Assembly (NCBI GenBank): GCA_964538855.1
Contig: CAZIEY010000001.1
Location: forward strand, 163,059-227,058
Source: an uncultured Candidatus Saccharibacteria bacterium
GTDB lineage: Bacteria > Patescibacteriota > Minisyncoccia > Phycocordibacterales > JAACPR01
DNA: 64,000 bases
Direction: 5' to 3'
In this document: one piece after another, positions 1 through 64,000 of the stretch
Layout of the letters: the number at the start of each line of letters is the position of its first letter
How positions within the stretch are numbered: position 1 is the first letter of the stretch
Position numbers and translations under genes: made by a program
Notes under the pieces: model-generated
Database searches by the model: none
What the model was told of the DNA's origin: nothing
What the model saw: only the letters and a program-made list of their open reading frames with translations

Positions 1-145
1 CCAGCCATCTATCGCATCAAGCACAAGCCAAATTCCACGCCAAATCAAAACCATACCAACGACGACCGAGATGTGTTGTGCGAAATAACTTGTTGAAAAA
101 TATTTTTTGGACATGCGGATTTTATTTAAATAATTAAATTTGAAC

Positions 146-691
146 TTAACCATTATGACACATTCGGCGCATTTTGAAACTGAGGATAACTAAAAGGATT
201 ATAAACGCCGTCAACGACATCATCGGAATAGTCACATAGCCCAATTCCATCACGTAACGCTTGGTACACGAAATGCCCGCACCCAGGGCGTCGCATGCAA
301 ATAAATCGGCACCACCATAGTCAATATAATTGTGATAGAGCGCAATAACCGCACCCACGAGCGACAGCATCCACGCCACCGTATAAGCCCATATTTTTTG
401 AGTTCGCCACGCAATCACTAGGAAAATAATTTGTGGATACAAAAAGTATCTCTGGACCACACACAATATACACGGAGCAAATCCTGCGAAACGAGAATAA
501 AAGAGGCTGAGTACAATCCCGCCGAGCACAATTCCGATCGAGAGCAGGTCGGCACACTTCATCAACAGACGTGCCGGCGCGTGATCCGAATTTTTCCGAT
601 TCACAACGAAATAGACGAGGCCGACCACGAGCACAACATGCGACACCACCACCCCAATCGCAAGCACCATGTTTACAATAGAGAGTAACAT
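146..691 (-). CDS. DsbB-like disulfide bond formation protein (multi-pass membrane)
   Basis: 181 aa, 4-5 hydrophobic segments. Conserved CxLCxxQR motif (CILCVVQR) and a second Cys pair, typical of the DsbB/BdbC family. Confidence 0.6.
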   Translation of the reverse strand: MLLSIVNMVLAIGVVVSHVVLVVGLVYFVVNRKNSDHAPARLLMKCADLLSIGIVLGGIVLSLFYSRFAGFAPCILCVVQRYFLYPQIIFLVIAWRTQKIWAYTVAWMLSLVGAVIALYHNYIDYGGADLFACDALGAGISCTKRYVMELGYVTIPMMSLTAFIILLVILSFKMRRMCHNG

Positions 692-692
692 A

Positions 693-1076
693 TTATTCTG
701 GCAAAACGCAGGATGTTTTTTCGGCTAATGTGTCGAGCCTAACTTCCCCTTCTATGGTTTCACCGTCAGCAAAAATCCAGAATGGATAACCTTTCACACC
801 GGCGTCTTTACAAATTGGTAATTGCGACTGACCATCTGGAGTAGAGCATTCAACATAAGGAAGATTTTTGGCAGCTTTACCAAACATCCCTTTTTGTTTT
901 TGACAATGAGGACACCAGAATGCACCATAGAATTTTGCACCTTTATCGGTGAGACACTGTGCAAATTCATCGTATTTGCCAGGTTTTTTGTTTTCGACAA
1001 CAATAAAGGCGACTGCGGCCGCAATGACGAGTAGAGCGCCAAGCCACATGAGTTTTGTTTTGTTTTTTTCTGACAT
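693..1076 (-). CDS. Membrane-anchored thioredoxin-fold thiol-disulfide oxidoreductase (DsbA/BdbD-like)
   Basis: 127 aa with an N-terminal TM anchor and a WCPHCQ active-site motif. Sits immediately downstream of the DsbB-like gene. Confidence 0.65.
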   Translation of the reverse strand: MSEKNKTKLMWLGALLVIAAAVAFIVVENKKPGKYDEFAQCLTDKGAKFYGAFWCPHCQKQKGMFGKAAKNLPYVECSTPDGQSQLPICKDAGVKGYPFWIFADGETIEGEVRLDTLAEKTSCVLPE

Positions 1077-1080
1077 GCGA

Positions 1081-2706
1081 CTATTTTAGCAGGCTTTGCA
1101 CAATCGGCAAAATAGCAGTAAATTTCGCACCCTTGTCGCGCCCCTCTGATTCTGCCCAAATTTGTCCGTTGTAATTTTCGACAACTTTTTTTGCAATGAA
1201 CAAACCATACCCAGTCGATGATGTGTTGTATTTCACAGACTCTTCACCACGTCCACCGGATTGGAAGAGGCGAGCTTTATCGTTTTCAGTGAGACCAATA
1301 CCAGTGTCTTTCACAACAAATTCAATATTGGAACCGTTTTGCGCAAGTGAAATATTTATACCTCCTTTAAACGTATACAAAATAGCGTTTTGTATGAGGT
1401 TTCGCACAAGATCTTTGATGCGAGCTTCGTCAGCTTTTACATGTACAGGCGCGGTGGTGCAATAATAATTAATCGCAAGATTTTTATTTTTTGCTGAAGC
1501 ATCTAAGTCAGCGATAACTTTCCGCACAGTAGTATCCATATCAAACAGTGCATCGGTAAATTTAATCTTTCCGTTTTTCAAGTTCGCAGCATTCAAAATA
1601 TTTTCAACGAGCTCAATTCCCTCTTTATCTGATCGCAAACCTTCTATCACGAGACGATTTAAGTTCGGAGAAAGTGCCTCTGCATCGTCGCTTATCGTAT
1701 CGAAAATGTTTCGACTCTTTGTAAAGAAGCCTTTGATCTGATGCGTAATGAAGTGCATCAATGTCTGCTGTTCTTCATTTGCCCGTTCGAGCAGCTCACG
1801 CTGGGTGTCGACTTTTTTAACTGAACGAATTAAAGTTGTTCCGGCTACCGCTACGAATACAAACGTAATACCATTCAATACTTTATTTATGTTATTACGA
1901 ATGAAGAAAAATTGAGATCCAATTAAGATAATTAGAATCCAAACCAAAGCCTGTGCACCCAACAATTTTATGTTTAATACTTTGAAACGTACGATCAAAA
2001 ATACAAGTACGATCAGAAAAGCCAGCATCCCAAACAATTTATATTGTTCATATTGCCACTCCCAACCCAACAATAAAGTTATATTACCGGATATAAATAT
2101 AGCTTGGAAAATCGCGACTCCAATCATAAATAAGGCGTGCTGCATATACTTATCATCACTTCGTCTCTTTAAATAAAGATAAAGGCTAGCAATAAGTGTA
2201 ATCACGAATGATCCCACTTCTAGTATATACAGATACGACCACAAAATACCTTCGGATAATCCTCTATCACAATTTGATAAATCGTAATAAGAAATATTTA
2301 ATGATGTATGGGAACTCAAGATAATTGGCAATAACAAAGCAAATGCAGCTAGATTGGTTATAAAATTAAATTCTCGGGCACGAGTAAAGCTATATAACAA
2401 ACTTAATGCCAGATAAAAGATAACGTACTCAACGTAAATTAAAATATTCCAGAAAAACATAATCAACTCACTTTTTTCATCGGCCCATAGAATCAAATCG
2501 AAATACACCCATACAGAAAAAGATACGCACAATAAAAACAACTTAATATTGTTGCTATTTTTATAGTCGTTAATTAATACAAAAAAACCAACTAATAGAG
2601 CAGCGATTGGGGGTAGCAAATGCGAATAGTAAATCAAAGGGTCAAAAACATTTTGAGAAAATATTAAAAATTTAGCATTATCCCAACCGCACTGTAATAT
2701 ATCCAT
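1081..2706 (-). CDS. Sensor histidine kinase with a large multi-TM N-terminal domain
   Basis: 541 aa. N-terminal half is hydrophobic multi-pass. C-terminal H-box (HFITHQIKG) and HATPase_c motifs (DTGIGL, GTGYGLFIAKK). No cognate response regulator adjacent. Confidence 0.8.
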   Translation of the reverse strand: MDILQCGWDNAKFLIFSQNVFDPLIYYSHLLPPIAALLVGFFVLINDYKNSNNIKLFLLCVSFSVWVYFDLILWADEKSELIMFFWNILIYVEYVIFYLALSLLYSFTRAREFNFITNLAAFALLLPIILSSHTSLNISYYDLSNCDRGLSEGILWSYLYILEVGSFVITLIASLYLYLKRRSDDKYMQHALFMIGVAIFQAIFISGNITLLLGWEWQYEQYKLFGMLAFLIVLVFLIVRFKVLNIKLLGAQALVWILIILIGSQFFFIRNNINKVLNGITFVFVAVAGTTLIRSVKKVDTQRELLERANEEQQTLMHFITHQIKGFFTKSRNIFDTISDDAEALSPNLNRLVIEGLRSDKEGIELVENILNAANLKNGKIKFTDALFDMDTTVRKVIADLDASAKNKNLAINYYCTTAPVHVKADEARIKDLVRNLIQNAILYTFKGGINISLAQNGSNIEFVVKDTGIGLTENDKARLFQSGGRGEESVKYNTSSTGYGLFIAKKVVENYNGQIWAESEGRDKGAKFTAILPIVQSLLK

Positions 2707-2746
2707 ACCTTATATAATAGCATCCTCTTTGCAAGTGCAAAGGATA

Positions 2747-3262
2747 TTATTCATGGTCTTCAATATATTTTTTTATGTAGACCTTTTCAAAATAAGGTGG
2801 AATCAATGGGAAATATTTAGCAAAAAAACCTGAAGGTAATTTCTCTATTGATCTAATAACTTTTCGGCAATTGATGGAGCCGCAATTACAATCCATCTCC
2901 CAGTCCGTATGTTCAGATATTGAGTAATCGAATGTAAGTTCCTCACCGGCACTAATGTCTCTAAGAGCAATATAGGTTACACCATCATTACCGACTGCCA
3001 AGTTAGGGTCGCATCTATGATTAATGCACACGTAGGGATAGATCGGATCTATATACAAATCTTTATCCAAACCGACAATATTAGGAAGTGTTAATGACTC
3101 CTCCTTATTCTTTGGATGAAAATTGATTGTGGGACCTTTCATAACGAAAACTGCATCCCCTTTTTTAAAACTGCGGGAAGTAAATAAACCGTTTCCAGCA
3201 ACAGGACTTTGTTTAACGAACAAATGAGGCTCGATATCGTATTTTTCCTTCATACAATACAA
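2747..3262 (-). CDS. SET domain protein (putative lysine methyltransferase)
   Basis: 171 aa. Motifs GxG (AGNGLF), NHRCDPN, ELTFDY, and a post-SET Cys cluster CNCGSINC. Confidence 0.7.
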   Translation of the reverse strand: MYCMKEKYDIEPHLFVKQSPVAGNGLFTSRSFKKGDAVFVMKGPTINFHPKNKEESLTLPNIVGLDKDLYIDPIYPYVCINHRCDPNLAVGNDGVTYIALRDISAGEELTFDYSISEHTDWEMDCNCGSINCRKVIRSIEKLPSGFFAKYFPLIPPYFEKVYIKKYIEDHE

Positions 3263-3319
3263 TATACAACGTATTTAAAATATTATCAAATACTCTATTT
3301 AAAAAAGGCAACGCGTGTT

Positions 3320-3910
3320 TCAGCGTTGCCTCCGTGTGGCCAAGATTGCCACGCTCGCATGGAGAACCATGCAGTTTATGGGGTAAATCACTTCACCCCA
3401 ACCATTCCACTGCGTACAACACAACATAATGTCGAGAAAGTACGCAACAGTCCACACAATCCAAGGATTTGGATCCTCGTTCTGTGGGTCATCCCAGACG
3501 TCCCGAATCATCGGAAAGAATGAGATTAGTGTACTGATCTGCACTGCGATATTGCCTACAAGGGCATCATTTTCTGCCCAAACAATCATCGCCACGACAT
3601 CCGCACTAAAAACGATCACGTCGAGTTTGGTCATTTTCTTGAAACGACCACGCATCAGACATGATACGAAAAGTGAGATGCAGCAGATACTGCACACGAC
3701 CGGCAAAACAGTCTTCGCGTTCCACTCACCCGTAAGGTCACGATACGACCAGACGTTGAGAATGGAGCCGAAAGCCCAAATTGCCCAGGAAGTGGTATTA
3801 GGAACCACATCCTTTTTACTGGCCAGGTAATACATGTAGTAACCTCCTACATGCGCTACCCCAACAAACCACGGGAATGGATTGTCCATGAGACCCCCTA
3901 AGATATGCAC
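3320..3910 (-). CDS. Hypothetical multi-pass membrane protein
   Basis: 196-aa ORF with 5-6 hydrophobic segments. No recognisable catalytic motif. Confidence 0.45.
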   Translation of the reverse strand: MHILGGLMDNPFPWFVGVAHVGGYYMYYLASKKDVVPNTTSWAIWAFGSILNVWSYRDLTGEWNAKTVLPVVCSICCISLFVSCLMRGRFKKMTKLDVIVFSADVVAMIVWAENDALVGNIAVQISTLISFFPMIRDVWDDPQNEDPNPWIVWTVAYFLDIMLCCTQWNGWGEVIYPINCMVLHASVAILATRRQR

Positions 3911-3984
3911 GCTCTAAACGTGCGAGTTACAGATGAAAAAGGACTAAAACACTTATTTTATAATAGCATATTATAAATCAAAGG

Positions 3985-4293
3985 TCAAGAGCATACCACC
4001 TCGTCACCAGAACTACTTTCACACGAGACAATTTCACAACCCAACTCGCCTTCAGGACATGCAAAAATTTCACACTCTCCGGAATCAAAACATTGTTCGA
4101 CTTTGTAGGCTTTGCGATAAATTTCCAAATAATTCCCCTCTTCACCAACAAAACAACCTTCTTGATTTTCTTCGCAAGGAATGTGCATGTAGAGCAAATA
4201 ATCTTTCTGAATCACCAACACATAAAAAGTGTAGGAGATCGAAGCAGCGATAAGCACACACGCAGAAATCAGTAAAACTTTATTATAGTTCAT
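3985..4293 (-). CDS. Small Cys-rich membrane-anchored/secreted protein
   Basis: 102 aa. N-terminal TM/signal anchor followed by 10 Cys in CE/CP contexts. Confidence 0.4.
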   Translation of the reverse strand: MNYNKVLLISACVLIAASISYTFYVLVIQKDYLLYMHIPCEENQEGCFVGEEGNYLEIYRKAYKVEQCFDSGECEIFACPEGELGCEIVSCESSSGDEVVCS

Positions 4294-4325
4294 GAATAGA
4301 GTATAACATTTTTATAAATGAGGTT

Positions 4326-4724
4326 TTACCTCGCCTCCACATCCGTCTGATGCAACCCAAAAGTGTTCCCTTCGGTATCGAGGAAATATCCTTGCCATGC
4401 CATGCCGACAAGCGCGAATTTTGGCATCGCGACAGTGCCGCCGGCAACGAGAATTTTCTTTGAGGTCGCTTCGTAGTCGTCGACTTGGACCGTGCAGACA
4501 AAAGAATTGACGCCGCATTCCTTTGGCAACGTTTTCGTCGGTCGCTTCAAAAGCCCGCCGTTGATGCCCGGCTCTTTACTTTCCTTCGGCGCGGTCATTA
4601 TTCCCCAATATTCCCATCCGAGCCCAGGATATTTTTCAATGCTCCACCCAAACACTTCTCGATAAAATTTCGCGGCACGCTCGGTATCTTCGGCTTGAAT
4701 TTCAAAATGGACGACTCGGTTCAT
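4326..4724 (-). CDS. VOC family protein (glyoxalase/bleomycin-resistance fold)
   Basis: 132 aa. VHFEIQAED...FYREVFGW start and paired beta-alpha-beta-beta-beta modules typical of the glyoxalase superfamily. Confidence 0.75.
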   Translation of the reverse strand: MNRVVHFEIQAEDTERAAKFYREVFGWSIEKYPGLGWEYWGIMTAPKESKEPGINGGLLKRPTKTLPKECGVNSFVCTVQVDDYEATSKKILVAGGTVAMPKFALVGMAWQGYFLDTEGNTFGLHQTDVEAR

Positions 4725-4772
4725 AGGTTTGCGATTAGGTGGATAATATTTGTATTATAACCCATCTCCCAC

Positions 4773-5525
4773 TTACACCACCACCTTCGCGGCATCCCAC
4801 AAAAGCTCAAAAGCCACTTTTTCCATCTCAATAATATTTTTGTTACTAGTTGCAATAATGTGTACGGGTGGAATCGTCTGATGAATACCTACCACCGACG
4901 ATGTGATGGCTTTGCTCACAGACATTAGGGATGGTGATGTGAAAAAACGAACAGTTTTTCCCAAGGCAGGATGTTGCAGTACGAGATTTCGATTTTCTTC
5001 TGTGTCTTGAACGAGCAACGCGACCCTCACCCCCTTCTCGGTTCGACGCTTGATAAAAGATTGAAAATAATCCACATCATCTGAAATAAAAGAATTCGAA
5101 TTGCCGATCGCGTAATAATAATCTCCGACACGTAAATTATTAAGCAACGACTCGTAAAAGTTTTTAATCGGAGTTGTACCCTTCACCACAGAAAACTCGG
5201 TCGCTTCATGGGCTTGAGTGTGCAAAGCCTGCAATTCCGGGATAATGCCGCGAATTTTTGACTTGGTGAACTCGGCCATATTTTCCAATTGATCAGGTGG
5301 AATTGCGACATATTTCTTTTTCAAGCCAACATAGGTCTCTGTCGCGAAACCCTTATCAACTATTTGATGTAAAATCGGGTATACAGCCGTTCTCTCCATG
5401 CCAAGCACACTTGCAATATGAGCAATGGTGCTTGGACCATTAGCGATGAAGGCAGTATAAAGCTTTGCCTCTTGTTCTGAGAGACCTAATAATCCCAATG
5501 TTTCGTGTATATTCCGGTATTTCAT
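4773..5525 (-). CDS. TrmB-family transcriptional regulator
   Basis: N-terminal HTH (LGLSEQEAKLYTAFIANGPSTIAHIASVLGMERTAVYPILHQIVDKG) plus a C-terminal TrmB-like domain. The internal Met is preferred as start; the ORF extends to 5564. Confidence 0.7.
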   Translation of the reverse strand: MKYRNIHETLGLLGLSEQEAKLYTAFIANGPSTIAHIASVLGMERTAVYPILHQIVDKGFATETYVGLKKKYVAIPPDQLENMAEFTKSKIRGIIPELQALHTQAHEATEFSVVKGTTPIKNFYESLLNNLRVGDYYYAIGNSNSFISDDVDYFQSFIKRRTEKGVRVALLVQDTEENRNLVLQHPALGKTVRFFTSPSLMSVSKAITSSVVGIHQTIPPVHIIATSNKNIIEMEKVAFELLWDAAKVVV

Positions 5526-5656
5526 ATATTTGTATAAATATTTCTCACAACTATATAACCACATATAACCTTATAAATCAAGAACATAATGACGTAGATT
5601 CAATTCGATGTAATACATATTTTGACATCACATACGCCAGTGATAGGCTCAACTAT

Positions 5657-6766
5657 ATGAAAATAAACAAGATAATCATAGCGATTTGTGTCGTGATTGC
5701 CACGCTCGGTATTTTTTCCTATAACCACAATCGGGAAGGAACCCTACAAATAGGAGTAGTCGCGTCGCTTACGGGCCCCGGAGCATATTTCGGAGAACAG
5801 TTTGTTTCGGGTTTGTCGATGGCACGTGATGATATCAACGCTCGCGGTGGAGTACGCGGACAAAAAATTGAGCTTATTATAGAAGACAGCCAGACAAAAG
5901 ACACCACTGCCCTTTCGGCTGCCAAAAAGCTAGTCGAGGTCGATCACGTCTCGGTCATCCTAGGAGATTCATGGAATAGCACGACACTCGCAATGCATCC
6001 ATATCTCATGGAACAAAAAGTGATACTTGTTTCTCCGCATATTTCTCTGAACTCGCTTGCGGTAGAAGATTATGCATTCCGCCTGATTCCAAGTACACAC
6101 GAATTTGTCACCCCAATCGCCGACTATGCAGTTGCGCACGATGTACACAAAATTGCAATTGCGCGTGTGCAAAGTCAATTTGGGCAGGAACATGTGGAAT
6201 CTTTTAAGAAAATGTTTGAGGGTGATACCCGTACCATTGTTGCTGACGAAGTTTTCAGTCCATCAGCCACCGACATACGATCTGAGCTCACAAAAATAAA
6301 ATCACAAAATCCTGATGCGGTGTTCAATTTGCACTTATCTGGATTACCTGTCGGATTTCTAATAAAACAGGCGGTCGAAGTTGGTCTAAAGACGCAATGG
6401 TTTGCGGCGTGGAGCTTCGAGAACACAGCACTTCTCAAAGAATACGGCCCTATTCTTGAAGGTGTGATTTACCCTGCTTTTTATGATGAGACGGCTTCGG
6501 CGCGCTCGGAAAATTTTGTTGACCGTGTGAAGAAAATGCAAAAGCCACATGATATGTTTATCGCGCTTGGATATGACACACTCGCAGTGATATCAGATGC
6601 ACTCAACCAGAAAGATGTGCCTAACGCAGACAGTATAAAAAATGCGCTCGAAAATATGCAAGACTTTGAGGGTGTGTCTGGAACTTTTAGCTTCGATAAT
6701 AACGGGGACGCGGTGCGCACTATTTTCTTGAAGACGGTGAGAGACGGTGAGTTCGTGAAATTATAA
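5657..6766 (+). CDS. LivK/Peripla_BP_6-type solute-binding protein, membrane-anchored, orphan
   Basis: N-terminal TM anchor (MKINKIIIAICVVIATLGIF). IGVVASLTGPGAYFGEQ and ELIIEDSQ...SAAKKLV motifs of branched-chain amino-acid binding proteins. No permease or ATPase gene nearby. Confidence 0.8.
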   Translation: MKINKIIIAICVVIATLGIFSYNHNREGTLQIGVVASLTGPGAYFGEQFVSGLSMARDDINARGGVRGQKIELIIEDSQTKDTTALSAAKKLVEVDHVSVILGDSWNSTTLAMHPYLMEQKVILVSPHISLNSLAVEDYAFRLIPSTHEFVTPIADYAVAHDVHKIAIARVQSQFGQEHVESFKKMFEGDTRTIVADEVFSPSATDIRSELTKIKSQNPDAVFNLHLSGLPVGFLIKQAVEVGLKTQWFAAWSFENTALLKEYGPILEGVIYPAFYDETASARSENFVDRVKKMQKPHDMFIALGYDTLAVISDALNQKDVPNADSIKNALENMQDFEGVSGTFSFDNNGDAVRTIFLKTVRDGEFVKL

Positions 6767-6793
6767 AACTCGCTCAACTTCTTCTGTTTGAAA

Positions 6794-7369
6794 TTACTCG
6801 CGATCACGAAACCCTATCGGCTCTTTCTGCTTCTCCTCCTCTATCAAAAATTGCCGAATAGCCTGAAAGACGATTTTGAAATGACTATCGTATTTTTTCT
6901 CGAGCAATTCAATCTTTTCCCGCAATTCTTTGTGCGAGTCGATCATCTCGCGCAGCTTTGTAAAAATTCGAATAATTTGAATGTTGACGCGAATCGCCTT
7001 CTCACTATTGAGCACACTCGAAAGCATTGCGATGCCTTGTTCGGTGAAGACATAGGAACCATATTTTATGTTATGCCCAGACTTATTTTTCAAGGTCGCA
7101 AATTGCGACCTTGGGTCTATTCCGTCGTTTGAGGTCGCAAATTGCGACCTCAAAAACATTTCCGTTTCTTCAACTGACAATTGAAACATGAAATCATCTG
7201 GAAACCGATCATGATTTCTTTTTACTGCTTCGTTGAGACGCTTCGTCACCACCCCATACAGTAACGCCAAATCCCTATCGAACATGACTTTGCGACCGCG
7301 AATATAATAAATTTTGTTTTTAATGTCTTGATGAGTCAAACTTTCGGCGATTCCAATTTCTTTTTTCAT
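6794..7369 (-). CDS. ORF6N-domain protein (KilA-N-like DNA-binding, antirepressor-type)
   Basis: IYYIRGRKVMFDRDLALLYGV.TKRLNEAVKRNHDRFPDDFMFQL matches the ORF6N domain. C-terminal coiled coil. Contains an in-frame duplicated RSQFAT segment. Confidence 0.65.
   Translation of the reverse strand: MKKEIGIAESLTHQDIKNKIYYIRGRKVMFDRDLALLYGVVTKRLNEAVKRNHDRFPDDFMFQLSVEETEMFLRSQFATSNDGIDPRSQFATLKNKSGHNIKYGSYVFTEQGIAMLSSVLNSEKAIRVNIQIIRIFTKLREMIDSHKELREKIELLEKKYDSHFKIVFQAIRQFLIEEEKQKEPIGFRDRE
7093..7150. repeat. Two direct copies of a 19-bp near-palindrome (aggtcgcaaattgcgacct) spaced 39 bp, inside the ORF6N CDS
   Basis: Seen directly. GGTCGC-N5-GCGACC inverted repeat at 7093-7111 and 7132-7150. Encodes the duplicated peptide RSQFAT. 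Confidence 0.8.
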
Positions 7370-7435
7370 GAGCCCTATTATACGGATTGAGTATGAAGTT
7401 TTGTTAAAAAATGTCTAAAGTTTTGACTACACAAA

Positions 7436-7470
7436 AGAAAAACCTCGGCACCACGCCGAGGTTTTTCTAT
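7436..7470 (-). terminator. Rho-independent terminator downstream of the SWIB gene
   Basis: Perfect 9-bp stem aacctcggc/gccgaggtt with a 5-nt loop, flanked by A and T runs on both sides (usable in either direction). Confidence 0.6.
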
Positions 7471-7485
7471 TTCACCTATGTGATA

Positions 7486-7755
7486 TTACGCGCTCAAATG
7501 CTTTGAAACGAGCTTAGTCATTTCGAACATGTTCACCACTTTTTTGCCACCGAATACTACTTCGAGAGCGGCGTCGGCGTTAATATTTCGCTTGTTCTTT
7601 GGATCTTGAAGGTCATTTTTCTTGATGTATGCCCAGAGAGCCTTGACCACTTCTGATCGAGGCATAGGACCTTTGCCTACCACAGCGGCCAATTCGTCGC
7701 TTACTTTCATCGGTTTCATAAATGCAGATGTTGCTTTTCCTGTTTCTTTTGCCAT
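7486..7755 (-). CDS. SWIB/MDM2 domain protein
   Basis: 89 aa. LAAVVGKGPMPRSEVVKALWAYIKKNDLQDP...INADAAL is a typical stand-alone SWIB domain. Confidence 0.7.
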   Translation of the reverse strand: MAKETGKATSAFMKPMKVSDELAAVVGKGPMPRSEVVKALWAYIKKNDLQDPKNKRNINADAALEVVFGGKKVVNMFEMTKLVSKHLSA

Positions 7756-7801
7756 GTGTTTAATTATTTCGTTTATATTATTAATCGAGACTTGAGGGAG
7801 A

Positions 7802-8470
7802 TTATAGCATATTATCTAAAGGAAGTAATTGGCATATCGTGAGTTTCATTTCCTCTGGCGTATAAACCATCTTCTTCAAATTATATAATTGATCTTGCTT
7901 GAAGTAAGATTCATCGTGTGCACCCCACATGACTACCACTGTCGATATACCAGCAATACATGCTTCCCTAACATCTCCTAAAGTATCCGTGACAAAGAGC
8001 ATACTATCTTTCCCTACATCATATTTTTCTTCAATCATTCTAAACTTCTCAACCTTGCTCTTTGCCACATCAGCAGATACTATCCAATCAAACAAATCAA
8101 ATATTTTATTTCGTTGTAGTGCAGGAAGAAAATTTCTCGCAAATGCCGACGTGTTAATAACAAGAGTATACCCATAGGAGTGGAGCATCTGTACGACATC
8201 ACGCACACCTTCATATATTTTGCAATGAGACTTAGTTTCTATCCATGCATCCTCGCGCGCCTGCTTCTCAGATGTAGTTTCTATTTTAGATGGATACAAA
8301 GTCTGAAGTTTTTCAATTTCTTCGAGGAAATTACCACATAGCATTTCTCTATACTTAGAGGCTGGTGCAGTCGGAAATCGCTGACTAAAATATTTTTCAG
8401 CGAGCTCAATAGAGTCGAGAATAACTCCGTCTAAATCGAATATTATTATTTTTTTATGTGAGTCCCTCAC
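7802..8470 (-). CDS. HAD-superfamily hydrolase (beta-phosphoglucomutase-like phosphatase)
   Basis: IIFDLDGVILDS motif I and the downstream HAD motifs. Confidence 0.8.
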   Translation of the reverse strand: MRDSHKKIIIFDLDGVILDSIELAEKYFSQRFPTAPASKYREMLCGNFLEEIEKLQTLYPSKIETTSEKQAREDAWIETKSHCKIYEGVRDVVQMLHSYGYTLVINTSAFARNFLPALQRNKIFDLFDWIVSADVAKSKVEKFRMIEEKYDVGKDSMLFVTDTLGDVREACIAGISTVVVMWGAHDESYFKQDQLYNLKKMVYTPEEMKLTICQLLPLDNML

Positions 8471-8528
8471 TGTGTGATAAATACAAACTCTTCGTTACTA
8501 AGACCACCTCTTCAATTCATCTGTATTT

Positions 8529-8620
8529 GCGGAGACGGAGGGATTCGAACCCTCGAGGCCCTTTTAATGGAGCCTACCTCTTTAGCAAAGAGGCACATTC
8601 GACCACTCTGACACGTCTCC
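8529..8620 (-). tRNA. tRNA-Ser (anticodon GCT)
   Basis: Cloverleaf inferred by eye. Acceptor GGAGACG/CGTCTCC. Anticodon stem CCTCT/AGAGG with loop TTGCTAA. Long variable arm. T-arm GAGGG-TTCGAAT-CCCTC. CCA not encoded. Confidence 0.8.
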
Positions 8621-8683
8621 AAAGACTGGTTTAGATTATCATATTATCGGGCAAAATGAAATGCAATTTGCTAAAATACCCTC

Positions 8684-10864
8684 ATGCATCCACATTCCCC
8701 TCTCACCGAACATTTTCGCCTCAACGAATCGCAAAAGTTAGCGCTCGAAAAATTGCACATCAAAACGATCGAGGACTTGCTCTACTATTTCCCAACGCGT
8801 TACATCAACAGCGCAACCGTGCATTCGATTGGAACCTTGACCGAGAAAACCGAGGCGACTATTTACGGTACCATCAAGAAAATCAAAACTGGCAAAACGT
8901 GGCGTGGAAAAATGCCAATGGCCGAAGCAATTATTACTGATGGAACCAAAACTGTGCGAGCTATTTGGTTTCACCAACCATACATCGCGAAAATGTTTTT
9001 GGAAGGTGCAACAGTGCGACTCGACGGACGGGTTGGCAGCGCGGACAAAACCGGACGATTTACTCTGACGAATCCAAAAATCGAACATGCCGAGGGTGAG
9101 ATGCCGATCGCACCCGACGATTCCCTGTTCGCAGAAGCCGCCGCAAACCCCGCAAAATTCTACCCCGTCTACCCCGAATCGCGTGGAATAACTTCTAATT
9201 GGATGTATCATGCGATGCAAAAGATTTTTAAAAGCGGTTTGCTCGACATTGCCGCCGATCCAATTCCCACCGAAATTCTCGAGCGCTACAAATTACCAGG
9301 AATTAAAACCGCACTCATCTGGATTCATACCCCGCAAAAAGACAGCGACGCGACCGCGGCACGCAAACGCTTTGCGTTTGAAGAAATTTTTTACATTCAA
9401 ATCAGCAAACGTCTTGAGAAAGAAAAAACAGCACAATTAAAGTCATATGCAATTGCCTCAGACGCCGATGACATGCGTGATTCCAAAATCACAAAATTTA
9501 CTGCGAATTTCCCCTTCGAGATGACAGACTCACAACAACGCGCCATAACAGACGTGCTCGATGATATGCGCAAAGGCACACCAATGTCGCGACTACTCGA
9601 GGGTGATGTTGGGTCCGGAAAAACTGCGGTGGCAGCAACAGCAGTTTTCGCCGCAGTCGAAGCAAACCTACAGGCCGCCTATATGGCACCGACTGAAATT
9701 CTGGCCAAGCAACACTTTGAGAGCTTCATTACCTATTTTGAAAATTCGGCAAAAAAATTCGGATTGCAACGCAACATTGAAATCGGACTTCTCACAAGCA
9801 GTGGCTGTCGAAAATTTCCCTCAAAAATCAACCCTCGAGAATCGACGCCAATTTCACGAGCACAACTCTTGAAATGGGTTGCAGCCGGCCAGATTCCAAT
9901 TGTAATCGGCACACACTCGCTCATTCAAAAAGCGGTTGAATTCAAAAATCTCGCACTCGTCATTATCGATGAGCAACACAGGTTCGGTACGGCGCAGCGA
10001 CAAAAATTGGCGAAAAAAGAAGGTTTCGCACCGCACCTTTTGTCGATGACTGCGACGCCGATTCCGCGCACACTCGCGTTGACCATGTATGGAGACCTCG
10101 ACCTATCACTGCTTGATCAAATGCCCACTGGTCGCAAACCAATTATTACCGAGATCATCACACCGAAACGGCGCGCATACGTGTATGAAAAAATCCGAGC
10201 TGAAATAGCTGCTGGGCGCCAAGCCTATGTTATTTGCCCTCGCATCAACGAACCAGACCCAGAAAAAGAATTCGCGATTTTAGCGAAATCTGTTGCAGCC
10301 GAAGCAACCCGTTTGCGACGTGAAGTTTTCCCAGGCCTCGTCATTGCCGAGATGCACAGCAAGATGACACCGAACGAAAAAGACGACACTATGGCACGAT
10401 TCGCCGCAGGTGAAATTCATATTTTAGTTTCAACGTCGGTCGTCGAAGTCGGTGTGAACGTACCAAACGCGACCAATATCATTATCGAAGGTGCCGAACG
10501 TTTCGGTCTCGCACAATTACATCAATTACGCGGGCGCGTCGTGCGCAGTAATCATCAAGCCTACTGTTACGTCTTTACTGACTCGCGCAGCGAACAAACG
10601 CTGGCTCGTCTCAAGGCGCTCGTCACAGCACGAAACGGATTTGAATTGGCCGAACATGATTTGAAATTGCGCGGTGCCGGCGAACTTTCCGGCGGCGTCC
10701 AATGGGGTGTGAGTGACCTTGGTATGGAAGCTATCAAAAATATCAAGATGGTTGAAGCAGCACGTAACGAGGCAACTAAAATTGTCGCAGCCGATACAAC
10801 GCTTGCGCACTTCCCGCTTCTCAAAAAGAAAATCGCCCGCATCGGCGAAATTCATTTCGAGTAA
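8684..10864 (+). CDS. recG: ATP-dependent DNA helicase RecG
   Basis: 726 aa. N-terminal wedge/OB domain. Helicase motifs GDVGSGKT, DEQHRFG, and TATPIPRTL. Confidence 0.9.
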   Translation: MHPHSPLTEHFRLNESQKLALEKLHIKTIEDLLYYFPTRYINSATVHSIGTLTEKTEATIYGTIKKIKTGKTWRGKMPMAEAIITDGTKTVRAIWFHQPYIAKMFLEGATVRLDGRVGSADKTGRFTLTNPKIEHAEGEMPIAPDDSLFAEAAANPAKFYPVYPESRGITSNWMYHAMQKIFKSGLLDIAADPIPTEILERYKLPGIKTALIWIHTPQKDSDATAARKRFAFEEIFYIQISKRLEKEKTAQLKSYAIASDADDMRDSKITKFTANFPFEMTDSQQRAITDVLDDMRKGTPMSRLLEGDVGSGKTAVAATAVFAAVEANLQAAYMAPTEILAKQHFESFITYFENSAKKFGLQRNIEIGLLTSSGCRKFPSKINPRESTPISRAQLLKWVAAGQIPIVIGTHSLIQKAVEFKNLALVIIDEQHRFGTAQRQKLAKKEGFAPHLLSMTATPIPRTLALTMYGDLDLSLLDQMPTGRKPIITEIITPKRRAYVYEKIRAEIAAGRQAYVICPRINEPDPEKEFAILAKSVAAEATRLRREVFPGLVIAEMHSKMTPNEKDDTMARFAAGEIHILVSTSVVEVGVNVPNATNIIIEGAERFGLAQLHQLRGRVVRSNHQAYCYVFTDSRSEQTLARLKALVTARNGFELAEHDLKLRGAGELSGGVQWGVSDLGMEAIKNIKMVEAARNEATKIVAADTTLAHFPLLKKKIARIGEIHFE

Positions 10865-10874
10865 ATACAAAACT

Positions 10875-12713
10875 TTACCAACTTCCACCGCCTCCCCCTC
10901 CGCCACCTCCGCCAGAAGAACCCCCGCCGCCACTACCGCCAGGTGTAGAAGTTAAAGATATCTCGGCGTTTGCGCTAAAAGATGAAAGCGAACTATAAAA
11001 AATGGATGCGTTAAACATCGAACCCGTAGATCCCGAATACCATTGCGGAGCAACATTATAGATACCATCAAATTCCTTCGCCCAAATTTCAGCGACACCA
11101 AGCACCATAGCGTACGGTAAAAGCTTTTCAAAAAATTCTGGTTTTTTATCTGGTGCATTATGAAATTCGAGACGGCTTTTTTCAGCAATTTGTAAATAAT
11201 CTTTTAATCCCAAAATATATTCTTTAAGAGCGACACCCTTTGGAGTTTTCGCGGGACTAAAATAAGTAACGACCGAAATAATCGCACCGCACAAAATCAG
11301 ACTCAAAATAAATACGTCTGTGTGTGCGGGGAAAAATATACTCCCAATAAGTACTCCGAAGACAAGTGACCCAATTACTATCGCGAAAGCAATACCCACC
11401 ACAGAACCATTGAAGCTTAATCCCCCCTTCATTCTGCCAAGATTTCTATAATATCCTTTCTGAACAAGCGAATTCATCGCCTCCTTCGAAACAGTTTGCG
11501 CGTGCATATAAAATACATCTCGCAACTCTGACAAGAGCACAGATTTTTCTCCAACAGTCCCCACATCTACAGAAGTGTTGTGTGACTTACTCTTAAAAAT
11601 ATTTTTTAGAAATTGGGGCGCGAGCGGAAATGGCGAAGTTTGCATATTAAAGAGCGCATCCAAAAGAGTGCGATCAAACTTGTTGAGAGAATCATCCGCA
11701 TCTTTTAATTTCACTAATTTATAATCAAATTGTTTGATAAGCCAGAGTAATTTCGATTCGACTTGCACAATTTTCAAATAACCTCTCGTTGCCAAGTAAA
11801 TAATTTCGGCTGAAATATCCTTAGAAGTAATTTTCTGCTGAGCAAGCGCTGCTACTTCCATCGGTGTTAAATTATCCGGCACATCATATTGAGGCACTAT
11901 CACACCAGTACCACGCGGATCTCGACCGTACTTTTTCCAATACAAAAAAGACAAGACGAGCACAACAATTGGCAAAAGTATCGAGACAATATATCCCAAA
12001 TACATTGTGATAAAAAGTGACCTTTCATCTGAAGGTGTGTAAGGATGTATAACACCCTTATTAATTCCCGCAGCAATGGTTAAACCTTCCCCACTATGTA
12101 ACTCGCGCGGTGCAACAAAATAAAATTTTTCTCCCTTTTTTTCATACGTACATGTATTTGTAGACCCTATCACACCAAAATAACATGCGGCCTGGGTAGA
12201 AATTGCGTTTGACGGAAATGTAACGACAGCGCTCGAATACAGAATCGGCATATTCCAACCATTCCCCGTCACATCCCAATATATTTCATCAAAATTTTCG
12301 AACTGACCAACCGCTTTTGTTGCGCGATAATAAATATTATAAGTTTTCTGACCAGAAAATACTCGATCTGGATCTCCAATTTTTATTCGAAAATAATCAC
12401 CTTCTCTGAAAGTTGTAAAAATATACGGCTTTCCCACCTCATCAGTCACACGCACGTCGTCGATTTCCATCTTTCTCCCTTGGGATGAGTACAGATAAAT
12501 ATCTCTAAAAATTCCGTGATGTGATTCTGTTCCGGTGTTATAGACAATTGATTCCAAAACATTAACAGAGTTATCGACATGTACAGTGATATCTGCAGTG
12601 TAAGAAACGATATGCTCGTACGACAACGTATCAGTTTGAGCATGTGCTGAACGAGAAAAAACAAACCCAAAGGCAATTACAAATAAAAAGACTCGCCAAA
12701 TTCTCTTACGCAT
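10875..12713 (-). CDS. DUF2207-like membrane protein with C-terminal poly-Gly tail
   Basis: Signal peptide (MRKRIWRVFLFVIAFGFVFSRSAHA), an extracytoplasmic domain, 3-4 TM segments, and a C-terminal GGSGGGGSSGGGGGGGGGGSW tail. Internal Met chosen as start; the ORF runs to 12779. Confidence 0.55.
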   Translation of the reverse strand: MRKRIWRVFLFVIAFGFVFSRSAHAQTDTLSYEHIVSYTADITVHVDNSVNVLESIVYNTGTESHHGIFRDIYLYSSQGRKMEIDDVRVTDEVGKPYIFTTFREGDYFRIKIGDPDRVFSGQKTYNIYYRATKAVGQFENFDEIYWDVTGNGWNMPILYSSAVVTFPSNAISTQAACYFGVIGSTNTCTYEKKGEKFYFVAPRELHSGEGLTIAAGINKGVIHPYTPSDERSLFITMYLGYIVSILLPIVVLVLSFLYWKKYGRDPRGTGVIVPQYDVPDNLTPMEVAALAQQKITSKDISAEIIYLATRGYLKIVQVESKLLWLIKQFDYKLVKLKDADDSLNKFDRTLLDALFNMQTSPFPLAPQFLKNIFKSKSHNTSVDVGTVGEKSVLLSELRDVFYMHAQTVSKEAMNSLVQKGYYRNLGRMKGGLSFNGSVVGIAFAIVIGSLVFGVLIGSIFFPAHTDVFILSLILCGAIISVVTYFSPAKTPKGVALKEYILGLKDYLQIAEKSRLEFHNAPDKKPEFFEKLLPYAMVLGVAEIWAKEFDGIYNVAPQWYSGSTGSMFNASIFYSSLSSFSANAEISLTSTPGGSGGGGSSGGGGGGGGGGSW

Positions 12714-12795
12714 ATAATTACAATTCATTTTACCAGACTTATTCAGGAAAGATACTTCTTTACAGGCCCAACGAAACATAATAGAATCAGCGTAT

Positions 12796-12871
12796 TGCGC
12801 GTGTAGCTCAGTTGGTAGAGCGGTCGACTTATACTCGATTGGTCCCAGGTTCGAGTCCTGGCATGCGCACC
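12796..12871 (+). tRNA. tRNA with anticodon UAU (tRNA-Ile2-type, decoding AUA), CCA encoded
   Basis: 76 nt. Acceptor GCGCGTG/CATGCGC. D-arm GCTC-AGTTGGTA-GAGC. Anticodon stem GTCGA/TCGAT with loop CTTATAC. T-arm CCAGG-TTCGAGT-CCTGG. Followed by ACCA. Confidence 0.75.
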
Positions 12872-12897
12872 AATAAAAGATTTGCTACAATACACAC

Positions 12898-13800
12898 ATG
12901 AAAGAAGGTATCAACGAATCAAATTTATTACCACCAGACGCCCACGTCGAATTTCAAGGTCAGGGTGAAGATTCAGACGACTTCCCAAGACGGGTCGAGC
13001 AACCCTTCTTAGAACTTAACATGTGCGAACCTCAGGAAAAAGAGATTCACCCCATTTCAGCACTTCGCAAAAAACTCGATGATGTAAAAATAAGGACCGC
13101 ACAAAAAATCTTTGAGCTCAGAGCAGCGGAAGTACGTAAAGATCCCGCATCGGAAGCACAATTACGTGATGAAATACATAAACTCAGTACTGAGCATGAT
13201 GCGATACAGGATGATTTAGCTAAATTAGTGGCGCAAGCTCAGAAAGAATTAGATCGGCACGCAGGAGAACCTGGCACGGACGAAAAAACAAAAACAGGTC
13301 CAGAGAATGTATTCGCGACTTTGCCGACAGAACGCATAGTCGCTATTCGCGACATAGTAGAAGAAATCCCGCAATTGCGTACGCTCTACTCCTCATACAG
13401 AAATCATGCGAAAACACTACAGAAATCCCCTCTCCGTAGTAACTTATTTGCCCAAGTAGAAGCAACCCTTAGAAGAGGTACCCAAGAAGATATTGAGCGA
13501 GCCGAACTCATGCTGTACGAGGGAGATGACATCGAAATTAATCCTCAGAGCGTCTCAGGACTCAAACCAATAATCAACTCTATACCAAATTTAAAAACGT
13601 TACAGGATAAAATCCATCATGAACTAATTACAAGTAAACAGAAAACTGGGTTGGCGCGATTATTTAGTGGAAAGGTAGCCATTACTAATATTGAACTCGT
13701 CACATCTCTCATCGCACATTTACGTGCGCAACAAGATCGCAGATCGAAAGCACTTCTGAAAATACTATCCTACTATTCTCAAAAACAAAAACCTCGATAA
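12898..13800 (+). CDS. Hypothetical acidic coiled-coil protein
   Basis: 300-aa ORF directly downstream of the tRNA. No TM segment and no recognisable motifs. Confidence 0.5.
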   Translation: MKEGINESNLLPPDAHVEFQGQGEDSDDFPRRVEQPFLELNMCEPQEKEIHPISALRKKLDDVKIRTAQKIFELRAAEVRKDPASEAQLRDEIHKLSTEHDAIQDDLAKLVAQAQKELDRHAGEPGTDEKTKTGPENVFATLPTERIVAIRDIVEEIPQLRTLYSSYRNHAKTLQKSPLRSNLFAQVEATLRRGTQEDIERAELMLYEGDDIEINPQSVSGLKPIINSIPNLKTLQDKIHHELITSKQKTGLARLFSGKVAITNIELVTSLIAHLRAQQDRRSKALLKILSYYSQKQKPR

Positions 13801-13806
13801 GTACCC

Positions 13807-14211
13807 TTGATACAGAGTAGCGCAATTTGCTATGATTATACTATGACACCAGAAACACCAGGAGGTCCTAACGGATCAGAAATAGACAAGGATCTCGATA
13901 TGGAATTACGAGAAGCACAAGAAACATTAGCAGAAAAAAACAAGGAACTAATAGGTTTATTGGATGGCGGCAGATTACTTGAGATTCTCAGACGTATGTG
14001 GTATCGCGACGATTCAAATGCAGTTACAAGACAACACATGGGTATGGAAAAGCCAATGGCAGATGTTATTCTCGCCATCTGCGATACTGTCAGAAAAAAT
14101 GGTGATGTAGCTCTATTCAATGAACTTAGCGGAATAATCACAGAAGAAAGTCGTGCCGAAAGAGAATCGAAAGAAAAATTTGCACCGACAACAGAAATCG
14201 ACCCAGCATAA
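13807..14211 (+). CDS. Hypothetical acidic protein
   Basis: 134-aa ORF co-directional with the previous gene; start uncertain. Confidence 0.4.
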   Translation: MIQSSAICYDYTMTPETPGGPNGSEIDKDLDMELREAQETLAEKNKELIGLLDGGRLLEILRRMWYRDDSNAVTRQHMGMEKPMADVILAICDTVRKNGDVALFNELSGIITEESRAERESKEKFAPTTEIDPA

Positions 14212-14339
14212 CCACAATAAAACTCGACTTGGATGGCTCTGCTGAGTTTGGAAAATTGCGAACGACTTTTGGCGTAGGAGTATATAAACCATACTGATTA
14301 TAATCTCACACCGACTACCCCTTACGGCAACGCGCCATA

Positions 14340-16292
14340 TTACAACGCCTCCTTCTTCACCGGATGTGCAACTTTAATACCATGTGCAGCGAGCAACGCT
14401 TCGTAGTCTTCGCGTTCAATCGTTTCGACGTCGAGAAGGCGTTGCGCCAAAATTTCGAGGACTTTGCGATTTTCAGTGAGGATTTTTTCTGCGCGGGCAC
14501 GGGCTTCGGTCATGATGCGAGACACTTCGGCGTCGATTTTCGTTGAGACAGATTCAGAATATTCTTGACCTTCGATGCCACCGCGTCCGAATAATGTGCG
14601 GCCACTTCCCTCGAGGGCGATTGGTCCGAATGCGTCTGACATTCCATAACGTGTGACCATATCACGAGCAAGCGCTGTTGAAACTTGTAAATCATTGGAA
14701 GGTCCAGTCGTTACATCTCCGAATATCATTTGTTCAGTCACATAACCACCGAGTGACATTGCGAGGTCGTCGAGAAATGCTTTGCGAGATTGCAATTTGC
14801 GTTCTTCGTTTGGCAATTTCATTGTGTAACCACCCGCATGACCGCGCGCGATGATAGAAATTTTGTGCACAGGATCCGCGTCAGGCAAAATTGATGCAAC
14901 GAGTGCATGCCCCGCTTCGTGATATGCAGTAATTTCGCGTTCTTTTTTCGAGAGCAAGTGATTTCGGCGCTCAGGACCGAGCATGACTTTTTCAATCGAA
15001 CGAATCAAATCGAATTGTGCAACAGTTTTTCGATTTTCACGCGCTGCCAAAATTGCAGCTTCGTTCACAAGAGAATATAAATCCGCACCAGAAAATCCTG
15101 GAGTTCGTTGTGCGATAACTTCGAAATTCACGTCTTCAGCGAGCGGTTTGTTTTTCGCCTGCACTTTCAAAATCGCCTCGCGGTCTTTGCGGTCTGGCAA
15201 ATCAATAGTGACACGCCGATCGAATCGGCCTGGTCGCAAAATTGCAGGATCCAAAACGTCTGGACGGTTTGTCGCTGCCATCACAATCACCTTCTCATTC
15301 GGATTAAATCCATCCATCTCCACCAAAATTTGGTTAAGTGTCTGCTCGCGCTCGTCATTCCCTCCACCCGTACCGACACCGCGCGCTCGTCCCACAGCAT
15401 CAATTTCGTCGATAAAAATAATTGCGGGCGCCGCAGCTTTTGCAATTTTAAACAAGTCACGCACACGAGATGCACCAACACCCACAAACATTTCTACGAA
15501 TTCAGAACCAGAAACCGAGAAAAAGTTCACACCCGCCTCGCCCGCTGTTGCACGCGCAAGAAGTGTTTTTCCAGTACCTGGTGAACCCATAAGCAAAATT
15601 CCCTTTGGAATTTGCGCACCGATGTCGATAAACTTTTTCGGATTTTTGAGGAAGTCTACAATTTCCATCAATTCCTGTTTTGCTTCTTCATTACCAGCGA
15701 CGTCTTTGAATGTAACTTTTTTCTTGTCGCTTGGATTAAAGAGGCGCGCATTAGCTTGGCCGAATGTGAAAGCTTGCATGCCGGCACCTTTTACTTGGCG
15801 AGATAAATACCAAATAATGATTCCAATCAAAAGAATTGGGAAAATAAACGGAGCGCTGACCGCGAGCCAGTAGCCAAACCCAGACGGATTTTGAATGTCG
15901 ATTTTAATTGGAGCAAGTTCCGTCGCAGTAATTCCGTAATTCGACAATGTTTCAGACAATGCTGCATCACTTTCTTTTTGAGTTGTCTTTGTGGCTTCGG
16001 TCGGGGTACCCTTTTCATACACCACATTAATTTGATCGCCCGACACCGCGATTTCAGAAACTTTACCCGCGCGAATATCAGCGGCTAATTGCGAGAGCGC
16101 AATCTCTTCGACATTTTTCTTTTGCTCTGCCACAAATGTGTAGAGGAAAATAATCATAATGATAATCAAAAATGTTGTGCTAAGATTTGCAAAAAATCCC
16201 GCCGGCTTTTTTGAGTTGTGCGACTTTTTCATTTTGTGCTGCGGAGCCTGATGTGGCGCCCCACCTGGTGGCGTCTGATTGTGTTTGGTCAT
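14340..16292 (-). CDS. ftsH: ATP-dependent zinc metalloprotease FtsH
   Basis: 650 aa. Two N-terminal TM segments, Walker A ([13 protein letters not shown]), the SRH region, and the HEAGHAL zinc site. Confidence 0.95.
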
Positions 16293-16403
16293 GATGCATA
16301 TTATACATAAAAATCGGGCAGAATCGAATACGTAAATGTCTTTACTTTTTCGTGCACTGAATATAGTCTAATACTCGGATCAACATCCAGAAAGGAGTAC
16401 GTC

Positions 16404-16757
16404 ATGGCATTTCTGCAATGTATGAAGAGAGCCTTTTGCATTGTTGCCACAGTGTGCGCGTTACACATACCAATTGTATACACACCTATATACACTGGGT
16501 CGCGGCGCAGAAAGTCAAAATATTCCGCAGTCGTCGCAAACCGATCGAAACACGGCATCTGCCAAATTAATGACTTAATGGAAGCTATCATCGAAGCTCA
16601 TCAGCTATCTAAAATTTTTGATGCAATAAGCGCCACACCATATACACAAAGGTGCTTCACGATACCCAAAATGGAGGAGCCTCGAGCAAATCGCCCGTAC
16701 CTTCCATGGAAGCACAAGAAGAGACACTGGAATCCAAAGACCGTAGATCAAGTATGA
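16404..16757 (+). CDS. Hypothetical small protein (uncertain)
   Basis: 117-aa ORF with AAAGGAG 7 nt upstream of the ATG and a hairpin plus T-run after it. Composition is atypical and overlapping ORFs exist on the other strand. Confidence 0.3.
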   Translation: MAFLQCMKRAFCIVATVCALHIPIVYTPIYTGSRRRKSKYSAVVANRSKHGICQINDLMEAIIEAHQLSKIFDAISATPYTQRCFTIPKMEEPRANRPYLPWKHKKRHWNPKTVDQV

Positions 16758-16920
16758 GCACCCTAAACACACAAAATGCGGGGTGCTTTTTAATTTTGAC
16801 ATTGTCTAACTATTGACTTTTTATAAAATATCGGCAGAATACGCATCGGATAAGAAGGCTCATTATTTGTATGATGAGGCCTTTCTCACCATTCACCCTA
16901 AACCCCGAAGGAATAATCAG

Positions 16921-17252
16921 TGAAGAAACCTGACCCGATACCGACCCGCATCCGACTGACGGTGGAAGGAAACGACATCTTGATCCATGACCCAGGCGAC
17001 AAAGATATCGACCAATTGAAACCTCAGGCCGGTGTTCATGATGTGTGTACAGGGATAATGAAATGGATCGAGAACACATCCTCCGTGCAACACGCGCTGC
17101 TTTGCACCCGATGTGGTCTGCGATTCGCATTTCCCAGATCTATCCTTACCTTCAGCGGATTGAAGAAGTGGGTTGATGCAGAAGCCCTTGCCGGAGTTGA
17201 GTCAACTGTACGCCTCGACAGGAAGTCTCTTCGTGGCGAGGAACAAGGGTGA
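16921..17252 (+). CDS. Hypothetical GC-rich small protein (GTG start)
   Basis: 110 aa, about 52% GC against the 38% background. Preceded by the C-rich leader aaaccccgaaggaa and followed by a canonical terminator. Confidence 0.35.
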
Positions 17253-17295
17253 CGAAGTAAGTCGAACACAATGCCAGTGTGAAACACCCCGAGGA

Positions 17296-17336
17296 GAGGA
17301 TCCCGGGGTGTTGTTTATTTCACCTACTAGCAAACA
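17296..17336 (+). terminator. Rho-independent terminator
   Basis: 9-bp stem aacaccccg/cggggtgtt followed by gtttatttc. Confidence 0.6.
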
Positions 17337-17354
17337 TCTGGTACGATATACCCA

Positions 17355-17804
17355 ATGACAAACTTGATCGAAAATCGCAAAGCAGGATTCAACTATGAAC
17401 TCGGAGACAAATACGAGGCTGGTATTGAATTGACTGGGCACGAAACGAAATCAATCAAAGCAGGCCGTGGAAATATGACCGGCTCTTTTATTGTGATTCG
17501 TGGTGGCGAGGCGTTTATTTCAGGACTCGAAATTACATCGTTTCAAGCAAACAACTCCCCAATCGATTTCGAACCGCGACGCATGCGCCGGCTGTTGCTC
17601 AAAAAAAGCGATATTTCAAAGCTCCAAATGGCGGAGCAACGCGACCGTTTGACACTCATCCCACTTTCGTTGTATAATAAGGGTAAGTTCGTGAAGCTAT
17701 CCTTTGCGGTAGCTCGCGGAAAAAAGAAGTCCGATAAGCGCGAATCCATTCGCCGCCGCGAAGACAACCGCGACATCGAACGCACCTTGAAATCACGTCG
17801 ATAA
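17355..17804 (+). CDS. smpB: SsrA-binding protein SmpB
   Basis: 149 aa. IENRKA..Y...YEAGIEL.G.E.KS motif family. Lys/Arg-rich C-terminal tail. Adjacent to the tmRNA. Confidence 0.9.
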   Translation: MTNLIENRKAGFNYELGDKYEAGIELTGHETKSIKAGRGNMTGSFIVIRGGEAFISGLEITSFQANNSPIDFEPRRMRRLLLKKSDISKLQMAEQRDRLTLIPLSLYNKGKFVKLSFAVARGKKKSDKRESIRRREDNRDIERTLKSRR

Positions 17805-17825
17805 TATATTCGGTCATTCACTGAA

Positions 17826-17950
17826 AAATATCGAATAAGTCAAAAGACCTGACGCATACTTTTTGAGTCTGGGTCCTCGCTCCAGGCATTGTCGCTGCGG
17901 AGGCCTCAAAAAGCACGCGTCATGTCTTTTATTAAACTTATTCGATATTT
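17826..17950. other. 125-bp nested imperfect palindrome (cruciform-capable hairpin) between smpB and ssrA
   Basis: Outer arms aaatatcgaataagt...acttattcgatattt (15 bp) plus caaaagac/gtctttt. Inner pairs tgacgc/gcgtca, ctttttgag/ctcaaaaag, and ctgg/ccag. Confidence 0.5.
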
Positions 17951-17954
17951 CTCA

Positions 17955-18326
17955 GGGGATGATCGGCTTCGATATACAATCGCCAATATATGTGCAGAAT
18001 AGAGCTCGAGTAACTCTTAAAAAGGCTCGAAACTACAAATGCAAAATCTGTCGTAAGCCCTTACTTTAAGGCAAACAAACTAGCATTCGCGTTCGCGTAA
18101 GCCAACACGACATCCGCGTATCTTACACCTGATACGATAAGGCGGGTGTTACCCCATCAGGTTAGGTGAAGTACACGCTCTTTGTACTTTTCCGAAACTC
18201 AAGGAGATCGGTCGCGCAACATTTCGTTCGCTCTAAGGTGCACGATCCAGAACAAAAAGCGTACTAGATTCTGTAGACTCATATATTGTCCTTGCATACA
18301 CGCGGGTTCGATTCCCGCCATCTCCA
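17955..18326 (+). ncRNA. ssrA: tmRNA (ssrA), one-piece; predicted tag ANKLAFAFA
   Basis: 5' end GGGGATGATCGGCTTCGA resembles the tmRNA 5' consensus. 3' T-arm GCGGG-TTCGATT-CCCGC and acceptor CATCTCC pair with 5' GGGGATG, including a G3-U70 pair. Resume codon GCA at 18071 and TAA at 18098 give the frame GCA AAC AAA CTA GCA TTC GCG TTC GCG. Confidence 0.8.
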
Positions 18327-18379
18327 CATTAAAAAGAAAATCACCCAACATTGGGTGATTTTCTTTTTAATGTGGAGAT
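18320..18379. repeat. Perfect inverted repeat with 29-bp arms and a 2-nt centre, overlapping the last nucleotides of ssrA
   Basis: atctccacattaaaaagaaaatcacccaa-ca-ttgggtgattttctttttaatgtggagat, verified base by base. Confidence 0.85.
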
Positions 18380-18535
18380 AAGAGGAGTAATGCGGAGCAT
18401 TACGACGGGAATCGAAAGCCGGAGCGGGTTACCTGTTTGGAGCGTTAGCGACAAATAGGTCGCGAGGCGGGGTCGCGAACACTTAGATTTTTATGAGCGA
18501 ATGCGAAATAAAAAGCTTAGTGATTTGTGACCGAT
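18372..18535 (+). ncRNA. Candidate structured RNA element, copy 1 (unnamed)
   Basis: Shares conserved blocks with 20139-20313: GTGGAGATAAGA, ACGACGGGAATCGAAAG, GGGGTCGCGAACACTTAGATTTTTATGAGCGAA, GCGAAATAAAAAGCTTAGTGATT.GTGACCGAT. Helix 18387-18403 shows compensatory changes relative to copy 2. Confidence 0.4.
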
Positions 18536-18663
18536 TCAAGACATTTTTCTCCAAAGTGATTCTAAGCTATTGGGATATTACGTAATCATTGACAAACCAC
18601 ACAACATTATGTAATGTACCAAATAGACGATTCATTTCCAACCCCAACCCCGAAGGAACTCTC

Positions 18664-19092
18664 ATGAACGCAACTGCAGATCTCATTCGCGACGACCGCT
18701 GCACCACAGCACTCAAACCGTTAGTCGAAGAGGGTGTCAACCGTCTGAAGACCTTCATCGTCTGCGCAAGCCTGGGCGATTTGAACAATTGGCACCTTCC
18801 CAAAGTCGGTCATGCCACCCTCAACCTAACGGTTCGGGATGGAAATATCGTCGAAGGGACGATTTCCATTCAGGATGGTGAAAACTTCACTGTCAAAGCC
18901 ATAGTCTCGGGACTGACGGGTAACTGCGTGGCGGTGATTGTGAATAAAAGCGAAGGTCCTGTGAAGCTGTATTTGAACATCCCACTCAAGGCTGACAGCA
19001 ACCCAGCTTTGTCAGCACTTTGTGAGATGAGAAAATGCGAGGAGCAGCAGCGAATTGAGAATGTCGCGACCAGGCTCAAAAACCTTCGATAG
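18664..19092 (+). CDS. Hypothetical protein (GC-rich)
   Basis: 142 aa from the ATG after the leader ccaaccccaaccccgaaggaactctc; the ORF opens at 18589. Followed by a terminator. Confidence 0.45.
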   Translation: MNATADLIRDDRCTTALKPLVEEGVNRLKTFIVCASLGDLNNWHLPKVGHATLNLTVRDGNIVEGTISIQDGENFTVKAIVSGLTGNCVAVIVNKSEGPVKLYLNIPLKADSNPALSALCEMRKCEEQQRIENVATRLKNLR

Positions 19093-19149
19093 TGGTAAAC
19101 CCACCCGGTGAAGCAACCGAAGAGTCCGAACCTCTTAAAACTGCCAAAC

Positions 19150-19190
19150 GGCACCTAGCGCTTTTAGCTCCTGGTGCCTTTACTTTTATT
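19150..19190 (+). terminator. Rho-independent terminator
   Basis: ggcacc...ggtgcc stem followed by tttacttttatt. Confidence 0.5.
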
Positions 19191-19198
19191 AACTGTCG

Positions 19199-19330
19199 AT
19201 AGAAGCGCCGGGAATCGAACCAGGAAGGGGTCGGGAAACCTGTGGTTTCCCGTGGAGGAAGGCAGTGAGCGATAGCGAGCGTTGGAAAACCGTGGGTTTC
19301 CAAGTTGATTCAATAGCGAAGCGACCCGCC
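19199..19330. other. GC-rich non-coding segment with two perfect hairpins and a minus-strand tRNA 3'-end-like fragment
   Basis: Hairpins cgggaaacc-tgt-ggtttcccg and ggaaaacc-gtg-ggtttcc. The reverse complement of 19199-19226 reads CCTGG-TTCGATT-CCCGG-CGCTTCT-A (T-arm plus 3' acceptor strand) with no matching 5' acceptor strand. Confidence 0.3.
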
Positions 19331-19377
19331 ATCCCTGCAATTTTAAAAAATCTATCAACATGTAGTATAATTCATTT

Positions 19378-19590
19378 ATGAAAAAGGCTTTTAAAATAAT
19401 ACTCTCGGTGTTGATTATATTTTTACTTTTGTCTGCATTACTAGCTTATCTAGTCTTTAGTGGACATATAGAATGTAATTTCCTAATTACAAACGGGCCT
19501 AGAGTAGAAGATTCGTTTATGTGTCCAATCATCGGTTTTTTGGGGTACATTTGGTATTTCATTTCGCTACCTTTTTCTCCATTCTTTTAG
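19378..19590 (+). CDS. Hypothetical small membrane protein (AT-rich)
   Basis: 70-aa ORF with two hydrophobic segments. Confidence 0.3.
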   Translation: MKKAFKIILSVLIIFLLLSALLAYLVFSGHIECNFLITNGPRVEDSFMCPIIGFLGYIWYFISLPFSPFF

Positions 19591-19809
19591 AATAAGCCTC
19601 TACATCACAAACAAGTCCTGGCCCCATACATTTACCACCTTAAAATAATGGTACAATTATTAGATGAGTAATTATAGAATACATCATTATTTACTAGTAA
19701 TAGTAATCACAATATTAACGATCATCGGTGCCTGGTATTATTTTACTAAAAAAATGTAAGCTGCGCTCGAGACAGCCAAGGTATCAAATCATATATTCTT
19801 AAATCAGAA

Positions 19810-20109
19810 TTGACTGCTTACGAAAATGTAATAAAAAATATCGACGGTAGTCAACATTTTGAAGACTGGAACATATTCCAAAAAATCAAAGATAGCGCGT
19901 CAATTTACGCACAGGACGTAAATAATTGTTACAGTGAACATACTTATCAGATAAAAAAAGGAAATATACTGGTTGAAGTAACCCAAGAGGAATTTCAAGA
20001 TTATTTAATGAGTAGCGCATTTAATAGCAATTTTTGTGAAAGTGCAGTTCAACTTACTAAGTCTGGCCCTAGCCCAGTCTTTATTAAAAATAATTTCTGT
20101 ACAAGATAA
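19810..20109 (+). CDS. Hypothetical protein
   Basis: 99-aa ORF, AT-rich, no motif. Confidence 0.3.
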   Translation: MTAYENVIKNIDGSQHFEDWNIFQKIKDSASIYAQDVNNCYSEHTYQIKKGNILVEVTQEEFQDYLMSSAFNSNFCESAVQLTKSGPSPVFIKNNFCTR

Positions 20110-20138
20110 TACCTTTCTAGTTGGTTCCAAATATTTCT

Positions 20139-20313
20139 GTGGAGATAAGAAGAGGTGCGCGGAGCGTACCGACGGGAATCGAAAGGCGCGGGCGGGGACC
20201 ACTCTGGTCGAGAGTATCGAGACCTGGGGCGCCGAGCCGGGGTCGCGAACACTTAGATTTTTATGAGCGAACGATAGAGAGCGAAATAAAAAGCTTAGTG
20301 ATTCGTGACCGAT
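20139..20313 (+). ncRNA. Candidate structured RNA element, copy 2 (unnamed)
   Basis: Direct, diverged copy (about 70% identity) of 18372-18535. Helix 20154-20170 (ggtgcgc-gga-gcgtacc) covaries with copy 1. Confidence 0.4.
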
Positions 20314-20362
20314 GATTAAAAATCTCTCCTATTTGATTTATACACACGCAAAAACACGCCTC

Positions 20363-20782
20363 TTATTTCACCGGAAATAAATGTTTAACAACTACAAGCA
20401 ACATTGTTGTTATCTGCAAAATAGTTGCAGTAATTAAAGTTCTAAAGTTCCAACTGTCCAAAGAAAAACCCAAATTCTTAAAGCCTTGATAAAAGGTAAT
20501 TGCAAACACTAACCCGGTTTCAACTGCTAAAAATAAAAACAATCTATCTAAAGTATTTCGCTTTAGAGCAATATTTTGTCTTAAATCTTCATTCTCAATT
20601 TCTTTCTTCTCCCGCTCATAGTCTCGTAGTTTATCTGGCACAGACTTACCTGAGCGAGAAAACGAGGATAAATATTTCTTGAAAAATTTGTTATCCGATA
20701 AATCTGAGTTTGATGATGTGATAAAACTCTTAAATAGCGCAATCTGCTCTTCCTGATTATTCTGAGACTTTGTATTTCCCAT
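20363..20782 (-). CDS. Hypothetical membrane protein (cytoplasmic N-domain, C-terminal TM pair)
   Basis: 139-aa ORF, last gene of the 22214-20363 minus-strand operon. Confidence 0.5.
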   Translation of the reverse strand: MGNTKSQNNQEEQIALFKSFITSSNSDLSDNKFFKKYLSSFSRSGKSVPDKLRDYEREKKEIENEDLRQNIALKRNTLDRLFLFLAVETGLVFAITFYQGFKNLGFSLDSWNFRTLITATILQITTMLLVVVKHLFPVK

Positions 20783-20786
20783 AGAT

Positions 20787-21368
20787 TTAACTTTCCAAGA
20801 GTTTTAACCTTTCTAGTCTTATAGACATCGCCAATGGAGAGACATCGAAAATCTCTGCGGTCTCTTCGATGTCCTTCACCTTACCCCACACCTCTCTCAC
20901 TAAATTTTCAGGCATAATTAGCTCGGCAGCAAAATTATTAGCCTCCTTCTCAATCTGACTGCTCTCTTGATCACTTAAACGAAACAACATTTTTGTACTA
21001 TCTAACGAATCCCCTCTGTCAATAATAGCGGATTCTATTTTTAATTTGTCTTGATGTAAAAAATAATGCCCTAATTCGTGAGCTAACGTAAAATGCTGTC
21101 GTGTTTTAGAATCATTTTTATTGATGATAATTGTAAATCTTTGTGCATCCTTCTCAAAAAAGATTACTCCTGATACATTGGACATATCATCAGTAAAATC
21201 GACATATGCAAATTTTAAATCTTGAATTTCACTTTCGATATTTTCATACGGAAAAGGAGACAGGTTTTTTGGATTGTATTTCTGTCTCACTTCTATAGCT
21301 TTAGATATAGCGCGTTCAATTTTTTGATCCATAGTGACAGTATTATATACGATAGGTTGCACACTCAC
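20787..21368 (-). CDS. ImmA/IrrE-family metallo-endopeptidase
   Basis: HELGHYFLH zinc motif and the downstream EANNFAAELIMP motif typical of the ImmA/IrrE (DUF955) family. Confidence 0.8.
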   Translation of the reverse strand: MSVQPIVYNTVTMDQKIERAISKAIEVRQKYNPKNLSPFPYENIESEIQDLKFAYVDFTDDMSNVSGVIFFEKDAQRFTIIINKNDSKTRQHFTLAHELGHYFLHQDKLKIESAIIDRGDSLDSTKMLFRLSDQESSQIEKEANNFAAELIMPENLVREVWGKVKDIEETAEIFDVSPLAMSIRLERLKLLES

Positions 21369-21416
21369 AATAATGCCCGCACAGAGTAACGAAAAATCGT
21401 AATATCTACTCTGAAC

Positions 21417-22214
21417 TTACTCAAGACTGGCTACCCCATCTGTACAAACAAACTTTCCCTCGTCTTTACTAAGCAAAAATGTACTATATATCAAATCTCC
21501 ACATGTTTGATAGTATCTCTTATCGTTAGATACTGTCTTGAATTCATAGTTATCTTTGTTTTTATGTTTTAAATACGAATTACAAACCTTCTGGTCTGCT
21601 TTTTGTAAAAATTTGGAATCACAGTCATTATCTTCAGCATAAATAAGTGCAATTTCGCTAATGCTTATACTTTTTACTTTCTTTTCTGGAATTTTATAAT
21701 CCACAAACATTAAATCCACCAAATCAGAGAGCATCTCTCTACATTTATCACTAGGCGCTTCTCCGCGACACTCTTGATCGTATTTTTTATCTAATTTTAT
21801 ATATTTAGGATTTTTAGAATAATTCAAACCACCTGTATATGTTGAAGGATAAGAAGATGTGTAACTTGGTACATACGTAGGTGTGTAGCTAGGTGTATAT
21901 GTTGGAGTGTAACTTGGAACAGAATACGAATTACTTTCATACAAAGACTTCCCTGTGTAGTAACTTGGATCTGTAATATAAGTTGGAGTATCCCAAGTCG
22001 AGCCTCGAGTACCATACGAACTATTGTATAAACCCTGGCTCGGCTTGTATCCATAATTATCGTACTTCAAACCGTTTGGATTGCTTCTAACATGAGGAGC
22101 AACGTAAGTTCCATTTGATCGATAATACCCTTTAACACTTACATAAGCATCGACATTAAATAACGGTGTAAATGACAATAACAATAAAAATAGACCGATT
22201 AGTAGTTTTTTCAT
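21417..22214 (-). CDS. Secreted Tyr/Ser/Thr/Pro-rich repeat protein with Cys-containing C-terminal domain
   Basis: Signal peptide MKKLLIGLFLLLLSFTPLFNVDA. Tandem PSYTPTYTPSYTPTYVPSYTSSYPSTY repeats (15-bp DNA period at about 21850-21960). Internal Met chosen; the ORF extends to 22313. Confidence 0.6.
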   Translation of the reverse strand: MKKLLIGLFLLLLSFTPLFNVDAYVSVKGYYRSNGTYVAPHVRSNPNGLKYDNYGYKPSQGLYNSSYGTRGSTWDTPTYITDPSYYTGKSLYESNSYSVPSYTPTYTPSYTPTYVPSYTSSYPSTYTGGLNYSKNPKYIKLDKKYDQECRGEAPSDKCREMLSDLVDLMFVDYKIPEKKVKSISISEIALIYAEDNDCDSKFLQKADQKVCNSYLKHKNKDNYEFKTVSNDKRYYQTCGDLIYSTFLLSKDEGKFVCTDGVASLE

Positions 22215-22419
22215 ATAACCCCATCCTACCCCCTTCCAAAAATAAAACAAGCACTCCCTACTCACACCCCACCCCATCACCATCCCTATCCACATCAAAC
22301 ACATCCGCACCAATCACTCGTACCACTCCCGTATAATGAGGTCCGTTACCAGAGCCGCCAGCGCAGTCATATGTCACGTGGTGCCAAGCTATTGAAGGAT
22401 TACGCACCACTTGACATTA

Positions 22420-22448
22420 CTAATATATAAATGTATATTATCAAACGA
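22420..22448 (+). promoter_or_regulatory. Sigma70-like promoter (TTGACA-17-TATATT)
   Basis: -35 at 22420-22425, 17-nt spacer, -10 at 22443-22448, upstream of the 22488 ORF. Confidence 0.45.
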
Positions 22449-22487
22449 CCCCAACCCGTTCTTTACCCACCACATCAGGAGACAGCA

Positions 22488-22763
22488 ATGAAAAACCCCT
22501 CGGAATATTCTGGTCCGTTCATCATCGAAATCTGGAACGAAGCTAAGACGGAACACGTGCCGTCTTCCGCAAGGATTATTGATGGAAATCAGATCAGTGT
22601 CACATCCGGGCGTTTCCACAACTCCTTGGGTGGCATCCAATTCTATTCGGACGGGCAACCCTTCAGCTTTCATGCCTTATATATTCGCAGGATCACCAAT
22701 CCCAGCGGGCAAATTATCTGGAGGAACTGGCATAACAAGGATGAGCCGGTACCCGCCAAATAA
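22488..22763 (+). CDS. Hypothetical protein (GC-rich)
   Basis: 91 aa from the ATG after the RBS caggagacagca. Followed by a strong terminator. Confidence 0.45.
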   Translation: MKNPSEYSGPFIIEIWNEAKTEHVPSSARIIDGNQISVTSGRFHNSLGGIQFYSDGQPFSFHALYIRRITNPSGQIIWRNWHNKDEPVPAK

Positions 22764-22773
22764 CCTCCGCCCA

Positions 22774-22820
22774 CCCCGCTAGTGAACCCCCGTTAGTTCA
22801 CTAGCGGGGTTTCTTTTTAT
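22774..22820 (+). terminator. Rho-independent terminator
   Basis: Perfect 12-bp stem ccgctagtgaac/gttcactagcgg followed by gtttcttttt. Confidence 0.7.
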
Positions 22821-22916
22821 CCTGCCACCTACCTCACACACAATCTTGACTGCGACCCTCACATTGCTATAATACATTTCGTATCCACTCGAAACGTACT
22901 GCATAAGATTCCGTCC

Positions 22917-23426
22917 TTATGTGGTGCGTTTCATTTTATAAGCAAGCTTTTTCTTAAGATCATTCAAAGATTGCAATCTATCATGTGCAGCGAGGCATAA
23001 AATCTTGGCGCAAAAGTTTTTATTAGGACTTACTACCGCCTCAAACTTAGAAACCGAATATAAATACTGGACCAAAGAATAAAAATCACCGTCGTTACTT
23101 ACAATCACCGCGTTTTCATAATCATCGAACTCAAGCATTGCAGTCAAAACCAGATCTGCATCGACATTCCCCTTGCGATGACCTCGTGCATCAAACGTAG
23201 TGGGTTTAAATTTCAAAATAAAACCAGCGTGCTGTAACGTATCATACAAAGACTGATTATTAGGTACAAAACCAATGAATAAGTAAGCTCGTTCAACACC
23301 ATATTTTTCTCTTAAGTACACCCGAAACTTTGCGTAATCCAATTTCCAACCAAGGGACTGAATACCTAAATGTAAGTTCTGACTGTCGATAAAAGCATAA
23401 TTGCGGCGATTAGAAATCACACGCAC
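22917..23426 (-). CDS. NYN-domain (LabA-like) protein
   Basis: AFIDSQNLH, DADLVLTAM, and VIVSNDGDF motifs of the NYN/PIN-like nuclease fold. Confidence 0.75.
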   Translation of the reverse strand: MRVISNRRNYAFIDSQNLHLGIQSLGWKLDYAKFRVYLREKYGVERAYLFIGFVPNNQSLYDTLQHAGFILKFKPTTFDARGHRKGNVDADLVLTAMLEFDDYENAVIVSNDGDFYSLVQYLYSVSKFEAVVSPNKNFCAKILCLAAHDRLQSLNDLKKKLAYKMKRTT

Positions 23427-23793
23427 ATTATACTGACGGGGGTTAAAATATTTTTAAAGAAAGATTAAAGAAATTGTGAGGTTTTTTCTTGTCTTCACTT
23501 GGATAATTACATATAAATAACTTGTGGCATACAATAATCATGATACCCAAAAAAAAATAACAACGAACCAATTATCCATTCTGGAAATATGGAGGAAGAT
23601 TAAAAGAAAAAACACCAACCGAAGTTGATGTGTTTTCGTGTGCCTGGTTACAGTTTTAAAGTGACCGTGAGAGGGTAAATACCCACCAAACACATTTATA
23701 GTATAGCGCGATTTTCATAAAAATCAAGTCCGCGTTTTAACCAATTCCCCCTCCATATTTGCACCACCACCCACCACACGATACTATTACATC

Positions 23794-24282
23794 ATGAACA
23801 TCCAACCACTACGCCCTTGGGAAAAATTATTAGACATTATTCTCATACCAATCATGCGACTCGTTTCCGGTGCACCCGCAGAGGAACCTCAAAGAAGTCA
23901 TGTGTGGAATGTAAAAACTCTCACTCCGCGAGATGTTGAGAACTTAGACAAAAGCCTAATGGTCACAAACAGTGGAATGTCGCGCGGCGTGCAAAGAAGC
24001 AAAATCATACCGAGACATCACATTCCAATTTTTGGCGGATGGAAAAACTATATCGTCATCTCACCCAAAAATCCTGAGGCAGGATGGTTCATTGGCTGGA
24101 ACACACATAAAGTTACCGAACATTCTCGAATCGAATTGAGAACTCCTGTGCGAATGTTAGTTGCTCCCGAACAAGTGCAATTTTTTGCCTTTTCTATATC
24201 CGGAGAGCAAATTCGAATCGAACAAATCGGAGAAGGCGTTGTCGGTGATAAAAGTCAGTATTCGAAATTGCCGTTGTTGTAG
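23794..24282 (+). CDS. Hypothetical protein
   Basis: 162-aa ORF preceded by a C-rich leader (ccccctcc...caccaccacccaccac). Confidence 0.45.
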   Translation: MNIQPLRPWEKLLDIILIPIMRLVSGAPAEEPQRSHVWNVKTLTPRDVENLDKSLMVTNSGMSRGVQRSKIIPRHHIPIFGGWKNYIVISPKNPEAGWFIGWNTHKVTEHSRIELRTPVRMLVAPEQVQFFAFSISGEQIRIEQIGEGVVGDKSQYSKLPLL

Positions 24283-24352
24283 TTACGAACCCGCCCCTAC
24301 CCACATCAAAATTCCATAAAAACCAACCCAAAAATGATAAACTGAAGTAGTT

Positions 24353-24778
24353 ATGGAACCAAACGAAAACAGACCTAAAATCGGTGTAGGAGTAATGATC
24401 TTCAAGGATAATAAAATCCTTTTAGGAAAAAGAAAAGGTTCTCATGGTGCTGGTGAATATACTTGGCCAGGAGGACACATGGAATACATGGAAAGTTTCG
24501 AACAAACAATTCGAAGAGAAACTAAAGAAGAAACAGGACTTGAAATTGAAAACGTAAAATTCTTGCGCCTGCTCAATTTAAAAGCTTACGCCCCAAAACA
24601 TTATGTCGATATTCTGATGACAGCAGATTGGAAAAGTGGTGAGCCAAAAGTATTGGAACCAAACACATGCGAGGGATGGGATTGGTATAATATTAATAAT
24701 CTACCAGAGCCATTATTCAAAGCAGTATATTCTGGTGTTGAAGCACACAAAACAGGTAAGATATTTTTTGACAATTAA
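24353..24778 (+). CDS. NUDIX hydrolase
   Basis: Nudix box GGHMEYMESFEQTIRRETKEETGLEI. Confidence 0.8.
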   Translation: MEPNENRPKIGVGVMIFKDNKILLGKRKGSHGAGEYTWPGGHMEYMESFEQTIRRETKEETGLEIENVKFLRLLNLKAYAPKHYVDILMTADWKSGEPKVLEPNTCEGWDWYNINNLPEPLFKAVYSGVEAHKTGKIFFDN

Positions 24779-24922
24779 ATCTAGTCTGACGAGTAACCTT
24801 ATAATAATGACTACGCTTTTATGAACAAGTATGATATATATAATCTGGATCAGTTTCGAAGAACAGTTTCTTCGAGTCCACAAATGGCCGTAGTGAGCCA
24901 CTACCAAACGGAGTAAATCACG

Positions 24923-25273
24923 ATGAAAAGTCTGAGCATCAACCACTCGAAAGACCTGCTTCTGCGGTTGAGTTTAGATGGCGCCAGTGTCGGGGCGAAA
25001 AAAATGCACACGTTCATCTCCGCATTGTGGTTTGGACTAATGATAGATACAAATGCAAAAACGAGCATCCCCGATATTGATACGATCTTGCGCAAGGAGC
25101 TCTTTAACCTCAGAGGCCGCCATCGTGTAACGATCGGACTCTCTATTCACGTCCAAAATCCGGGACATGATGGATGGATTAGAGTAAATCTCTGTGGCTA
25201 TGTAAAAAACTCTGGAGGTCCTGTCTATCGCAACAATGTTCTATTCAAAATCGACACTGGAGAAATAAAATAA
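24923..25273 (+). CDS. Hypothetical protein
   Basis: 116-aa ORF, no motif. Confidence 0.35.
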   Translation: MKSLSINHSKDLLLRLSLDGASVGAKKMHTFISALWFGLMIDTNAKTSIPDIDTILRKELFNLRGRHRVTIGLSIHVQNPGHDGWIRVNLCGYVKNSGGPVYRNNVLFKIDTGEIK

Positions 25274-25341
25274 GAATCTAAGCCCACCAACCGCAACACG
25301 GAAGAAACCCATCCGTCGCGAGATAGGTGGGTTTTTTCTTT

Positions 25342-27132
25342 TTAACGAAACTCCACTTCCTCCCCCTTATGACTCAACACGAATTCCTCCCACGATTTTT
25401 TGAATTCGGCGTCGCGTGCGAGCAGCTCATTAAACGAACCTTGATTGCGAATCGCGCCCTTGTCCAAAATCACAATGCGATCAAAATATTTGAGCAAGTT
25501 CATTTTATGAATTGATGCAATAATTGTGGCATCGCGAAAATTCTCGAAAATGTGTTTGTAAATTTTCACTTCGTTAACAGGATCAACTGAGCTGGTCGAT
25601 TCGTCGAGCAACATGATTTTCTTGTCCTTCGAGAACAACAACGCACGCGTTAACGCGAGACGTTGTTTCTGCCCTCCTGATAAATTCACACCTTTTTCAT
25701 TCACCACCGATTCGATTTTACGTGGTAATTGCTCAATCACATCAGTAAACATCGCAGCATCAGATGCACGGCGAATTTCCTCGTCGGTGAAGTCGAGCAA
25801 AAGTGTGATGTTTTCGCGAATACTTGCAGAAAAAACTTCGGGTTCCTGTGGCACCAATGTTGATTCCAAATCGAGGTCCGCAAAATTTGTTGTGATTGGT
25901 GTCGCACCGTCGATTGAAACCTTGGCAGAAGCCATTTCATACATACCGTGCAATATCTTCAACAATGTCGATTTACCAGAACCACTTTCCCCGATGAAGG
26001 CGATTTTTTCGCCGCGCTGTAATGCGAAATTAAAATCAACAAATTCTTTACGCACGCCAGTCGTGTCATAGGCAAAATTCAAATTAGAGATTGAAAGCGT
26101 ATTCCAATTTTCAATATGTCGCTTGTATGCACGTATATTTTTATCAAATGCAGCTTCGATAGGTTCAACGTTTTGCAGACGTGCTTTGTCCATGATCAAA
26201 TCGGCATACATATGCGTAAACGTATAATACACACCTATCAAGTTAGATAAATACAAATAAAGTGTGCTCAATGTACCAATCAATACAGTCCCTGTCGTGT
26301 GATATTGATTCCATACATAATATGCGAGAGGTACCGAGACAATACACGCAAATAATATTCCGCCAAGTGCCCATTTGGCCTCGATCCACTGATATTTGAT
26401 TTTAAAATTACCGAATGAAGCCCAGCTCGATTTCATGATGCTCTGTAAAATAGAAGATTCGATACCCAATACTTTCACTGTGGTGACATTTGAAAGACCA
26501 TCAAACACCTTCGCTGAAGCCTTATTTTCTAGTTCATTAATAATTTTATACTGCGGAATAATCTTCTTATCAAAACAAAAAATAATGAAAAGTGATAACG
26601 CCAACAATACTATCGCAATAGCGCCCACCGTCACATCAAAATACATGAGTGCGATTGTCGTACCGATTGCACGCACCCACACATACAAAAATGTAGATAC
26701 GTTACCTGCTGCTTGCGACAATGCTTCTGTTGATTTATTTACTTTGTCGATAGTATCTCCCGAATCGTGATCAGTGTGCCATGAAAGTGGTAAAGATAAT
26801 ACACCTTGGTATAAAAACTTTTTATAATTTCTATCGATACGAAATTGATTGTACATTTCAAGCAACGCACCAGGTGCACCAACGGCGCGCGCAATCAATT
26901 CAACAAAAACAGAACTTGCAATCAACAGGAAAATGAATGGCATGTTTTGCAAACCATTCACTTGGATTTCATTAATGAGCATTCCAAACGTCACAGGTGT
27001 AACTAACCACATTGCCTGGTTAATCAAAATAAGCACCGCAGACGCAATGAATTGAGGTTTAAACGCGCCAATAAAGCGCCAGATTTTACGTAGCAAAAAT
27101 ATCGTTGGCTCCTTTTTGAGAATAGAAAACAT
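25342..27132 (-). CDS. ABC exporter, fused permease/ATP-binding protein
   Basis: 596 aa. Six TM segments in the N-terminal half. Walker A GESGSGKST, signature LSGGQKQRLALTRAL, Walker B IMLLDEST. Confidence 0.9.
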   Translation of the reverse strand: MFSILKKEPTIFLLRKIWRFIGAFKPQFIASAVLILINQAMWLVTPVTFGMLINEIQVNGLQNMPFIFLLIASSVFVELIARAVGAPGALLEMYNQFRIDRNYKKFLYQGVLSLPLSWHTDHDSGDTIDKVNKSTEALSQAAGNVSTFLYVWVRAIGTTIALMYFDVTVGAIAIVLLALSLFIIFCFDKKIIPQYKIINELENKASAKVFDGLSNVTTVKVLGIESSILQSIMKSSWASFGNFKIKYQWIEAKWALGGILFACIVSVPLAYYVWNQYHTTGTVLIGTLSTLYLYLSNLIGVYYTFTHMYADLIMDKARLQNVEPIEAAFDKNIRAYKRHIENWNTLSISNLNFAYDTTGVRKEFVDFNFALQRGEKIAFIGESGSGKSTLLKILHGMYEMASAKVSIDGATPITTNFADLDLESTLVPQEPEVFSASIRENITLLLDFTDEEIRRASDAAMFTDVIEQLPRKIESVVNEKGVNLSGGQKQRLALTRALLFSKDKKIMLLDESTSSVDPVNEVKIYKHIFENFRDATIIASIHKMNLLKYFDRIVILDKGAIRNQGSFNELLARDAEFKKSWEEFVLSHKGEEVEFR

Positions 27133-27163
27133 TATGTAATCCTATCATAAGACCTCACAAAAA

Positions 27164-27778
27164 TCAGGCGCGGGGACGACGCAACCACGCATACCAGACA
27201 GCAACCACTGCTCCGAGCGTATTAAAAACTAAATCAAGCGACGTGTTCACATACCCACCTACCCCATTTCCTGGGAATAATAATGTCGCAATAAATTCGA
27301 CAATCTCGTTAATAACACCAAGTCCCATACCCGCAAGCACTGCAATGATGTACACACCGACCTTATTTCTATCTGGCTGATAGCGACGTAAAAAGTGCAG
27401 CATAGTACGCGCCGCGAGACCAAAACCAAATGCATGCACAACCTGATCATACTTCAACAAAATCATCTCACCACCACCGTTATAAAGCGGGATTAATTGC
27501 ACACCATACAAAACTGTTCCACCGACTTTGACACTTCCCCCTGCAAGATGGAGCAATGCCCACACCGATAATCCCCACACGACACCGCGCGACAATTGCG
27601 ACTTTGGCAAAGTTCCGATCACAAGTACAATCAGTAAAATCACCACCGCGATATACCAAATAAATTCACCGTTGTCCTGCAACAAAAAATACGCAGTGAA
27701 AGGAACGAGATACGCGAGCGTAAACACGACAAGCCATTTGTAATCCCTGAGTGATTGGACAAAACTTTTCATGAGCAC
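27164..27778 (-). CDS. Conserved multi-pass membrane protein (paralog of 37934-38377)
   Basis: 204 aa. Shared motif pattern VINEIVEF...SLDLVFNTLGAVVA versus LAWEVWELF...ILDIIMDTLGGIAA. Confidence 0.5.
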   Translation of the reverse strand: MLMKSFVQSLRDYKWLVVFTLAYLVPFTAYFLLQDNGEFIWYIAVVILLIVLVIGTLPKSQLSRGVVWGLSVWALLHLAGGSVKVGGTVLYGVQLIPLYNGGGEMILLKYDQVVHAFGFGLAARTMLHFLRRYQPDRNKVGVYIIAVLAGMGLGVINEIVEFIATLLFPGNGVGGYVNTSLDLVFNTLGAVVAVWYAWLRRPRA

Positions 27779-27781
27779 ATC

Positions 27782-28045
27782 TTAGCACAAATACCCCTCT
27801 TGTTTCAAAATCTTTTTCTTTTCCTCTGCCCCGCGATTGTACTGACCGAGCTTCCCATCCGACCGAATCACACGATGACATGGCACGTCGGGGCGATAAT
27901 TTTTCGATAAAATCGTTCCGACGGCACGAACCGCACGCGGTGAACCAACACAACGTGCCACTTCTGCGTACGTGAATACCGAGCCACGCGGGATTTGTGC
28001 GACCACTGCAAGGACCTTTTCAGTAAATTGGTTTTTGTTATTCAT
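27782..28045 (-). CDS. MGMT-family protein (methylated-DNA-protein-cysteine methyltransferase DNA-binding domain only)
   Basis: 87 aa with the PCHRVI active-site motif and a helix-turn-wing. Confidence 0.75.
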   Translation of the reverse strand: MNNKNQFTEKVLAVVAQIPRGSVFTYAEVARCVGSPRAVRAVGTILSKNYRPDVPCHRVIRSDGKLGQYNRGAEEKKKILKQEGYLC

Positions 28046-28129
28046 ATTGACTTTTATTCACAATACAATAATATTGTGCAGGCTCTTGTTCATTTCGTCA
28101 AATCACACCCCTAACTCAAGGAGAAGTGC

Positions 28130-28403
28130 CGTGCCAAAACCAAAGCAGAAATTAGCACAACTGCAACTGAAAGTAGTGCGTCCGATTAACGCCACAAACA
28201 TTCAAACGAACACGCATGTGTCGCTACGCCCTGGAACATACATCGTTGAGTATATTGAACGCGCATGGGAGCCAGGAAGCATACGAACATGGATTGTTGA
28301 TACCAAAACTCAAATTGGAGTTCTTCTGGAACAGCTCAAACACGAACGCAATGCGACGCTATATGAAAATGGAGTAAGCATCAAGAAAAAGAAGAAGTCA
28401 TAA
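28130..28403 (+). CDS. Hypothetical protein (GTG start after AAGGAG)
   Basis: The ORF opens at 27972 but overlaps the MGMT gene. GTG at 28130 has an RBS 7 nt upstream. About 91 aa, Lys-rich tail. Confidence 0.4.
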
Positions 28404-28423
28404 TTTCAACCACTACTATCCAC

Positions 28424-28450
28424 ACGCACCCAATGTTGTTGGGTGCGTGT
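28424..28450. terminator. Hairpin terminator between convergent genes
   Basis: Perfect 11-bp stem cacgcacccaa/ttgggtgcgtg with loop tgttg. Confidence 0.5.
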
Positions 28451-28451
28451 C

Positions 28452-30284
28452 TCACTTATTCTTCATTAATCGTTCTAACTCAGCAATATCTGCTTCGATT
28501 TGAGCGAGGCCTTCTTCAAAAAATTTCGGGTGACGCACGTCGATGCCGACTGACGCAAAAATATCCTCGGGACTCGCACTGCCACCTGCTGACAAAAATT
28601 GTTCAATTTTTGCTCTATACGTAGCATCTTTTTTATACTTTGCAAATAATGCATCGCTCACTAATTCCCCGAACGCATACGAGTACACATAGAAATGTTT
28701 CCGAATATGTGACCAACCCACGAAAAAATACCCATCCTCTGGTTTGATTTTGAATACAGGACCGAGATATGCCGACATATGTTTGTTCATTAACTGTGCT
28801 AAATCTTCTTTTGATGCAAAACCTTTTGATCGCACCAACATGTGTGCATCATGTTCAAAATTGAAACACGCAATTTGACGAAACACAGAACTTATCTTTC
28901 CAGAAATTTTATCATGAAGTGCAATGATTTTTTCTGCTTCAGATAAACGACCGAACGCCTCTTCAAATACAAGATTCTCAAAAAACGTACTCGCCACTTC
29001 AGCAACAGCAATTGTATAATCATTGTACAGCGGTCTCTGAGCCTTTGAAAGTTCGCTATGAAAGGCATGTCCCATTTCGTGTCCGAATGTCATCACTGAA
29101 TTGAAATTGTTCGCGTGATTAAGCAACACAAAATTCGGGATATTGTATGCACCCCAACAATATGCTCCACCTCTTTTACCCTTTTTCGCAAACACATCAA
29201 TTTGACCATTTAATAGATACGAATTCAAAATCTTCACGTATTTTTTATCAAATGGCGCAAATGCTTTTTGCAAAATATCGACAGCATCTGCAAATAGAAA
29301 CGGTGTTTTTGTGTCTCCAATTTCAGCACCACGATCTGCATATTCCAAATATTTCTCCTTCATCATACGCGCCTTAAGTTTAAAAAAACGATGTGAAATT
29401 GGAAAATGTTTCGTCACCACTGACACAAGTGTATCGACGGTCGCTTCCTCATTTTGATACGACATCACAGTGTTTGAATACGGTTTTTTGAAACCACGCA
29501 ATTCATCAATGACATTTTTTCGATAGAACAACGCATTGATTTCTGCCTCCGCAAAATCCGATATCTCAATCATCTTTTGCATCAACATATTCCACATCAT
29601 ACGACGCTCTGTGATGGGTAAGCTATAATATCGTCCAAAAGCTTCGGTGACAGGCATCAACACCCCTTTCCACATTATTTCCTGCTTATTTAAAACTTTT
29701 TGAAGCCCGTCGATCCACATTTCTCGAGCTGGCTGATTGAGGCGAGTCAAGATCTTTTCTTCCGCCTCCGACAAATCGTGTTGAGCAGTGTTCCAAATTA
29801 CATGTAGAAAGTAACTGTACGGCGCAAGCACTTTCTCTTTTCTAAACTTCTGTTGAATTGCCACGGAAATACGGCCGATATCCAACGTAAAAAATATAAA
29901 CCTATTCAAAATTTTGTCATAGCGATTTTCTATATCGGTCATACGAGCACGAATAGTAGTGTCACCATGATTTGTATCTCGCCGGAAATAAAAATAAATA
30001 CGAGGACGAATACAACCAGGGTGTGAAATTAAAATCTCGTAATCTTTACAGGCGCTCGCAAGCGTTTTTGCAGTTGTAAGCCATTTCTTATTTATGCTGT
30101 ATTTTCTCTCGAATACTGCAACAGCTAACTCGAAATCTGCAACATCGCGCATAATCTGAGGATCATTATCACCTTTATATATAAGCCCTAAATTCCATTC
30201 AGTTTGCATGCGTGGCTGTTTCGGGATGCGAGGTTGTGATGCGTTGTTTTTCATGGGTTTTATCATAGCAAGTGGCTTTATCAA
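28452..30284 (-). CDS. pepF: Oligoendopeptidase F (M3B family)
   Basis: 610 aa with the HEMGHAFHS zinc motif and a downstream E. Confidence 0.85.
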   Translation of the reverse strand: MIKPLAMIKPMKNNASQPRIPKQPRMQTEWNLGLIYKGDNDPQIMRDVADFELAVAVFERKYSINKKWLTTAKTLASACKDYEILISHPGCIRPRIYFYFRRDTNHGDTTIRARMTDIENRYDKILNRFIFFTLDIGRISVAIQQKFRKEKVLAPYSYFLHVIWNTAQHDLSEAEEKILTRLNQPAREMWIDGLQKVLNKQEIMWKGVLMPVTEAFGRYYSLPITERRMMWNMLMQKMIEISDFAEAEINALFYRKNVIDELRGFKKPYSNTVMSYQNEEATVDTLVSVVTKHFPISHRFFKLKARMMKEKYLEYADRGAEIGDTKTPFLFADAVDILQKAFAPFDKKYVKILNSYLLNGQIDVFAKKGKRGGAYCWGAYNIPNFVLLNHANNFNSVMTFGHEMGHAFHSELSKAQRPLYNDYTIAVAEVASTFFENLVFEEAFGRLSEAEKIIALHDKISGKISSVFRQIACFNFEHDAHMLVRSKGFASKEDLAQLMNKHMSAYLGPVFKIKPEDGYFFVGWSHIRKHFYVYSYAFGELVSDALFAKYKKDATYRAKIEQFLSAGGSASPEDIFASVGIDVRHPKFFEEGLAQIEADIAELERLMKNK

Positions 30285-30421
30285 AATCCATCCTTAGAAC
30301 TTCTTTACAAAGATCTCAACCCGATAGAACATCATAATTCCTCGTGCAGGCAAATATACACTGATGTGTTCAGGCATACAGCAGCACCCCCGCAGACTCC
30401 CACAGAGTCTGCGGTTCTTTT

Positions 30422-31408
30422 TTATTCTCCTAACACATTCCACACCCGCGGATCACCCTGTCCCAAAGCCCATGCAGACATTCCCCGTAAACCGCGATCT
30501 TCCACTATTTTCTGCTTCAGCTCAATACTGTCGATATTGTCGCACCAAATTTTCATCTCGGCTTTCCCTTGTATAAAGCTAAAAAACTCCGCGCCGAGAG
30601 CTTTATCAAATCCAGTTTCGCGATCCGCACCCTTCTTATAATTTTTCTTGGCAAGATAATAGGTAGTCGCTCCCATGCGCACACCGTTCTGCCACTGCCA
30701 ACAATACATCGGAATTCCGAGTGACATTTTTTCAGCAGGCACCAGTTTCACCAAATAATCGAGGGCCGCGTTCACATACGGCAAAGACGCAACGGGACCA
30801 ACTGATCGCGGATCATCGTATGTCATAAGCGACAAAAAATCGACATGAGATGCGAGGTTTTTATAGTCATACGCACTCGACCAATCCTGATATGCTGAAT
30901 TTGGGTTGTAGTCGTTGTTACGCACAATCACTGCCACACTAAATTGCAAATTATTTTTCTTCATCTCAGCGCCAGCCTTTGCCACGAACGCGGTGTACAA
31001 ATTTCGATCACGATGGTTGATATTTTCAAAATCAAATTGCCAACCAATGTATTTATACTTTTTTGCTTCATCAAGCATAAAATCAATGATCGAGTCTTGA
31101 ACCTCCGGAGAGGTGAGAATCTTTGTCATGAGAGCCCGATCGAAATTGTCTTGCACCAGAAGAGGCATAGTTGGCACGCGTTTTTTCTCGATTTCGCGAT
31201 GAATTTTTTTTGAAACGTTCATCGTAATCTTGAAATCGGGTCCGACTTCATATATTTGCGGAGCAAAGATCCCGATATCTTTTGCATGTTTCTTAAATTC
31301 TTTGAGTCCGTCTTTATTACTGTAGAAATAAAATAAATTTTCAGCACCCACGGTCAAAGGCATAGTCACAAAAGTAATCGCGAGAAGGATTGCAGTAATG
31401 CGTTTCAT
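30422..31408 (-). CDS. Secreted glycoside hydrolase family 18-like protein
   Basis: Signal peptide. A (beta/alpha)8-like layout with IGWQFDFENI, a variant of the GH18 DxxDxDxE catalytic motif. Confidence 0.5.
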   Translation of the reverse strand: MKRITAILLAITFVTMPLTVGAENLFYFYSNKDGLKEFKKHAKDIGIFAPQIYEVGPDFKITMNVSKKIHREIEKKRVPTMPLLVQDNFDRALMTKILTSPEVQDSIIDFMLDEAKKYKYIGWQFDFENINHRDRNLYTAFVAKAGAEMKKNNLQFSVAVIVRNNDYNPNSAYQDWSSAYDYKNLASHVDFLSLMTYDDPRSVGPVASLPYVNAALDYLVKLVPAEKMSLGIPMYCWQWQNGVRMGATTYYLAKKNYKKGADRETGFDKALGAEFFSFIQGKAEMKIWCDNIDSIELKQKIVEDRGLRGMSAWALGQGDPRVWNVLGE

Positions 31409-31424
31409 ATATTACCATTCTAAC

Positions 31425-32369
31425 ATGCATGAAATATTGTTGTACTATAAATACACGAAAATCGCCGATCCCAAGCAATTAACACAGGATCAGCTCGCGC
31501 TTTGCAAATCCCTTGGACTCAAGGGGCGAATTTTGATTTCTCACGAAGGCATCAACGGAACGCTTGGTGGCTTACCAGAAAATACACAAAAATACATCGA
31601 CGCGATGAAGGCCGATGCAAGGTTTCAAGATATACACTGGAAAAGAAGCACTGGCCCAGCCGACGCATTCCCCCGCCTCTCGGTTCGTGCTCGCAAAGAA
31701 ATTGTTACAGGACGTCTAAGTACTCACGAGGTTGACCCAAACCAAATCACAGGAAAACGTCTCACACCCGACGAGTTACATCGCTGGTTCCAGGAGAAAA
31801 AAGATTTTGTCATTATCGACATGCGCAACAGCTACGAATATCGCTTCGGACATTTTCGCAATTCAATTGATCCAGGAATGGAGAACTTTTACGACCTTCC
31901 CAAAAAAGTCGCAGATCTCAAAAAGAAATACAAAGACAAAACGGTTCTGACTGTATGCACAGGTGGTGTACGTTGCGAAAAAGCGTCCGGCGTCCTAGTC
32001 AAAAATGGTTTTGGCGATGTCTACCAATTGGATGGTGGAATGGTCAGTTACATGGAAAAATATCCAGCTGAAAATTATGACGGGTCCCTTTTCGTGTTCG
32101 ATAAACGCCAAAACGTCTATTTCGAAAGCCCAGAAAAACACGTCGTGATCAGTCACTGCGATTACTGTAATGCTAAAAGTGAAATCATGCGCAACTGTCG
32201 CGACTCATTCTGCAACGGCAGAATGGTTTCATGCGAAAAATGTATGCCCACAGATCGCTGTCGTGAATGTCCAAAATGTGAAAAGCTCCCCGCCTTTTTC
32301 AAATCACTTCGTCGAGTCTATAAAAGAGTTCTTCAGTGGTGGAAAACAGTCGTGATAAAGAATACCTAA
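31425..32369 (+). CDS. trhO: tRNA uridine(34) hydroxylase TrhO (rhodanese domain, UPF0176/YceA family) with Cys-rich C-terminus
   Basis: LLYYKY...GRILISHEGINGTLGG N-domain. Rhodanese active site CTGGVRCEKAS. C-terminal CxxC clusters. Internal Met chosen because the ORF start at 31398 overlaps the divergent gene. Confidence 0.75.
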   Translation: MHEILLYYKYTKIADPKQLTQDQLALCKSLGLKGRILISHEGINGTLGGLPENTQKYIDAMKADARFQDIHWKRSTGPADAFPRLSVRARKEIVTGRLSTHEVDPNQITGKRLTPDELHRWFQEKKDFVIIDMRNSYEYRFGHFRNSIDPGMENFYDLPKKVADLKKKYKDKTVLTVCTGGVRCEKASGVLVKNGFGDVYQLDGGMVSYMEKYPAENYDGSLFVFDKRQNVYFESPEKHVVISHCDYCNAKSEIMRNCRDSFCNGRMVSCEKCMPTDRCRECPKCEKLPAFFKSLRRVYKRVLQWWKTVVIKNT

Positions 32370-32806
32370 ATTTTGCCCGCTAGAAATTCTTTGGATGCGT
32401 CGACTAAAAAATTACTCGAAAGCACCACTCGACCGATTAAAACAGGATTGTGCATATTTGTGCGATTGTTCAAACCGATTTTTATATGCATTTCGCGTGA
32501 ACCAATCACAAGCGGTGTCCTGATAATGTAACGTGGTGATGTTACCCCATTCGCATCGCGAACCCGCTTTTTTGTGTAATCAGGCGTCTCATGAACAGTG
32601 TCTTTATATTCTGGGTGCGAAGTATCTAAAAGTGAAAATTGGAGGAACTTTTTTCCGTCGCGCTCGACTTCACCAATGATATCAGCATGAATGCATCCGT
32701 TATATGCACCGGAATCAATTTTTGCAACCACGTTACGTATATTAAACTGAGGGAATGAAACATATTCCCGACGTCCAACCATCATTTTGAGATCTGCTTT
32801 TTCCAT
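32366..32806 (-). CDS. Retropepsin-like putative protease (DUF785, RimK-associated)
   Basis: 146 aa with the VAKIDSGAY motif (Asp-Ser-Gly of the acid-protease fold). Immediately downstream of a RimK-like ligase. Confidence 0.6.
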   Translation of the reverse strand: MEKADLKMMVGRREYVSFPQFNIRNVVAKIDSGAYNGCIHADIIGEVERDGKKFLQFSLLDTSHPEYKDTVHETPDYTKKRVRDANGVTSPRYIIRTPLVIGSREMHIKIGLNNRTNMHNPVLIGRVVLSSNFLVDASKEFLAGKI

Positions 32807-32810
32807 CTTT

Positions 32811-33677
32811 TTATCCTAGCATATTCTGTTGTCGAACCACAGATTCAAAATACTCTGCCATCACATCAGATATATCGACGCCGGTCACCTCTTTAACTTG
32901 CTTTATACCGGGAATTTCATTTGTCTCGATAAAATATAGATCCCCAGTATTCTTGTCTTGCATTAGATCAACTCCCACAATTTCACAACCGATAAACGAA
33001 GATGCCACTTTTTCTGCCATAAGAAATATTTGTTGCAATAACGCAGCGTCAGTAACTTTTTCCATGCTACCACCCTGGGAGACATTGGCTTTAAAACTGT
33101 CACCTGATGGCACTCGTTTATACGCACAGACTGCCTTGCCTCCAACCACATGAATACGAAAATCGCCATCGTTTGGGATAAATTGCTGATACAGCAATTC
33201 GGAACTACTCATTGTCTGCCGTGCATTATCGTATTCTTCCTTGCTTTTTATCAAATATACTTTTTTGCCACGACTTCCAAATGCCGCTTTCATCACAAAA
33301 GGAGTACCGAGTAATTCAATCAATCGTTCATATGAAGCATCTCTCTGAACAATAGTTTTCGGAGTGCGAATATTATTGTTCGCCACTACATATGTTTGAG
33401 TAATTTTGTTCAAGGCTCGTGTATCTTCCAAGAAGAGACGGTTCACAAAAGGAATTTTGTGAGCTTTCAAATAATCCAAGAGACACATTCGACCAGTAAT
33501 TCCGGCGCTATTCCAATAATACACAAGATCAATCCCTGACACATCAAATTTTTCTGGATGCGTAATATCGAAATACAAATAATTATTTGTCGTGACTGTA
33601 TGCCCCCTGTTCTCGAGCGCGATACGCAACAACCTCGTGGTCAAGGTTTCCTTATTTTGAAAGATATGAATATTCAT
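32811..33677 (-). CDS. RimK-family ATP-grasp ligase
   Basis: ATP-grasp motifs (VMKAAFGSRGKKVYL, IVGVDLMQDKNTGDLYFIETNEIPG). Internal Met MNIHIF chosen; the ORF runs to 33749. Confidence 0.75.
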   Translation of the reverse strand: MNIHIFQNKETLTTRLLRIALENRGHTVTTNNYLYFDITHPEKFDVSGIDLVYYWNSAGITGRMCLLDYLKAHKIPFVNRLFLEDTRALNKITQTYVVANNNIRTPKTIVQRDASYERLIELLGTPFVMKAAFGSRGKKVYLIKSKEEYDNARQTMSSSELLYQQFIPNDGDFRIHVVGGKAVCAYKRVPSGDSFKANVSQGGSMEKVTDAALLQQIFLMAEKVASSFIGCEIVGVDLMQDKNTGDLYFIETNEIPGIKQVKEVTGVDISDVMAEYFESVVRQQNMLG

Positions 33678-33780
33678 AAATATCATTACAAGATAACATC
33701 TTTTGAACACATTGCAATGCAAAACCGACTTTAACCCCAACATTTTCATTCGGCTGGACTAATGCTACAATGCAATTTAT

Positions 33781-34644
33781 ATGAATCAAAAAATTTGCCT
33801 ATTCACATCAAATGTTCAATATTATTCGACGCAACGTTTTGTTGAGGAAGCCAAAAAAATTCCAGTCGAACTCTCGATTGCAACATACGAAGATCTTCAT
33901 ATCGATCTCAACAACGAGACTTCATGGATGCGTGCTGGTGCAGAATCTCTGGATAATTACACCCATTTCATTTTTCGAAATAGCAAAGGCATGAGAGACA
34001 TTCGAAAAACAGTTGCAGGTTTTCTCAAAGACAAAACAATTTTGAATAAAGAAATTCTTTCTGCGACAGATATTTCTACAAAATTGTATAAGACAATGCT
34101 CCTAGGACAGGCGAACCTCCCTATCGTCGGATCAATCACCGCAACCTCAGACGAAAATTTCAAAGAGTTGGCTCGGCACACGCTTCGTACATACGGAAAA
34201 ATAATTATCAAACCAACTGATGGCACACACGGAAAAGGAATTTCTCTCATCACAAGCGAGGCGGAACTCGACGCATGGAAAAAAGAATCCCACGATTACA
34301 TAATTCAGGAATACATCGAATCTGATTCGGATGTACGCATTTTAGTGCTCGGTGATACGGTGCTCGGTGGAATGAAACGAATTAAAAAAGCCGGAGAATT
34401 TCGAGCCAACGTTTCTCAGGGTGCACACACAGAAATTTTTGATGTTTCGGCTGACTTACAAAAAATTGCGATCGCTGCGACAAAATGTTTAAAATTAGAT
34501 TTTGCTGGTGTCGACATTATTTTCGATCGCAACAACACACCATTTATATTGGAAGTTAACTCTGCTCCACAATTTGAAGGGTTTGAAAAAGCGACAGGTG
34601 TAAATGTTGCGGGGATGATATTGAAGTTTTTGTTAAGTAAATAA
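33781..34644 (+). CDS. RimK-family ATP-grasp ligase (second copy, divergent)
   Basis: IIKPTDGTHGKGISLI and FAGVDIIFDRNNTPFILEVNSAPQF motifs. Confidence 0.75.
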   Translation: MNQKICLFTSNVQYYSTQRFVEEAKKIPVELSIATYEDLHIDLNNETSWMRAGAESLDNYTHFIFRNSKGMRDIRKTVAGFLKDKTILNKEILSATDISTKLYKTMLLGQANLPIVGSITATSDENFKELARHTLRTYGKIIIKPTDGTHGKGISLITSEAELDAWKKESHDYIIQEYIESDSDVRILVLGDTVLGGMKRIKKAGEFRANVSQGAHTEIFDVSADLQKIAIAATKCLKLDFAGVDIIFDRNNTPFILEVNSAPQFEGFEKATGVNVAGMILKFLLSK

Positions 34645-34700
34645 AAAAGGCCTGAAGCGCGATGCGTGTGTTTGTGTCCACGCATCGCAACCTCAGAGCC

Positions 34701-34883
34701 TCACGGGAGATTGGGGTCATGACCCCAGCCATGTCCGACCGCTTCGGAAAGCGGCTTTTTGTAGCCGGGATTGCCTACAGCCTCCTGGATCACTGGCGCG
34801 AGCAACGCGACCAGCAAAATGACGATCACGACTACAATGAGGAAGAACAGAAATGCCTCCCCCTTCTTTTTTTGGAACTTCAT
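34701..34883 (-). CDS. Small single-TM protein with Pro/Gly-rich tail
   Basis: 60 aa. Lys-rich N-terminus, one TM segment, PGYKKP...GHGWGHDP tail. Confidence 0.4.
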   Translation of the reverse strand: MKFQKKKGEAFLFFLIVVVIVILLVALLAPVIQEAVGNPGYKKPLSEAVGHGWGHDPNLP

Positions 34884-35055
34884 GCAGTTCTCCTTATGGA
34901 CTATGGATTGAAGGATCGAATCAATCGATCTTTATTATAATAGCACAAATATATTATTTGGTCAATAACCGAAATGTCTGCCCTTACCGAATAAATAAAA
35001 CAAGAGGTTGAGGCGCGAACTTAATCACACCACAACCTCTGTACCCCCCAGACCT

Positions 35056-35223
35056 TTAACGGCTGGGTGTATTGGGATGAGGTACCCCGCCGTCCGGACT
35101 CTGGTCCGTTGGCTGCTGATTGACCACCGCAAAGATGAAGATCAATAGCATGAGCAGAATCAGCATTTCGAAGAAAATGATGACCGGTGCTCCACCACTC
35201 TTTTTCCCGCTTACCTTTTTCAC
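35056..35223 (-). CDS. Small single-TM protein, paralog of 34701-34883 (below the ORF-track size cut-off)
   Basis: Hand translation gives VKKVSGKKSGGAPVIIFFEMLILLMLLIFIFAVVNQQPTDQSPDGGVPHPNTPSR. GTG start with AGGAG 7 nt upstream. Same architecture as the 34701-34883 protein. Confidence 0.35.
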   Translation of the reverse strand: MKKVSGKKSGGAPVIIFFEMLILLMLLIFIFAVVNQQPTDQSPDGGVPHPNTPSR

Positions 35224-35301
35224 GTCAGAACTCCTGATTTCGGTTTTTTCAGATGAGGTTCATTCCGCTGCCAAAACACACTCTATCACAACCTCAAAAC
35301 A

Positions 35302-35330
35302 TTGCAAAACAGCCATAAACATGGTAATAT
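35302..35330 (+). promoter_or_regulatory. Sigma70-like promoter upstream of infC (TTGCAA-17-TAATAT)
   Basis: -35 at 35302-35307, 17-nt spacer, -10 at 35325-35330. Confidence 0.45.
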
Positions 35331-35374
35331 CTTTGACACGATTGCTTATGCGGCAACGTTTTTAATTACCCACT

Positions 35375-35911
35375 TTGTTCGAGAATAAATTCATAAAACG
35401 CAGAGAAAGTCGCGCCCGCTACAACGGGCAAATTCGGGCTAAAGAATTGCGAGTTGTCGGTCCTGCCGGCGAAAACCTCGGAATTCTGTCGCTTGCAGAC
35501 GCATTGTCTGCGGCACATCAAGCCGGACTTGACCTCATTGAAATTTCAGCCACTTCCATTCCAGCGGTTGCAAAAATCGCAGATTATGGTAAATTTCTCT
35601 ACGAACAAAAGAAAAAGCAAAAGGTAGCAAAAGCCAAGGCTACTACAGTAGAAGTCAAGAACATTCAGGTAAAAGTAGGTACAGACGACAATGACCTTGG
35701 TATCAAAGCCAAAAAGGCGTCGGAATGGCTCGCCGAAGGTCACAGATTGAAAGTCGATCTCTTCCTCCCTGGCCGAACGAAATACATGGATAAAACCTTC
35801 CTTGAAAGTCGAATCGATCGCCTTCTGAAACTTCTCACTGTTGAATACAAAATCGCAGAGCCAGCGAAAAAGAGCCTCAAAGGTCTGACGATGATTGTTG
35901 AAAAGAAATAG
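35375..35911 (+). CDS. infC: Translation initiation factor IF-3
   Basis: INGQIRAKELRVVGPAGENLGIL N-domain and C-domain motifs. Non-ATG start (TTG), as is usual for infC. Confidence 0.85.
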   Translation: MFENKFIKRRESRARYNGQIRAKELRVVGPAGENLGILSLADALSAAHQAGLDLIEISATSIPAVAKIADYGKFLYEQKKKQKVAKAKATTVEVKNIQVKVGTDDNDLGIKAKKASEWLAEGHRLKVDLFLPGRTKYMDKTFLESRIDRLLKLLTVEYKIAEPAKKSLKGLTMIVEKK

Positions 35912-35938
35912 CCTACGAAAAAGCGAAATAACAAAAAC

Positions 35939-36133
35939 ATGAAAAAGACACACAAATCATTTGCAAAGAGACTTAAAGTTACCAAAAAAGGTAAAGTTAT
36001 TGCGCGTAATCCTGGCCAAAACCACTTCAATGCAAAAGAAAGCCGCCGAAGCCAACTTGCCGACAAACGTTCAGTTGATTTGCGAGACCGTCTCAGCAAA
36101 AAAGAAATTAATCACTTTATTACTAACCTTTAA
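35939..36133 (+). CDS. rpmI: 50S ribosomal protein L35
   Basis: 64 aa, MKKTHKSFAKRLKVTKKGK. Confidence 0.9.
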   Translation: MKKTHKSFAKRLKVTKKGKVIARNPGQNHFNAKESRRSQLADKRSVDLRDRLSKKEINHFITNL

Positions 36134-36155
36134 TTATTAAGTAACCGCCACACAT

Positions 36156-36503
36156 ATGTCACGAGTAAAACGAGGAGTTATGGCCAACAAGAAGCGCAAA
36201 AATGTGCTTGCGATGACCAAAGGTTATCGATTCGGCCGAAGCAAAAAAGAAGCTCAAGCAAAAGAAGCCATTCGACACGCTGGTCGTTACGCATTCCGAG
36301 ACCGACGAGCAAAGAAACGAACTGCACGCCAAGTTTGGACAATTAAAATCAACGCGGCGCTCGATGCAGCAGGTATCAGCTACAGCAAATTCATCGGTGC
36401 AATGAAAAAGAAAAACATTGAACTCGATCGAAAAGTGCTCGCACAACTCGCCGAAACTCACGCAACTGCGTTTGCAAAAGTGGTAGAAGCGGTTAACAAG
36501 TAA
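36156..36503 (+). CDS. rplT: 50S ribosomal protein L20
   Basis: 115 aa, RVKRGV.A.KRRK..L..TKGYRG. Confidence 0.9.
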   Translation: MSRVKRGVMANKKRKNVLAMTKGYRFGRSKKEAQAKEAIRHAGRYAFRDRRAKKRTARQVWTIKINAALDAAGISYSKFIGAMKKKNIELDRKVLAQLAETHATAFAKVVEAVNK

Positions 36504-36517
36504 GACTCAAATAAAAT

Positions 36518-36572
36518 AAAAAGCCTCTAGTTTCTCTCTTCCGAACCGAAACTAGAGGCTTTTTATTTTATT
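36518..36572. terminator. Bidirectional rho-independent terminator
   Basis: Perfect stem agcctctagttt/aaactagaggct flanked by A-rich and T-rich runs, between convergent rplT and the 36568-37980 gene. Confidence 0.7.
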
Positions 36573-37980
36573 TGAGCTCGACAGTCTCCCCCTCCTCTGG
36601 ATGCACCGCATCAACGCCTAATTCGTCTCGCAATCGCTGTGCTAAAAAGAGCGCGGTTTTCGGCTCACCCATCACAACAAAAACTTTTTTGAGCGTCTTT
36701 GCGGTATGCTCGACAAATTGCACTAAATGATCAGAATCCATGTGCGAAGAATATCCGTTAATCACAATCACTTCTGCATTCACAGGAATTCGATCGCCAT
36801 CAATAGACACAGACGCGTTTTTCTCTAGAATTGCGCGACCAAGCGATCCAGCTACTTGATACCCAATAAACAAAATGGCATTGCGCGCTTCGGGCAAATA
36901 AATTTTCTCGTGATCCATAATGCGACCACCCGCAGACATTCCCGCGCCCGCGATGATAATTTTTGGACCTAGGACACGCTCGATTTGATGAGAATCTTTT
37001 ACATCCGGCGTGCGAATCAATTTCGGAAAGTTAAAAATATCATCACCGGCTTTAATCCGAGCCTGCACTTTTTCATTAAAACAATCTGTGTTTTGAGCAT
37101 ATACATTCGTCAATTTAATCCCGAGTGGTGAATCAAAATATGTCGGCACCACAGGCACTCGCCCCGCTTCAATCATTTCATTCATCTCATGCAATAGCAC
37201 CTGTGATTTCTCGAGTGAAAATGAGGGAATCAGCATCGTTCCCTTTCGTGCGATAATGCGGTTCAAAGCTTCCTCCAATTTTATTTTTCGCGTCTCTTTA
37301 CCTTCGTGATTTCGATCCCCGTACACACTTTCCATGATCATGTAATCTGCATCATCAAAAAATTCAGCGTCACGAATCAGAGGTGTCGGAGAATTTCCGA
37401 GGTCACCCGTAAACACCACTTTTTTATTCTCCGGCTTATAGGTGATTTTAAACATCGAAGAACCTAAAATATGGCCCGCGTCTTTCAAAAAAACTTCGAA
37501 ATCATCATTCAAAAGAAATGGCGTATGATATGGAATGTCGTGCCACAATGTCATCGCAAGAGCCACATCATTTCGCTCGAATGTCTGTGACATGCCACAA
37601 CGTTTCGCCTCGTGCTCGTTAATAGTAAGCGCGTCGGCAAACATATATTCAGTCAATTGACGTGTCTGTGGAGTCGAGTAAATCTTTCCACGAAAACCAT
37701 CTCGTACCAATTTGGGGATTCGTCCAATGTGATCGGCGTGCGCATGTGTCACAAGCAATATATCCATCTCCGCCGGATTATATGGAAACGGCAGACGATT
37801 CGGATCATTTTCACATGTTGCATGGCGCCCCTGCTCTAATCCACAATCTATCAGTATCCGCGTTTTCCCATCCGACAAGAAGAAATTCGCCCCTGTGACC
37901 GACCCTACTCCACCATGAAATGTGACGGATAATTTACTCATTGATGTTTCTTTTAACATAATAAAATGCTGCGATTCCAC
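36568..37980 (-). CDS. MBL-fold metallo-hydrolase, beta-CASP family ribonuclease (RNase J/CPSF-like)
   Basis: 470 aa with HAHADHIGRIP (HxHxDH), a beta-CASP region, and a C-terminal RNA-metabolising MBL domain. Confidence 0.7.
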   Translation of the reverse strand: MESQHFIMLKETSMSKLSVTFHGGVGSVTGANFFLSDGKTRILIDCGLEQGRHATCENDPNRLPFPYNPAEMDILLVTHAHADHIGRIPKLVRDGFRGKIYSTPQTRQLTEYMFADALTINEHEAKRCGMSQTFERNDVALAMTLWHDIPYHTPFLLNDDFEVFLKDAGHILGSSMFKITYKPENKKVVFTGDLGNSPTPLIRDAEFFDDADYMIMESVYGDRNHEGKETRKIKLEEALNRIIARKGTMLIPSFSLEKSQVLLHEMNEMIEAGRVPVVPTYFDSPLGIKLTNVYAQNTDCFNEKVQARIKAGDDIFNFPKLIRTPDVKDSHQIERVLGPKIIIAGAGMSAGGRIMDHEKIYLPEARNAILFIGYQVAGSLGRAILEKNASVSIDGDRIPVNAEVIVINGYSSHMDSDHLVQFVEHTAKTLKKVFVVMGEPKTALFLAQRLRDELGVDAVHPEEGETVELK

Positions 37981-38377
37981 CCAAAGTGTCCATGATTATA
38001 TCCAAAATAGTATCTGGTAATTCATTAAACCTATCAGTGAAGCCTGCAAATAATTCCCACACTTCCCACGCAAGACCAACAACGAGCACTGAAAAAATCA
38101 TTACGAGCACGATAAGTGAGAAGTTACGTATCTTGCTCGTCACAGGAATGTAACCAGAAGTAAAAAATACAAACGCAGCACCTAATCCAATCACTGCTCC
38201 ACCCAGGAAGTGCATCAAGATATCAAACCAATCCGTGGTCCAATACAATGAGAAGGTCAGTGCGACATAATGCAACCCGGCCACTACAACTGCACTAAAG
38301 AATAATTCCACAAGTAATGGTCGCCGCGTAAGATTTTGTAACATGCCATTATTATACCAAGAATACAAAAAACACAT
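37934..38377 (-). CDS. Conserved multi-pass membrane protein (paralog of 27164-27778)
   Basis: 147 aa with shared ExxE and DxxxDTLGG motifs. Confidence 0.5.
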   Translation of the reverse strand: MCFLYSWYNNGMLQNLTRRPLLVELFFSAVVVAGLHYVALTFSLYWTTDWFDILMHFLGGAVIGLGAAFVFFTSGYIPVTSKIRNFSLIVLVMIFSVLVVGLAWEVWELFAGFTDRFNELPDTILDIIMDTLGGIAAFYYVKRNINE

Positions 38378-38598
38378 ACCGAGATGGCATGCGTTCTTTG
38401 TGGGAGAATGAATGGACCTAGATTTATTCTAGGTGGGCAGCCGCAATTCTGTACCGAGGCACAAAACGATGTAGGCCGAGCCCTTAAAAATTTTTAACTA
38501 GAATCATTCATCCGCCCACATGAATTATACTCCCCTCTTTTTCTTTGTCCAGAAAACAATCTATTCTTTCTTTATATTTGATTTAGAAAAACTTTAGA

Positions 38599-39198
38599 CT
38601 ATTCGAAAATCCCGTCTAGGTTAACATCGTAGAGAATTTGCTCTTGCACTAATCGATAATTGATGATGTCTTTCTTATCAAACCAGAGATCGATTTCCGA
38701 CTCAGCTTCTTTTGGTGAAGTCGACGCATGAACAAGATTTCGCACAGCACGCTTGTCTTTATCAGCAAGCTCGTAGGAATCAATCACGAAATCTCCACGT
38801 AAAGTCCCAACATCAGATGAAAGTGGTTCTGTTGCTCCAACAACCTTACGAACAATCGTCACGGCGTGCGCACCTTGCCATACCATAATAATAACTGGAC
38901 CAGCGCTCAGATATGCCACGTTCTTTGCAAGGACCGATTCGCCAACCGTTTTTGGATCCTTACCAGAAACATCAACCCCGCTAGCCACTAACCCCCGGAT
39001 TGATTTTGCGCCAACTTTTTCAATCCACCCTTCTTCTAATAGATAATGTTTCTTAATTTGTTCTGCATCCGCCACGATAAATTTCATCGCCACTAATTTA
39101 AGACCGGTTCGTTCAATACGTTTAATAGTTTCTCCAATAAGACCACGCTGTACACCATCCGGCTTTATTAAAACAAATGTACGTTCTTTATTCATCAT
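38599..39198 (-). CDS. ndk: Nucleoside diphosphate kinase (long form with insertion)
   Basis: ERTFVLIKPDGVQRGLIGE start and the NLVHAS catalytic-His region. Confidence 0.8.
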   Translation of the reverse strand: MMNKERTFVLIKPDGVQRGLIGETIKRIERTGLKLVAMKFIVADAEQIKKHYLLEEGWIEKVGAKSIRGLVASGVDVSGKDPKTVGESVLAKNVAYLSAGPVIIMVWQGAHAVTIVRKVVGATEPLSSDVGTLRGDFVIDSYELADKDKRAVRNLVHASTSPKEAESEIDLWFDKKDIINYRLVQEQILYDVNLDGIFE

Positions 39199-39199
39199 A

Positions 39200-39541
39200 T
39201 TATTGTAAAGTTTTTAAAAATTTAAACATAGACTGTTCGTCCTCGAGATCAAAACGAGTAGCTTTTATAACATTCTCGAACTCGCCCCTCAAAATATAGT
39301 ACGCGGCACAATTCTCGAGAGTCTCGGGAGAAGTTTTATAATCTAATTCTTTCAAAAATCTCTGTATTTGATCCTCTAAATCCAAGACATTACCCGATTT
39401 TGCAAAAATCTCATTTCTCAAATCAATCATCGCTGGAATATTCTCAAAACCTTCCCCGTAAAATTCTAATTCATCGACACCCTCCCCATCTTCTGCGGAG
39501 TGAACAGGATTTCTATCGTAAAAATTAAAGCCTTCAAACAT
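39200..39541 (-). CDS. Hypothetical acidic protein
   Basis: 113-aa ORF translationally coupled to ndk. Confidence 0.45.
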   Translation of the reverse strand: MFEGFNFYDRNPVHSAEDGEGVDELEFYGEGFENIPAMIDLRNEIFAKSGNVLDLEDQIQRFLKELDYKTSPETLENCAAYYILRGEFENVIKATRFDLEDEQSMFKFLKTLQ

Positions 39542-39565
39542 GCGCAGATTATATCACGCCGAAAA

Positions 39566-40333
39566 TTATTTTGTCATGATAACAGGACCCTTTTCTGTGA
39601 TGGCGATAGTGTGTTCGACCTGGACGGCGATGGAACCGTCCGTGGTCATATACGTATAACCATCTTTTGCCAATTTAATCCCCGAATAACCGAGCCCAAA
39701 CATCGGCTCAATCGCAAGAACCATGCCCGGCACAATCTCTTCACCCTCACCAGGATTGCCGTAATTTGGCACATAAGGGTCCTCGTGCACCGCAAAACCC
39801 ACACCATGCCCAGCGAGGTGCTGAATAACGCAAAATCCGTGCTGTTTCGCAACGTTTGAAATCGCGTAACCAATGTCCCCAATGCGATTCCCTGGACGAG
39901 CCTGATCAATACCCGCCTGAAGCGCCTCCTTCGCCGCCTTGAGTAATTCGCGCACTTTCTTGTCCACCTTGCCTACAAGAAACGTCACCGCATGATCTGT
40001 GTACAACCCCTTATAAATTAAACCAGCATCAAGCGTCACTACATCGCCCGTTTTAATGGTCTTAGGATTTTCGTTTGGAATACCGTGCACAATCTCGTCA
40101 TTAAGTGCAATGCACGAAGCCGCTGGATAAGGCCGCTTGGCCCCATCAGGCGTGTAATTCAAAAACGATGGGATCCCGCCCGCCTCTATCATCATTTTAT
40201 GTATCATCTCGTCCAAAAAAGCAGTAGTGACGCCGGGTTTAATCTCAGCACCAACCACCTTCAAAATATGCGCGAGTATTTTCCCACCCTCTCGAATAGT
40301 CTTGATTTGTTCTTTGGTTTTGAGTTTAATCAT
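39566..40333 (-). CDS. map: Methionine aminopeptidase type I
   Basis: 255 aa with M24A metal ligands in D/D/H/E/E contexts (TGDVVTLD, HGIGHG-like, LAIEPM). Confidence 0.9.
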   Translation of the reverse strand: MIKLKTKEQIKTIREGGKILAHILKVVGAEIKPGVTTAFLDEMIHKMMIEAGGIPSFLNYTPDGAKRPYPAASCIALNDEIVHGIPNENPKTIKTGDVVTLDAGLIYKGLYTDHAVTFLVGKVDKKVRELLKAAKEALQAGIDQARPGNRIGDIGYAISNVAKQHGFCVIQHLAGHGVGFAVHEDPYVPNYGNPGEGEEIVPGMVLAIEPMFGLGYSGIKLAKDGYTYMTTDGSIAVQVEHTIAITEKGPVIMTK

Positions 40334-40335
40334 GC

Positions 40336-40932
40336 TTATTTATCAAGCCCCAACACACTCATTATATTTTTATGAACCATTTCAATAGATTGTTCTCCAT
40401 TCACTTCGTGGAAATTATGATGCGGATGTGTACGATATAAATCGATGACAGGAACTACAGATGATTCGAACCAATCCATTCGTGTATTAATACTGTTCAT
40501 ACTCTTGTCATCCATACGTCCACGCGCCTGCATTCTATCTACTGCCCACTGTCGTGACACATTGATATACACAATCTCGATATTTTCTCTCTGGAAGAAT
40601 TCAAAAACTGATTCGAGAGTCCTAGCCTCACCCAATCGTCGTGGTGTACCGTCAATAATCAAATGTTCGTCTTCCTGCAACTGTTCTAGTAAAACACTCA
40701 CCCAGCCCCAAATTGAAAGAAATTCGGGCTGTAATTTACCTTGCACAGCGTTTTCATAAGCCAGTTTACTTGAATAAAACTTTTCCTTTATAAAAGAGCG
40801 AAATTTTTCTCCAGCATCCAAAGAAAATACTGGGCGGGAATCATTCTTCTTCAGATAATCAATGAGTAATTCAACCTGTGTACCCTTTCCGCAACCAGAC
40901 CGTCCTATAAATATTATTGTTTTTAAGTTCAT
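40336..40932 (-). CDS. adk: Adenylate kinase (short, LID-less)
   Basis: P-loop GRSGCGKGTQ and DGTPRR motifs. Position between secY and map. Confidence 0.85.
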   Translation of the reverse strand: MNLKTIIFIGRSGCGKGTQVELLIDYLKKNDSRPVFSLDAGEKFRSFIKEKFYSSKLAYENAVQGKLQPEFLSIWGWVSVLLEQLQEDEHLIIDGTPRRLGEARTLESVFEFFQRENIEIVYINVSRQWAVDRMQARGRMDDKSMNSINTRMDWFESSVVPVIDLYRTHPHHNFHEVNGEQSIEMVHKNIMSVLGLDK

Positions 40933-40955
40933 ACGACAGTAATTGTATACTGTGT

Positions 40956-42230
40956 TTAGTATTCTCGCAAAGAAATCTGTGAATCCAATTTCTTGACCAA
41001 GTCAGTTGCTACTGAAACTGCGATGAGAAGTGATGTACCTCCGAGTGTGAGTGATGTAATACCAGAGAGTGACTGCACCACAATAGGCAAGATTGCGATC
41101 AAACCAAGGAAGATTGCCCCGACGAGAGTAATTCGAGCCAAAATGTGTCCGATGTGTTTTGTGGTTGATTCTCCAGGTCGAACTCCAGGGATAAAAGCAC
41201 CGGTTTTTTGTAGATTCTTTGACATTGCATCTGGATCAAATGTAACTGCAGTATAGAAATATGTAAGAAGCACTACGAGCACGAAGTAAGTAATTCCATA
41301 GTAAAGCTGATTCGCAAGAAATCCTGAAACATGGGAGGCAATAGCTGCAACGGTTGCATTTGCAGAGTTAATAAATACGTTTGCGACTAGTCGTGGCAAA
41401 AGCAACACTGAAAGTGCGAAAATGATTGGAATAACACCAGCCATGTTCAATCGGAGAGGCAAATAAGTTGACGTACCGCCCATAACTGAATTACCCCGAA
41501 CTTGTTTAGGGTGAGTAACAGGAATCGGACGCTCTGCCTCGGTAATAAAGACGACGCTCGTTATAATCACAATCGCGACAAGCACGAAAGCGACATATGA
41601 CACGATCTGAGTCGCATCGTACGCAAAGATCGCCTGTTGAATATGGCCTGGAATACCGGCTACGATACCAGCAAAAATGATGACTGAAGTACCGTTACCA
41701 ATACCGAATTCTGAAATCAATTCACCAATCCAGAGCAAGAGGAATGCACCAGCAGTGATAACAAGAATGTTCAACCCCATTTGGAATCGAGTCAGATCAG
41801 GCAAAATATTTTGTTGTTGAAGAATCAATAGAAAGCTCAGACCTTGTAATACTGCGATTGGCAAAGTGAGTAAACGTGAATATTGTGCGAACTTTTTCTT
41901 GCCTGCCTCCCCCTCTTCTGAATACATTGATTTCAATTTCGGTGACACCATTGTAAACACCTGCATAATAATCGAAGCAGTAATATAAGGACCTACACCA
42001 AGCATTACAATCGAAAGACTGGATAAACCACCTCCTGAAAATACATTCAAGAGACCGAAAAATTGATTACTAGCGAAAAACTGTTGGAGCGCTACTGTGT
42101 CAATTCCTGGAATTGGAATCGCAGCAAATAGTCTAAACACAACGAGTGCACCCAAAACAAAAAATATTTTACTGGATAAATTTCTATCTTGGAAGATTAA
42201 TTTGAGCTTTTGAAAGAAATTTGAAATCAT
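40956..42230 (-). CDS. secY: Preprotein translocase subunit SecY
   Basis: 424 aa, 10 TM segments, follows rplO in spc-operon order. Confidence 0.9.
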   Translation of the reverse strand: MISNFFQKLKLIFQDRNLSSKIFFVLGALVVFRLFAAIPIPGIDTVALQQFFASNQFFGLLNVFSGGGLSSLSIVMLGVGPYITASIIMQVFTMVSPKLKSMYSEEGEAGKKKFAQYSRLLTLPIAVLQGLSFLLILQQQNILPDLTRFQMGLNILVITAGAFLLLWIGELISEFGIGNGTSVIIFAGIVAGIPGHIQQAIFAYDATQIVSYVAFVLVAIVIITSVVFITEAERPIPVTHPKQVRGNSVMGGTSTYLPLRLNMAGVIPIIFALSVLLLPRLVANVFINSANATVAAIASHVSGFLANQLYYGITYFVLVVLLTYFYTAVTFDPDAMSKNLQKTGAFIPGVRPGESTTKHIGHILARITLVGAIFLGLIAILPIVVQSLSGITSLTLGGTSLLIAVSVATDLVKKLDSQISLREY

Positions 42231-42239
42231 GTTTTTGAC

Positions 42240-42680
42240 TTATTCTACCTTTCCACCTGCCTTTTCGATTTGTGCGAGAGCTGTCTTTGAGACCCAGCAA
42301 TTTCGTATTGTTAATTTCTTATCGAGCGCCTTGCCTGACAAAATTTTCACTGGTAATAGTTTACCATTAAATGTGGTAACGAGTTTCTTGTCGAGTAAAA
42401 CTTTTGGGGTGACCATTTCACCGCTCTTAAAATTTGCATTCAATGTGTCGATTGAAATCGGAGTCGCAGAAACCTGAATAGATTTATTGCTATTAACACC
42501 TCGTCCTCGCATTTTCGGGATCTTTTTGATCATGTCACGAATTTCTGGTCGCTTTTTGTGACCGGCTCGAGAGTTTTGACCTTTTTGACCTCGTCCACCC
42601 GTTCGGCCTCGTCGTCCACCACGTCCAACAAGCTTGCTCTTTCGATTTGGTGTTTTTCTTTTTAGTTCATGAATTTGCAT
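42240..42680 (-). CDS. rplO: 50S ribosomal protein L15
   Basis: 146 aa, Gly/Arg-rich N-terminus (RGGRRGRTGGRGQKGQ). Confidence 0.9.
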   Translation of the reverse strand: MQIHELKRKTPNRKSKLVGRGGRRGRTGGRGQKGQNSRAGHKKRPEIRDMIKKIPKMRGRGVNSNKSIQVSATPISIDTLNANFKSGEMVTPKVLLDKKLVTTFNGKLLPVKILSGKALDKKLTIRNCWVSKTALAQIEKAGGKVE

Positions 42681-42696
42681 AGGATTTTGAGTTAGA

Positions 42697-43281
42697 TTAT
42701 CGTTGTAACAAGTTCAAAGCCTGGACTGCAGCTCGGGCAATGTTCAATTTGTTCTTACTACCAGAGAAAATTTTTGCGTTGATATCATTAAGACCAGCTA
42801 GTTCAATCACGTCTTTGACGGCGCTACCTGCAATAACACCTCGGCCAGGAGCTGGCATGAGCATAATTCGTGCGCTTGAATATTTTGTTTCAACACCATG
42901 TCGAATTGAGTTTGCTTTTGTTCGCTTTACATCGATCATGTTTTTCTTAGCGTTTCGAACAGCTTTATCAATAGCAACTGAAGTATCACCTGCTTTGGCA
43001 ATACCTACACCAACTTTACCCTTTCGATTACCAATAATGACAGCTACAGAGAAAGTAAATCGTCGTCCGCCTGAAGAAACTCGAGTTACGCGTCGTACAG
43101 AAATAGTTTTCTGGTCAAATTCTGACTTAACTCGTTCTGGTCGCTTTGAAGTTCGGCGCTTATTTTTGCGGAATTCACGCTTGTCACCTTCTTGAGGGGC
43201 AAAGCTTTTTGGAGCTGCAGCCGTTGTAACTGGCGCTGCGCTTGGTACTGTGTTTTCTGTTTTGATGTCTGGTGTATCCAT
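42697..43281 (-). CDS. rpsE: 30S ribosomal protein S5 (N-terminal extension)
   Basis: 194 aa, RVTRVSSGGRRFTFSV.VIIGN core. No L30 gene between rpsE and rplO. Confidence 0.9.
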   Translation of the reverse strand: MDTPDIKTENTVPSAAPVTTAAAPKSFAPQEGDKREFRKNKRRTSKRPERVKSEFDQKTISVRRVTRVSSGGRRFTFSVAVIIGNRKGKVGVGIAKAGDTSVAIDKAVRNAKKNMIDVKRTKANSIRHGVETKYSSARIMLMPAPGRGVIAGSAVKDVIELAGLNDINAKIFSGSKNKLNIARAAVQALNLLQR

Positions 43282-43285
43282 AGTA

Positions 43286-43636
43286 TTAAAATTCTAAACC
43301 GTTAGTTCGAGCTGAATCAGCTACGACTTTAATATTACCTCGGAAAAGGTAACCTCCTCGATCAAAGATTACTTTGACGATTTTTTTAGCTTTTGCCAAT
43401 TCCGCGATTGCTTTGCCGGCTGAAACAGATTTTTCTTTAAGAGTCTTACCGTCTAGATTTTTAGTCCACACGTAAGCAATTGTTTCTGCTTTTACATCGT
43501 CAATCAACTGCACAGTAATGTGTTTGTTTGATCTGAAAACAGACAATCGAGGTTTTTCTGCGCTACCGATAACACGCGCTCGAATTCGATTTCGTCGTGC
43601 TGTTCTTTTTGCTAGTTTTGAAGTTAATTTAGCCAT
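43286..43636 (-). CDS. rplR: 50S ribosomal protein L18
   Basis: 116 aa. Confidence 0.9.
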   Translation of the reverse strand: MAKLTSKLAKRTARRNRIRARVIGSAEKPRLSVFRSNKHITVQLIDDVKAETIAYVWTKNLDGKTLKEKSVSAGKAIAELAKAKKIVKVIFDRGGYLFRGNIKVVADSARTNGLEF

Positions 43637-43646
43637 GGGTTTTTAA

Positions 43647-44180
43647 TTATACGTTTTTCTTACCTTCTTTTCGGCGAATCGTTTCGGTGCTGTATCGAAT
43701 TCCCTTGCCCTTGTAAGGTTCAGGTTTCTTTTGCGCTCGCAATTTCGCTGCAAAATGTCCGACGACTTGTTTGTCGATGCCTGAAATTGTGATAGTTCCC
43801 TTTTCGCTAGTTACTTTGAGACCCTCTGGAATCTCGAGCTCGACTGGGTGTGAAAAACCAATTTTGAGAACCATTTTTTTACCTGCGACGTCGGCTTTGT
43901 AACCAACACCTTCGATCATGAGAACTTTTTCAAAAGCCTTGTTCACACCAGCAATCATATTGTCGATAATTGATGTGTAAGTCCCCCAGAGCACCAATGT
44001 TTGTGCGTCTTGATTTTTTGGTTTAACCACAACTGTTTCGCCCTCCTTTACGATTTCAACTGATGAATCATAATTCATCTTTAATTCTCCAAGTGGTCCT
44101 TTTACGGTAACAGTTTCTGCTGAAATAGTGATTTCAGTTTTTGGAATAATTTGTACTGGTTTTTTTCCGATTCGTGACAT
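43647..44180 (-). CDS. rplF: 50S ribosomal protein L6
   Basis: 177 aa, MSRIGKKPV start. Confidence 0.9.
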   Translation of the reverse strand: MSRIGKKPVQIIPKTEITISAETVTVKGPLGELKMNYDSSVEIVKEGETVVVKPKNQDAQTLVLWGTYTSIIDNMIAGVNKAFEKVLMIEGVGYKADVAGKKMVLKIGFSHPVELEIPEGLKVTSEKGTITISGIDKQVVGHFAAKLRAQKKPEPYKGKGIRYSTETIRRKEGKKNV

Positions 44181-44189
44181 ATATTTTTA

Positions 44190-44579
44190 TTACCAAATTT
44201 CAAACATTACTTCTCCACCGACTTTCTTTTCGCGGGCAGTTCGACCAGCCATAATTCCAAGAGGAGTTGAAACAACTGCGATTCCTAAACCATTCAAAAC
44301 TGGGTTGATGTATTGTGAACCTCGGTAAATTCTCTTTGAAAGTTTTGAAACGCGTTTTACGTCTGTAATCGCTGAATCACCGTCTGCATTATAAGCCAAA
44401 GTAACAGTAATAGTTCGCTTTTTCTTATCTGCATCAAATTCAGTGATAAATTTCTCTTTCTTCAAAAGTTTTAAAATCTCCACATTCAAGTTTGAGAGAG
44501 CCACTTCGACAGTCGGTTTACCAGACATAGAAGCGTTCTTCATCTTGATTATTAAGTTTGAAATTTTGTCGCCTACCAT
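44190..44579 (-). CDS. rpsH: 30S ribosomal protein S8
   Basis: 129 aa. Confidence 0.9.
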
Positions 44580-44758
44580 GATGATTTTTTAATACCAGGA
44601 ATCTGGCCTTCGTTAGCTAATTCTCGGAAACAAATACGGCACATATCGAAATCTCGCATATAACCACGCTTTCGACCACATTTAAAACATCGTCGAACGA
44701 CTCGACATGCGTATTTTGGTGTTTTTTGTGATCTTGCGATGACTGATGTTTTTGCCAT
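44573..44758 (-). CDS. rpsN: 30S ribosomal protein S14 type Z (zinc-binding)
   Basis: 61 aa, CRVVRRC...CRIC. Confidence 0.9.
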
Positions 44759-44805
44759 AAAAGTTTGCCTATATTATCAATTTGACCTTGATAAGTCAAT
44801 CGATT

Positions 44806-45345
44806 TTAACCTTTTTTAAAAGGTATACCAATAAATTCAAGATATGCCAATGTTTCAGCCGGTGAATTAGACTTTACTCCAATTGTAATACCGAGACCAA
44901 ATGAGTCTTTTACATCTTGGTCAGCAGTTTCTGGAAAGATACCATTTTCCTTGATTCCAATAGTGAAATTCCCCATCTCATCAACACTTGTCTTTGAAAT
45001 TCCTAAAAAGTCTCGGGTTCGAGGAAGTGCAATGTGAATCAATTTATCGATGAAACTACGAGCCTTTTCACCGCGCAATGTAACTCGATAACCAGACAAT
45101 TGACCAGCGCGGACCTTGAAAGTCGCGATTGATTTCTTTGCTAATTGATGTGAAGGTTTCTGACCAGCAATCAAAGCGATGTTTTTCTCGATCAATTTGA
45201 TCTTGTTTTTGTCTTGGATTGAACCAACTCCAGATCCGATGACTACTTTTGTAAGTCGTGGAGCTTGCATTGGGTTTGTATAACCAAACTGTTCTTTCAA
45301 AGCCTTGAAAACCAATTTTTCTTTTTCTGTGAGAGTAGTAAACAT
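44806..45345 (-). CDS. rplE: 50S ribosomal protein L5
   Basis: 179 aa. Confidence 0.9.
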   Translation of the reverse strand: MFTTLTEKEKLVFKALKEQFGYTNPMQAPRLTKVVIGSGVGSIQDKNKIKLIEKNIALIAGQKPSHQLAKKSIATFKVRAGQLSGYRVTLRGEKARSFIDKLIHIALPRTRDFLGISKTSVDEMGNFTIGIKENGIFPETADQDVKDSFGLGITIGVKSNSPAETLAYLEFIGIPFKKG

Positions 45346-45349
45346 ATGA

Positions 45350-45592
45350 TTATTTCTTAGAAACCTTAGCAGCTTTTGTGACTAACGCAACATTTGAAAC
45401 GTCGATTGGAACCGCTCGTTCAATTCGCTCCCCCGCCTTGCCATTGCTTCGGGCTTTGACATGCTTTTTTGCCATATTAACACCTTCAACCAAAACTTTG
45501 TTTTTCTTTGGGAAAGCTCGGAGAACTTTTGCTTTTGTTCCCTTATCCTTTCCTGTGAGCACTATTACGTTGTCGTTTTTCTTGATTTTCAT
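45350..45592 (-). CDS. rplX: 50S ribosomal protein L24
   Basis: 80 aa, KIKKND.V.V..GKDKG. Confidence 0.9.
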   Translation of the reverse strand: MKIKKNDNVIVLTGKDKGTKAKVLRAFPKKNKVLVEGVNMAKKHVKARSNGKAGERIERAVPIDVSNVALVTKAAKVSKK

Positions 45593-45596
45593 GGTA

Positions 45597-45971
45597 TTAA
45601 ATTATTTCAGGAGCAAGTGACACGATTGATTGATAACCGAGTTCTCCGATTTCTCGTGGAATTGGTCCAAACACACGGTTTGCAGTCGGTTCAACAGTTT
45701 TACCAATAGTTACGCATACTACTGAGTTTTCATCGAATCGAATATAAGAACCATCCTTTCGACGGAAAGGTTTCTTTTGTCGAACAACAATTCCGATCAA
45801 AACGTCTTTCTTTTTAACTGCTTTTCGAGGTTGTGCTTTTTGAACTGAAAACACAATGAGATCACCAATTTCAGCGTATCGCTTCTTTGTAGAACCGAGG
45901 ATTTTGAAAACTCGCCCAATTTGAGCTCCGGTGTTATCTGTAATGGTAATGATTGATCGGTCTTGTATCAT
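45597..45971 (-). CDS. rplN: 50S ribosomal protein L14
   Basis: 124 aa, MIQ..S.L...DN.GA. Confidence 0.9.
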   Translation of the reverse strand: MIQDRSIITITDNTGAQIGRVFKILGSTKKRYAEIGDLIVFSVQKAQPRKAVKKKDVLIGIVVRQKKPFRRKDGSYIRFDENSVVCVTIGKTVEPTANRVFGPIPREIGELGYQSIVSLAPEII

Positions 45972-45977
45972 AAATTT

Positions 45978-46256
45978 TTATTTAACGATTGAAGTTAAAG
46001 TGAATCGCTTGTCCTTTGAAATAGGTTTGCATTCATAAATAGTAACTCGGTCACCGATTTTTGCAGTATTACCAGCATCGTGCGCCTTGTGCTTCTTTCG
46101 AGTTTGAATGAATTTTTCGTATTTAGGGTGTTTTGTAAAACGAGAAACCATTACAACGATTGTATCTTTCATTTTGTCAGATACAACAACTCCTGCGAGG
46201 GTTCGGCCCTTGCGCACTGGTTGTACTTTTTTTGTTGTTGTTTTGACAGTTGTCAT
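45978..46256 (-). CDS. rpsQ: 30S ribosomal protein S17
   Basis: 92 aa. Confidence 0.9.
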   Translation of the reverse strand: MTTVKTTTKKVQPVRKGRTLAGVVVSDKMKDTIVVMVSRFTKHPKYEKFIQTRKKHKAHDAGNTAKIGDRVTIYECKPISKDKRFTLTSIVK

Positions 46257-46267
46257 GTTTTTTAAAA

Positions 46268-46447
46268 TTATCTGCTGTTTTTCTCGGTCAAGATTCGAGC
46301 AACGTTTTTTCGTTGTTCTCTCATAGCTTTGACATTTTTTGTCGTAGCACCAGAAAGATTGAAACGGGTCTTTCGAATATCCTCTCGCGCTTCAGCGAGG
46401 ATTTTGTTTAATTCTTTGTCTGTTTTTGTTTTAAGTTCTTTTGACAT
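46268..46447 (-). CDS. rpmC: 50S ribosomal protein L29 (below the ORF-track cut-off)
   Basis: Hand translation gives MSKELKTKTDKELNKILAEAREDIRKTRFNLSGATTKNVKAMREQRKNVARILTEKNSR. Expected slot between rplP and rpsQ. Confidence 0.8.
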   Translation of the reverse strand: MSKELKTKTDKELNKILAEAREDIRKTRFNLSGATTKNVKAMREQRKNVARILTEKNSR

Positions 46448-46483
46448 AACTTTGATTCGTTACTCTATCAGATTTTTCCAGAA

Positions 46484-46909
46484 TTACAATCGCGCGACGA
46501 TTTTTGTCTTCACTCCTAATTTTGTTCCAGCCTTTCGCAACGCCTCTTTTGCGACATCATCCGCAACACCATCGACTTCAAAAAGGATCCGACCTGGATA
46601 AATTTCTGCGACATAACCCTGCAAATCCCCCTTACCCTTTCCCAATTTTACTTCGGCTGGCTTTTGGGTATAAGGTCGATCTGGGAAAATTCGAATCCAT
46701 GAACGACCTGTTTTACCGAGCTGTCGTGACATTGCCTTTCGAGCAGCTTCGATTTGATTCGATTTAACTCGATAATATGTAAGCGCCTTCAATCCAAATG
46801 AACCAAAATCAACATTGACTCCTCGAGTTGCGTGTCGAAGTTCTTTGAGTGGATTCTGTCGTCCTGTTTGCCACTTTCGGTGTTTTACTTTTTTTGGAAA
46901 TAATGTCAT
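46484..46909 (-). CDS. rplP: 50S ribosomal protein L16
   Basis: 141 aa. Confidence 0.9.
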   Translation of the reverse strand: MTLFPKKVKHRKWQTGRQNPLKELRHATRGVNVDFGSFGLKALTYYRVKSNQIEAARKAMSRQLGKTGRSWIRIFPDRPYTQKPAEVKLGKGKGDLQGYVAEIYPGRILFEVDGVADDVAKEALRKAGTKLGVKTKIVARL

Positions 46910-46914
46910 ACGTT

Positions 46915-47583
46915 TTATTTTTTATCTGTATCAAAAATTTCACCTCGGTAAATCCACACTTTGATACCGAGCACTCCCTGTGCGATATTTGCTCGTGTTC
47001 GAGCGTAATCAATATCAGCTCGGAAAGTTTGGAGTGGAACACGACCTCGTTTTACTTGTTCTGTTCGGGCCATATCAGCACCGTTCAAACGACCACCGAC
47101 TCGAATTCGAACTCCCTGAACATTTCGGTTCGCAGCTACTTTTTCAACCAATTGTTTCAAGACACGTCGGAAAGGCATTCGCTTTTCCAAACCATCCTTG
47201 ACCAAAAGTGACACAATTCGAGCGTCGCTCTCTGCAGAGTGAATTTCTTCGACATCGATTTTTAATTCGATTTTATCATTCGCGATCTTGTTCTTGATCA
47301 TGAATTTCGTCAAATCTGCACGCAATTTTGTCATTCCTTCGCCACTTCGGCCAACAATAAGTCCAGGACGTGAGCTCTTGATGATGATTCGGAAAGCCTT
47401 GTCACTGCGTTCTATTTCGATGTTACCAACAAACATACCTTCGGTTTTTGCCATCAAGTAGTCGCGCACCAAAACATCTGCCTTGAGGTAGTCTCGGTAT
47501 TTTTTGTTATCACCAAACCAGCGAGATTTCCAACCTCGAATGATTCCTAGTCTGTGTGAATATGGGTGAACTCGGTGTGACAT
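46915..47583 (-). CDS. rpsC: 30S ribosomal protein S3
   Basis: 222 aa, KH domain. Confidence 0.9.
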   Translation of the reverse strand: MSHRVHPYSHRLGIIRGWKSRWFGDNKKYRDYLKADVLVRDYLMAKTEGMFVGNIEIERSDKAFRIIIKSSRPGLIVGRSGEGMTKLRADLTKFMIKNKIANDKIELKIDVEEIHSAESDARIVSLLVKDGLEKRMPFRRVLKQLVEKVAANRNVQGVRIRVGGRLNGADMARTEQVKRGRVPLQTFRADIDYARTRANIAQGVLGIKVWIYRGEIFDTDKK

Positions 47584-47584
47584 G

Positions 47585-47980
47585 TTATTTTTTCTTTGCG
47601 GTTACTTCTTTGACGACTTTCTTTGCAACTTTTGCTTTTGCGACTGTTTCCCCCTTTTCAGCAAGTACAAGATGAATGTGACTTGTGTGTTTATGGATTG
47701 GGAAAGCTCGTCCGCGTGCACGTGGCATACTGCGTTTGATAATGGCACCCTGATTGACACTGATTGATTTTATGAAAAGATTTTCTGGCTTGAGGTTGAA
47801 ATTGTGAGTTGCGTTTGCGATTGCAGATTCAAGGAGCTTTTTAATTGGGTTAGAAGCTTTTTTAGGGACGAATGTCAAATGATTCAATGCAATGATTACA
47901 TTTTTACCGCGTACTGTATCCGTAACGAGTCGGACCTTTCGTGGAGCTTGTCTATAGTTGTTGAGTTTAGCGGTAATCAT
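47585..47980 (-). CDS. rplV: 50S ribosomal protein L22
   Basis: 131 aa. Confidence 0.9.
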   Translation of the reverse strand: MITAKLNNYRQAPRKVRLVTDTVRGKNVIIALNHLTFVPKKASNPIKKLLESAIANATHNFNLKPENLFIKSISVNQGAIIKRSMPRARGRAFPIHKHTSHIHLVLAEKGETVAKAKVAKKVVKEVTAKKK

Positions 47981-47985
47981 ATATT

Positions 47986-48327
47986 TTATTTAGCAGGGGC
48001 TGTAGCAGCTTTTGCAGATTTAGAAGCAGCAATTTCAGCTTCTTTCTTTGCAACGTCCATATCTTTTTGCATTTTACCTCCGTGGTGTGTGAATTTAGTT
48101 GTTGGAGAAAATTCGCCAAGTCGATGACCCACCATGTCTTCTGTAACTAACACTTCGATGTGATTTTTTCCGTTATGAACACCAAATTTAAAACCGACCA
48201 TTTCAGGAGCGATAGTGCAATCTCGTGACCAAGTCTTAATCACGCCAGCTTGTGCTGGTTTTTTGCCTTCGATTTTCTTCATTAATTTCGGATCCAAGTA
48301 TGGTCCTTTTTTGAGTGATCGTGTCAT
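47986..48327 (-). CDS. rpsS: 30S ribosomal protein S19 (Ala/Lys-rich C-terminal extension)
   Basis: 113 aa, core [17 protein letters not shown]-like. Confidence 0.9.
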
Positions 48328-48365
48328 GTGATTAACGGAAAAAGCTCACCATGAGCTTGGGTGCT

Positions 48366-48393
48366 ATATTAGCAAATCGTCGTTAATTGTCAA
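48366..48393 (-). promoter_or_regulatory. Sigma70-like promoter for rpsS and downstream genes (TTGACA-16-TAATAT on the minus strand)
   Basis: Reverse complement reads TTGACAattaacgacgatttgcTAATAT. -35 at 48388-48393, -10 at 48366-48371. A hairpin plus T-run follows in the leader (48340-48358). Confidence 0.45.
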
Positions 48394-48433
48394 ATGGGTT
48401 TTGATGAATCAATATTAATTCGTGCAAAAAGTG

Positions 48434-48462
48434 TTGACATATGTGCATACGAAATGTATTGT
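48434..48462 (+). promoter_or_regulatory. Sigma70-like promoter for the antisense small-ORF cassette (TTGACA-17-TATTGT)
   Basis: -35 at 48434-48439, 17-nt spacer, -10 at 48457-48462. Confidence 0.45.
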
Positions 48463-48505
48463 GAATATGTACCGATCTTTCCACAAACCAACCGGAGACA
48501 GATTC

Positions 48506-48643
48506 ATGAAGGAATTATTTGTCACCCACCCCTTCTTAGCATGGGGAGGAGTACTGGGAGCACTGCTGTTAGTCGGACTCGTCATAACCGTCGTCGTTCT
48601 CTGCTCGAGAAGCTATCTCAGTGGAGCTGGCTATAAACCCTGA
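48506..48643 (+). CDS. Small single-TM protein (45 aa)
   Basis: MKELFVTHPFLAWGGVLGALLLVGLVITVVVLCSRSYLSGAGYKP. GGAGA RBS 7 nt upstream. Part of the 73-aa ORF 48422-48643. Confidence 0.4.
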   Translation: MKELFVTHPFLAWGGVLGALLLVGLVITVVVLCSRSYLSGAGYKP

Positions 48644-48679
48644 TCGATATCTCGACTAACTAACCCTGGAGGACTTCGC

Positions 48680-48808
48680 ATGATCGCATGGATTTCAAAC
48701 CACTGGTTCGGATTCAGCCTCTTTGTCGGGTTCGTCATCGTGATCAACACTATCGCGATACGCCGCGACAAAGCACAAGAACAGGCTGACCGTGAAGTTG
48801 CTGAGTAA
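48680..48808 (+). CDS. Small single-TM protein (42 aa, below the ORF-track cut-off)
   Basis: Hand translation MIAWISNHWFGFSLFVGFVIVINTIAIRRDKAQEQADREVAE. GGAGG RBS 7 nt upstream. Confidence 0.4.
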   Translation: MIAWISNHWFGFSLFVGFVIVINTIAIRRDKAQEQADREVAE

Positions 48809-48821
48809 AACGCGCAGCAAC

Positions 48822-48860
48822 AAAAAAGACGGGCCCTCACGGACCCGCCTTTTTCCTTTT
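48822..48860. terminator. Bidirectional rho-independent terminator between rplB and the antisense cassette
   Basis: 7-bp GC stem cgggccc/ggacccg with loop tcac, flanked by an A-run (5') and T-runs (3'). Perfect (with one G-U) when read on the minus strand after rplB. Confidence 0.55.
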
Positions 48861-48864
48861 TATA

Positions 48865-49719
48865 TTAAGCTGTCTTATTTTTCCCAACCTTTCGTCTTGA
48901 AACAATGAAATTGTTAGAGTATTTCTTTGGTTTTCGAGTTTTTTGGCCTTTACCTGTTGGCTTACCCCAGAGAGACTTGGCTCGTCGGAGTCCTCGACCC
49001 TGACGACCTTCACCACCTCCGTGTGGGTGATCAACTGGGTTCATAGCTGTACCACGAACTGTTGGGCGAATACCTCGGTGTCGGTTTCGACCCGCTTTAC
49101 CAATGTTTACAAGTCGGTATTCAGCGTTTGAAACTTCACCAAGTGAAGCCCAAGCAGTGCTGATGATTTTGCGAATCTCAGTTGAAGGCATTTTGATGTG
49201 AGTCATACCCATGTCCTGGGCGATAACTTCTGCAAAAATACCTGCTGCTCGCGCAATTTTCGCACCTTCGTTAGGACGAATCTCGATATTATAAACAAAC
49301 GCTCCTACTGGCATTTTGCCAAGTGGTAAACGGTTACCAGGCTTAATTTCAGCAGTTTCGCTCGCAATAATCGTATCCCCAACTTTCAAAGATTTTGAAA
49401 GCAATACATATCGGCGCACACCGTCGGCGTAACACACGAGTCCGATGAAACCAGATCGGTTTGGATCGTATTCCACACTTTCGATTTTCGCAGGAATGTC
49501 TTTTTTGTCGTATTTGAAGTCCACTTCTCGGAAACTTCGCTTCACACCGCCACCCTTGTGACGAACTGTGATACGACCGAGGTTGTTTCGACCGACAGAT
49601 CGGCGGAAACCTCCTACCAATGATTTGTGCGGCTCGCTCGCAGTCAAAATGCCTCGATAGTTAATCGATGACATGTCTCGTCGACCGGCGCTTGTTGGTT
49701 TATGATGTTTGATGCTCAT
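48865..49719 (-). CDS. rplB: 50S ribosomal protein L2
   Basis: 284 aa, G.GRN..G.ITVRH.GGG. Confidence 0.95.
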   Translation of the reverse strand: MSIKHHKPTSAGRRDMSSINYRGILTASEPHKSLVGGFRRSVGRNNLGRITVRHKGGGVKRSFREVDFKYDKKDIPAKIESVEYDPNRSGFIGLVCYADGVRRYVLLSKSLKVGDTIIASETAEIKPGNRLPLGKMPVGAFVYNIEIRPNEGAKIARAAGIFAEVIAQDMGMTHIKMPSTEIRKIISTAWASLGEVSNAEYRLVNIGKAGRNRHRGIRPTVRGTAMNPVDHPHGGGEGRQGRGLRRAKSLWGKPTGKGQKTRKPKKYSNNFIVSRRKVGKNKTA

Positions 49720-49729
49720 ATATTTTTAA

Positions 49730-50137
49730 TTAAACGAATTCGATTTTATCTCCCTTTTTCAAAAAGACCATAGCCTTTTTGCCGCCACCAACCAAAATCT
49801 TGCGAACTCGGTTGTGAGAAGATTTTCGAGCGAGATTGATAATGTTTACTTTGACTGGAGACACTTTGTAAATGTGCTTGATTGCTGATTTTACAAGTGT
49901 TTTTGTCGCATAAGATGCTACATCAAAGCAATACGAGTTGTTTTCGTCGGCCTTGATCGCAGCTTTTTCCGTAATTCGTGGCTTCACAATAACTGAAGAC
50001 ATATCGATGTTTGGATTTTGTTCTGCGTCGCCAGATTTAGCAACAGCTTTAACAGCTTTTACCACTTTGGCTTTCTTTTCGACTTTGACGTCTGCCTTTG
50101 CATCGTCTTTCTTTGTTTTTCTGCTGAATAGAGCCAT
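49730..50137 (-). CDS. rplW: 50S ribosomal protein L23 (Lys/Ala-rich N-terminal extension)
   Basis: 135 aa. Core SVIVKPRITEKA... The extension is translationally coupled to rplD. Confidence 0.85.
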   Translation of the reverse strand: MALFSRKTKKDDAKADVKVEKKAKVVKAVKAVAKSGDAEQNPNIDMSSVIVKPRITEKAAIKADENNSYCFDVASYATKTLVKSAIKHIYKVSPVKVNIINLARKSSHNRVRKILVGGGKKAMVFLKKGDKIEFV

Positions 50138-50141
50138 GGGA

Positions 50142-50816
50142 TTATTTGTTAGTAACTGTTAATCGTGAAGCAAGCGCTTTCATCGCCTCTTCTGCGTTTT
50201 CAATCACAAGGTATTTGTGGTTAAGCACGTTTGCAGGATTGATGTTTCGCACTTCTTCGACAAGCATGTTGTTGAAGTTAGCAAAGCTCTTCTCAACATT
50301 TGCATTTCGACCTGAAAGACCGATGATTGCAGTGTTTTTTCGCTTTGTCGCGAGCTTGTTTGCATTTTCAACCTTTGAAAGTGCAAGAATGATTTTCTTG
50401 GCATCTACTGTCTTTGGTTTTTCAAAAGACATAGCTTCAACCAAAATTAATTCGTTGTCTCGGATTTTTTGTGACAAAACTGTCGCAAGTGCCTTTGATC
50501 GCATCTTTCGATTGACCTTTCGACCATAATCTTTCTCATTTCGAGGACCAAATGTGATACCTCCACCTACCCAAATTGGAGAACGTCGTGAACCATGACG
50601 AGCCTGTCCAGTTCCCTTTTGCTGCCATGGTTTCTTACCACCTCCACGCACTTCACCGCGGTTTTTGGTATGAGCAATCGGTGTTCGAGCATTCGACATA
50701 ATCGAAGTCACAACTTGATGCACAAGGTCAGGATTCCATTTCAAGCCGAAGATTTCATCAGCAAGTTCAATTTTCTTTATTTCAACACCTTTGGTGTTAT
50801 ATACAGGTAATTTCAT
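50142..50816 (-). CDS. rplD: 50S ribosomal protein L4
   Basis: 224 aa. Confidence 0.9.
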   Translation of the reverse strand: MKLPVYNTKGVEIKKIELADEIFGLKWNPDLVHQVVTSIMSNARTPIAHTKNRGEVRGGGKKPWQQKGTGQARHGSRRSPIWVGGGITFGPRNEKDYGRKVNRKMRSKALATVLSQKIRDNELILVEAMSFEKPKTVDAKKIILALSKVENANKLATKRKNTAIIGLSGRNANVEKSFANFNNMLVEEVRNINPANVLNHKYLVIENAEEAMKALASRLTVTNK

Positions 50817-50827
50817 ATATTTGTGTA

Positions 50828-51445
50828 TTAGTTATTGCCTTGTATTTCTACTAATGTGCCCCTTCGACCTGGGACTGCACCTTGAACATACAATTCGCCT
50901 TTTGCGGCGTCGACAGCGACAACTGCGACATCTTTTAATGTCACACGATCGCTACCCATTCGGCCGGCCATACGCTTGCCCTTTGGTACGCGAGTACGTA
51001 GACCTCCACCGATAGAACCAGGTTCTCGTTCAGAGTGTTTCTGACCGTGTGTTCGTGGACCTCCGGCAAAGCCGTGTCGCTTGACCACACCTTGGAAACC
51101 CTTACCTTTTGAAATTGAAGAGATTCTGACTTTGTCACCCGCAACGAATGCAGATAATTCAATCTTGTCTCCGATTTTTACACCTTCTGGTAAGGTTTCG
51201 TAACGAAACTCCTTTAGATATCGGAAATTGCCGAGACCTTTCATGTGACCAAGAAGAGCTTTGGTGATGTTTTTTTCTTTTCTCTCACCAAAACCAACCT
51301 GAATCGCATTGTATCCGTCCGCCTCTTTTGTTCGAATAAGAACGATTGTAGCTGGTCCAGTCTTGATAATTGTTGCTGGATGGACTACACCGTTTTCATC
51401 GAAAACTTGTGTCATTTTTTCTTTTAGTCCAAGTAATGCTTTCAT
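50828..51445 (-). CDS. rplC: 50S ribosomal protein L3
   Basis: 205 aa. Confidence 0.9.
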   Translation of the reverse strand: MKALLGLKEKMTQVFDENGVVHPATIIKTGPATIVLIRTKEADGYNAIQVGFGERKEKNITKALLGHMKGLGNFRYLKEFRYETLPEGVKIGDKIELSAFVAGDKVRISSISKGKGFQGVVKRHGFAGGPRTHGQKHSEREPGSIGGGLRTRVPKGKRMAGRMGSDRVTLKDVAVVAVDAAKGELYVQGAVPGRRGTLVEIQGNN

Positions 51446-51536
51446 AATTAATTAACGGTTTTTGGGTAATCCCATAGCCCAACTCTCCGTGAGGAAAGCT
51501 GGGCTTGGGCGTATAGAGGGACTATTGTCCGTATAC

Positions 51537-51866
51537 TTAAATCATTTTTACGTCGATGTTCACTCCTGATGGCAAACTTAAGTTTGTCAGAGCTTCGATT
51601 ACCTTAGCATCAGGATTTAAAATGTCAATGAGTCGCTTGTGTACTCTCATCTCGAATTGTTCTCGTGCATTTTTGTACACGAAGGCGGCTCGGTTAACAG
51701 TATATTTCTTGATTTCTGTTGGCAATGGAATCGGACCGCTGATTTTTGCGTCAAAACGCAATGCGGTATCGATAATTTGCTTTACAGATGCGTCTAGTAT
51801 CTTGCTTTCGTATGCACGAACCCTTATTCTCAGCTTCGTCATACTGTTATCTTTTTTTTCTGTCAT
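51537..51866 (-). CDS. rpsJ: 30S ribosomal protein S10
   Basis: 109 aa, KIRIRVRAYES..LD. Confidence 0.9.
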   Translation of the reverse strand: MTEKKDNSMTKLRIRVRAYESKILDASVKQIIDTALRFDAKISGPIPLPTEIKKYTVNRAAFVYKNAREQFEMRVHKRLIDILNPDAKVIEALTNLSLPSGVNIDVKMI

Positions 51867-51951
51867 GTGGGTTGATTATCTCTCGTGCAACCAGTGGTTG
51901 AAGTGACCCGGAGGCTGACTTCAATAACCTGTCTGCAGAAAGTGTAGTAAT

Positions 51952-53142
51952 TTAGGCAATAACCTTTGTGATAACACCAGCTCCAACTGTTTTACCACCC
52001 TCTCGGATAGCAAAGTGTTGCTGATCTTCAAGTGCAACTGGACATACCAATTTCACTGTGAATGTTGCTGTATCTCCTGGCATAACCATTTCTACTCCCG
52101 CCTTCAAAGTAACATCTCCTGTTACGTCTGTAGTTCGCATGTAGAATTGTGGCTTGTAACCAGTGAAGAATGGTGTGTGACGACCTCCTTCTTCTTTCTT
52201 CAACACGTACACTTCAGCTTCAAATTCTGTGTGAGGTGTAACTGAACCTGGGAGACACAAAACCTGACCTCGGTGAACATCTTCTTTCTTCAAACCTCGG
52301 AGGAGGAGACCTGCGTTGTCGCCGGCGATTCCTTCTTGCAATTGTTTGTTGAACATTTCAATACCAGTCACAGTTGTCTTCATTGTAGGTTTGATACCAA
52401 CAAGTTCGATGTCTTGACCGATTTTGATTGAACCTCGTTCAATACGACCAGTAACTACAGTTCCTCGACCTTCGATTGAGAAAACGTCTTCAACTGGCAT
52501 GAGGAAAGGCTTAGCCAAATCTCGAACTGGTTCTGGAACATATGTGTCCAAAGCGTTGATAAGGTCGAGAATTTTCTTTGCCCATTCATCAGATGCAGAT
52601 GTTGCTTCGAGAGCTTTCAAAGCTGAACCTCGAATAACAGGAGCGTTTGAACCGTCGTAACCGTGTTTATCGAGCAATTCTCGAATTTCAGCTTCAACGA
52701 GTTCGATCATTTCTGCGTCGTCAACCATGTCGCATTTGTTAATAAAGACCACGATCTTTGGAACACCAATTTGTTTTGCAAGCAAAACGTGTTCACGAGT
52801 TTGTGGCATCATACCGTCTGTTGCAGCAACCACAAGAATAGCACCGTCCATTTGAGCGGCACCAGTAATCATGTTTTTGATGTAGTCGGCGTGACCTGGA
52901 GCGTCAATGTGCGCGTAGTGGCGAACATTTGATTCGTATTCCTGGTGAGACAATGAAATAGTAATACCTCGAGCTTTTGACTCTGGTGATTTATCAATTT
53001 CATCAACTGACTTCTTGCTGGCCATTTTTCCGTCCAATGCAAGGACGTTCAAAATAGCGGCAGTAAGAGTAGTCTTACCGTGGTCAACGTGACCGATGGT
53101 ACCGACGTTGACGTGCGGTTTGCTTCGATTAAATTCTGCCAT
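51952..53142 (-). CDS. tuf: Elongation factor Tu
   Basis: 396 aa with [18 protein letters not shown], and NKCD motifs. Confidence 0.95.
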
Positions 53143-53339
53143 TGTTTTTAAATTAATTTAATAAAGATTCTAAATAACTCTGTCTTGATTCTCTTCAGGG
53201 CGACCTTAGCAGAAGGCACGAGAACGCGAGCCTCTGCCCAGATCACCCTACCCATTTCCGATTTTTTGCAATACAAAAAAGCGCAAAATGCGTAGGAATT
53301 ATATTATCAGAGTTTTTCCGTGTTTGCAAATAAATATGA

Positions 53340-54080
53340 CTAAGAGAGAAGGCTCCAAATCATCTTAAACCAAGTGCGAAAGCTGTCGGCGACATTTTTA
53401 TTAATGATCACGGTTAGCGTCGCGTTCTCGTCGATAATTTGACCATTCACATTAGAAAAGATCACTACCCTATCCCCAAAAATGTCTATCGTTGAGTTAC
53501 TAGAAAATCCTTTAGGTAAAAATTTATGTGTACCTTGGCTTGTCTCTAAGACACTTGCAGGAATAGTCTCTTTGCTTCCATCAAACAGAATGTGAAATGA
53601 GAGTTTTTTAGCCTTAGCCTCTTTTACGAATTTTGCGAAAACTGTCTCGATTTTATTATCCGACCAAGCACCCTTCCCTCCAATAGTATACAAATCCTCT
53701 CCAACATTCAAAATATCCTGCATATAATTTTTCCACCCCTCTATACCTTTGTAAATGTAAACTGCCTCGGAGACAGGTTCCTCTATAAACATTGCCTGCA
53801 AATTGGGCATGATTTTATTCAAAGCTACTTCTTTTTCCTGAATCTTTTCTTTCAATTTATTCGGATTAACAGCGTTATACTTGTTCTCTTTTCCACCCTT
53901 AATTTCGAAGACAAGCCCTTTTTCTGTTAGACGGTTTAAGGAATCGTAAATATTTCGTCTGTGAATATCTGTGTGAATAGAAAGTTCCCCCACAGTTGAT
54001 TCACCCCATTTTAAGAGCGATTCATAGAGAATCGCCTCGTTTTTCGCTAAATCCAGTTGGGTCAAAATATGGCTGTACAT
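53340..54080 (-). CDS. TrmB-family transcriptional regulator
   Basis: N-terminal HTH (EAILYESLLKWGESTVGELSIHTDIHRRNIYDSLNRLTEKGLV) plus a TrmB C-domain. Confidence 0.7.
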   Translation of the reverse strand: MYSHILTQLDLAKNEAILYESLLKWGESTVGELSIHTDIHRRNIYDSLNRLTEKGLVFEIKGGKENKYNAVNPNKLKEKIQEKEVALNKIMPNLQAMFIEEPVSEAVYIYKGIEGWKNYMQDILNVGEDLYTIGGKGAWSDNKIETVFAKFVKEAKAKKLSFHILFDGSKETIPASVLETSQGTHKFLPKGFSSNSTIDIFGDRVVIFSNVNGQIIDENATLTVIINKNVADSFRTWFKMIWSLLS

Positions 54081-54155
54081 AAGGAAATTGTTGTTAAAAG
54101 TTAATTAAATTTGATGTGGTGGTATTTGCCACTCGTTTAACATAGCACAGAATAT

Positions 54156-55235
54156 ATGGGTAGTCAAATTAATCAAACCCATATGCAAAAACAACAAAAA
54201 TTCTTAGTGGCGGTATTGATCGTAGCGACTGTAGCAATATTGACCCTTAATTCTAAAGTGGATAATACAGAAAGTATTAAAATCGGAGTAATAAGCGACT
54301 TTACTGGTCCAGCAGCGTATTGGGGCGAATCTTCCAAAGTTGGTGTAAACGTCGCGGTTAAAGAGTTAAAGGCAGAAGGATACAACGTTGATGTGACTTT
54401 TGAAGATTACAAGCTTGATGCACCGCGAGCAGCGACAGCAGCACAGAAATTGTCGAACATTGATAAGGTCTCTGCGATATACTCAGAATTCAATCCCGGT
54501 GCGATTGCAGCAAACTCTGTTTTAAAAGATACAGATGTATTTCACATGTATCTCGCAGCGATTACTTCCCCACTTAAAGACAACCCAAATGCATACAAAA
54601 CATATTTGGACTATGAGGCGGGATGTAAATTAATTGCACAGGAATTCAAAAATAGCGGAGTTGCTAAAATCGGCGTACTAAAAGCGAATCAAGAATTTGG
54701 AGAATTGTGTTTAGATGGGGTACGAGAAATATACGGTGACAAAATTGTTTTGGACTCATACAACCTCGGTGATACCAACTTCAAAACTCAGTTGTTAAAA
54801 ATCAACGCAGAAAAAGTAGAGGCGGTCATTAATGTCGGTTTCGAAGGAGACACGTTCAACACCTTAAAAGTTATGAACGAATTGGGATACTCATTAAGAT
54901 TAGGGACCGTAGAAGACACTATGAGCGACAAAGTAAAAACTACTTTCCCTAACCAAATTAAAAATGCTCTTACTTTTGGTTTCCAAGAAGTAAACAAAGA
55001 ATTCGTTAAGAAAGTCACTGCGGAAAACGGTGGTAAGTCTCTCGCAAGCAATTATGCAGCAGCCGAAGCTTACACCCACATCAAGCAAATCGTTAAGGCT
55101 CTAGATGCGTGTGATGAAGGCGATATGGAATGTACTAAGAAGCACATTGACATGTCTGCGCCAGATACGACTTTTGGATTTAAAAAGTTCAATGGACGTA
55201 TCGCGGACATTGGGATGCAGATATATAAGTACTAA
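54156..55235 (+). CDS. LivK/Peripla_BP_6-type solute-binding protein, membrane-anchored, orphan
   Basis: TM anchor. KIGVISDFTGPAAYWGESSKVG and VTFEDYKLDAPRAATAAQKL motifs. Confidence 0.8.
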   Translation: MGSQINQTHMQKQQKFLVAVLIVATVAILTLNSKVDNTESIKIGVISDFTGPAAYWGESSKVGVNVAVKELKAEGYNVDVTFEDYKLDAPRAATAAQKLSNIDKVSAIYSEFNPGAIAANSVLKDTDVFHMYLAAITSPLKDNPNAYKTYLDYEAGCKLIAQEFKNSGVAKIGVLKANQEFGELCLDGVREIYGDKIVLDSYNLGDTNFKTQLLKINAEKVEAVINVGFEGDTFNTLKVMNELGYSLRLGTVEDTMSDKVKTTFPNQIKNALTFGFQEVNKEFVKKVTAENGGKSLASNYAAAEAYTHIKQIVKALDACDEGDMECTKKHIDMSAPDTTFGFKKFNGRIADIGMQIYKY

Positions 55236-55277
55236 GGTTTAAAGCAAAAAACCACCCTCTCGAGTGGTTTTTTGCTT

Positions 55278-56345
55278 TTACTGCAACTGCTCAACGACCC
55301 ATTCCCCGCCAACAAGATCATTATTCTCGTCAAATGAATAGGTACCCGTGTACCCCCTATAATTCATTTCTCGAACATACTTGTTCAAATCGTCACCAGA
55401 CTTTCCTTCACGCATAGCCTGAACTAACATCATTGTTCCATCATATGCACGATCTGCGTACGATCCAGGATATCGACCATACTCTTTCTTGAAATCTTCT
55501 CTGAATTTTTGGGAAGCTCCGGGAATAACTACATACACATTATCTTTTGCGGCCACATTAATTTTGCCATCTTCGTCATGCTTTTTGGCAATCTCTGTGG
55601 CAGCTAAAAATGGTAGACCTGGGTGCAATTCTTGCACCTTATTAATAATGACAGCTGTTGAAGTGTCGAAACCTGTAAATAGAACTGAGTCCGCGCCAGC
55701 ACTGATAGTCTTGCTAACAATTGTCTGAATATCTTGACCAGAAGCGCCGTATGGAATCCTCTCGGTGATGACAAGATTTGCTCCGGCATTTGAGATGGCC
55801 TTTTCAAAAGGCTGTATGTGACTGTCTCCCCAAGCCCCCTGCTCGAGCACTATAGCGACCTTTTTGGCGCCGGTCTTTTTCAACCATTCTGTTGCTGACC
55901 CTTCTTTCAAAGCGTTCTTTGGGGCACCGAACAAAAAATAATCACTCTCTCCTTCAACATGTTCTGAGGTATTCGCTGGGTTAAATGATACGATACGTTT
56001 CTCTTGGATAGAGTCCGCAGCAGCTGCCGAGAGAAAACTCCATGTCGGTCCGATAATAGCCGCAACATGATCAATGTCTACTAATTTACTAACCGCACTA
56101 ACAGTTTTAATTGGTTCTGTTCCATCATCTTCATAGACGACTTCTAGGGTGATGCCATCTTTTTTTAATACAGACTTTGCGAATTCGATACCGTCTTTTA
56201 TATTCTGACCATCAACTGCGGCCATACCGGTAAGCGAAAGTACGGCGCCGATTTTAACATCGTGCACTTCTCCTGAATAATTGTTTGAAATAATAAAACC
56301 GATGATAACGACTACGATTGCGACAATTGATAAGGTTTTTTTCAT
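55278..56345 (-). CDS. LivK/Peripla_BP_6-type solute-binding protein, membrane-anchored, orphan
   Basis: TM anchor. KIGAVLSLTGMAAVDGQN and VVYEDDGTEPIKTVSAVSKLV motifs. Confidence 0.8.
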   Translation of the reverse strand: MKKTLSIVAIVVVIIGFIISNNYSGEVHDVKIGAVLSLTGMAAVDGQNIKDGIEFAKSVLKKDGITLEVVYEDDGTEPIKTVSAVSKLVDIDHVAAIIGPTWSFLSAAAADSIQEKRIVSFNPANTSEHVEGESDYFLFGAPKNALKEGSATEWLKKTGAKKVAIVLEQGAWGDSHIQPFEKAISNAGANLVITERIPYGASGQDIQTIVSKTISAGADSVLFTGFDTSTAVIINKVQELHPGLPFLAATEIAKKHDEDGKINVAAKDNVYVVIPGASQKFREDFKKEYGRYPGSYADRAYDGTMMLVQAMREGKSGDDLNKYVREMNYRGYTGTYSFDENNDLVGGEWVVEQLQ

Positions 56346-56459
56346 AATTTATTTTTTACTATGCATATAACCATACGACACTTTTTTGTCTTTATCAACA
56401 TATTTTTATGATGAAAATATGATACACTACACTATGTAAATAAACGTTAAATTAACCAT

Positions 56460-57221
56460 ATGTCAGACACTATTGATAAAAACAAAGATATCAAGCAGGA
56501 GCTTTCTTCACTTGGAATGGACGAAAACGAAGCCACTGTATACCTCTCCCTCCTCAAATTAGGAGAAGTGGGTGCATCAAAAATAGTCAGAGACACAGGA
56601 CTTCATGGGCAAACTGTATATGACGCATTACACAAACTCGAGACAAAAAATTTGGTCAGGTTTAATTTAATCAAAGGTCGAAGGAAATTTATTTCGCAAA
56701 ACCCATCCATTCTCTTGAATTTGGTTAATAAGCAGCAACAGATCGTCGAAAGTGTTTTGAATAAGATAGAAAAAAGATTCTCGATCATCGACACAGACAA
56801 TATTGAGATAATAAAAGGTAAAGATTCTTTTGTTATTAACGAATTCAAAATGTTGCAGGAAGTTCCAAAAGGTAGTGAATTACTCATTCTCGGAGGCAGC
56901 GGAGATTCTTTCATCGCCAATTTTGGAAATAAGTTTAACGAATATGATTATCAGAGAACGAAAAAAGGTATCTCGGTAAAATATCTCGGAAGCGAGACGC
57001 AAAAGAAATATTTGACCGATTCTGTAGACAGCCGACACAACTTTGAATACCGGGTTATTCCGCAAGTGTTTTCTGGTGTCACAAATATCACTATTTTTAA
57101 GAATCACGCAATAGTTATATATCTCTTTGATGAAAACACGACTTCTATAGTCATTAGAAATAAAAAGATAGTCGAGAGTTATGAAGGATTTTTTGAAAGC
57201 TTGTGGGGTTTGGGAAAGTAG
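56460..57221 (+). CDS. TrmB-family transcriptional regulator
   Basis: HTH (EATVYLSLLKLGEVGASKIVRDTGLHGQTVYDALHKLETKNLV) plus a TrmB C-domain. Confidence 0.7.
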   Translation: MSDTIDKNKDIKQELSSLGMDENEATVYLSLLKLGEVGASKIVRDTGLHGQTVYDALHKLETKNLVRFNLIKGRRKFISQNPSILLNLVNKQQQIVESVLNKIEKRFSIIDTDNIEIIKGKDSFVINEFKMLQEVPKGSELLILGGSGDSFIANFGNKFNEYDYQRTKKGISVKYLGSETQKKYLTDSVDSRHNFEYRVIPQVFSGVTNITIFKNHAIVIYLFDENTTSIVIRNKKIVESYEGFFESLWGLGK

Positions 57222-57284
57222 TTAGTCAAAAGAAATAACTCACAACATGCGCGAAATGTTGCAGGAAATCTTGTCTGCTAATAA

Positions 57285-57427
57285 ATAAGCAAAATAAAAC
57301 ACCTCTAAAGAGGCTTTCGGAGGACACTTGGTTTCTCCCAATTAGTGTCCGAGAACGAACTGAAATTTCCTGAGAAGGAAATTTACAGTGTACTCTTTAG
57401 AGGTGTTTTATTTTGCTTATTTCAATT
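57285..57427. repeat. Perfect 30-bp inverted repeat with an 82-bp spacer that contains two internal hairpins (composite bidirectional terminator or MITE-like element)
   Basis: aaataagcaaaataaaacacctctaaagag ... ctctttagaggtgttttattttgcttattt. Internal hairpins ggacact/agtgtcc and gaaatttcc-tgagaa-ggaaatttc. Sits between convergent TrmB and rplL. Confidence 0.7.
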
Positions 57428-57815
57428 CAACCTTCGCACCAGCTTCTTCCAATTTCTTCTTGATCGCTTCAGCGTCTTCCTTCTTTACGCCAGCTTTCAA
57501 GTCTTTTGGAGCGCCATCAACGAGGTCTTTCGCTTCTTTAAGACCGAGTCCGAGAGCTTCCTTCACCACCTTAATAACGGCGATTTTTTGTGCGCCAGCG
57601 TCTTTGAGGTGGACGATGAAGTCAGTTTTTTCTTCACCAGCCGCAGCCGCAGCAACTGGAGCAGCCGCAGCCGCAACAGCGCTCACACCAAATTTCTTTT
57701 CTAATACTTTTACGAGTTCGTTTAATTCAAGAACGCTCATTGCTTCAATTTTTGAAACGAGGTCCTGGAATTTTGCAGGAACTTCAACTGCATCAACTTT
57801 TACTTCGTCTGCCAT
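57417..57815 (-). CDS. rplL: 50S ribosomal protein L7/L12
   Basis: 132 aa with an Ala-rich hinge and a C-terminal EAGAKVELK. Confidence 0.9.
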
Positions 57816-57860
57816 AAATTTGTTTAGATTTAATGAATTAATAATTTGAGTAAACCGTGA

Positions 57861-58349
57861 TTATGCTGTCTTTTTGTCCGCAATTGCCTGAAGACCAACA
57901 ACGAGGCCTTGAATTGGCGAATTGATAACGTTGACAAACATGCCACGCAATACATCGAGTGAAGGAATGAGAGCAATACCCTCGATTCCAGCTTTGTTCA
58001 TGAATGATTTTTCGAAAACTCCACCAACGATACTGATATTATCTTTGAATTTCTTTTGGAAGGCAAAGATTTCTCGAGCTGGTGCAGTTGCATCATCACC
58101 ATATACCAAAGCAAGTTCACCTGACATTTCTGGCAATGTTCCTGCGATTTTTGATTCGCCGAACGCCTTTTGAAGCAAGCTTTTCTTGGTGACAAAGTAA
58201 GTGACTTTGCTTTCGCGAAGTTTCTTACGAAGTTCCACTGTATCGGCCGCTTTCAAACCCTTGAAATTGACGAAGACTACAGACGCTTTGTCGGTAACTT
58301 CGTTCAATTTAACAAGAATGTCTTTCTTTTGTGCTTTTGTAAGTGCCAT
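57861..58349 (-). CDS. rplJ: 50S ribosomal protein L10
   Basis: 162 aa, MALTKAQKKDILVKL start. Confidence 0.9.
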   Translation of the reverse strand: MALTKAQKKDILVKLNEVTDKASVVFVNFKGLKAADTVELRKKLRESKVTYFVTKKSLLQKAFGESKIAGTLPEMSGELALVYGDDATAPAREIFAFQKKFKDNISIVGGVFEKSFMNKAGIEGIALIPSLDVLRGMFVNVINSPIQGLVVGLQAIADKKTA

Positions 58350-58690
58350 TTTGTTTCCGATTGTAACCCTTTAATAAAAAATCGACCATGTAAGGCAATG
58401 GTCGAGGAGTATTCACAACAATGCGCCGAAGCGTACTGTGATGTGAGACCTCGAGAGGGCTTATGCTGCAATGCTTTTTCAAGCTTTACCGCGCCTCTTG
58501 TCTTGAGCCTTACGAGAATTACTTTAGCAGAAATAAGGGTCAAAGTCAAAACTAAAAAGTCACACTTTGGAAAGTCTGGTTGGGCATTAACACGAAAAAA
58601 ATTATTACAGAGCGTGCATGATGTGACCCAAGGACCCTCCTCAAATTGTGACTTTTTAGTTTTGACTTAAACCAATTTTCTATATCCCTG
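58350..58690 (-). promoter_or_regulatory. rplJ 5' leader region (candidate L10-leader autoregulatory structure)
   Basis: 340-bp non-coding region upstream of rplJ containing a 21-bp long-range inverted repeat, agtcaaaactaaaaagtcaca ... tgtgactttttagttttgact. Confidence 0.35.
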
Positions 58691-58691
58691 A

Positions 58692-59870
58692 CTAGATCTC
58701 GTTCAGAGTACCTTTTTTAATACACGAAAGGAATTCCGACTGAACTATTCCAATTTGTTGTTCTTTATTTTCTGGATCAGGTGCAGATTCACAGACAATT
58801 TTGTACTTATTATTCGGCTCTACATCTTTAGATCCATCTTTGAGACCAGAGATATCACCCTTCATTTCACCTTGTTCGTTGTATATCTTACATACAGGTG
58901 TTGCAACAGGATCGATATTTTCCCAATTCAAACGACATGTCTCATCTGACTCGACAATGGGTTTGTTAAACGTCGCAGTAATACCTTTTACAAAGGAAGC
59001 TGATGGGCAGAACGCAGTTTGATCAGGAAATCCGGAAGCGCGGGCGGTTACCGAAATTTCACCCCTCAGTAATTTAACCAGATTCGTCGATGTCATTGTA
59101 ACGGCCGCGTTATTTGAATCATTAAAGACTGTACCATTAGAAAATACTGGGTGATTCCAAGTAAAATCATATCCATTGGAACTTGAACCATCTGGATCAA
59201 ATGCTGTCCAAACAATCATGTCGGTTCCGTTGCTGACTGCGACATTATCCTCGCGTGCAACACAAACCAATTTAAAATTAGGGTCAATATTTGTTGTTGT
59301 TCCTCCGTCAGGCCTATTGCTTCCTCCGCCGCCATTCTTATCTAAAGAACACTGCGCAGCTGCACCGCCTTGAGAACCAGGACATTCCCACGTAAATTCG
59401 GATGAAGTCTCTCCTCTATTAACAGATTCTCCTGGAGTAGAGCACGTATTTTTTGCTACCGAACAAACACCGTTCACTGCTGGTGCGGGAGTAGATTTTG
59501 TATATGTGTGTGTATTACCACAACTCAAGTATCGAGACCATGAATTTTTATTTTCTGCCCAAAATGCTCCAGCATCAGAGTTGTACATCCAGTCCATACG
59601 TTCTGTAAATTCAGCAGGTGTATCACAATATCCAGTACTTGGACCAGAAAATGAAATTGTTATATTCGATCCGGTGTTTGTCCAATTATTGAACACAACC
59701 GTACCAGTTGAATACGGATCAGCACCAGCAGGTCTAAAAACTTCGTAATTCCAAGTTTTTCCTCCCCATGAGCCAGAACAAGTATACGCATCTGCAGTAT
59801 GAGGATTAGTAAGTACTACGCACAATAGGGCCATAACAACCAGCGATGTAAATTTAAAAAGTTTGTTCAT
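58692..59870 (-). CDS. Secreted Cys-rich protein, family A (paralog of 61042-62424)
   Basis: Signal peptide MNKLFKFTSLVVMALLCVVLTNPHTADA. Shared motifs SCGNTHTYT, EFTWEC, ETCRLNWE, and a conserved C-terminal 60 aa (CKIYNE...GTLNEI). Confidence 0.6.
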   Translation of the reverse strand: MNKLFKFTSLVVMALLCVVLTNPHTADAYTCSGSWGGKTWNYEVFRPAGADPYSTGTVVFNNWTNTGSNITISFSGPSTGYCDTPAEFTERMDWMYNSDAGAFWAENKNSWSRYLSCGNTHTYTKSTPAPAVNGVCSVAKNTCSTPGESVNRGETSSEFTWECPGSQGGAAAQCSLDKNGGGGSNRPDGGTTTNIDPNFKLVCVAREDNVAVSNGTDMIVWTAFDPDGSSSNGYDFTWNHPVFSNGTVFNDSNNAAVTMTSTNLVKLLRGEISVTARASGFPDQTAFCPSASFVKGITATFNKPIVESDETCRLNWENIDPVATPVCKIYNEQGEMKGDISGLKDGSKDVEPNNKYKIVCESAPDPENKEQQIGIVQSEFLSCIKKGTLNEI

Positions 59871-59871
59871 A

Positions 59872-60981
59872 TTAGTTTTCAGTTAATGATTGCGAGTACC
59901 CAATAATTGCTCGATCTAAAACTTCTTTCATCGTTTTCTTTTCATTCACACCCAATGTAATGTCTTTTGATACTACATCCAAACCAGCGTTGAGAACCGC
60001 AATTGACTCTTGAACTTTGTCAGAGAAAAATAATGCTTTCGCCTCTGTCGCATATGCCGAAGTCAAATTCGGATTTATAGTAAGAGCGGTATCTGTTAAT
60101 TGTATCGCTTCGGCCAACACCTGATCTCTCTTTTGAATATACGTCGCCACACCTGCAACACCAGGTGAAATCTCTGTCATTTTTACATCAGCAAGTGCAA
60201 CATACACATTCGCCAATTTTGGATCTGCCTCGCTCGCATGAGTCAAAGCAACAATAGCTTCAGCAAATTTTTCTTGTGAAGCGTTGTGCAGACCAACCAT
60301 CAAATTTGCTTCTGCAACAAACCGGTGATTCGCTGATGTTTTTATCACTTCATTTGCCCTTGCAATCGCCGCATCAGTTTTACCTAATCGATACAACAAT
60401 TTCGCGAGATTGTACGATGCGAAATCGAGTTTTGAATCGATAGTGAGTGCCTTGGTATAATTAGCTTCTGCCTTTACAGTATCACCCATCAAATCGTAGG
60501 CATGCCCCAATCCGCTATATGCCACAGCGTTATTTGGATCAAGTGCAATTGATTTTTCATAAGCTGGAATTGCTTTTTCATAGTCCTGCATAATTTCATA
60601 TGCATAAGCCATCACGCGGTATGCGTTCGAATTATTTGCACTGATATCGAGAGCCTGATTCGCTGCTGCAATTGCCAAATTACCGTACTCCATTTCCTTG
60701 AATTCTAAGCTCCCCTTTTGAGCATACGCAGAAGCGAGTGCGATGAGCACATCCATCCGATACATATCAGATATGTTTTTCGTAAGCAAATCTTCTAGCT
60801 CTGAAATAGACAAGTCTACGTTTCCGTCATTGAATGATTCTTCGGCAGTATTTATTCTTTCAACCAAAACAGCTTCATCAATAAATTCGTGCTTAAATAC
60901 AAAAAACGAAAGAAGTATTGCGACAATGGCAGTCAAACCGAGCACAATCCAAATATATTTCTTACTGTGTAAAGTTTCCAT
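59872..60981 (-). CDS. TPR-repeat protein with N-terminal TM anchor (paralog of 62426-63541)
   Basis: 369 aa. TM segment then about 7 TPR units (AYSGLGHAYDLMGD..A...Y..AL.). Conserved SKDITLG motif near the C-terminus. Confidence 0.75.
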   Translation of the reverse strand: METLHSKKYIWIVLGLTAIVAILLSFFVFKHEFIDEAVLVERINTAEESFNDGNVDLSISELEDLLTKNISDMYRMDVLIALASAYAQKGSLEFKEMEYGNLAIAAANQALDISANNSNAYRVMAYAYEIMQDYEKAIPAYEKSIALDPNNAVAYSGLGHAYDLMGDTVKAEANYTKALTIDSKLDFASYNLAKLLYRLGKTDAAIARANEVIKTSANHRFVAEANLMVGLHNASQEKFAEAIVALTHASEADPKLANVYVALADVKMTEISPGVAGVATYIQKRDQVLAEAIQLTDTALTINPNLTSAYATEAKALFFSDKVQESIAVLNAGLDVVSKDITLGVNEKKTMKEVLDRAIIGYSQSLTEN

Positions 60982-61041
60982 TTTTGATAATTAATTTAAT
61001 AAATAAAGGTTGCTTAAATTATAGCACCTAAATAAAATTCA

Positions 61042-62424
61042 TTAAATTTCTATCAACGTCCCACTTTTCATACACGCAAGGTGCTCTGATTCCACAAAAC
61101 CTGTCGGTTGGGTCATTAATTCACAACCAATATAATATTTATTTCCAGGTGTGACTTCACGACTACCTGCTGGCAAACCTGAAATATTTTTAACCGAAAC
61201 ACCTTCTTCGTTATATATACTGCATTGAGAAGCAGACGGGGCTTTAGACCAAGTCAGGGTACATGTCTCATTCTCATCTACAATTGGTGGGTCCATTTCT
61301 ACGATAATTTCATCGACAAATTTTGCAGTAGGACAAATTATTGTGGGTGCTGGAACCACGAATGGATTCAGAATAGTAACCATGAGATTTATAAATGAGA
61401 CTGAATTAGGAGAAGTAATCTGAACAGTCTGACCATGTTGAGATTCCACGTCAAAAGGATCATTTGCCCCGTACATATCAAACCATGAAAATCCAAAATT
61501 AGCGGAGGAACTGCCTAATCCTTCTACTGACCAAGTAATTGGACTATTAACTTTTGCAACCAAAGGAGAAACGCGACAGACAGGATCAAAACCACCATCG
61601 TCGTAATCATCTTTATCCATGGAACACATGTCCAAATTTCCTGGAACCTCTCTGCCGTACGTATTACTGCCACGACAATTCCATAAAAATTCAGTAGTTG
61701 AATCAGGAACATATTCTAGATTACCCACACGACATTGATCCGGTTCGGTTCCACACTCACCAGGAATAAGCGGCTCTGGTGCAACTGAAGCAAAACAGCT
61801 TCTATCATAAAGCCTATTGGTGCCAGCGGCTTCGCAAATCCACATAGCACCCGCATTAGTTGGAAACGCTGGATTCGATCCTCTCAACGTACCGATGGCA
61901 CAAAAATCAATGTTTTCACTTCCTAAATATTGAGTAGTACCGTAACTATATGCAGCGGAATTCCGTCCACACATCGCATAGACAGGTGTTGGATTTTCAG
62001 GTATCTCGGGAATCACAGGGACTTGGACAATATCTCTTGTATACGTGTGAGTATTACCGCAACTCATAGCTAATGGATCCTGCCAACTACTCAGGCCCGA
62101 CGAGAGAAAATTGGGAATACGAGAATAAGCAAATGCCATATGAGTCACCATGGTGCTTGGTGATGCACAACTATTATCCAAGGCCAGGTTCGTACCAAAA
62201 AAGTTCATCACAACTTCGTACGTCGTGTTACCATATCCATAGGTTCCAAAATCATAACTACCATTTCTAAGATTGCCTGTTCCTCCCCCTACGATATCGT
62301 ACTGGAACGACCCATATACTGTCGAACCCATACAACGGATAGCAAATGTTGTTTTTGGGGCAAGAAAAATCATCGCAACAATGCACACAACATAAAGTAT
62401 ATTTTTATTAAGCAAAAATTTCAT
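61042..62424 (-). CDS. Secreted Cys-rich protein, family A (paralog of 58692-59870)
   Basis: Signal peptide. Motifs MSCGNTHTYT, EFLWNC, ETCTLTWS, C-terminal CSIYNE...GTLIEI. Confidence 0.6.
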   Translation of the reverse strand: MKFLLNKNILYVVCIVAMIFLAPKTTFAIRCMGSTVYGSFQYDIVGGGTGNLRNGSYDFGTYGYGNTTYEVVMNFFGTNLALDNSCASPSTMVTHMAFAYSRIPNFLSSGLSSWQDPLAMSCGNTHTYTRDIVQVPVIPEIPENPTPVYAMCGRNSAAYSYGTTQYLGSENIDFCAIGTLRGSNPAFPTNAGAMWICEAAGTNRLYDRSCFASVAPEPLIPGECGTEPDQCRVGNLEYVPDSTTEFLWNCRGSNTYGREVPGNLDMCSMDKDDYDDGGFDPVCRVSPLVAKVNSPITWSVEGLGSSSANFGFSWFDMYGANDPFDVESQHGQTVQITSPNSVSFINLMVTILNPFVVPAPTIICPTAKFVDEIIVEMDPPIVDENETCTLTWSKAPSASQCSIYNEEGVSVKNISGLPAGSREVTPGNKYYIGCELMTQPTGFVESEHLACMKSGTLIEI

Positions 62425-62425
62425 A

Positions 62426-63541
62426 TTATTTTTTAATTAAATTTTGATAATTTTTTGCGTAATCTTTCATACTAATCATCATGTTTTGTTTTTCTAGCGC
62501 GCCAAGAGTTATATCCTTACTGACAGCAGAGCTACCCTGCTGAATCGCGGCGAGAGCACCCACAAAATCACCTGACATTTGTAAAATTTTTGCTTTTGTA
62601 ATGTAAGCGACTGACAAATTCGGATTTAAACTGAGAGCTTTTTCTATCAAAGGAACCGCCTCTTGGATAAACAATTCGGTATTTTTAATAATTTGGTTTA
62701 TATCAGCATCTGGTCCATTCGATTCAATCATGGCAAATCGCACCTGCACAAGACCGACGTAATTATTCGCAAGGCGCTCATCTGCCTTAATGGCATTCTC
62801 AAAAGAAGTTTCGGCTTCACTTAATTTGTTTTCTCTAAGAGAAATTACACCCAATACATTGTAAGCTTCTGAGATGAACCTGTTGTTTTTAGAAAATTTG
62901 ACCGTTTGTTCCGCATACATTCGTGCATCGTCCATATCATTGTTTCTGACATAGACTCGGGCAAGATTTAAAAGAGCGTGATCTAAATCATTCTGTATAA
63001 GAAGAGCATGTTTATAGTTTTGTGCCGCTAACATCAAATCACCTTGTAAATCATATGCGTGGCCGAGATTGCTATACGCCATAGCATTATTCAGATCAAA
63101 TTCGATCGCCATTTCATAATAAGCAGTTGCGGCTGCATAGTCTTCTGAAATTTCGTGTGCATACCCCATCACTCGAGCGGCTTCAGAATTATTTGGATTC
63201 AATCGCAAAGCTTCTTCTAATAAAAGAATAGCTTTTGCCGCAGACTCTTTCTCGTCAAAATTCAAACTGCCCTGTTGAGAATAAAGAGTGGCGAGAGCAA
63301 TCAAAATACGCACTCGATCATCATTAGATAAATTCTGAGTGAGTATTTTTTCCAACGATTCAATAGAGGGATTTAAATCCCCGATTGCAAAATTTTCAGA
63401 AACTATTTGCATTTCCCGCTCTATTACAGCCTTACGAACAGGGGCAACGAAATAATACACAGAAACAGCTACCGCGCCAATAACTAACGCTCCTGTAATT
63501 ATAATGAGACGGGGCCGCAGTAAATTCATAAATGATACCAA
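62426..63541 (-). CDS. TPR-repeat protein with N-terminal TM anchor (paralog of 59872-60981)
   Basis: 371 aa, TM plus TPRs (AYSNLGHAYDLQGD), SKDITLG motif. Confidence 0.75.
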   Translation of the reverse strand: MVSFMNLLRPRLIIITGALVIGAVAVSVYYFVAPVRKAVIEREMQIVSENFAIGDLNPSIESLEKILTQNLSNDDRVRILIALATLYSQQGSLNFDEKESAAKAILLLEEALRLNPNNSEAARVMGYAHEISEDYAAATAYYEMAIEFDLNNAMAYSNLGHAYDLQGDLMLAAQNYKHALLIQNDLDHALLNLARVYVRNNDMDDARMYAEQTVKFSKNNRFISEAYNVLGVISLRENKLSEAETSFENAIKADERLANNYVGLVQVRFAMIESNGPDADINQIIKNTELFIQEAVPLIEKALSLNPNLSVAYITKAKILQMSGDFVGALAAIQQGSSAVSKDITLGALEKQNMMISMKDYAKNYQNLIKK

Positions 63542-63571
63542 GATTATATCACTTAAAAATTTACAGATGGA

Positions 63572-64000
63572 CTACTTCTTCACTTTTCCTGCTTTGATTT
63601 CTTCCGCAACGTTGTTTGGCACAACTTCGTAGTGATCAAATTCCATTGTAGATTGCGCGCGACCTTCTGTCATAGAACGCAATGTAGTTGTGTAACCGAA
63701 CATTTCTGAGAGAGGTACCTTTGAGTGGATGCAAGTAATGCCGTTTCCAATATCATCCATACCATCAATTTGAGCACGTTTTGATGACAAGTTACCTGTT
63801 ACGTCACCAGTGAATTTTTCTGGAGTTGTAACTTCAACTTTCATAATCGGTTCAAGAAGTACTGGCTTCGCTTTGAGAGCAGCTTCCCTGAACGCCATAG
63901 ATGCAGCCAATTTGAAGGCAATTTCTGAAGAGTCCACATCGTGATATGAACCGTCATACAATTCAACTGAAATATCTGTCATCTTGTAACCGGCAGACAC
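63572..64000 (-). CDS. fusA: Elongation factor G, C-terminal fragment (gene continues beyond the window end)
   Basis: Domains IV/V signature ([11 protein letters not shown]...G.V.GDL..RRG, TEGRA.S.MEF..Y). No start codon inside the window. Confidence 0.9.

Follow-up and report, generated by a model that had tools for sequence, protein, structure and literature searches.

A break between rplB and rpsS across a patescibacterial clade and its probable use as a slot for accessory genes

In a clade of Patescibacteria (CPR), which we place in the Paceibacteria / Kaiserbacteria-Zambryskiibacteria neighbourhood, the S10-spc ribosomal protein cluster is broken between rplB and rpsS, and this break most probably acts as an insulated slot for accessory genes between two transcription units (a probability of roughly 0.7 for the two-unit model with variable cargo). 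Few gene adjacencies in bacteria, archaea and plastids are as conserved as rplB-rpsS, and the syntenic block to which it belongs serves in binning and placing uncultured lineages. According to the model, transcription of the cluster would be divided into two or more units. Unit 1 (tuf-rpsJ-rplCDWB) would stop at an intrinsic terminator directly after rplB, and unit 2 would start at its own σ70-type promoter before rpsS, its transcript opening with a short hairpin and then a U-run. The DNA between terminator and promoter would be insulated from the operon because transcription stops and restarts there, and it would form a hypervariable slot with recurrent gain, loss and replacement of accessory genes. 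In the genome described here, the slot would hold a single bicistronic unit, pep1-pep2, lying back-to-back with the rpsS promoter and ending at the rplB terminator.

Anatomy and distribution of the break

We analysed a stretch of 64,000 nucleotides (hereinafter the window), in which the rplB-rpsS junction is transcribed from the minus strand. The open reading frame list places rplB (L2) at 48865-49719 and rpsS (S19) at 47986-48327, both on the minus strand, leaving a spacer of 537 bp; an identical Logan contig carries Pfam labels for both genes (Ribosomal_L2_N/C for rplB). The interruption of about 540 bp described in an earlier, sequence-only reading is thereby borne out, with correct coordinates and gene identities. 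rplB, 94% identical to P0002, is the final gene of the upstream unit tuf-rpsJ-rplC-rplD-rplW-rplB, and rpsS is the first gene of the downstream unit rpsS-rplV-rpsC-rplP-rpmC-rpsQ-rplN... The spacer contains a predicted terminator, two divergent σ70-like promoters arranged back-to-back with their –35 boxes 40 bp apart, and two plus-strand ORFs encoding peptides of 45 and 42 aa with one predicted membrane helix each. Its GC content (0.49-0.50) exceeds that of the rpsS side (0.38-0.41) but not that of rplB (0.47-0.51), so that the spacer is GC-richer than its surroundings, as had been claimed, on one side only.

The predicted intrinsic terminator (48822-48861, minus strand) comprises an A-run, a 9-bp GC stem (48828-48836 / 48841-48849), a GUGA loop and a U-run. 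Folded as minus-strand RNA, it reaches –26.2 kcal/mol (z –4.3; 0 of 200 shuffles equally stable) and is followed by U6, combining a GC-rich stem-loop and U-run with a stability above composition expectation. An A-run and a U-run border the stem on both strands, but the plus-strand fold attains only –13 kcal/mol (z –1.1) because two G-U pairs turn into A-C mismatches. The element had been described as a bidirectional terminator; it is strong in the direction of rplB and asymmetric, and could also serve pep1-pep2 on the plus strand, more weakly. Antisense transcription running head-on into rplB, as proposed earlier, would be limited by this shared predicted terminator, although its plus-strand form is the weaker one.

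The break is not a peculiarity of this genome. Defining the clade as loci with an L2 at least 60% identical (n = 32 among the matches listed), a set drawn by similarity to the window and not from a tree, we found a rplB-rpsS gap above 150 bp in 23 of 28 clade loci among the matches listed (median 641, range 22-1765), and four more listed clade loci have no rpsS within 750-3985 bp. By contrast, across 91 bacteria outside the clade, some of them from other CPR lineages, the gap has a median of 28 and a maximum of 129 and never exceeds 150 bp. A hairpin with U-run stands at the same place after rplB in 16 of the 32 clade loci among the matches listed versus 0 of 92 other bacteria. Certain clade members have gaps of 22-45 bp with neither terminator nor hairpin, indicating that the break is common and not universal, and one locus (L090) has a 122-bp gap without cargo. 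The junction comparison proposed in the earlier reading thus shows the split recurring together with terminator and rpsS promoter/leader while the cargo varies, and the impression of a striking one-off is not sustained.

The cargo differs from relative to relative. It includes MazE/PemK, MazE-like/ParE, HTH-SocA/Panacea, a reverse transcriptase (RVT_1), IS200-like (Y1_Tnp) and rve transposases, DgkA (twice), DUF5674, DUF2103, LTD/PKD surface proteins, a TaqI-like specificity domain and a 23S rRNA gene, and many further cargoes gave no hit. Type II toxin-antitoxin pairs occupy the slot in three loci (L003, L009 and L125). The closest relative among the matches listed, L082 (94% identical in L2), carries a pair of small antisense ORFs, each with one TM segment, that come with TTGACA promoters, GGAG motifs and terminators; they share topology and orientation with those of the present genome and are unrelated to them in sequence. 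Material with the present organism or this relative is available from Logan SRR13208889 and JGI 3300050184 (contig Ga0502760_0000045). Conserved core flanks thus enclose unrelated gene content across relatives, as in an integration hotspot. A fixed mobile insertion, one of the explanations raised earlier, finds no backing at this locus: the spacer has no terminal repeats and no mobility gene, only an 11-nt inverted repeat of A/T-runs, and does not match phage or plasmid sequences.

The rpsS promoter and leader hairpin

The elements best supported by comparative data are the putative rpsS promoter and the leader that follows it. The σ70-like promoter (48366-48393, minus strand; TTGACA-16-TAATAT with an extended –10 TG) matches 10 of 12 consensus positions, as does the pep1 promoter; the two account for half of the only four sites in 11 kb that match this well. 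In those 11 kb, promoter-like sites are altogether as numerous as expected from shuffled sequence, so one such match on its own is weak evidence. The prediction draws on hexamers, a 16-18-nt spacing and a position kept among relatives: TTGAC[AT]-N16-18-TAnnnT occurs 5′ of rpsS in about 35 relatives among the matches listed, and promoter, hairpin and U-run occur there together in about 35. Compared with L082, the 75 nt before the rpsS ATG are 96% identical versus 65-68% at third codon positions, with about 60% identity in the rest of the spacer and 76-91% in flanking coding DNA.

The leader (48328-48359, minus strand) opens with the hairpin AAGCUCA-UGG-UGAGCUU (48358-48342), which begins at the predicted transcription start and is followed by U5, 14 nt devoid of a Shine-Dalgarno (SD) motif, and the ATG. 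Across relatives, 81% of cells in the 7-pair helix are paired versus 24-57% in slid registers, the covariation score is 0.326 versus 0.209 in shuffles (0 of 500), and double-change cells number 26 versus 11.4 in shuffles, likewise 0 of 500; stems such as AGCUC/GAGCU, CCCGC/GCGGG, ACGCC/GGCGU and GCCC/GGGC replace one another. Because the aligned sequences were picked by hand and are related to one another, this covariation lends moderate support to the leader as a structured cis-regulatory RNA candidate with compensatory changes. A covariance model ranks it as the top match of the window (30.6 bits, E 4.7e-5), and its matches in 361 kb all lie 5′ of rpsS except for a few that fall on hairpin and U-run elements close to the 3′ terminus of rplB and a single weak one (L140). 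A hairpin and U-run follow promoter-like sites in 30 of 44 cases 5′ of rpsS among the matches listed versus 6 of 92 elsewhere. No Rfam model matches the window at gathering scores; in E-value mode the best is L20_leader, with 23 bits versus the 58.7 needed, and it falls on the rplB terminator. Together these data support the earlier proposal that a minus-strand promoter with a hairpin/U-run leader restarts transcription at rpsS.

An element of the same design heads the upstream unit. The putative tuf promoter and leader (53267-53330, minus strand) combine TTTGCA-16-GATAAT with a CGCA/UGCG hairpin and U6 near the start site, constitute the second-best covariance-model match in the window (17 bits, E 0.24), and are kept with covarying stems in L082, L091, L004, L007, L010 and L014. 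We also considered whether promoters of this genome are generally followed by a hairpin with U-run and rejected the idea, as only rpsS qualifies in 64 kb, with the weaker element at tuf.

We prefer to read the leader hairpin as a leaky promoter-proximal terminator, which would attenuate rpsS transcription and insulate it from upstream read-through. Nearly as likely, and slightly less favoured, is an mRNA-stabilising role, in which the hairpin would act as a 5′-terminal stem-loop shielding a long, highly expressed mRNA against 5′-end-dependent decay of the RNase J/E type, and the U-tract would let ribosomes land independently of an SD. The median distance from the –10 box to the stem is 7 nt, which puts the stem at the predicted +1, and 5′ stabilisers need such tight placement, as established for the ompA, ermC and aprE leaders. 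The lack of an SD before rpsS, the same design at tuf and the short, weak stems (4-8 bp, –6 to –12 kcal/mol, versus –17 to –30 for the rplB terminators) are also consistent with stabilisation. However, the U-run stays joined to the hairpin in leaders of 80-160 nt, far from the ATG (L003, L004, L093, L110 and L121), and a U-run fixed to its hairpin irrespective of ATG distance is a hallmark of intrinsic terminators. In two relatives with a short gap and no rplB terminator (L090 and L117), moreover, the leader hairpin is the sole terminator-like element between the genes, which again argues for the terminator reading. A terminator-like hairpin starting at +1 is an odd site for an attenuator, with no room for an upstream anti-terminator.

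L4/S8-type feedback leaders are known from model bacteria. Tentatively, the start-site hairpin and U-run at tuf and rpsS might constitute an undescribed cis-regulatory module that replaces such leaders in Paceibacteria, co-ordinating the split operon halves via factor- or NTP-modulated premature termination; the break that it creates might then have opened the L2/S19 slot.

The pep1-pep2 cassette

Both ORFs of the cassette encode orphan, predicted single-pass membrane proteins. pep1 (48506-48643, plus strand; 45 aa) has a putative TM segment at about residues 12-33 and pep2 (48680-48808, plus strand; 42 aa) at about residues 9-27, followed by the charged tail RRDKAQEQADREVAE; their Kyte-Doolittle 19-residue maxima, 2.89 and 2.14, are membrane-grade. 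A GGAG(G) motif lies 7-11 nt 5′ of the ATG in each (GGAG at 48494-48497 and GGAGG at 48668-48672), and with a gap of 36 nt and no promoter in between, the two are apparently bicistronic. The predicted σ70-like promoter (48434-48462, plus strand; TTGACA-17-TATTGT, the 10/12 match noted above) precedes a CA-rich leader of about 37 nt that is no more structured than chance. Its TTGACA aligns with the cargo promoter of L082, at equal distance from the rpsS promoter, in this single close relative; conservation cannot be followed beyond it because the cargo differs. The earlier description of two tiny TM-protein ORFs with GGAG-type ribosome-binding sites is confirmed, with the plus-strand promoter before them as a candidate.

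Several features suggest that pep1 and pep2 are genes. Among 5000 dinucleotide-shuffled versions of the spacer, 0.04% contained an ORF that combines an ATG, an SD, a TM-grade stretch and a length of 35 aa or more, and none contained two such ORFs in tandem, by criteria chosen post hoc, after the ORFs had been seen. They resemble other orphan stand-alone genes of the genome in GC3 (0.52-0.60), in promoter style and in having a CA-rich leader and an SD; among core genes, GC3 is 0.29-0.42 and an SD precedes 0 of 17 in the cluster. The Logan assembly annotates pep2 as a gene. In place of pep1, a public gene caller reports an 80-aa ORF in another frame, which we rejected in favour of pep1, as it lacks both an SD and a hydrophobic segment, has a low GC3 and starts inside the promoter. 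Judged by these signals, pep1 and pep2 look like real genes with their own promoter, and the cassette is probably expressed.

The homologue search suggested in the earlier reading returned nothing beyond self-matches, leaving both peptides as strict orphans known from one sequence (two assemblies). Self-matches were the only result of an exact look-up and of a word-indexed search of 5.8e9 proteins for both peptides, of a full phmmer search with pep2 against 1.84e9 representative proteins, and of tblastn/blastn searches against the window and 172 related loci among the matches listed. BLASTP found nothing between them and the two small ORFs of L082. In shuffle-calibrated alignments, pep2 and a 72-aa ORF of L082 score marginally (global p 0.004), but cross pairs score too (p 0.02), so the resemblance probably reflects shared architecture and orthology is unproven.

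Given this orphan status, pep1 and pep2 might be transient or non-functional, that is, proto-genes or decaying remnants transcribed only through a bidirectional rpsS promoter region. No homologue exists even in the relative with 94% L2 identity, with which only the position of the divergent promoter is held in common; a codon-aligned 20-nt repeat common to pep1 and pep2 suggests a recent local duplication, and the public caller's different frame for pep1 points the same way. We nevertheless regard this as unlikely, in view of the shuffle result for the tandem ORFs, the agreement of GC3 and leader style with the genome's other stand-alone genes, and the fact that L082 independently retains, at this place, a pair of small TM ORFs equipped with promoters, SD and terminators.

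Still less probable is a type I toxin-antitoxin-like module, in which one or both membrane peptides would be restrained by an antisense RNA, for example rplB read-through over pep2 and pep1. Like the Hok, Ldr, Fst, TisB and BsrG classes of type I toxins, pep1 and pep2 are small (<60 aa) hydrophobic peptides with a single helix and their own promoter, pep2 has a charged C-terminal tail, type II pairs occupy the slot in the three relatives named above, and convergence with rplB would produce antisense overlap if the terminator leaks. Unlike those toxins, they match no Pfam or PADLOC model at E up to 10, small-toxin families included, and have no cognate antisense RNA gene; no minus-strand promoter-like site lies inside the cassette (48400-48860). 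Their 5′ regions are unstructured with exposed SDs, unlike the translationally locked mRNAs typical of type I toxins, and on the antisense strand the predicted rplB terminator is a strong one.

Least probable is a regulatory role of the antisense cassette itself, tuning rplB or rpsS through competition between the back-to-back promoters, or through collision or antisense pairing where rplB ends: the 40-bp spacing of the –35 boxes is retained in L082 and the weaker plus-strand terminator makes some read-through into rplB antisense plausible, but most relatives retain terminator and rpsS promoter/leader with co-directional, unrelated or no cargo (L090), indicating that the operon does not need an antisense unit. 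With a clade-wide break, cargo different in nearly every relative and peptides that lack homologues, the cassette is not a conserved regulatory device, and the leader hairpin is the more interesting element.

Significance and comparison with known systems

The break indicates that even the rplB-rpsS operon is not structurally untouchable, as a whole CPR clade breaks it and appears to use the break as a fast-turnover slot. The slot offers a defined, easily located site to study gene gain and loss in tiny symbiotic genomes. Contigs may fragment there, given the 23S rRNA gene in one relative. The promoter-hairpin-U-run module at rpsS and tuf is a testable candidate for control of ribosomal protein synthesis in these organisms. 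Within the full-text literature searched, whose coverage was incomplete, we found no description of the rplB/rpsS split or the rpsS leader in CPR.

The E. coli S10 operon leader confers L4-mediated, NusA-dependent transcription attenuation. It resembles the rpsS leader as the start of a ribosomal protein unit whose 5′ hairpin and U-run can stop transcription early, but it precedes rpsJ, forms a larger RNA of several helices some 140 nt from the start, and is bound by L4. The rpsS leader, by contrast, is a single 5-7-bp hairpin at the predicted +1, before rpsS and with a sibling before tuf, and its loop and stem sequences are neither conserved nor matched by an Rfam model.

A candidate L2 leader in Alphaproteobacteria, located upstream of rplB-rpsS-rplV-rpsC, likewise represents an internal control point inside the S10 cluster near rplB/rpsS (Eckert & Weinberg 2020, PMC7247131). 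It leaves rplB and rpsS adjacent, unlike the break described here, which falls between the two genes with a predicted terminator, a new promoter and inserted genes.

The slot as a whole is reminiscent of chromosomal integration hotspots, with conserved flanks and differing content in which genes for toxin-antitoxin pairs, reverse transcriptase, restriction-related functions and transposases are enriched. In the window it is marked by neither an integrase nor an att-like repeat. It differs from the usual hotspots in that many of its cargoes are single tiny genes and both flanking genes belong to the most conserved operon known.

Anatomy of the rplB-rpsS junction

In the window, tuf (51952-53142, -) is followed by rpsJ, rplC, rplD, rplW and rplB (48865-49719, -), and rpsS (47986-48327, -) by rplV, rpsC and the remainder of the S10-spc cluster. 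The two halves are separated by a 537-bp spacer that is identical in an independent public assembly (Logan SRR13208889), whose genes carry the expected Pfam labels. A sequence-only reading had described this junction as an S10 operon split by an antisense small-membrane-protein cassette with its own promoters and terminator, and the description is accurate: the spacer contains a terminator, two divergent promoter-like sites, two plus-strand ORFs and a leader hairpin.

The GC-rich hairpin following rplB (48822-48861) lies between an A-run and a U-run. Its predicted fold reaches -26.2 kcal/mol (z -4.3) in minus-strand RNA, the sense relevant to rplB, but only -13 kcal/mol (z -1.1) in plus-strand RNA, because two G-U pairs turn into A-C mismatches. 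For the bidirectional terminator proposed earlier, the predicted fold is thus strong on the minus strand and weak on the plus strand; the hairpin would mainly terminate rplB transcripts and be less effective against transcription from the other side. The promoter-like sites, TTGACA-17-TATTGT before the cargo (48434-48462, +) and TTGACA-16-TAATAT before rpsS (48393-48366, -), are two of the four best promoter matches in 11 kb, although the scan as a whole yields no more sites than in shuffles. The rpsS site is followed by a hairpin (AAGCUCA-UGG-UGAGCUU) with a U5 run and, 14 nt further, by the rpsS ATG, which lacks a Shine-Dalgarno (SD) motif. The ORFs, pep1 (48506-48643, +, 45 aa) and pep2 (48680-48808, +, 42 aa), each have GGAG(G) 7-11 nt 5' of the ATG and encode a single membrane-grade hydrophobic helix.

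Elsewhere in the cluster, a promoter-like TTGACT-17-TAATAT (with TG) at 44771-44799 (-) lies within the 47-bp rplE-rpsN gap. It ends 12 nt 5' of the start codon of rpsN and may mark a further internal start in the spc part.

A clade-wide break with variable cargo

The window's organism is a Patescibacteria/CPR bacterium. The best named-genome matches listed for its L2 protein are Kaiserbacteria, Zambryskiibacteria and Paceibacterota MAGs (~69% identity), and closer relatives have L2 proteins 94%, 84%, 78% and 76% identical. The clade was sampled as the 32 distinct loci listed whose L2 has 60% or more identity with that of the window. Among these, 23 of 28 have an rplB-rpsS gap longer than 150 bp (median 641 bp, range 22-1765), and four further loci have no rpsS within 750-3985 bp. 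By contrast, the gap has a median of 28 bp and a maximum of 129 bp in the 91 loci listed from other bacteria, other CPR groups included, with none above 150 bp. The break thus belongs to the lineage and is not special to this genome. Using a crude detector, a hairpin with U-run was found directly 3' of rplB in 16/32 of the clade loci listed versus 0/92 controls. Comparison of the junction in relatives, suggested by the sequence-only reading, shows that the terminator-like hairpin and the rpsS promoter and hairpin recur.

From the terminator to the promoter of rpsS, all intervening DNA is variable among relatives. The closest (L082, 94% L2) has a 1004-bp gap with the topology of the window and two antisense single-TM ORFs, one of 82 and one of 72 aa. 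Both come with their own TTGACA promoter, CA-rich leader, GGAG and terminator, and neither has significant sequence similarity to pep1 or pep2; the global score of pep2 with the 72-aa ORF is marginal and cross-pair controls score likewise. In the 84% relative (L085), a 23S rRNA gene (4427-4629, +) starts ~550 bp 3' of rplB, oriented like the operon, and is cut off by the end of the contig. An rRNA gene can therefore occupy the slot, a possible reason for assembly breaks there. The 78% relative carries an antisense membrane protein (192 aa), and the 76% relative retains only 122 bp, with promoter and hairpin and no cargo. Distant members contain toxin-antitoxin-type genes (MazE/PemK, MazE-like/ParE and HTH-SocA/Panacea, the last with a 146-aa partner at locus L125, 1477-2632, +) and mobility-type genes. 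The latter comprise a 322-aa reverse transcriptase with small neighbours (L120, 1964-2932, +) and transposases (IS30-like rve and IS200-like Y1 at L102, 170-1803); at L015 (4947-8741), a 1007-aa repeat surface protein adjoins a Y1 transposase-like gene. Other cargo encodes DgkA (two loci), DUF5674, DUF2103, LTD/PKD surface proteins, a TaqI-like specificity domain, a histidine kinase, ArgRS and many family-less proteins.

The anatomy and comparative pattern of the break are seen directly in these loci. In the best-supported model, for which we infer that the promoters and terminator are active, the cluster would form two transcription units, the first ending after rplB and the second starting anew ahead of rpsS. 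The DNA between these signals would be free to change without disturbing ribosomal gene expression, and would now form an insulated slot in which accessory and selfish genes turn over rapidly.

A promoter-leader element at rpsS and tuf

Also recurrent in the clade, upstream of rpsS, is TTGAC[AT]-N16-18-TAnnnT with a 4-8-bp hairpin and U-run behind it. The median distance to the hairpin is 7 nt, which is where transcription is predicted to start. Such a hairpin and U-run follow 30/44 promoter-like sites upstream of rpsS versus 6/92 elsewhere in the loci. The stem covaries (AGCUC/GAGCU, CCCGC/GCGGG, ACGCC/GGCGU, GCCC/GGGC): in a 35-sequence alignment, 81% of cells pair versus 24-57% in slid registers, and the covariation score is above all 500 shuffles. 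A covariance model from this alignment has the rpsS site as its best match in the window (30.6 bits) and, in 361 kb of relatives' DNA, matches almost only upstream of rpsS; Rfam contains no matching family. The 75 nt 5' of the rpsS ATG are 96% identical between the window and L082, compared with 76-91% in neighbouring coding DNA, 65-68% at third codon positions and ~60% in other spacer.

Three of the six sites elsewhere are tuf promoters of relatives. The window's tuf promoter (TTTGCA-16-GATAAT, 53330-53303, -) precedes a CGCA/UGCG hairpin and U6, and this element (53267-53330, -) is the second-best covariance-model match in the window, kept with covarying stems in six relatives (L082, L091, L004, L007, L010 and L014). 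The tuf and rpsS sites are alike, and thus both halves of the split cluster appear to start with one design of promoter, start-site hairpin and U-run. The ~130-nt tuf leader also contains a second conserved hairpin further 3' (about 53205-53240, -; GGGCAGAGGCUCGCGUUCUCGUGCCUUCUGC).

We favour the leader hairpin as a leaky promoter-proximal terminator that would attenuate transcription and insulate rpsS from upstream read-through, because the U-run stays attached even in 80-160-nt leaders and because the hairpin is the sole terminator-like element in short-gap relatives without an rplB terminator. Almost as likely, it is a 5'-terminal stabilising stem-loop, given a stem that starts at +1 and has little stability (-6 to -12 kcal/mol versus -17 to -30 for rplB terminators).

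A probable membrane-peptide gene pair as slot cargo

pep1 and pep2 are not conserved. For pep2, a search of 5.8 billion clustered proteins and a scan of 1.84 billion representatives, the latter using no word index, recovered nothing but the peptide itself; protein look-up and search gave no match for pep1, and neither peptide was matched in Pfam or PADLOC or found by tblastn in 172 related loci. The proposed homologue search thus came back empty, yet the ORF features are non-random. By criteria set post hoc (ATG start, length of 35 aa or more, SD-like motif, TM-grade 19-residue stretch), a qualifying ORF turned up in 0.04% of 5000 dinucleotide-shuffled spacers, and two in tandem on one strand in 0/5000. 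The unit (TTGACA promoter, ~37-nt CA-rich unstructured leader, GGAG motif; GC3 0.52 and 0.60) matches in style a small class of orphan stand-alone plus-strand genes in the window, at 18664-19092 (within 18589-19092), 22488-22763 (within 22411-22763) and after a promoter at 28047 (within 28047-28403). Genes of this class combine a TTGACA promoter with a CA-rich 'CCAACC' leader, a GGAG SD and high GC3 (~0.6); none is matched in Pfam, and L082 cargo genes have similar leaders. Core genes have a GC3 of 0.29-0.42 and SD-like motifs in 0/17 cases in the ribosomal cluster and 7/53 elsewhere in the window, and many appear leaderless. Because of the shuffle rarity and the style shared with the orphan class, unlike core genes, we regard pep1 and pep2 as probably real genes that make up a single bicistronic unit. 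An 80-aa ORF placed over pep1 by a public gene caller has none of these features and was rejected.

At many window genes, a TAnnAT box ends ~7 nt 5' of the ATG without an SD-like motif (e.g., upstream of 8684, 12898, 13843, 14340-16292 (-) and 6794-7369 (-)), and the sequence suggests that leaderless or SD-independent translation is widespread in this organism. The window also encodes a tRNA-Ile with a UAU anticodon (12797-12872, +), uncommon in bacteria, where AUA is usually read by a lysidine-modified CAU tRNA. An ordinary tmRNA gene (17955-18329, +; tag AKSVVSPYFKANKLAFAFA) adjoins smpB (17355-17804, +).

A codon-aligned 20-nt direct repeat (48566-48585 and 48719-48738, +; 80% identical) encodes L[LF]VG[LF]VI in both membrane helices, hinting that the pair arose by local duplication. 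This common repeat and the orphan status of the peptides would also suit transient or non-functional ORFs, a possible reading at odds with the non-random features. A type I toxin-like module fits in peptide size and shape, but the cassette has no detectable antisense RNA promoter, the peptides match no family and their SDs are exposed. The suggested antisense regulatory device is unlikely, as relatives keep the operon signals with co-directional, unrelated or no cargo. No signature of a fixed mobile insertion was seen in the window's spacer, although mobility genes occupy the slot in relatives: the cargo DNA matched neither phages nor plasmids, and terminal repeats were not found. Under the two-unit model, the window's slot would hold an orphan membrane-peptide pair, whose production we infer, expressed from a promoter back-to-back with that of rpsS and halted, imperfectly, by the rplB terminator.

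As cargo, the window's cassette is ordinary; what merits further study is the break across the clade and the leader module that tuf and rpsS share. Ribosomal clusters with internal promoters, terminators and leaders are known, as are chromosomal hotspots and small membrane peptides, and within the incomplete literature covered we found no report of a clade-wide rplB-rpsS break, its use as an accessory slot or the leader motif. The alphaproteobacterial L2 leader candidate lies 5' of rplB and leaves rplB and rpsS adjacent, whereas the clade described here splits the two genes.

Follow-up and report, generated by a model that had tools for sequence, protein, structure and literature searches.

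Judged from their sequences, the two gene pairs that lie back to back between tuf and rplL are two independent, anciently diverged cassettes, each composed of a putative TrmB-like repressor and a binding protein (SBP), and the putative 19-bp control site of one of the regulators, TrmB-2, is almost unchanged across the whole CPR/Patescibacteria radiation. In the window, i.e. the complete 64,000-nucleotide stretch of DNA analysed here, open reading frames and Pfam matches agreed on the four genes that had been predicted: TrmB-2 (53340–54080, minus strand), a 246-aa TrmB-family regulator with a wHTH domain, a coiled-coil helix and a PLD-like effector domain; SBP-2 (54156–55235, plus strand) and SBP-3 (55278–56345, minus strand), both HAAT-type (Peripla_BP_6) SBPs with a putative N-terminal hydrophobic anchor; and TrmB-3 (56460–57221, plus strand), a 253-aa TrmB-family regulator. 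Both flanking genes, tuf (51952–53142, minus strand) and rplL (57417–57815, minus strand), were located. Since the original prediction had counted these modules as the second and third, a first one was implied, and it was indeed present with TrmB-1 at 4773–5525 (minus strand) and SBP-1 at 5657–6766 (plus strand). The SBP genes of modules 2 and 3 are convergent and have in common a bidirectional intrinsic terminator (55242–55277) with 14-bp perfect arms flanked by an A-tract and a T-tract, the RNA of which folds with –20.5 and –24.5 kcal/mol on the two strands (z –5.2 and –6.0). The gene order is thus quasi-palindromic, with divergent TrmB/SBP pairs around convergent SBP genes. This layout arises because two non-orthologous cassettes are oppositely oriented and share one bidirectional terminator.

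The same symmetry had been interpreted as an inverted duplication of a single module. Pairwise alignment of the modules, however, did not detect similarity at the nucleotide level (best blastn E = 0.13), and inverted repeats beyond chance, the mark of a recent segmental duplication, were not detected between the module arms. Protein identities were in the range of 25–30% (TrmB-2/TrmB-3, 26–30%; SBP-2/SBP-3, 25%). Such low similarity between the copies was the very outcome that the original prediction had named as speaking against a duplication. Every one of the proteins is much closer to its orthologues in other genomes than to its counterpart within the block: TrmB-2 is about 50% identical to its orthologues in distant CPR lineages (class level) but only 26–30% identical to TrmB-3, which belongs to a separate, narrow family of 21 homologues. 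Furthermore, in the closest relative (L001), a third, unrelated module separates the two at the same rplL–tuf site, and elsewhere the modules are found separately. A recent in-situ inverted duplication of one TrmB and SBP module would account for the mirror-symmetric gene order and for the membership of the four proteins in two homologous families, but in view of the above we regard it as extremely improbable. The modules are homologous and therefore ultimately go back to a duplication, albeit one that long predates this lineage and was not an in-situ inversion. A duplication event cannot be deduced from a mirror-image gene order.

All three regulators matched the TrmB wHTH model PF01978 (TrmB-2, 52.0 bits; TrmB-3, 46.1 bits; TrmB-1, 52.5 bits; gathering cut-off, 25.6 bits), as did 41 out of 41 TrmB-2 orthologues. 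The TrmB-2 family is present in 406 species genomes. In the fold of TrmB-2, the wHTH domain is followed by a long dimerisation helix and an alpha/beta domain resembling TrmBL2 and the TrmB effector domain, the arrangement that characterises the TrmB family. TrmB-2 is a short TrmBL2-like form in which the wHTH domain is combined with a catalytically dead PLD-like domain: the HxKx4D motif of the PLD superfamily (HKD enzymes) is not present, the catalytic His is absent, and none of the His residues is invariant among the 41 orthologues. At the sequence level, the C-terminal domain matched neither PLD nor TrmB regulatory-domain models, and none of the 41 members gave a Pfam match in this domain, PLD included. 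Presumably, the PLD-like domain binds a ligand rather than acting as a catalyst. With 246–253 aa as compared to about 340 aa, the proteins do not belong to the sugar-sensing TrmB sensu stricto (TrmB, TrmBL1, halophile TrmB). NCBIfam equivalog models scored 19–36 bits against cut-offs of 500–650, and these matches spanned only the N-terminal third.

A consensus scan upstream of TrmB-2 predicted a promoter at 54139–54167 on the minus strand (–35 TTGACT, 54167–54162; –10 TATGTT, 54144–54139). The predicted operator, GAGTGGCAAATACCACCAC (54116–54134, minus strand), contains GTGG-N6/N9-CCAC dyads; it begins 4 nt past the –10 box and would therefore cover the predicted transcription start. This copy agrees perfectly with the family-wide consensus and is unique in the 64 kb, with a shuffling expectation of 0. 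The 11-mer anchor of the element recurred with no more than two mismatches upstream of 71 of the 82 TrmB-2 orthologues, and GTGG-N9-CCAC was found in 45 of the 82 promoters compared to 0.1 in shuffles, the dyads being enriched more than 400-fold. The promoters of TrmB-2 orthologues were the only places with good matches to the element in 1.17 Mb of loci. A consensus of 59 sequences showed a –10-like TATAnT at a fixed distance from the element, whereas the distance to the ATG varied (21–151 nt). For TrmB-2, we thus found in silico the palindromic operator at the promoter or transcription start that is typical of the TrmB family. A candidate SBP-2 promoter on the plus strand (54126–54153) combines a –35-like TTGCCA within the operator with a –10-like CAGAAT; like the promoter boxes of both modules, these are consensus matches only.

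The divergent control region of module 3 (56346–56459) contains predicted back-to-back promoters for TrmB-3 (plus strand; –35 TCAACA, 56395–56400; –10 TATGAT, 56418–56423) and SBP-3 (minus strand; –35 TTGATA, 56398–56393; –10 TATGGT, 56375–56370), again from the consensus scan. An imperfect 23-bp palindrome, CATATTTTTATgATGAAAATATG, was located at 56399–56421, and a core of the form TATCAACATA..TTTTATGAT..TGATA is conserved across four regions orthologous to this one. Because there are only four such regions and the conserved core coincides with the promoter boxes, the TrmB-3 operator is indistinguishable from the promoter. At the convergent junction of TrmB-3 and rplL, an extended hairpin of 140 nt with 30-nt perfect arms (57283–57422; –67.8 kcal/mol, z –11.9) probably represents a long bidirectional terminator; it is absent from L001, where a simple terminator takes its place. 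We rejected the assignment of this inverted repeat as a MITE, as no further copies occur in the window and similar long A/T-extended hairpins end other genes. Within the flanking intergenic regions, no tRNA was found, and what Rfam yielded was below threshold throughout: chance matches to models of miRNA hairpins and a weak match to the L10 leader (23.8 bits, gathering score 44).

The SBPs were HAAT/LivJ-like by their PF13458 (Peripla_BP_6) scores of 121.7 bits (SBP-2), 135.4 bits (SBP-3) and 217.1 bits (SBP-1, the strongest match) at a gathering cut-off of 31.7 bits. They also matched the LivJ subfamily model as well as solved structures of LivJ/LivK and of aromatic-acid-binding SBPs (PDB 4n0q, 3td9, 4gnr, 1z15, 7ylt). 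The nearest solved relatives of SBP-3 are Leu/Ile/Val- and amino-acid-binding proteins, and those of SBP-2 bind aromatic acids. We rejected a ligand assignment on this basis, the structure matches of SBP-2 and SBP-3 (E 1e-8 to 1e-15) being too distant. While the SBP-2 reading frame opens at 54156 as predicted, the true start is probably 54183 (Met10), because every orthologue in the alignment starts at the equivalent residue and the –35 box of TrmB-2 occupies 54162–54167. The alignment also revealed conserved GPAAYWGES, EFNP and KTYLDY motifs and four invariant Cys residues that would be compatible with disulfides. Direct reading of the N-termini showed a Lys-rich stretch followed by about 20 hydrophobic residues (MQKQQKFLVAVLIVATVAILTL; MKKTLSIVAIVVVIIGFIISN) and no lipobox Cys, and neither the reading frames nor Pfam indicated a cytoplasmic or signalling domain.

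Orthologous pairs were found for TrmB-2/SBP-2 in L001 (83/67% identity), L002 (62/40%) and L003 (54/56%), and for TrmB-3/SBP-3 in L001 (80/82%) and L003 (30/36%); as far as these comparisons go, TrmB and SBP are inherited as units. At least 11 genomes have kept the TrmB-2/SBP-2 pair. Of the 13 SBPs encoded next to a TrmB-2 orthologue, nine are orthologous to SBP-2 (38–54%), and TrmB-3 homologues in relatives are always the divergent partner of an SBP gene. Overall, 30 of the 45 SBP genes in the examined loci of relatives form divergent pairs with a TrmB-like gene. Related Patescibacteria harbour cassette arrays with up to at least six regulators and nine SBPs. These often adjoin LivHMGF-type ABC permease and ATPase genes (BPD_transp_2 and ABC_tran at L003/L004, L005, L013, L034, L056, L063, L086 and L087), and many further modules are located far from any transporter gene. 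About two-thirds of the TrmB-2 orthologues lack an adjacent SBP, so the partner is not fixed: among 80 orthologues, 26 face an SSF symporter, which matches the superfamily model only, seven are opposite a Cys-rich Zn-ribbon protein and the remainder opposite unrelated genes.

The description of the SBPs as orphans proved accurate within the 64-kb window, which contains no LivH/M-type permease, no ATPase partner and hence no adjacent LivH/LivM and LivG/LivF genes of the kind that define a HAAT importer operon. For the 388-kb source contig, no permease homologue was among the best 120 of 2609 matches. Beyond the window the description is unlikely to hold: because related arrays abut LivHMGF-type transporter genes, the SBPs would be orphans only locally. 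The LivH-like permease is 70–88% conserved across relatives, whereas the SBP paralogues are only about 25% alike, a pattern that fits one translocator serving many receptors.

We therefore consider it probable that the two ancient cassettes encode ligand-responsive local repressors, each of which gates one SBP that feeds a shared ABC importer. Each cassette would consist of a short TrmB-family factor and a divergent, membrane-anchored HAAT-type (LivJ-like) SBP. A dimer of the regulator would most likely bind the intergenic promoter region common to both genes, thereby repressing its own gene and the partner SBP gene. This repression would be lifted once the C-terminal PLD-like domain senses a ligand inside the cell. 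In module 2, GAGTGGCAAATACCACCAC would serve as the control site, as it lies over the predicted TrmB-2 start and the –35-like box facing SBP-2. Outside the cell, the SBPs would catch different solutes and deliver them to one common LivHMGF-type ABC translocator, the genes of which would lie in another part of the genome.

Other explanations were weighed against this model. The SBPs might be true orphans that act as surface receptors, adhesins or sensors, e.g. of host-derived molecules, with the TrmB-like proteins merely controlling their expression. CPR bacteria live as episymbionts and possess many surface proteins, and both the missing permease and the remoteness of many modules in relatives from transporter genes would agree with such a role. 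We nevertheless deem it unlikely: arrays repeatedly abut LivHM/LivGF genes, the SBPs contain no cytoplasmic or signalling domain, and the alternative partner of TrmB-2 orthologues, the SSF symporter, is a transporter and therefore points to solute uptake. There is also a slight chance that GAGTGGCAAATACCACCAC is not a DNA operator but an RNA 5′-leader, i.e. a hairpin at the 5′ end of the TrmB-2 mRNA that influences stability or translation. Since it starts at the predicted +1 or close to it, the element would be transcribed, and being position-locked to the transcript start, it could also act as RNA. Its self-complementary GTGG/CCAC and TGGTGA/TCACCA segments and its fixed orientation relative to the gene would suit this function. 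Yet the element keeps its distance to the –10 box and not to the start codon, the stems comprise only 4–7 bp, the left half (GAGTGGCAAAT) owes its conservation to sequence identity and not to pairing, and palindromes at the transcription start are known targets of TrmB-family proteins.

It is very improbable, finally, that TrmB-2 is a TrmBL2-like general chromatin protein or global regulator next to SBP-2 by coincidence. The near-invariant, specific site at the orthologues' own promoters, its exclusivity in 1.17 Mb and the retention of the TrmB-2/SBP-2 pair argue against this assumption, as does the fact that both of the most frequent partners are proteins of solute uptake.

CPR/Patescibacteria constitute a huge, mostly uncultured share of bacterial diversity and possess tiny genomes. 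To our knowledge, hardly anything is known about how they regulate their genes, and we found no paper linking TrmB with Patescibacteria, the candidate phyla radiation or Parcubacteria. What is gained here is a regulator family together with its probable DNA site, which class-level lineages have conserved, and solute-uptake proteins as the probable targets. The putative TrmB-2 regulon is directly testable without culturing. On the model of locally repressed cassettes with a shared importer, the arrays suggest how symbionts diversify nutrient scavenging: many regulated receptors would be combined with one conserved translocator. More tentatively, the regulators of the TrmB-2 family, together with their near-invariant 19-bp operator, might form a CPR-wide switch that gates one scavenged solute via an SBP-2-type protein or an SSF symporter. 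Its degenerate PLD-like (GxKx4D) ligand sensor would be of a type undescribed for bacterial transcription factors, and one-repressor-per-SBP arrays might represent the main transcriptional regulatory investment of minimal host-dependent genomes.

Archaeal TrmB represses binding-protein-dependent ABC transporter operons via palindromes located where transcription starts, a repression that is lifted by the transported solute (PMC4158304). As in T. litoralis and P. furiosus (malE-malF-malG-treT-trmB-malK), a wHTH regulator is encoded here beside an SBP gene, and by analogy we propose that the regulators of the window likewise repress via a palindrome near the start. In contrast to the Thermococcus/Pyrococcus system, the present one is bacterial (CPR), its regulator of about 250 aa (rather than about 340 aa) lacks the sugar-binding C-terminal subdomain, its SBPs are of the HAAT/LivJ type (PF13458) and not of the MalE type, and, unlike the mal operon, the gene pair is divergent and forms a unit without permease or ATPase. 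The TrmB-2 element is unrelated in sequence to the archaeal TrmB operator TACT-N3-AGTA. TrmBL2 of Pyrococcus/Thermococcus (PDB 5bpd) is a chromatin protein of high abundance whose binding, to coding as well as intergenic DNA, follows no defined motif (PMC4158304), whereas TrmB-2 has a specific, conserved predicted site at its own promoter. TrmBL1/Tgr recognises the Thermococcales glycolytic motif TATCAC-N5-GTGATA (PMC4158304). This motif and the TrmB-2 sites are both palindromic with GTGAT/ATCAC-like half-sites, and a second dyad of many TrmB-2 orthologues, TGGTGAta-N-taTCACCA, shares pentamers with it; the copy in the window has the first dyad site only. The order of the half-sites differs, however (GTGA..TCAC in TrmB-2 orthologues, TCAC..GTGA in the TrmBL1/Tgr motif), and TrmBL1 controls a sugar-metabolism regulon while the regulator of the window is proposed to act on a single cassette. 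Compared to nucleases of the PLD superfamily (Nuc, NucT, Zucchini), the TrmB-2 domain is devoid of the catalytic His.

With regard to transport, E. coli LivJ and LivK share LivHMGF (HAAT family, TC 3.A.1.4), and Rhodopseudomonas possesses multiple HAAT SBPs per translocator. A comparable arrangement, in which several type-I SBP paralogues of different specificity use one translocator, is proposed here. In contrast to the E. coli Liv system, the SBPs described in this work would be anchored by an N-terminal hydrophobic segment instead of being periplasmic, their genes can be far from those of the translocator, and each SBP would have a dedicated TrmB-type regulator.

The interval between tuf and rplL held exactly the four open reading frames, in the arrangement, that the original prediction had described, and it is flanked by minus-strand genes, with tuf plus the S10 operon to one side and rplL-rplJ to the other. 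TrmB-2 (53340-54080, minus) and SBP-2 (ORF 54156-55235, plus) make up module 2, SBP-3 (55278-56345, minus) and TrmB-3 (56460-57221, plus) module 3. Both regulators are TrmB-like, with PF01978 matching the N-terminal wHTH only, and both solute-binding proteins (SBPs) matched PF13458 (Peripla_BP_6); in NCBIfam, similarity stayed below threshold for both, the regulators resembling archaeal TrmB equivalogs and the SBPs the LivJ-type branched-chain amino-acid SBP subfamily. Because the equivalent of Met10 begins all SBP-2 orthologues, SBP-2 likely starts at 54183, not at the ORF opening (54156). The modules had been counted as the second and third of their kind, and one more of the same design was indeed present at 4773-5525 (minus)/5657-6766 (plus). 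No LivH/M-type permease was found within the 64-kb window. In the str operon, fusA and tuf are normally adjacent; here (51952-64000) the order is non-canonical, the two being separated by rplJ-rplL and about 10 kb of further genes, and the rplJ-rplL ... tuf arrangement is common to the window and L001, the nearest relative for which a long contig is available. Between fusA and rplJ, two tandem pairs of a TPR-repeat and a secreted protein (58692-63541, minus; 62426-63541 with 61042-62424, 59872-60981 with 58692-59870) look like another duplicated two-gene module; the secreted proteins gave no Pfam match. The window also encodes a tRNA-Ile with anticodon UAU (12797-12872), uncommon in bacteria, where AUA is usually decoded by a lysidine-modified CAU tRNA.

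The proposed origin of the block, an inverted duplication of one module, was not borne out. Nucleotide similarity between modules 2 and 3 was not detectable (best blastn E = 0.13), and pairwise alignment of the two SBP genes and of the two TrmB genes spoke against duplication, the protein identities (TrmB-2 vs TrmB-3, 26% local and 30% global; SBP-2 vs SBP-3, 37% over 68 residues and 25% global) lying at family-background level. Moreover, both regulator-SBP pairs have orthologous counterparts in other genomes, with regulator/SBP identities of 83/67% (L001), 62/40% (L002) and 54/56% (L003) for module 2 and 80/82% (L001) and 30/36% (L003) for module 3. For TrmB-2 there are 449 homologues in the database, many at about 50% identity and labelled Pacebacteria, Campbellbacteria, Kerfeldbacteria and others, and the TrmB-3 family is separate and narrow (21 sequences). 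Orthologous pairs elsewhere, together with low mutual similarity, indicate that the cassettes are inherited as two-gene units and diverged long before the lineages carrying these pairs split. In L001, the same rplJ-rplL ... tuf-rpsJ frame encloses three regulators and four SBPs, ordered as module 3 orthologue, unrelated module, module 2 orthologue and one more SBP; the rplL-tuf neighbourhood is thus kept, but an extra module separates the two. The mirror-image order in the window would then represent either the outer two modules left behind or the state before the middle ones were gained.

More distant relatives carried the same cassettes at other sites, for instance beside an RsmE-ClpP-RNase Y-HU cluster, and arrays reached at least six TrmB-like and nine SBP genes in 16.7 kb (L086) or six modules (L087). 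The block represents, in an unremarkable form, a cassette family typical of the lineage, at a site that is lineage-specific. Across the fetched loci, 30 of 45 SBP genes were paired divergently with an adjacent TrmB-like gene, and the arrays repeatedly adjoined LivHMGF-type transporter genes (BPD_transp_2 permease, ABC ATPase). The LivH-like permeases are 70-88% identical among relatives, whereas SBP paralogues are only about 25% alike, a pattern that would be expected of one conserved translocator serving many specialised receptors.

With one genome scanned per species, TrmB-2 relatives turned up in 406 genomes, whose record titles were overwhelmingly CPR (Paceibacterota, Gracilibacteria, Peregrinibacteria/Peribacteria, Kerfeld-, Uhr-, Magasanik-, Moran-, Nomura-, Adler-, Taylor-, Campbell- and Saccharibacteria). 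A few were deposited as Bdellovibrionales, Gammaproteobacteria or Melainabacteria; these titles are possibly mislabelled, since at least two of the contigs concerned behave as if they used code 25. Four loci (L009, L044, L049, L083) gained much ORF coverage with UGA as sense, which suggests that the labels of L009 ('uncultured Gammaproteobacteria') and L044 ('Bdellovibrionales') are wrong. An AlphaFold model of TrmB-2 built on 41 orthologues was confident (pLDDT 92.9) and showed a wHTH domain followed by a long helix (74-97) and then an alpha/beta domain; the family is thus a short TrmB form, similar to TrmBL2 and without the sugar-binding subdomain. In all 41 members the C-terminal domain was without a Pfam match. 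In the strand-loop G134-x-K136-x4-D141 the residues are spaced as in the PLD HxKx4D motif but without its histidine, and the family has no invariant histidine; the domain is presumably a ligand sensor, not an enzyme. The lysine is not kept in TrmB-1 (the module 1 regulator) and TrmB-3, which would fit different ligands.

The divergent neighbour of TrmB-2 orthologues was not fixed. A Peripla_BP_6 SBP occurred at 13 of about 75 scorable loci, besides the window and L001 (nine being clear SBP-2 orthologues), a sodium:solute symporter (PF00474, superfamily model only) at 26, a Cys-rich zinc-ribbon protein at seven, and assorted genes at the remainder. As both commonest partners are solute-uptake proteins, an uptake-control role is supported. 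SBP-2 is most similar, distantly, to aromatic-acid-binding SBPs and SBP-3, likewise distantly, to Leu/Ile/Val-binding proteins. The Cys-rich partner (L031, L039, L046, L047, L064, L067, L068) is 514-603 aa long, contains many CxxC pairs and matches a treble-clef zinc finger only weakly. In three genomes labelled Peribacteria (L028, L032 and L047; about 8000-11000 in each), fusA (692 aa) is immediately preceded by the TrmB-2 orthologue on the same strand, which recalls the position of TrmB-2 directly upstream of tuf in the window; this may be coincidence or a recurrent translation-factor linkage.

Upstream of TrmB-2 orthologues we found a conserved element, GAGTGGCAAAT-ACCACCAC, often followed by a second dyad, TGGTGAta-N-taTCACCA. 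The dyad GTGG-N9-CCAC occurred in 45 of 82 upstream regions (0.1 in shuffles) and the 11-mer anchor, with at most two mismatches, in 71. Good matches in 1.17 Mb of fetched DNA lay only before TrmB-2 orthologues; the window copy (54116-54134, minus) is perfect and unique in 64 kb. Orientation and distance to a -10-like TATAnT box are constant and the distance to the start codon varies (21 to 151 nt), which ties the element to the promoter, not the ribosome-binding region. The predicted TrmB-2 promoter (minus; TTGACT 54167-54162, 17-nt spacer, TATGTT 54144-54139) ends 4 nt before the element, and the element's opposite strand holds a candidate SBP-2 -35-like TTGCCA, 16 nt from CAGAAT and facing SBP-2. 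In the simplest reading, the element is a putative operator over the TrmB-2 transcription start and its partner's -35; TrmB-2 bound there would be predicted to repress its own gene and the divergent one.

In module 3, back-to-back promoter-like boxes have overlapping -35 hexamers (56393-56400), and an imperfect 23-bp palindrome (56399-56421) crosses the TrmB-3 promoter; the control-region core is conserved in four orthologous regions, inseparably from promoter conservation. Convergent SBP-2 and SBP-3 share a bidirectional intrinsic terminator (55242-55277; 14-bp perfect arms, A- and T-tracts; z-scores -5.2 and -6.0, one per strand). Between the TrmB-3 and rplL stop codons lies a 140-nt extended hairpin (57283-57422; 30-nt perfect arms, 80 nt between, RNA fold -67.8 kcal/mol, z -11.9), without a further copy in the window; L001 carries no more than a short bidirectional terminator of conventional type at this junction. 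Other long near-perfect intergenic hairpins (58538-58673, 18320-18379, 36506-36576, 17811-17965; arms 20-47 nt, outer parts A/T-rich) occur as well, one immediately before the rplJ leader and another right behind the tmRNA gene. They suggest a genome with bidirectional terminators of unusual length, or with a family of hairpin elements. The tuf leader (53143-53339, minus) is structured (z -3.8) and contains a GC-rich hairpin, GGGTGATCTGGGCAGAGGCTCGCG...GCCTTCTGCTAAGGTCGCCC, as well as TTTGCA-16-GATAAT, which resembles a promoter. The leader matched no Rfam family, is 79% identical to the L001 equivalent despite a different upstream gene, and may have a regulatory role for the tuf-S10 operon. 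Upstream of rplJ there is a weak, sub-threshold match to the L10 leader RF00557 (58368-58525, minus; 23.8 bits, gathering score 44); a divergent L10 leader is plausible.

In a full-text literature search, no paper connected TrmB with Patescibacteria, CPR or Parcubacteria. A CPR-wide regulator family that has a near-invariant element at its promoters and uptake proteins among its partners offers a genuine, if modest, lead on how CPR genes are regulated. The regulatory logic is similar to that of archaeal TrmB; the cassettes differ in their bacterial host, in a short regulator of PLD-like architecture, in LivJ-type rather than MalE-type receptors, in an unrelated operator sequence, and in being two-gene divergent units without permease genes that occur as arrays.

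What the first reader, a model, noticed from the sequence alone, without database searches (positions are those of the whole stretch)
58692..63541. Tandemly duplicated two-gene cassette (TM-anchored TPR protein plus exported Cys-rich protein) inserted between rplJ and fusA
Genes 62426-63541/61042-62424 and 59872-60981/58692-59870 are clear paralogous pairs. The TPR proteins share their architecture and an SKDITLG motif. The exported proteins share SCGNTHTYT and E-F-[TL]-W-[EN]-C motifs and a conserved C-terminal domain of about 60 aa with four Cys. The module sits inside what is normally the contiguous rplKAJL-rpoBC / str region. The combination of a membrane-tethered TPR scaffold with a disulfide-rich surface or secreted protein resembles adhesin, pilus-assembly or host-attachment systems of episymbiotic CPR bacteria. 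The DsbB/thioredoxin pair at the start of the window could service these proteins.
Basis: seen in the sequence. Interest (0 to 1): 0.6.

Follow-up and report, generated by a model that had tools for sequence, protein, structure and literature searches.

The report
Saccharibacteria TPR-plus-surface-protein gene pair, duplicated
Between the genes for elongation factor G and ribosomal protein L10, this Saccharibacteria (CPR) genome carries two old copies of an undescribed gene pair, a membrane-anchored TPR protein plus an exported, disulfide-rich protein with Ig-like domains, and the pair most likely forms a cell-surface display module.

Summary
All four ORFs exist as described. T1/T2 are 40% identical (E 6e-75) and C1/C2 31% (E 2e-31). 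Every quoted motif is present.

The interpretation needs correcting in four ways:
- **Not an insertion peculiar to this genome.** The T-C pair occupies the same fusA-rplJ slot in every close related locus recovered. The two loci that carry an organism name are Saccharibacteria MAGs.
- **The duplication is old.** Slot-1 and slot-2 C proteins form separate clades across genomes.
- **The pairing is general.** More distant T homologues at other genomic positions are also followed directly by an exported Cys-rich protein.
- **T can be replaced.** Either slot can hold one long gene in which a beta-rich ectodomain and a two-helix membrane hairpin replace both T and the N-terminal "CGNTHTY" domain of C.

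Short C is preceded by T in 11 of 11 cases and long C in 0 of 4. T also co-varies more with C's N-domain (r 0.82) than with its tail (r 0.59).

My best reading is that T docks C's N-domain on the outer face of the membrane and so displays a module of 4-Cys repeats and two Ig-like domains. What that module binds is unknown.

C has no Pfam, NCBIfam or PDB sequence match. I found no support for a pilus-assembly role or a multi-copy variable family.

The parts
63543..63551 (-). Extended -10 promoter-like box TGATATAAT, 13 nt before the T1 ATG at 63529
   Evidence: Seen in the sequence. The same motif class precedes T or long-C genes in 15 of 18 spacers in related loci. The window holds 8 TGNTATAAT against 3.0 expected. 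Promoter function is inferred.
62426..63541 (-). T1: type-II membrane TPR protein. TM helix at about aa 12-32 (63446-63508), TPR ectodomain, SKDITLG near the C-terminus. The likely start is the ATG at 63529.
   Evidence: It is the most divergent member of the T family.
61042..62424 (-). C1, the slot-1 exported protein. Signal peptide aa 1-28; N-domain ending in CGNTHTYTR (about 62032-62340); two 4-Cys repeats (about 61615-61977); Ig-like domain (about 61315-61590); C-terminal Ig-like domain ending -LIEI (61045-61308).
   Evidence: No Pfam or NCBIfam match.
61018..61026 (-). Extended -10 promoter-like box TGCTATAAT, 36 nt before the T2 start
59872..60981 (-). T2: type-II membrane TPR protein. 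TM helix at about aa 10-29 (60895-60954), TPR ectodomain, SKDITLG.
58692..59870 (-). C2, the slot-2 exported protein. Signal peptide (59787-59870); N-domain ending in CGNTHTYTK (59493-59786); one 4-Cys repeat (59343-59474); G/N-rich linker; Ig-like domain (58995-59279); C-terminal Ig-like domain ending -LNEI (58695-58988).
   Evidence: AF2 model with mean pLDDT 74. Fold searches.
58538..58673 (-). Long hairpin (47-nt arms, 42-nt loop) just after the C2 stop. It is the probable end of the T2-C2 transcription unit.
   Evidence: z-score -5.5 for the 351-nt spacer. A hairpin follows the last C gene in seven related loci.

Best explanation
The region holds two old paralogous copies of a two-gene cell-surface module found in a clade of Saccharibacteria.

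**T** is a single-pass membrane protein. By the positive-inside rule its N-terminus is inside the cell and its roughly 330-aa TPR domain is outside. **C** is exported through Sec with a cleaved signal peptide and folds with the help of disulfide bonds. It has four parts: (i) an N-terminal alpha/beta domain ending in the invariant motif CGNTH; (ii) one to three 4-Cys repeats; (iii) a flexible G/N-rich linker; and (iv) two Ig-like beta-sandwich domains.

I propose that the TPR ectodomain of T binds the N-domain of C non-covalently. This would hold C on the outer face of the membrane and project the repeat-and-Ig part outward as the working end, probably as a binding or adhesion surface in this episymbiotic organism. 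Each pair appears to have its own extended -10 promoter, and the T stop lies one base before the C start, which suggests the two proteins are made together.

**Shown here:** paralogy, domain architecture, conserved gene pairing, either-or replacement of T plus N-domain by a built-in membrane hairpin, and Ig-like folds.

**Inferred:** topology, the T-C contact, surface display, and any ligand.
For: 1. **T is always followed by C.** This holds in the window (twice) and in L002, L003, L005, L007 (twice), L009, L010 (twice) and L013. The gap is 1-10 nt.
2. **The pairing survives a change of genomic context.** Examples are L014 (after gyrB), L015 (beside pheST), L017 (beside smpB/ftsH) and L018 (fusA...rplJ). 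In each, the next gene encodes a signal peptide, many Cys and a C-terminal domain with the same Cys/Trp pattern. hhalign gives E 3e-4 for L015, and L017 has two 4-Cys repeats at E about 1e-15.
3. **T and the N-domain are replaced together.** Four long forms of 902-953 aa (L009 slot 2, L012 slots 1 and 2, L013 slot 1) keep the repeats and both Ig domains. They lack the CGNTH N-domain, have two hydrophobic helices at about residues 400-465, and have no T gene in front. Short C is preceded by T in 11 of 11 cases and long C in 0 of 4; my own exact test gives about 7e-4.
4. **T co-varies more with the N-domain.** Across 11 pairs, T distances correlate with the partner's N-domain at r = 0.82 (partial 0.80) and with its C-terminal 185 aa at r = 0.59 (partial 0.50).
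5. **Topology.** Every T has two basic residues just before the TM helix and a neutral or acidic stretch after it.
7. **Repeat context.** The 4-Cys repeat recurs in giant proteins that carry Big_7, Big_3 or LRR domains, which are typical of surface proteins.
8. **Disulfide machinery.** A DsbB and thioredoxin-fold pair is encoded in the same window.
Against: - No direct evidence of a T-C contact. A complex could not be modelled because the structure jobs were capped and take single chains only.
- The co-variation test uses 11 related pairs and is not independent of phylogeny.
- Topology rests on the positive-inside rule alone.
- The either-or pattern covers one locus per genome. A T gene elsewhere in the L012 genome cannot be excluded.
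- The N-domain has no fold or sequence match, so a role other than docking is open. It carries an invariant Cys that looks unpaired: the N-domain has 3 or 1 Cys and the rest of the protein always has an even number.
- The Ig-like matches are generic (7-22% identity), and no ligand or host is known.
- The invariant C-terminal -EI of close members is unexplained and is absent from distant pairs.
Confidence: 0.45

Rival explanations
1. T is an extracytoplasmic chaperone or holdase, not an anchor. The membrane-tethered TPR domain would hold newly exported, still-reduced C until its 6-10 disulfides form. This resembles CcmI/CycH, which holds apocytochrome c. C would then be released.
For: TPR domains often bind unfolded or extended clients. 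T1 scores 37.7 bits on PF23914 (TPR_CcmH_CycH, cut-off 42), and that family is listed for many T homologues. Gene spacing is tight. The client is Cys-rich and DsbB is present.
Against: The long forms keep all the Cys-rich repeats and Ig domains yet have no T gene in front. T co-varies with the Cys-poor N-domain more than with the Cys-rich tail. The CcmH/CycH score is below its cut-off and is generic TPR similarity.
Confidence: 0.2
2. The N-domain of C is a catalytic or covalently reactive domain that uses the invariant unpaired Cys, and perhaps the His, of CGNTH. The pair would then be an enzyme or covalent-adhesion device acting on the cell wall or the host surface, with T as its regulator or platform.
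For: CGNTH is invariant in all 13 short forms. The other two N-domain Cys are present together or absent together, which implies a disulfide. The rest of the protein always has an even Cys count, so the motif Cys is the odd one out. T ectodomains contain no Cys, so this is not a T-C disulfide.
Against: There is no Pfam, NCBIfam, PADLOC or PDB-sequence match and no fold match reported for this domain. The His is not kept in distant partners (CGNYN, CGNRD, CGNAI). Cys and His four residues apart is not a known catalytic arrangement (my own knowledge). The odd Cys could instead form a dimer disulfide.
Confidence: 0.15
3. The pair is part of a type IV pilus or other secretion or assembly apparatus, with T as a PilF/PilW-like assembly factor.
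For: There are weak sub-threshold NCBIfam matches to PilW, Tgl and GltE. Type IV pili are important in Saccharibacteria (PMC11623550 and PMC9894109, listed).
Against: Every score is far below its cut-off: PilW 49.6 against 154, PrsT 66 against 312, Tgl 34 against 225. There are no pilin, ATPase or platform genes in any of the roughly 18 loci. C has a type-I signal peptide, not a prepilin leader.
Confidence: 0.05
4. There is no functional link. The four genes are fast-evolving hypothetical genes that happen to sit in a permissive intergenic hotspot between two ribosomal-protein operons.
For: The fusA-rplJ and rplL-tuf junctions do collect unrelated genes, including mazEF, TrmB with solute-binding proteins, and PG_binding proteins.
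Against: T-C adjacency holds in every locus where it can be seen, including four outside the fusA-rplJ slot. The 1-nt junction is conserved. T has long invariant blocks such as LASAYAQKGSLEFKE, AYRVMAYAYEI and GLGHAYDL. Mantel tests give p 2e-4.
Confidence: 0.05

Closest known systems
Intimin/invasin-type bacterial adhesins (tandem Big/Ig-like domains that project a binding tip)
   Different: There is no Pfam Big_1/Big_2 match and no beta-barrel anchor or LysM. The organism is presumably monoderm (my knowledge of Saccharibacteria, not tested here). The anchor would be a separate TPR protein or a TM hairpin. The Ig-domain similarity is generic, since Fc receptors score equally well.
CcmI/CycH, the membrane-anchored TPR chaperone of cytochrome c maturation
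   Same: Both have an N-terminal membrane anchor and an extracytoplasmic TPR domain that acts on a Sec-exported, Cys-containing partner. T gives a near-threshold Pfam PF23914 match (37.7 bits against 42).
   Different: The score is below the cut-off. No ccm genes or CXXCH motif are present. The partner is encoded right next to T and co-varies with it. Long forms do without T.
TPR receptors that dock a partner through a short terminal signal (PEX5-PTS1, Hop-EEVD, BamD and the OMP C-terminal signal)
   Same: The idea is the same: a TPR groove recognises a defined element of a client. Close C family members end in an invariant -E-I-COOH (12 of 12).
   Different: The -EI end is not kept in distant T-C pairs. 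The long forms keep -EI but have no T gene in front. So the docking element, if there is one, is more likely the N-domain. This comparison comes from my own knowledge and was not tested structurally.
Known surface-anchoring routes of monoderm bacteria (sortase/LPXTG, lipoproteins, LysM/SLH/GW wall-binding modules)
   Same: The outcome would be the same: an exported protein retained at the cell surface.
   Different: C has no LPXTG or C-terminal TM segment, no lipobox, and no wall-binding Pfam domain. The first Cys co-varies with a second Cys, as expected for a disulfide partner. Retention through a dedicated TM-TPR partner would be a different route.

Membership tests
TPR repeat proteins (Pfam TPR_1, TPR_2 and related) | Several 34-residue helix-turn-helix repeats scoring above the Pfam gathering cut-offs | tested here: met
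   T1 scores 68.9 bits and T2 74.6 bits on TPR_1 (cut-off 27.8). Many other TPR models are also above cut-off.
Type IV pilus biogenesis TPR protein PilW/PilF (TIGR02521) | Score at or above the NCBIfam cut-off of 154 bits; lipoprotein; pilus gene neighbourhood | tested here: not met
   T1 scores 49.6 bits. There is no lipobox and no pilus genes in any locus.
PEP-CTERM system TPR protein PrsT (TIGR02917) | Score at or above 312 bits; about 900 aa; exosortase neighbourhood | tested here: not met
   66.4 bits over about 160 residues. T is about 370 aa, and there is no exosortase or PEP-CTERM.
CcmI/CycH apocytochrome c chaperone (PF23914 TPR_CcmH_CycH) | Score at or above 42 bits; ccm gene context; a cytochrome c client | tested here: not met
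   T1 scores 37.7 bits and T2 21.4 bits. No ccm genes are nearby.
Sortase-anchored LPXTG surface proteins | C-terminal LPXTG motif followed by a hydrophobic helix and a basic tail | tested here: not met
   C1 and C2 end in ...SGTLIEI and ...KGTLNEI, with no hydrophobic C-terminal segment.
Bacterial lipoproteins | A lipobox [LVI][ASTVI][GAS]C at the end of the signal peptide | tested here: not met
   The cleavage regions are TTFA|IRC and HTADA|YTC. The first mature Cys is lost together with a second Cys in three family members, as expected for a disulfide pair.
Bacterial Ig-like domain adhesins (Big_1/Big_2, intimin/invasin) | A Pfam Big-domain match; a tandem Ig-like fold | tested here: inconclusive
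Thioester-domain (TED) covalent adhesins | A TED fold with a Cys-Gln thioester pair | tested here: not met
   No Pfam match of any kind for C1 or C2. The motif is C-G-N-T-H with no Gln partner. The geometry could not be inspected.
Anti-phage defence systems (PADLOC) | A match to a PADLOC model | tested here: not met
   Only two weak generic TPR hits for T2 (E about 1e-3) and none for C.
Multi-copy variable surface-protein family | Many paralogues per genome | tested here: not met
   There are no further T or C copies in the 64-kb window. Related loci carry one or two copies. The rest of this genome could not be searched directly.
The T-C module defined here (provisional) | (a) A TM-TPR protein with the LASAYAQKGS.EFKE, AYR..[AG]YAYEI, GH.YDL and DITL blocks. 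(b) Directly downstream, a Sec-exported protein with an N-domain ending in CGN, at least one Cys-rich repeat, and a C-terminal C.L.W...C.I...Y.I.C Ig-like domain. | tested here: met
   Both window pairs meet (a) and (b).

The most novel reading that the evidence does not exclude
T-C is a new way of holding proteins on the surface of a wall-poor, monoderm CPR bacterium. A dedicated transmembrane TPR 'dock' would non-covalently capture a novel N-terminal docking domain, one that carries an invariant reactive Cys, on an exported Ig-domain protein. The dock-plus-plug is evolutionarily interchangeable with a built-in membrane hairpin. The two old paralogous slots would encode two distinct host- or substrate-recognition proteins needed for the episymbiotic lifestyle.
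Probability: 0.3. Interest if true: 0.7.

Novelty: new variant of a known kind. Interest (0 to 1): 0.5.

Why it matters
Saccharibacteria live attached to other bacteria. Apart from type IV pili and a few adhesins identified by Tn-seq (PMC10633639, PMC11623550), little is known about which proteins sit on their surface or how they are held there.

This work defines a conserved, syntenic and apparently undescribed two-gene module. Its evolutionary pattern gives a concrete hypothesis for experiments: T plus the N-domain is interchangeable with a built-in membrane anchor, which points to the TPR ectodomain binding the CGNTH domain.

It also flags two sequence elements that have no Pfam model: the CGNTH N-domain and the widespread 4-Cys repeat. 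The fixed position between fusA and rplJ makes the locus easy to find in new Saccharibacteria genomes and useful for comparing surface-protein repertoires.

Tried and rejected
- **Word-index homology searches for C.** C1 alone returned only itself among 5.8 billion proteins. The 12-sequence C-terminal alignment returned nothing. The family appeared only in the exhaustive HMM search.
- **The search for related loci with alignment A2.** A3 worked through the CGNTH pattern but recovers only members that have that motif.
- **AF2 of C1 with a 2-sequence alignment.** Unusable, with pLDDT 36.
- **afdb50 fold search.** Not available.
- **PDB and viral fold searches.** Only generic Ig, FN3, Big or Hoc hits, and nothing for the N-domain.
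- **C-terminal -EI as the TPR-binding signal** (PEX5/Hop-like). This was my first idea. I dropped it because distant T-C pairs lack -EI and the long forms keep -EI although no T gene precedes them.
- **The module as a 3' appendage of the rpsL-rpsG-fusA operon.** I considered this because the fusA-T1 spacer is only 30-42 nt. I then revised it. Relatives have a terminator hairpin after fusA and an extended -10 box before T, and the window keeps the -10 boxes.
- **Other checks.** The lipoprotein, sortase-substrate, pilus-assembly, defence-system and PrsT/PEP-CTERM readings all failed their tests.
- **Literature.** Four full-text searches found no description of this pair. The Southlakia Tn-seq paper does not mention TPR or cysteine in its main text, and I did not search its supplementary tables.
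Full report
**1. What is in the window**

Reading the minus strand from 64000 downward, the order is as follows:
- the EF-G C-terminus (63572-64000)
- T1 (62426-63541)
- C1 (61042-62424)
- T2 (59872-60981)
- C2 (58692-59870)
- a 342-nt spacer
- rplJ (57861-58349) and rplL (57417-57815)
- a TrmB / solute-binding / solute-binding / TrmB block (53340-57221)
- tuf (51952-53142), followed by the S10 operon

T1 and T2 are 40% identical over 347 residues (E 6e-75). C1 and C2 are 31% identical over 304 residues (E 2e-31), plus 27% over the N-terminal 132 residues. In both pairs the T stop and the C start are one base apart, and the junction sequence itself is repeated (family D7).

**2. The proteins**

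*T proteins.* T1 and T2 match only TPR models and have one N-terminal hydrophobic helix. Scores for named TPR families are all far below their cut-offs: PilW 49.6 against 154, PrsT 66 against 312, and CcmH/CycH 37.7 against 42.

In an alignment of 12 T proteins, every sequence has two basic residues just before the helix and a neutral or acidic stretch after it. By the positive-inside rule the TPR domain should lie outside the cell. The family also has long invariant blocks that go well beyond a generic TPR signature: LASAYAQKGSLEFKE, AYRVMAYAYEI, GLGHAYDL and DITL.

*C proteins.* C1 and C2 have Sec signal peptides with cleavage sites TFA|I and ADA|Y. They match nothing in Pfam, NCBIfam, PADLOC or the PDB sequence set.

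**3. Finding relatives**

The word-index search found only C1 itself. An exhaustive profile search of 1.84 billion representatives gave 90 hits. About eleven clusters are true family members. The rest match only a repeat of about 50 residues with four Cys (C..C..W.C.G..GG....C). That repeat occurs up to 33 times in giant proteins carrying Big_7, Big_3 or LRR domains and has no Pfam model.

The family architecture is:
1. a signal peptide;
2. an N-domain ending in the invariant CGNTH[TI][YF][ST][RK];
3. one to three 4-Cys repeats;
4. a G/N-rich linker;
5. two C-terminal domains, the second ending in ...SC[IV]K.G.L.EI.

All 12 aligned members end in -EI.

**4. Genomic context elsewhere**

Pattern scans and exact look-ups gave 17 further loci. 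Two carry an organism name, and both are Candidatus Saccharibacteria MAGs. The window's L10 is 72% identical to that of one of them.

Gene order between fusA and rplJ:

| Locus | Order |
|---|---|
| window | T C T C |
| L007 / L008 | T C T C |
| L010 | T C T C |
| L013 | C' T C |
| L009 | T C C' |
| L012 | C' C' |
| L002, L003 | T C |
| L005 | T C (contig ends) |
| L004, L006 | C then rplJ |
| L011 | C T (contig ends) |

So the module is a fixed feature of this slot in the lineage and was not inserted into this genome alone. rplJ-rplL themselves lie between fusA and tuf here.

Neighbour-joining trees of the C tails separate slot-1 from slot-2 proteins across genomes. The duplication therefore predates the divergence of these genomes. 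I found no other T or C copies in the window.

**5. The long forms**

C' proteins are 902-953 aa long. They match the C profile only from just after the N-domain to the end. They have no detectable N-domain or T similarity. They carry two hydrophobic helices at about residues 400-465, separated by a short basic loop. Their roughly 400-aa N-terminal ectodomains are homologous to one another at 24-72% identity.

None of the four long forms has a T gene in front. All eleven short C genes whose upstream neighbour is visible do have one. My exact test on that 11/0 against 0/4 table gives about 7e-4. T and the CGNTH N-domain are thus gained or lost together and can be replaced by a built-in membrane anchor, while the repeat-and-Ig part is kept. 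This is the main argument for two conclusions: T's partner is the N-domain, and T's role is tethering rather than folding of the Cys-rich parts.

A mirror-tree test across 11 pairs points the same way. T correlates with the N-domain at r = 0.82 (partial 0.80) and with the C tail at r = 0.59 (partial 0.50). The sample is small and not phylogenetically independent.

**6. More distant T homologues**

The T2 search found about 30 full-length T clusters. Five of the more distant ones were looked up.
- In L014 (after gyrB), L015 (beside pheST), L017 (beside smpB/ftsH) and L018 (fusA...rplJ), the gene directly after T again encodes a signal peptide, many Cys and a C-terminal domain with the same C.L.W...C.I...Y.I.C pattern.
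- hhalign gives E 3e-4 for L015 and 0.03 for L014.
- The L017 partner has two clear 4-Cys repeats at E about 1e-15.
- L016 is ambiguous: a Cys-rich ORF follows only after 500 nt.

The pairing therefore survives relocation, which argues for functional coupling. These distant partners have CGN but not the His, and their C-termini are acidic rather than -EI. For that reason I dropped my first idea that the TPR domain clamps the -EI carboxy-terminus.

**7. Cysteine bookkeeping**

In all 13 short forms, the part of the protein after the N-domain has an even number of Cys (10-20). The N-domain has either three or one. The two variable N-domain Cys (C31 and C82 in C2) are present together or absent together, which implies they form a disulfide. 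The invariant Cys of CGNTH is therefore the odd one out.

T ectodomains have no Cys, so this is not a T-C disulfide. A free or reactive thiol, a metal site or a dimer disulfide all remain possible. This observation is unexplained, and it is the basis of the enzyme/covalent rival.

**8. Expression signals**

TGATATAAT lies 13 nt before the T1 ATG at 63529, and TGCTATAAT lies 36 nt before the T2 start. The same extended -10 class (TGnTAnA[AC]T) occurs in 15 of 18 spacers in front of T or C' genes in the related loci. In several of the fusA-proximal spacers (for example L002, L003, L007, L009, L012 and L013) it follows a clear terminator hairpin after fusA. The window has 8 TGNTATAAT sites against 3.0 expected.

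After C2 there is a very stable hairpin with 47-nt arms (58538-58673). A hairpin follows the last C gene in seven related loci. rplJ then has a sub-threshold L10-leader match (23.8 bits against 44) with an attenuator-like hairpin.

Each T-C pair therefore looks like its own transcription unit. In this window alone, the terminator after fusA is missing, so read-through from fusA is possible.

**9. Verdict**

The region holds an old, lineage-wide pair of T-C modules.

I am confident (about 0.85) that T and C work together outside the cytoplasmic membrane. I am moderately confident (0.45) in the specific mechanism, in which the TPR ectodomain docks the CGNTH N-domain and displays an Ig-domain binding module.

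Rivals are a chaperone role for T (0.2) and a catalytic or reactive N-domain (0.15). Pilus assembly and mere coincidence are unlikely (0.05 each).

I found no description of the pair in the literature searches, and no curated family covers C. I rate it as a new variant of a known kind, namely modular Ig-domain surface proteins with an accessory TPR partner, and of moderate interest.

Noticed in passing
window 63543-63551 and 61018-61026 (minus strand); related loci L002-L015: Extended -10 boxes (TGnTATAAT) sit just upstream of T1 and T2. The same motif class is in 15 of 18 spacers before T or long-C genes in relatives, in several cases after a fusA terminator hairpin. The window lacks that terminator after fusA.
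   Followed up: partly
window 58538-58673: An unusually long inverted repeat (47-nt arms, 79% complementary, 42-nt loop) between C2 and rplJ. The 351-nt spacer folds at -112.7 kcal/mol (z -5.5). The arms occur nowhere else in the window. Relatives have much shorter hairpins at the same place.
   Followed up: partly
window 58368-58525 (minus strand): A sub-threshold but full-length match to the ribosomal protein L10 leader (RF00557, 23.8 bits against a gathering score of 44). A terminator-like hairpin plus T-run at 58382-58405 lies just before rplJ.
   Followed up: no
window 51952-58349; L003, L006, L009, L012: rplJ-rplL lie between fusA and tuf in these Saccharibacteria, not upstream of rpoBC. 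In the window and in L009, a block of TrmB-like regulators and branched-chain/urea-type solute-binding proteins (window 53340-57221, itself two paralogous pairs) is wedged between rplL and tuf. L007, L013 and L018 have a PG_binding_1 protein there instead.
   Followed up: partly
window 146-691 and 693-1076 (minus strand): Adjacent DsbB (PF02600, E 3e-11) and thioredoxin-fold (PF00085, E 2e-6) genes. The organism therefore encodes candidate machinery for extracytoplasmic disulfide formation, which fits its Cys-rich exported proteins.
   Followed up: partly
C1 aa 150-270 and C2 aa 133-176; proteins P0003, P0009, P0015-P0090: A 4-Cys repeat of about 50 residues (C..C..[YW].W.C.G..GG....C) has no Pfam model. 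It occurs in about 80 protein clusters, with up to 33 copies in a 3421-aa protein that also has Big_7 and Big_3 domains, and alongside LRR or subtilase domains.
   Followed up: partly
C family N-domain (C2 Cys117, C1 Cys122): The Cys of the invariant CGNTH motif is the only Cys without an evident partner in all 13 short family members. The N-domain has 3 or 1 Cys, and the rest of the protein always has an even number.
   Followed up: partly
C family C-terminus (window 58695-58700 and 61045-61050): All 12 close family members, including the long forms, end in exactly -Glu-Ile-COOH after SC[IV]K.G.L. Distant T-partnered proteins do not. I have no explanation for this.
   Followed up: partly
L009 391-989: A mazE/pemK toxin-antitoxin pair sits between rpsG and fusA in one relative. 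This is another sign that the junctions of this ribosomal gene cluster tolerate insertions.
   Followed up: no
window 17955-18329, 12797-12869, 8530-8620: A tmRNA gene (96.6 bits) and two tRNA genes. These were the only Rfam matches above the gathering score in the window.
   Followed up: no
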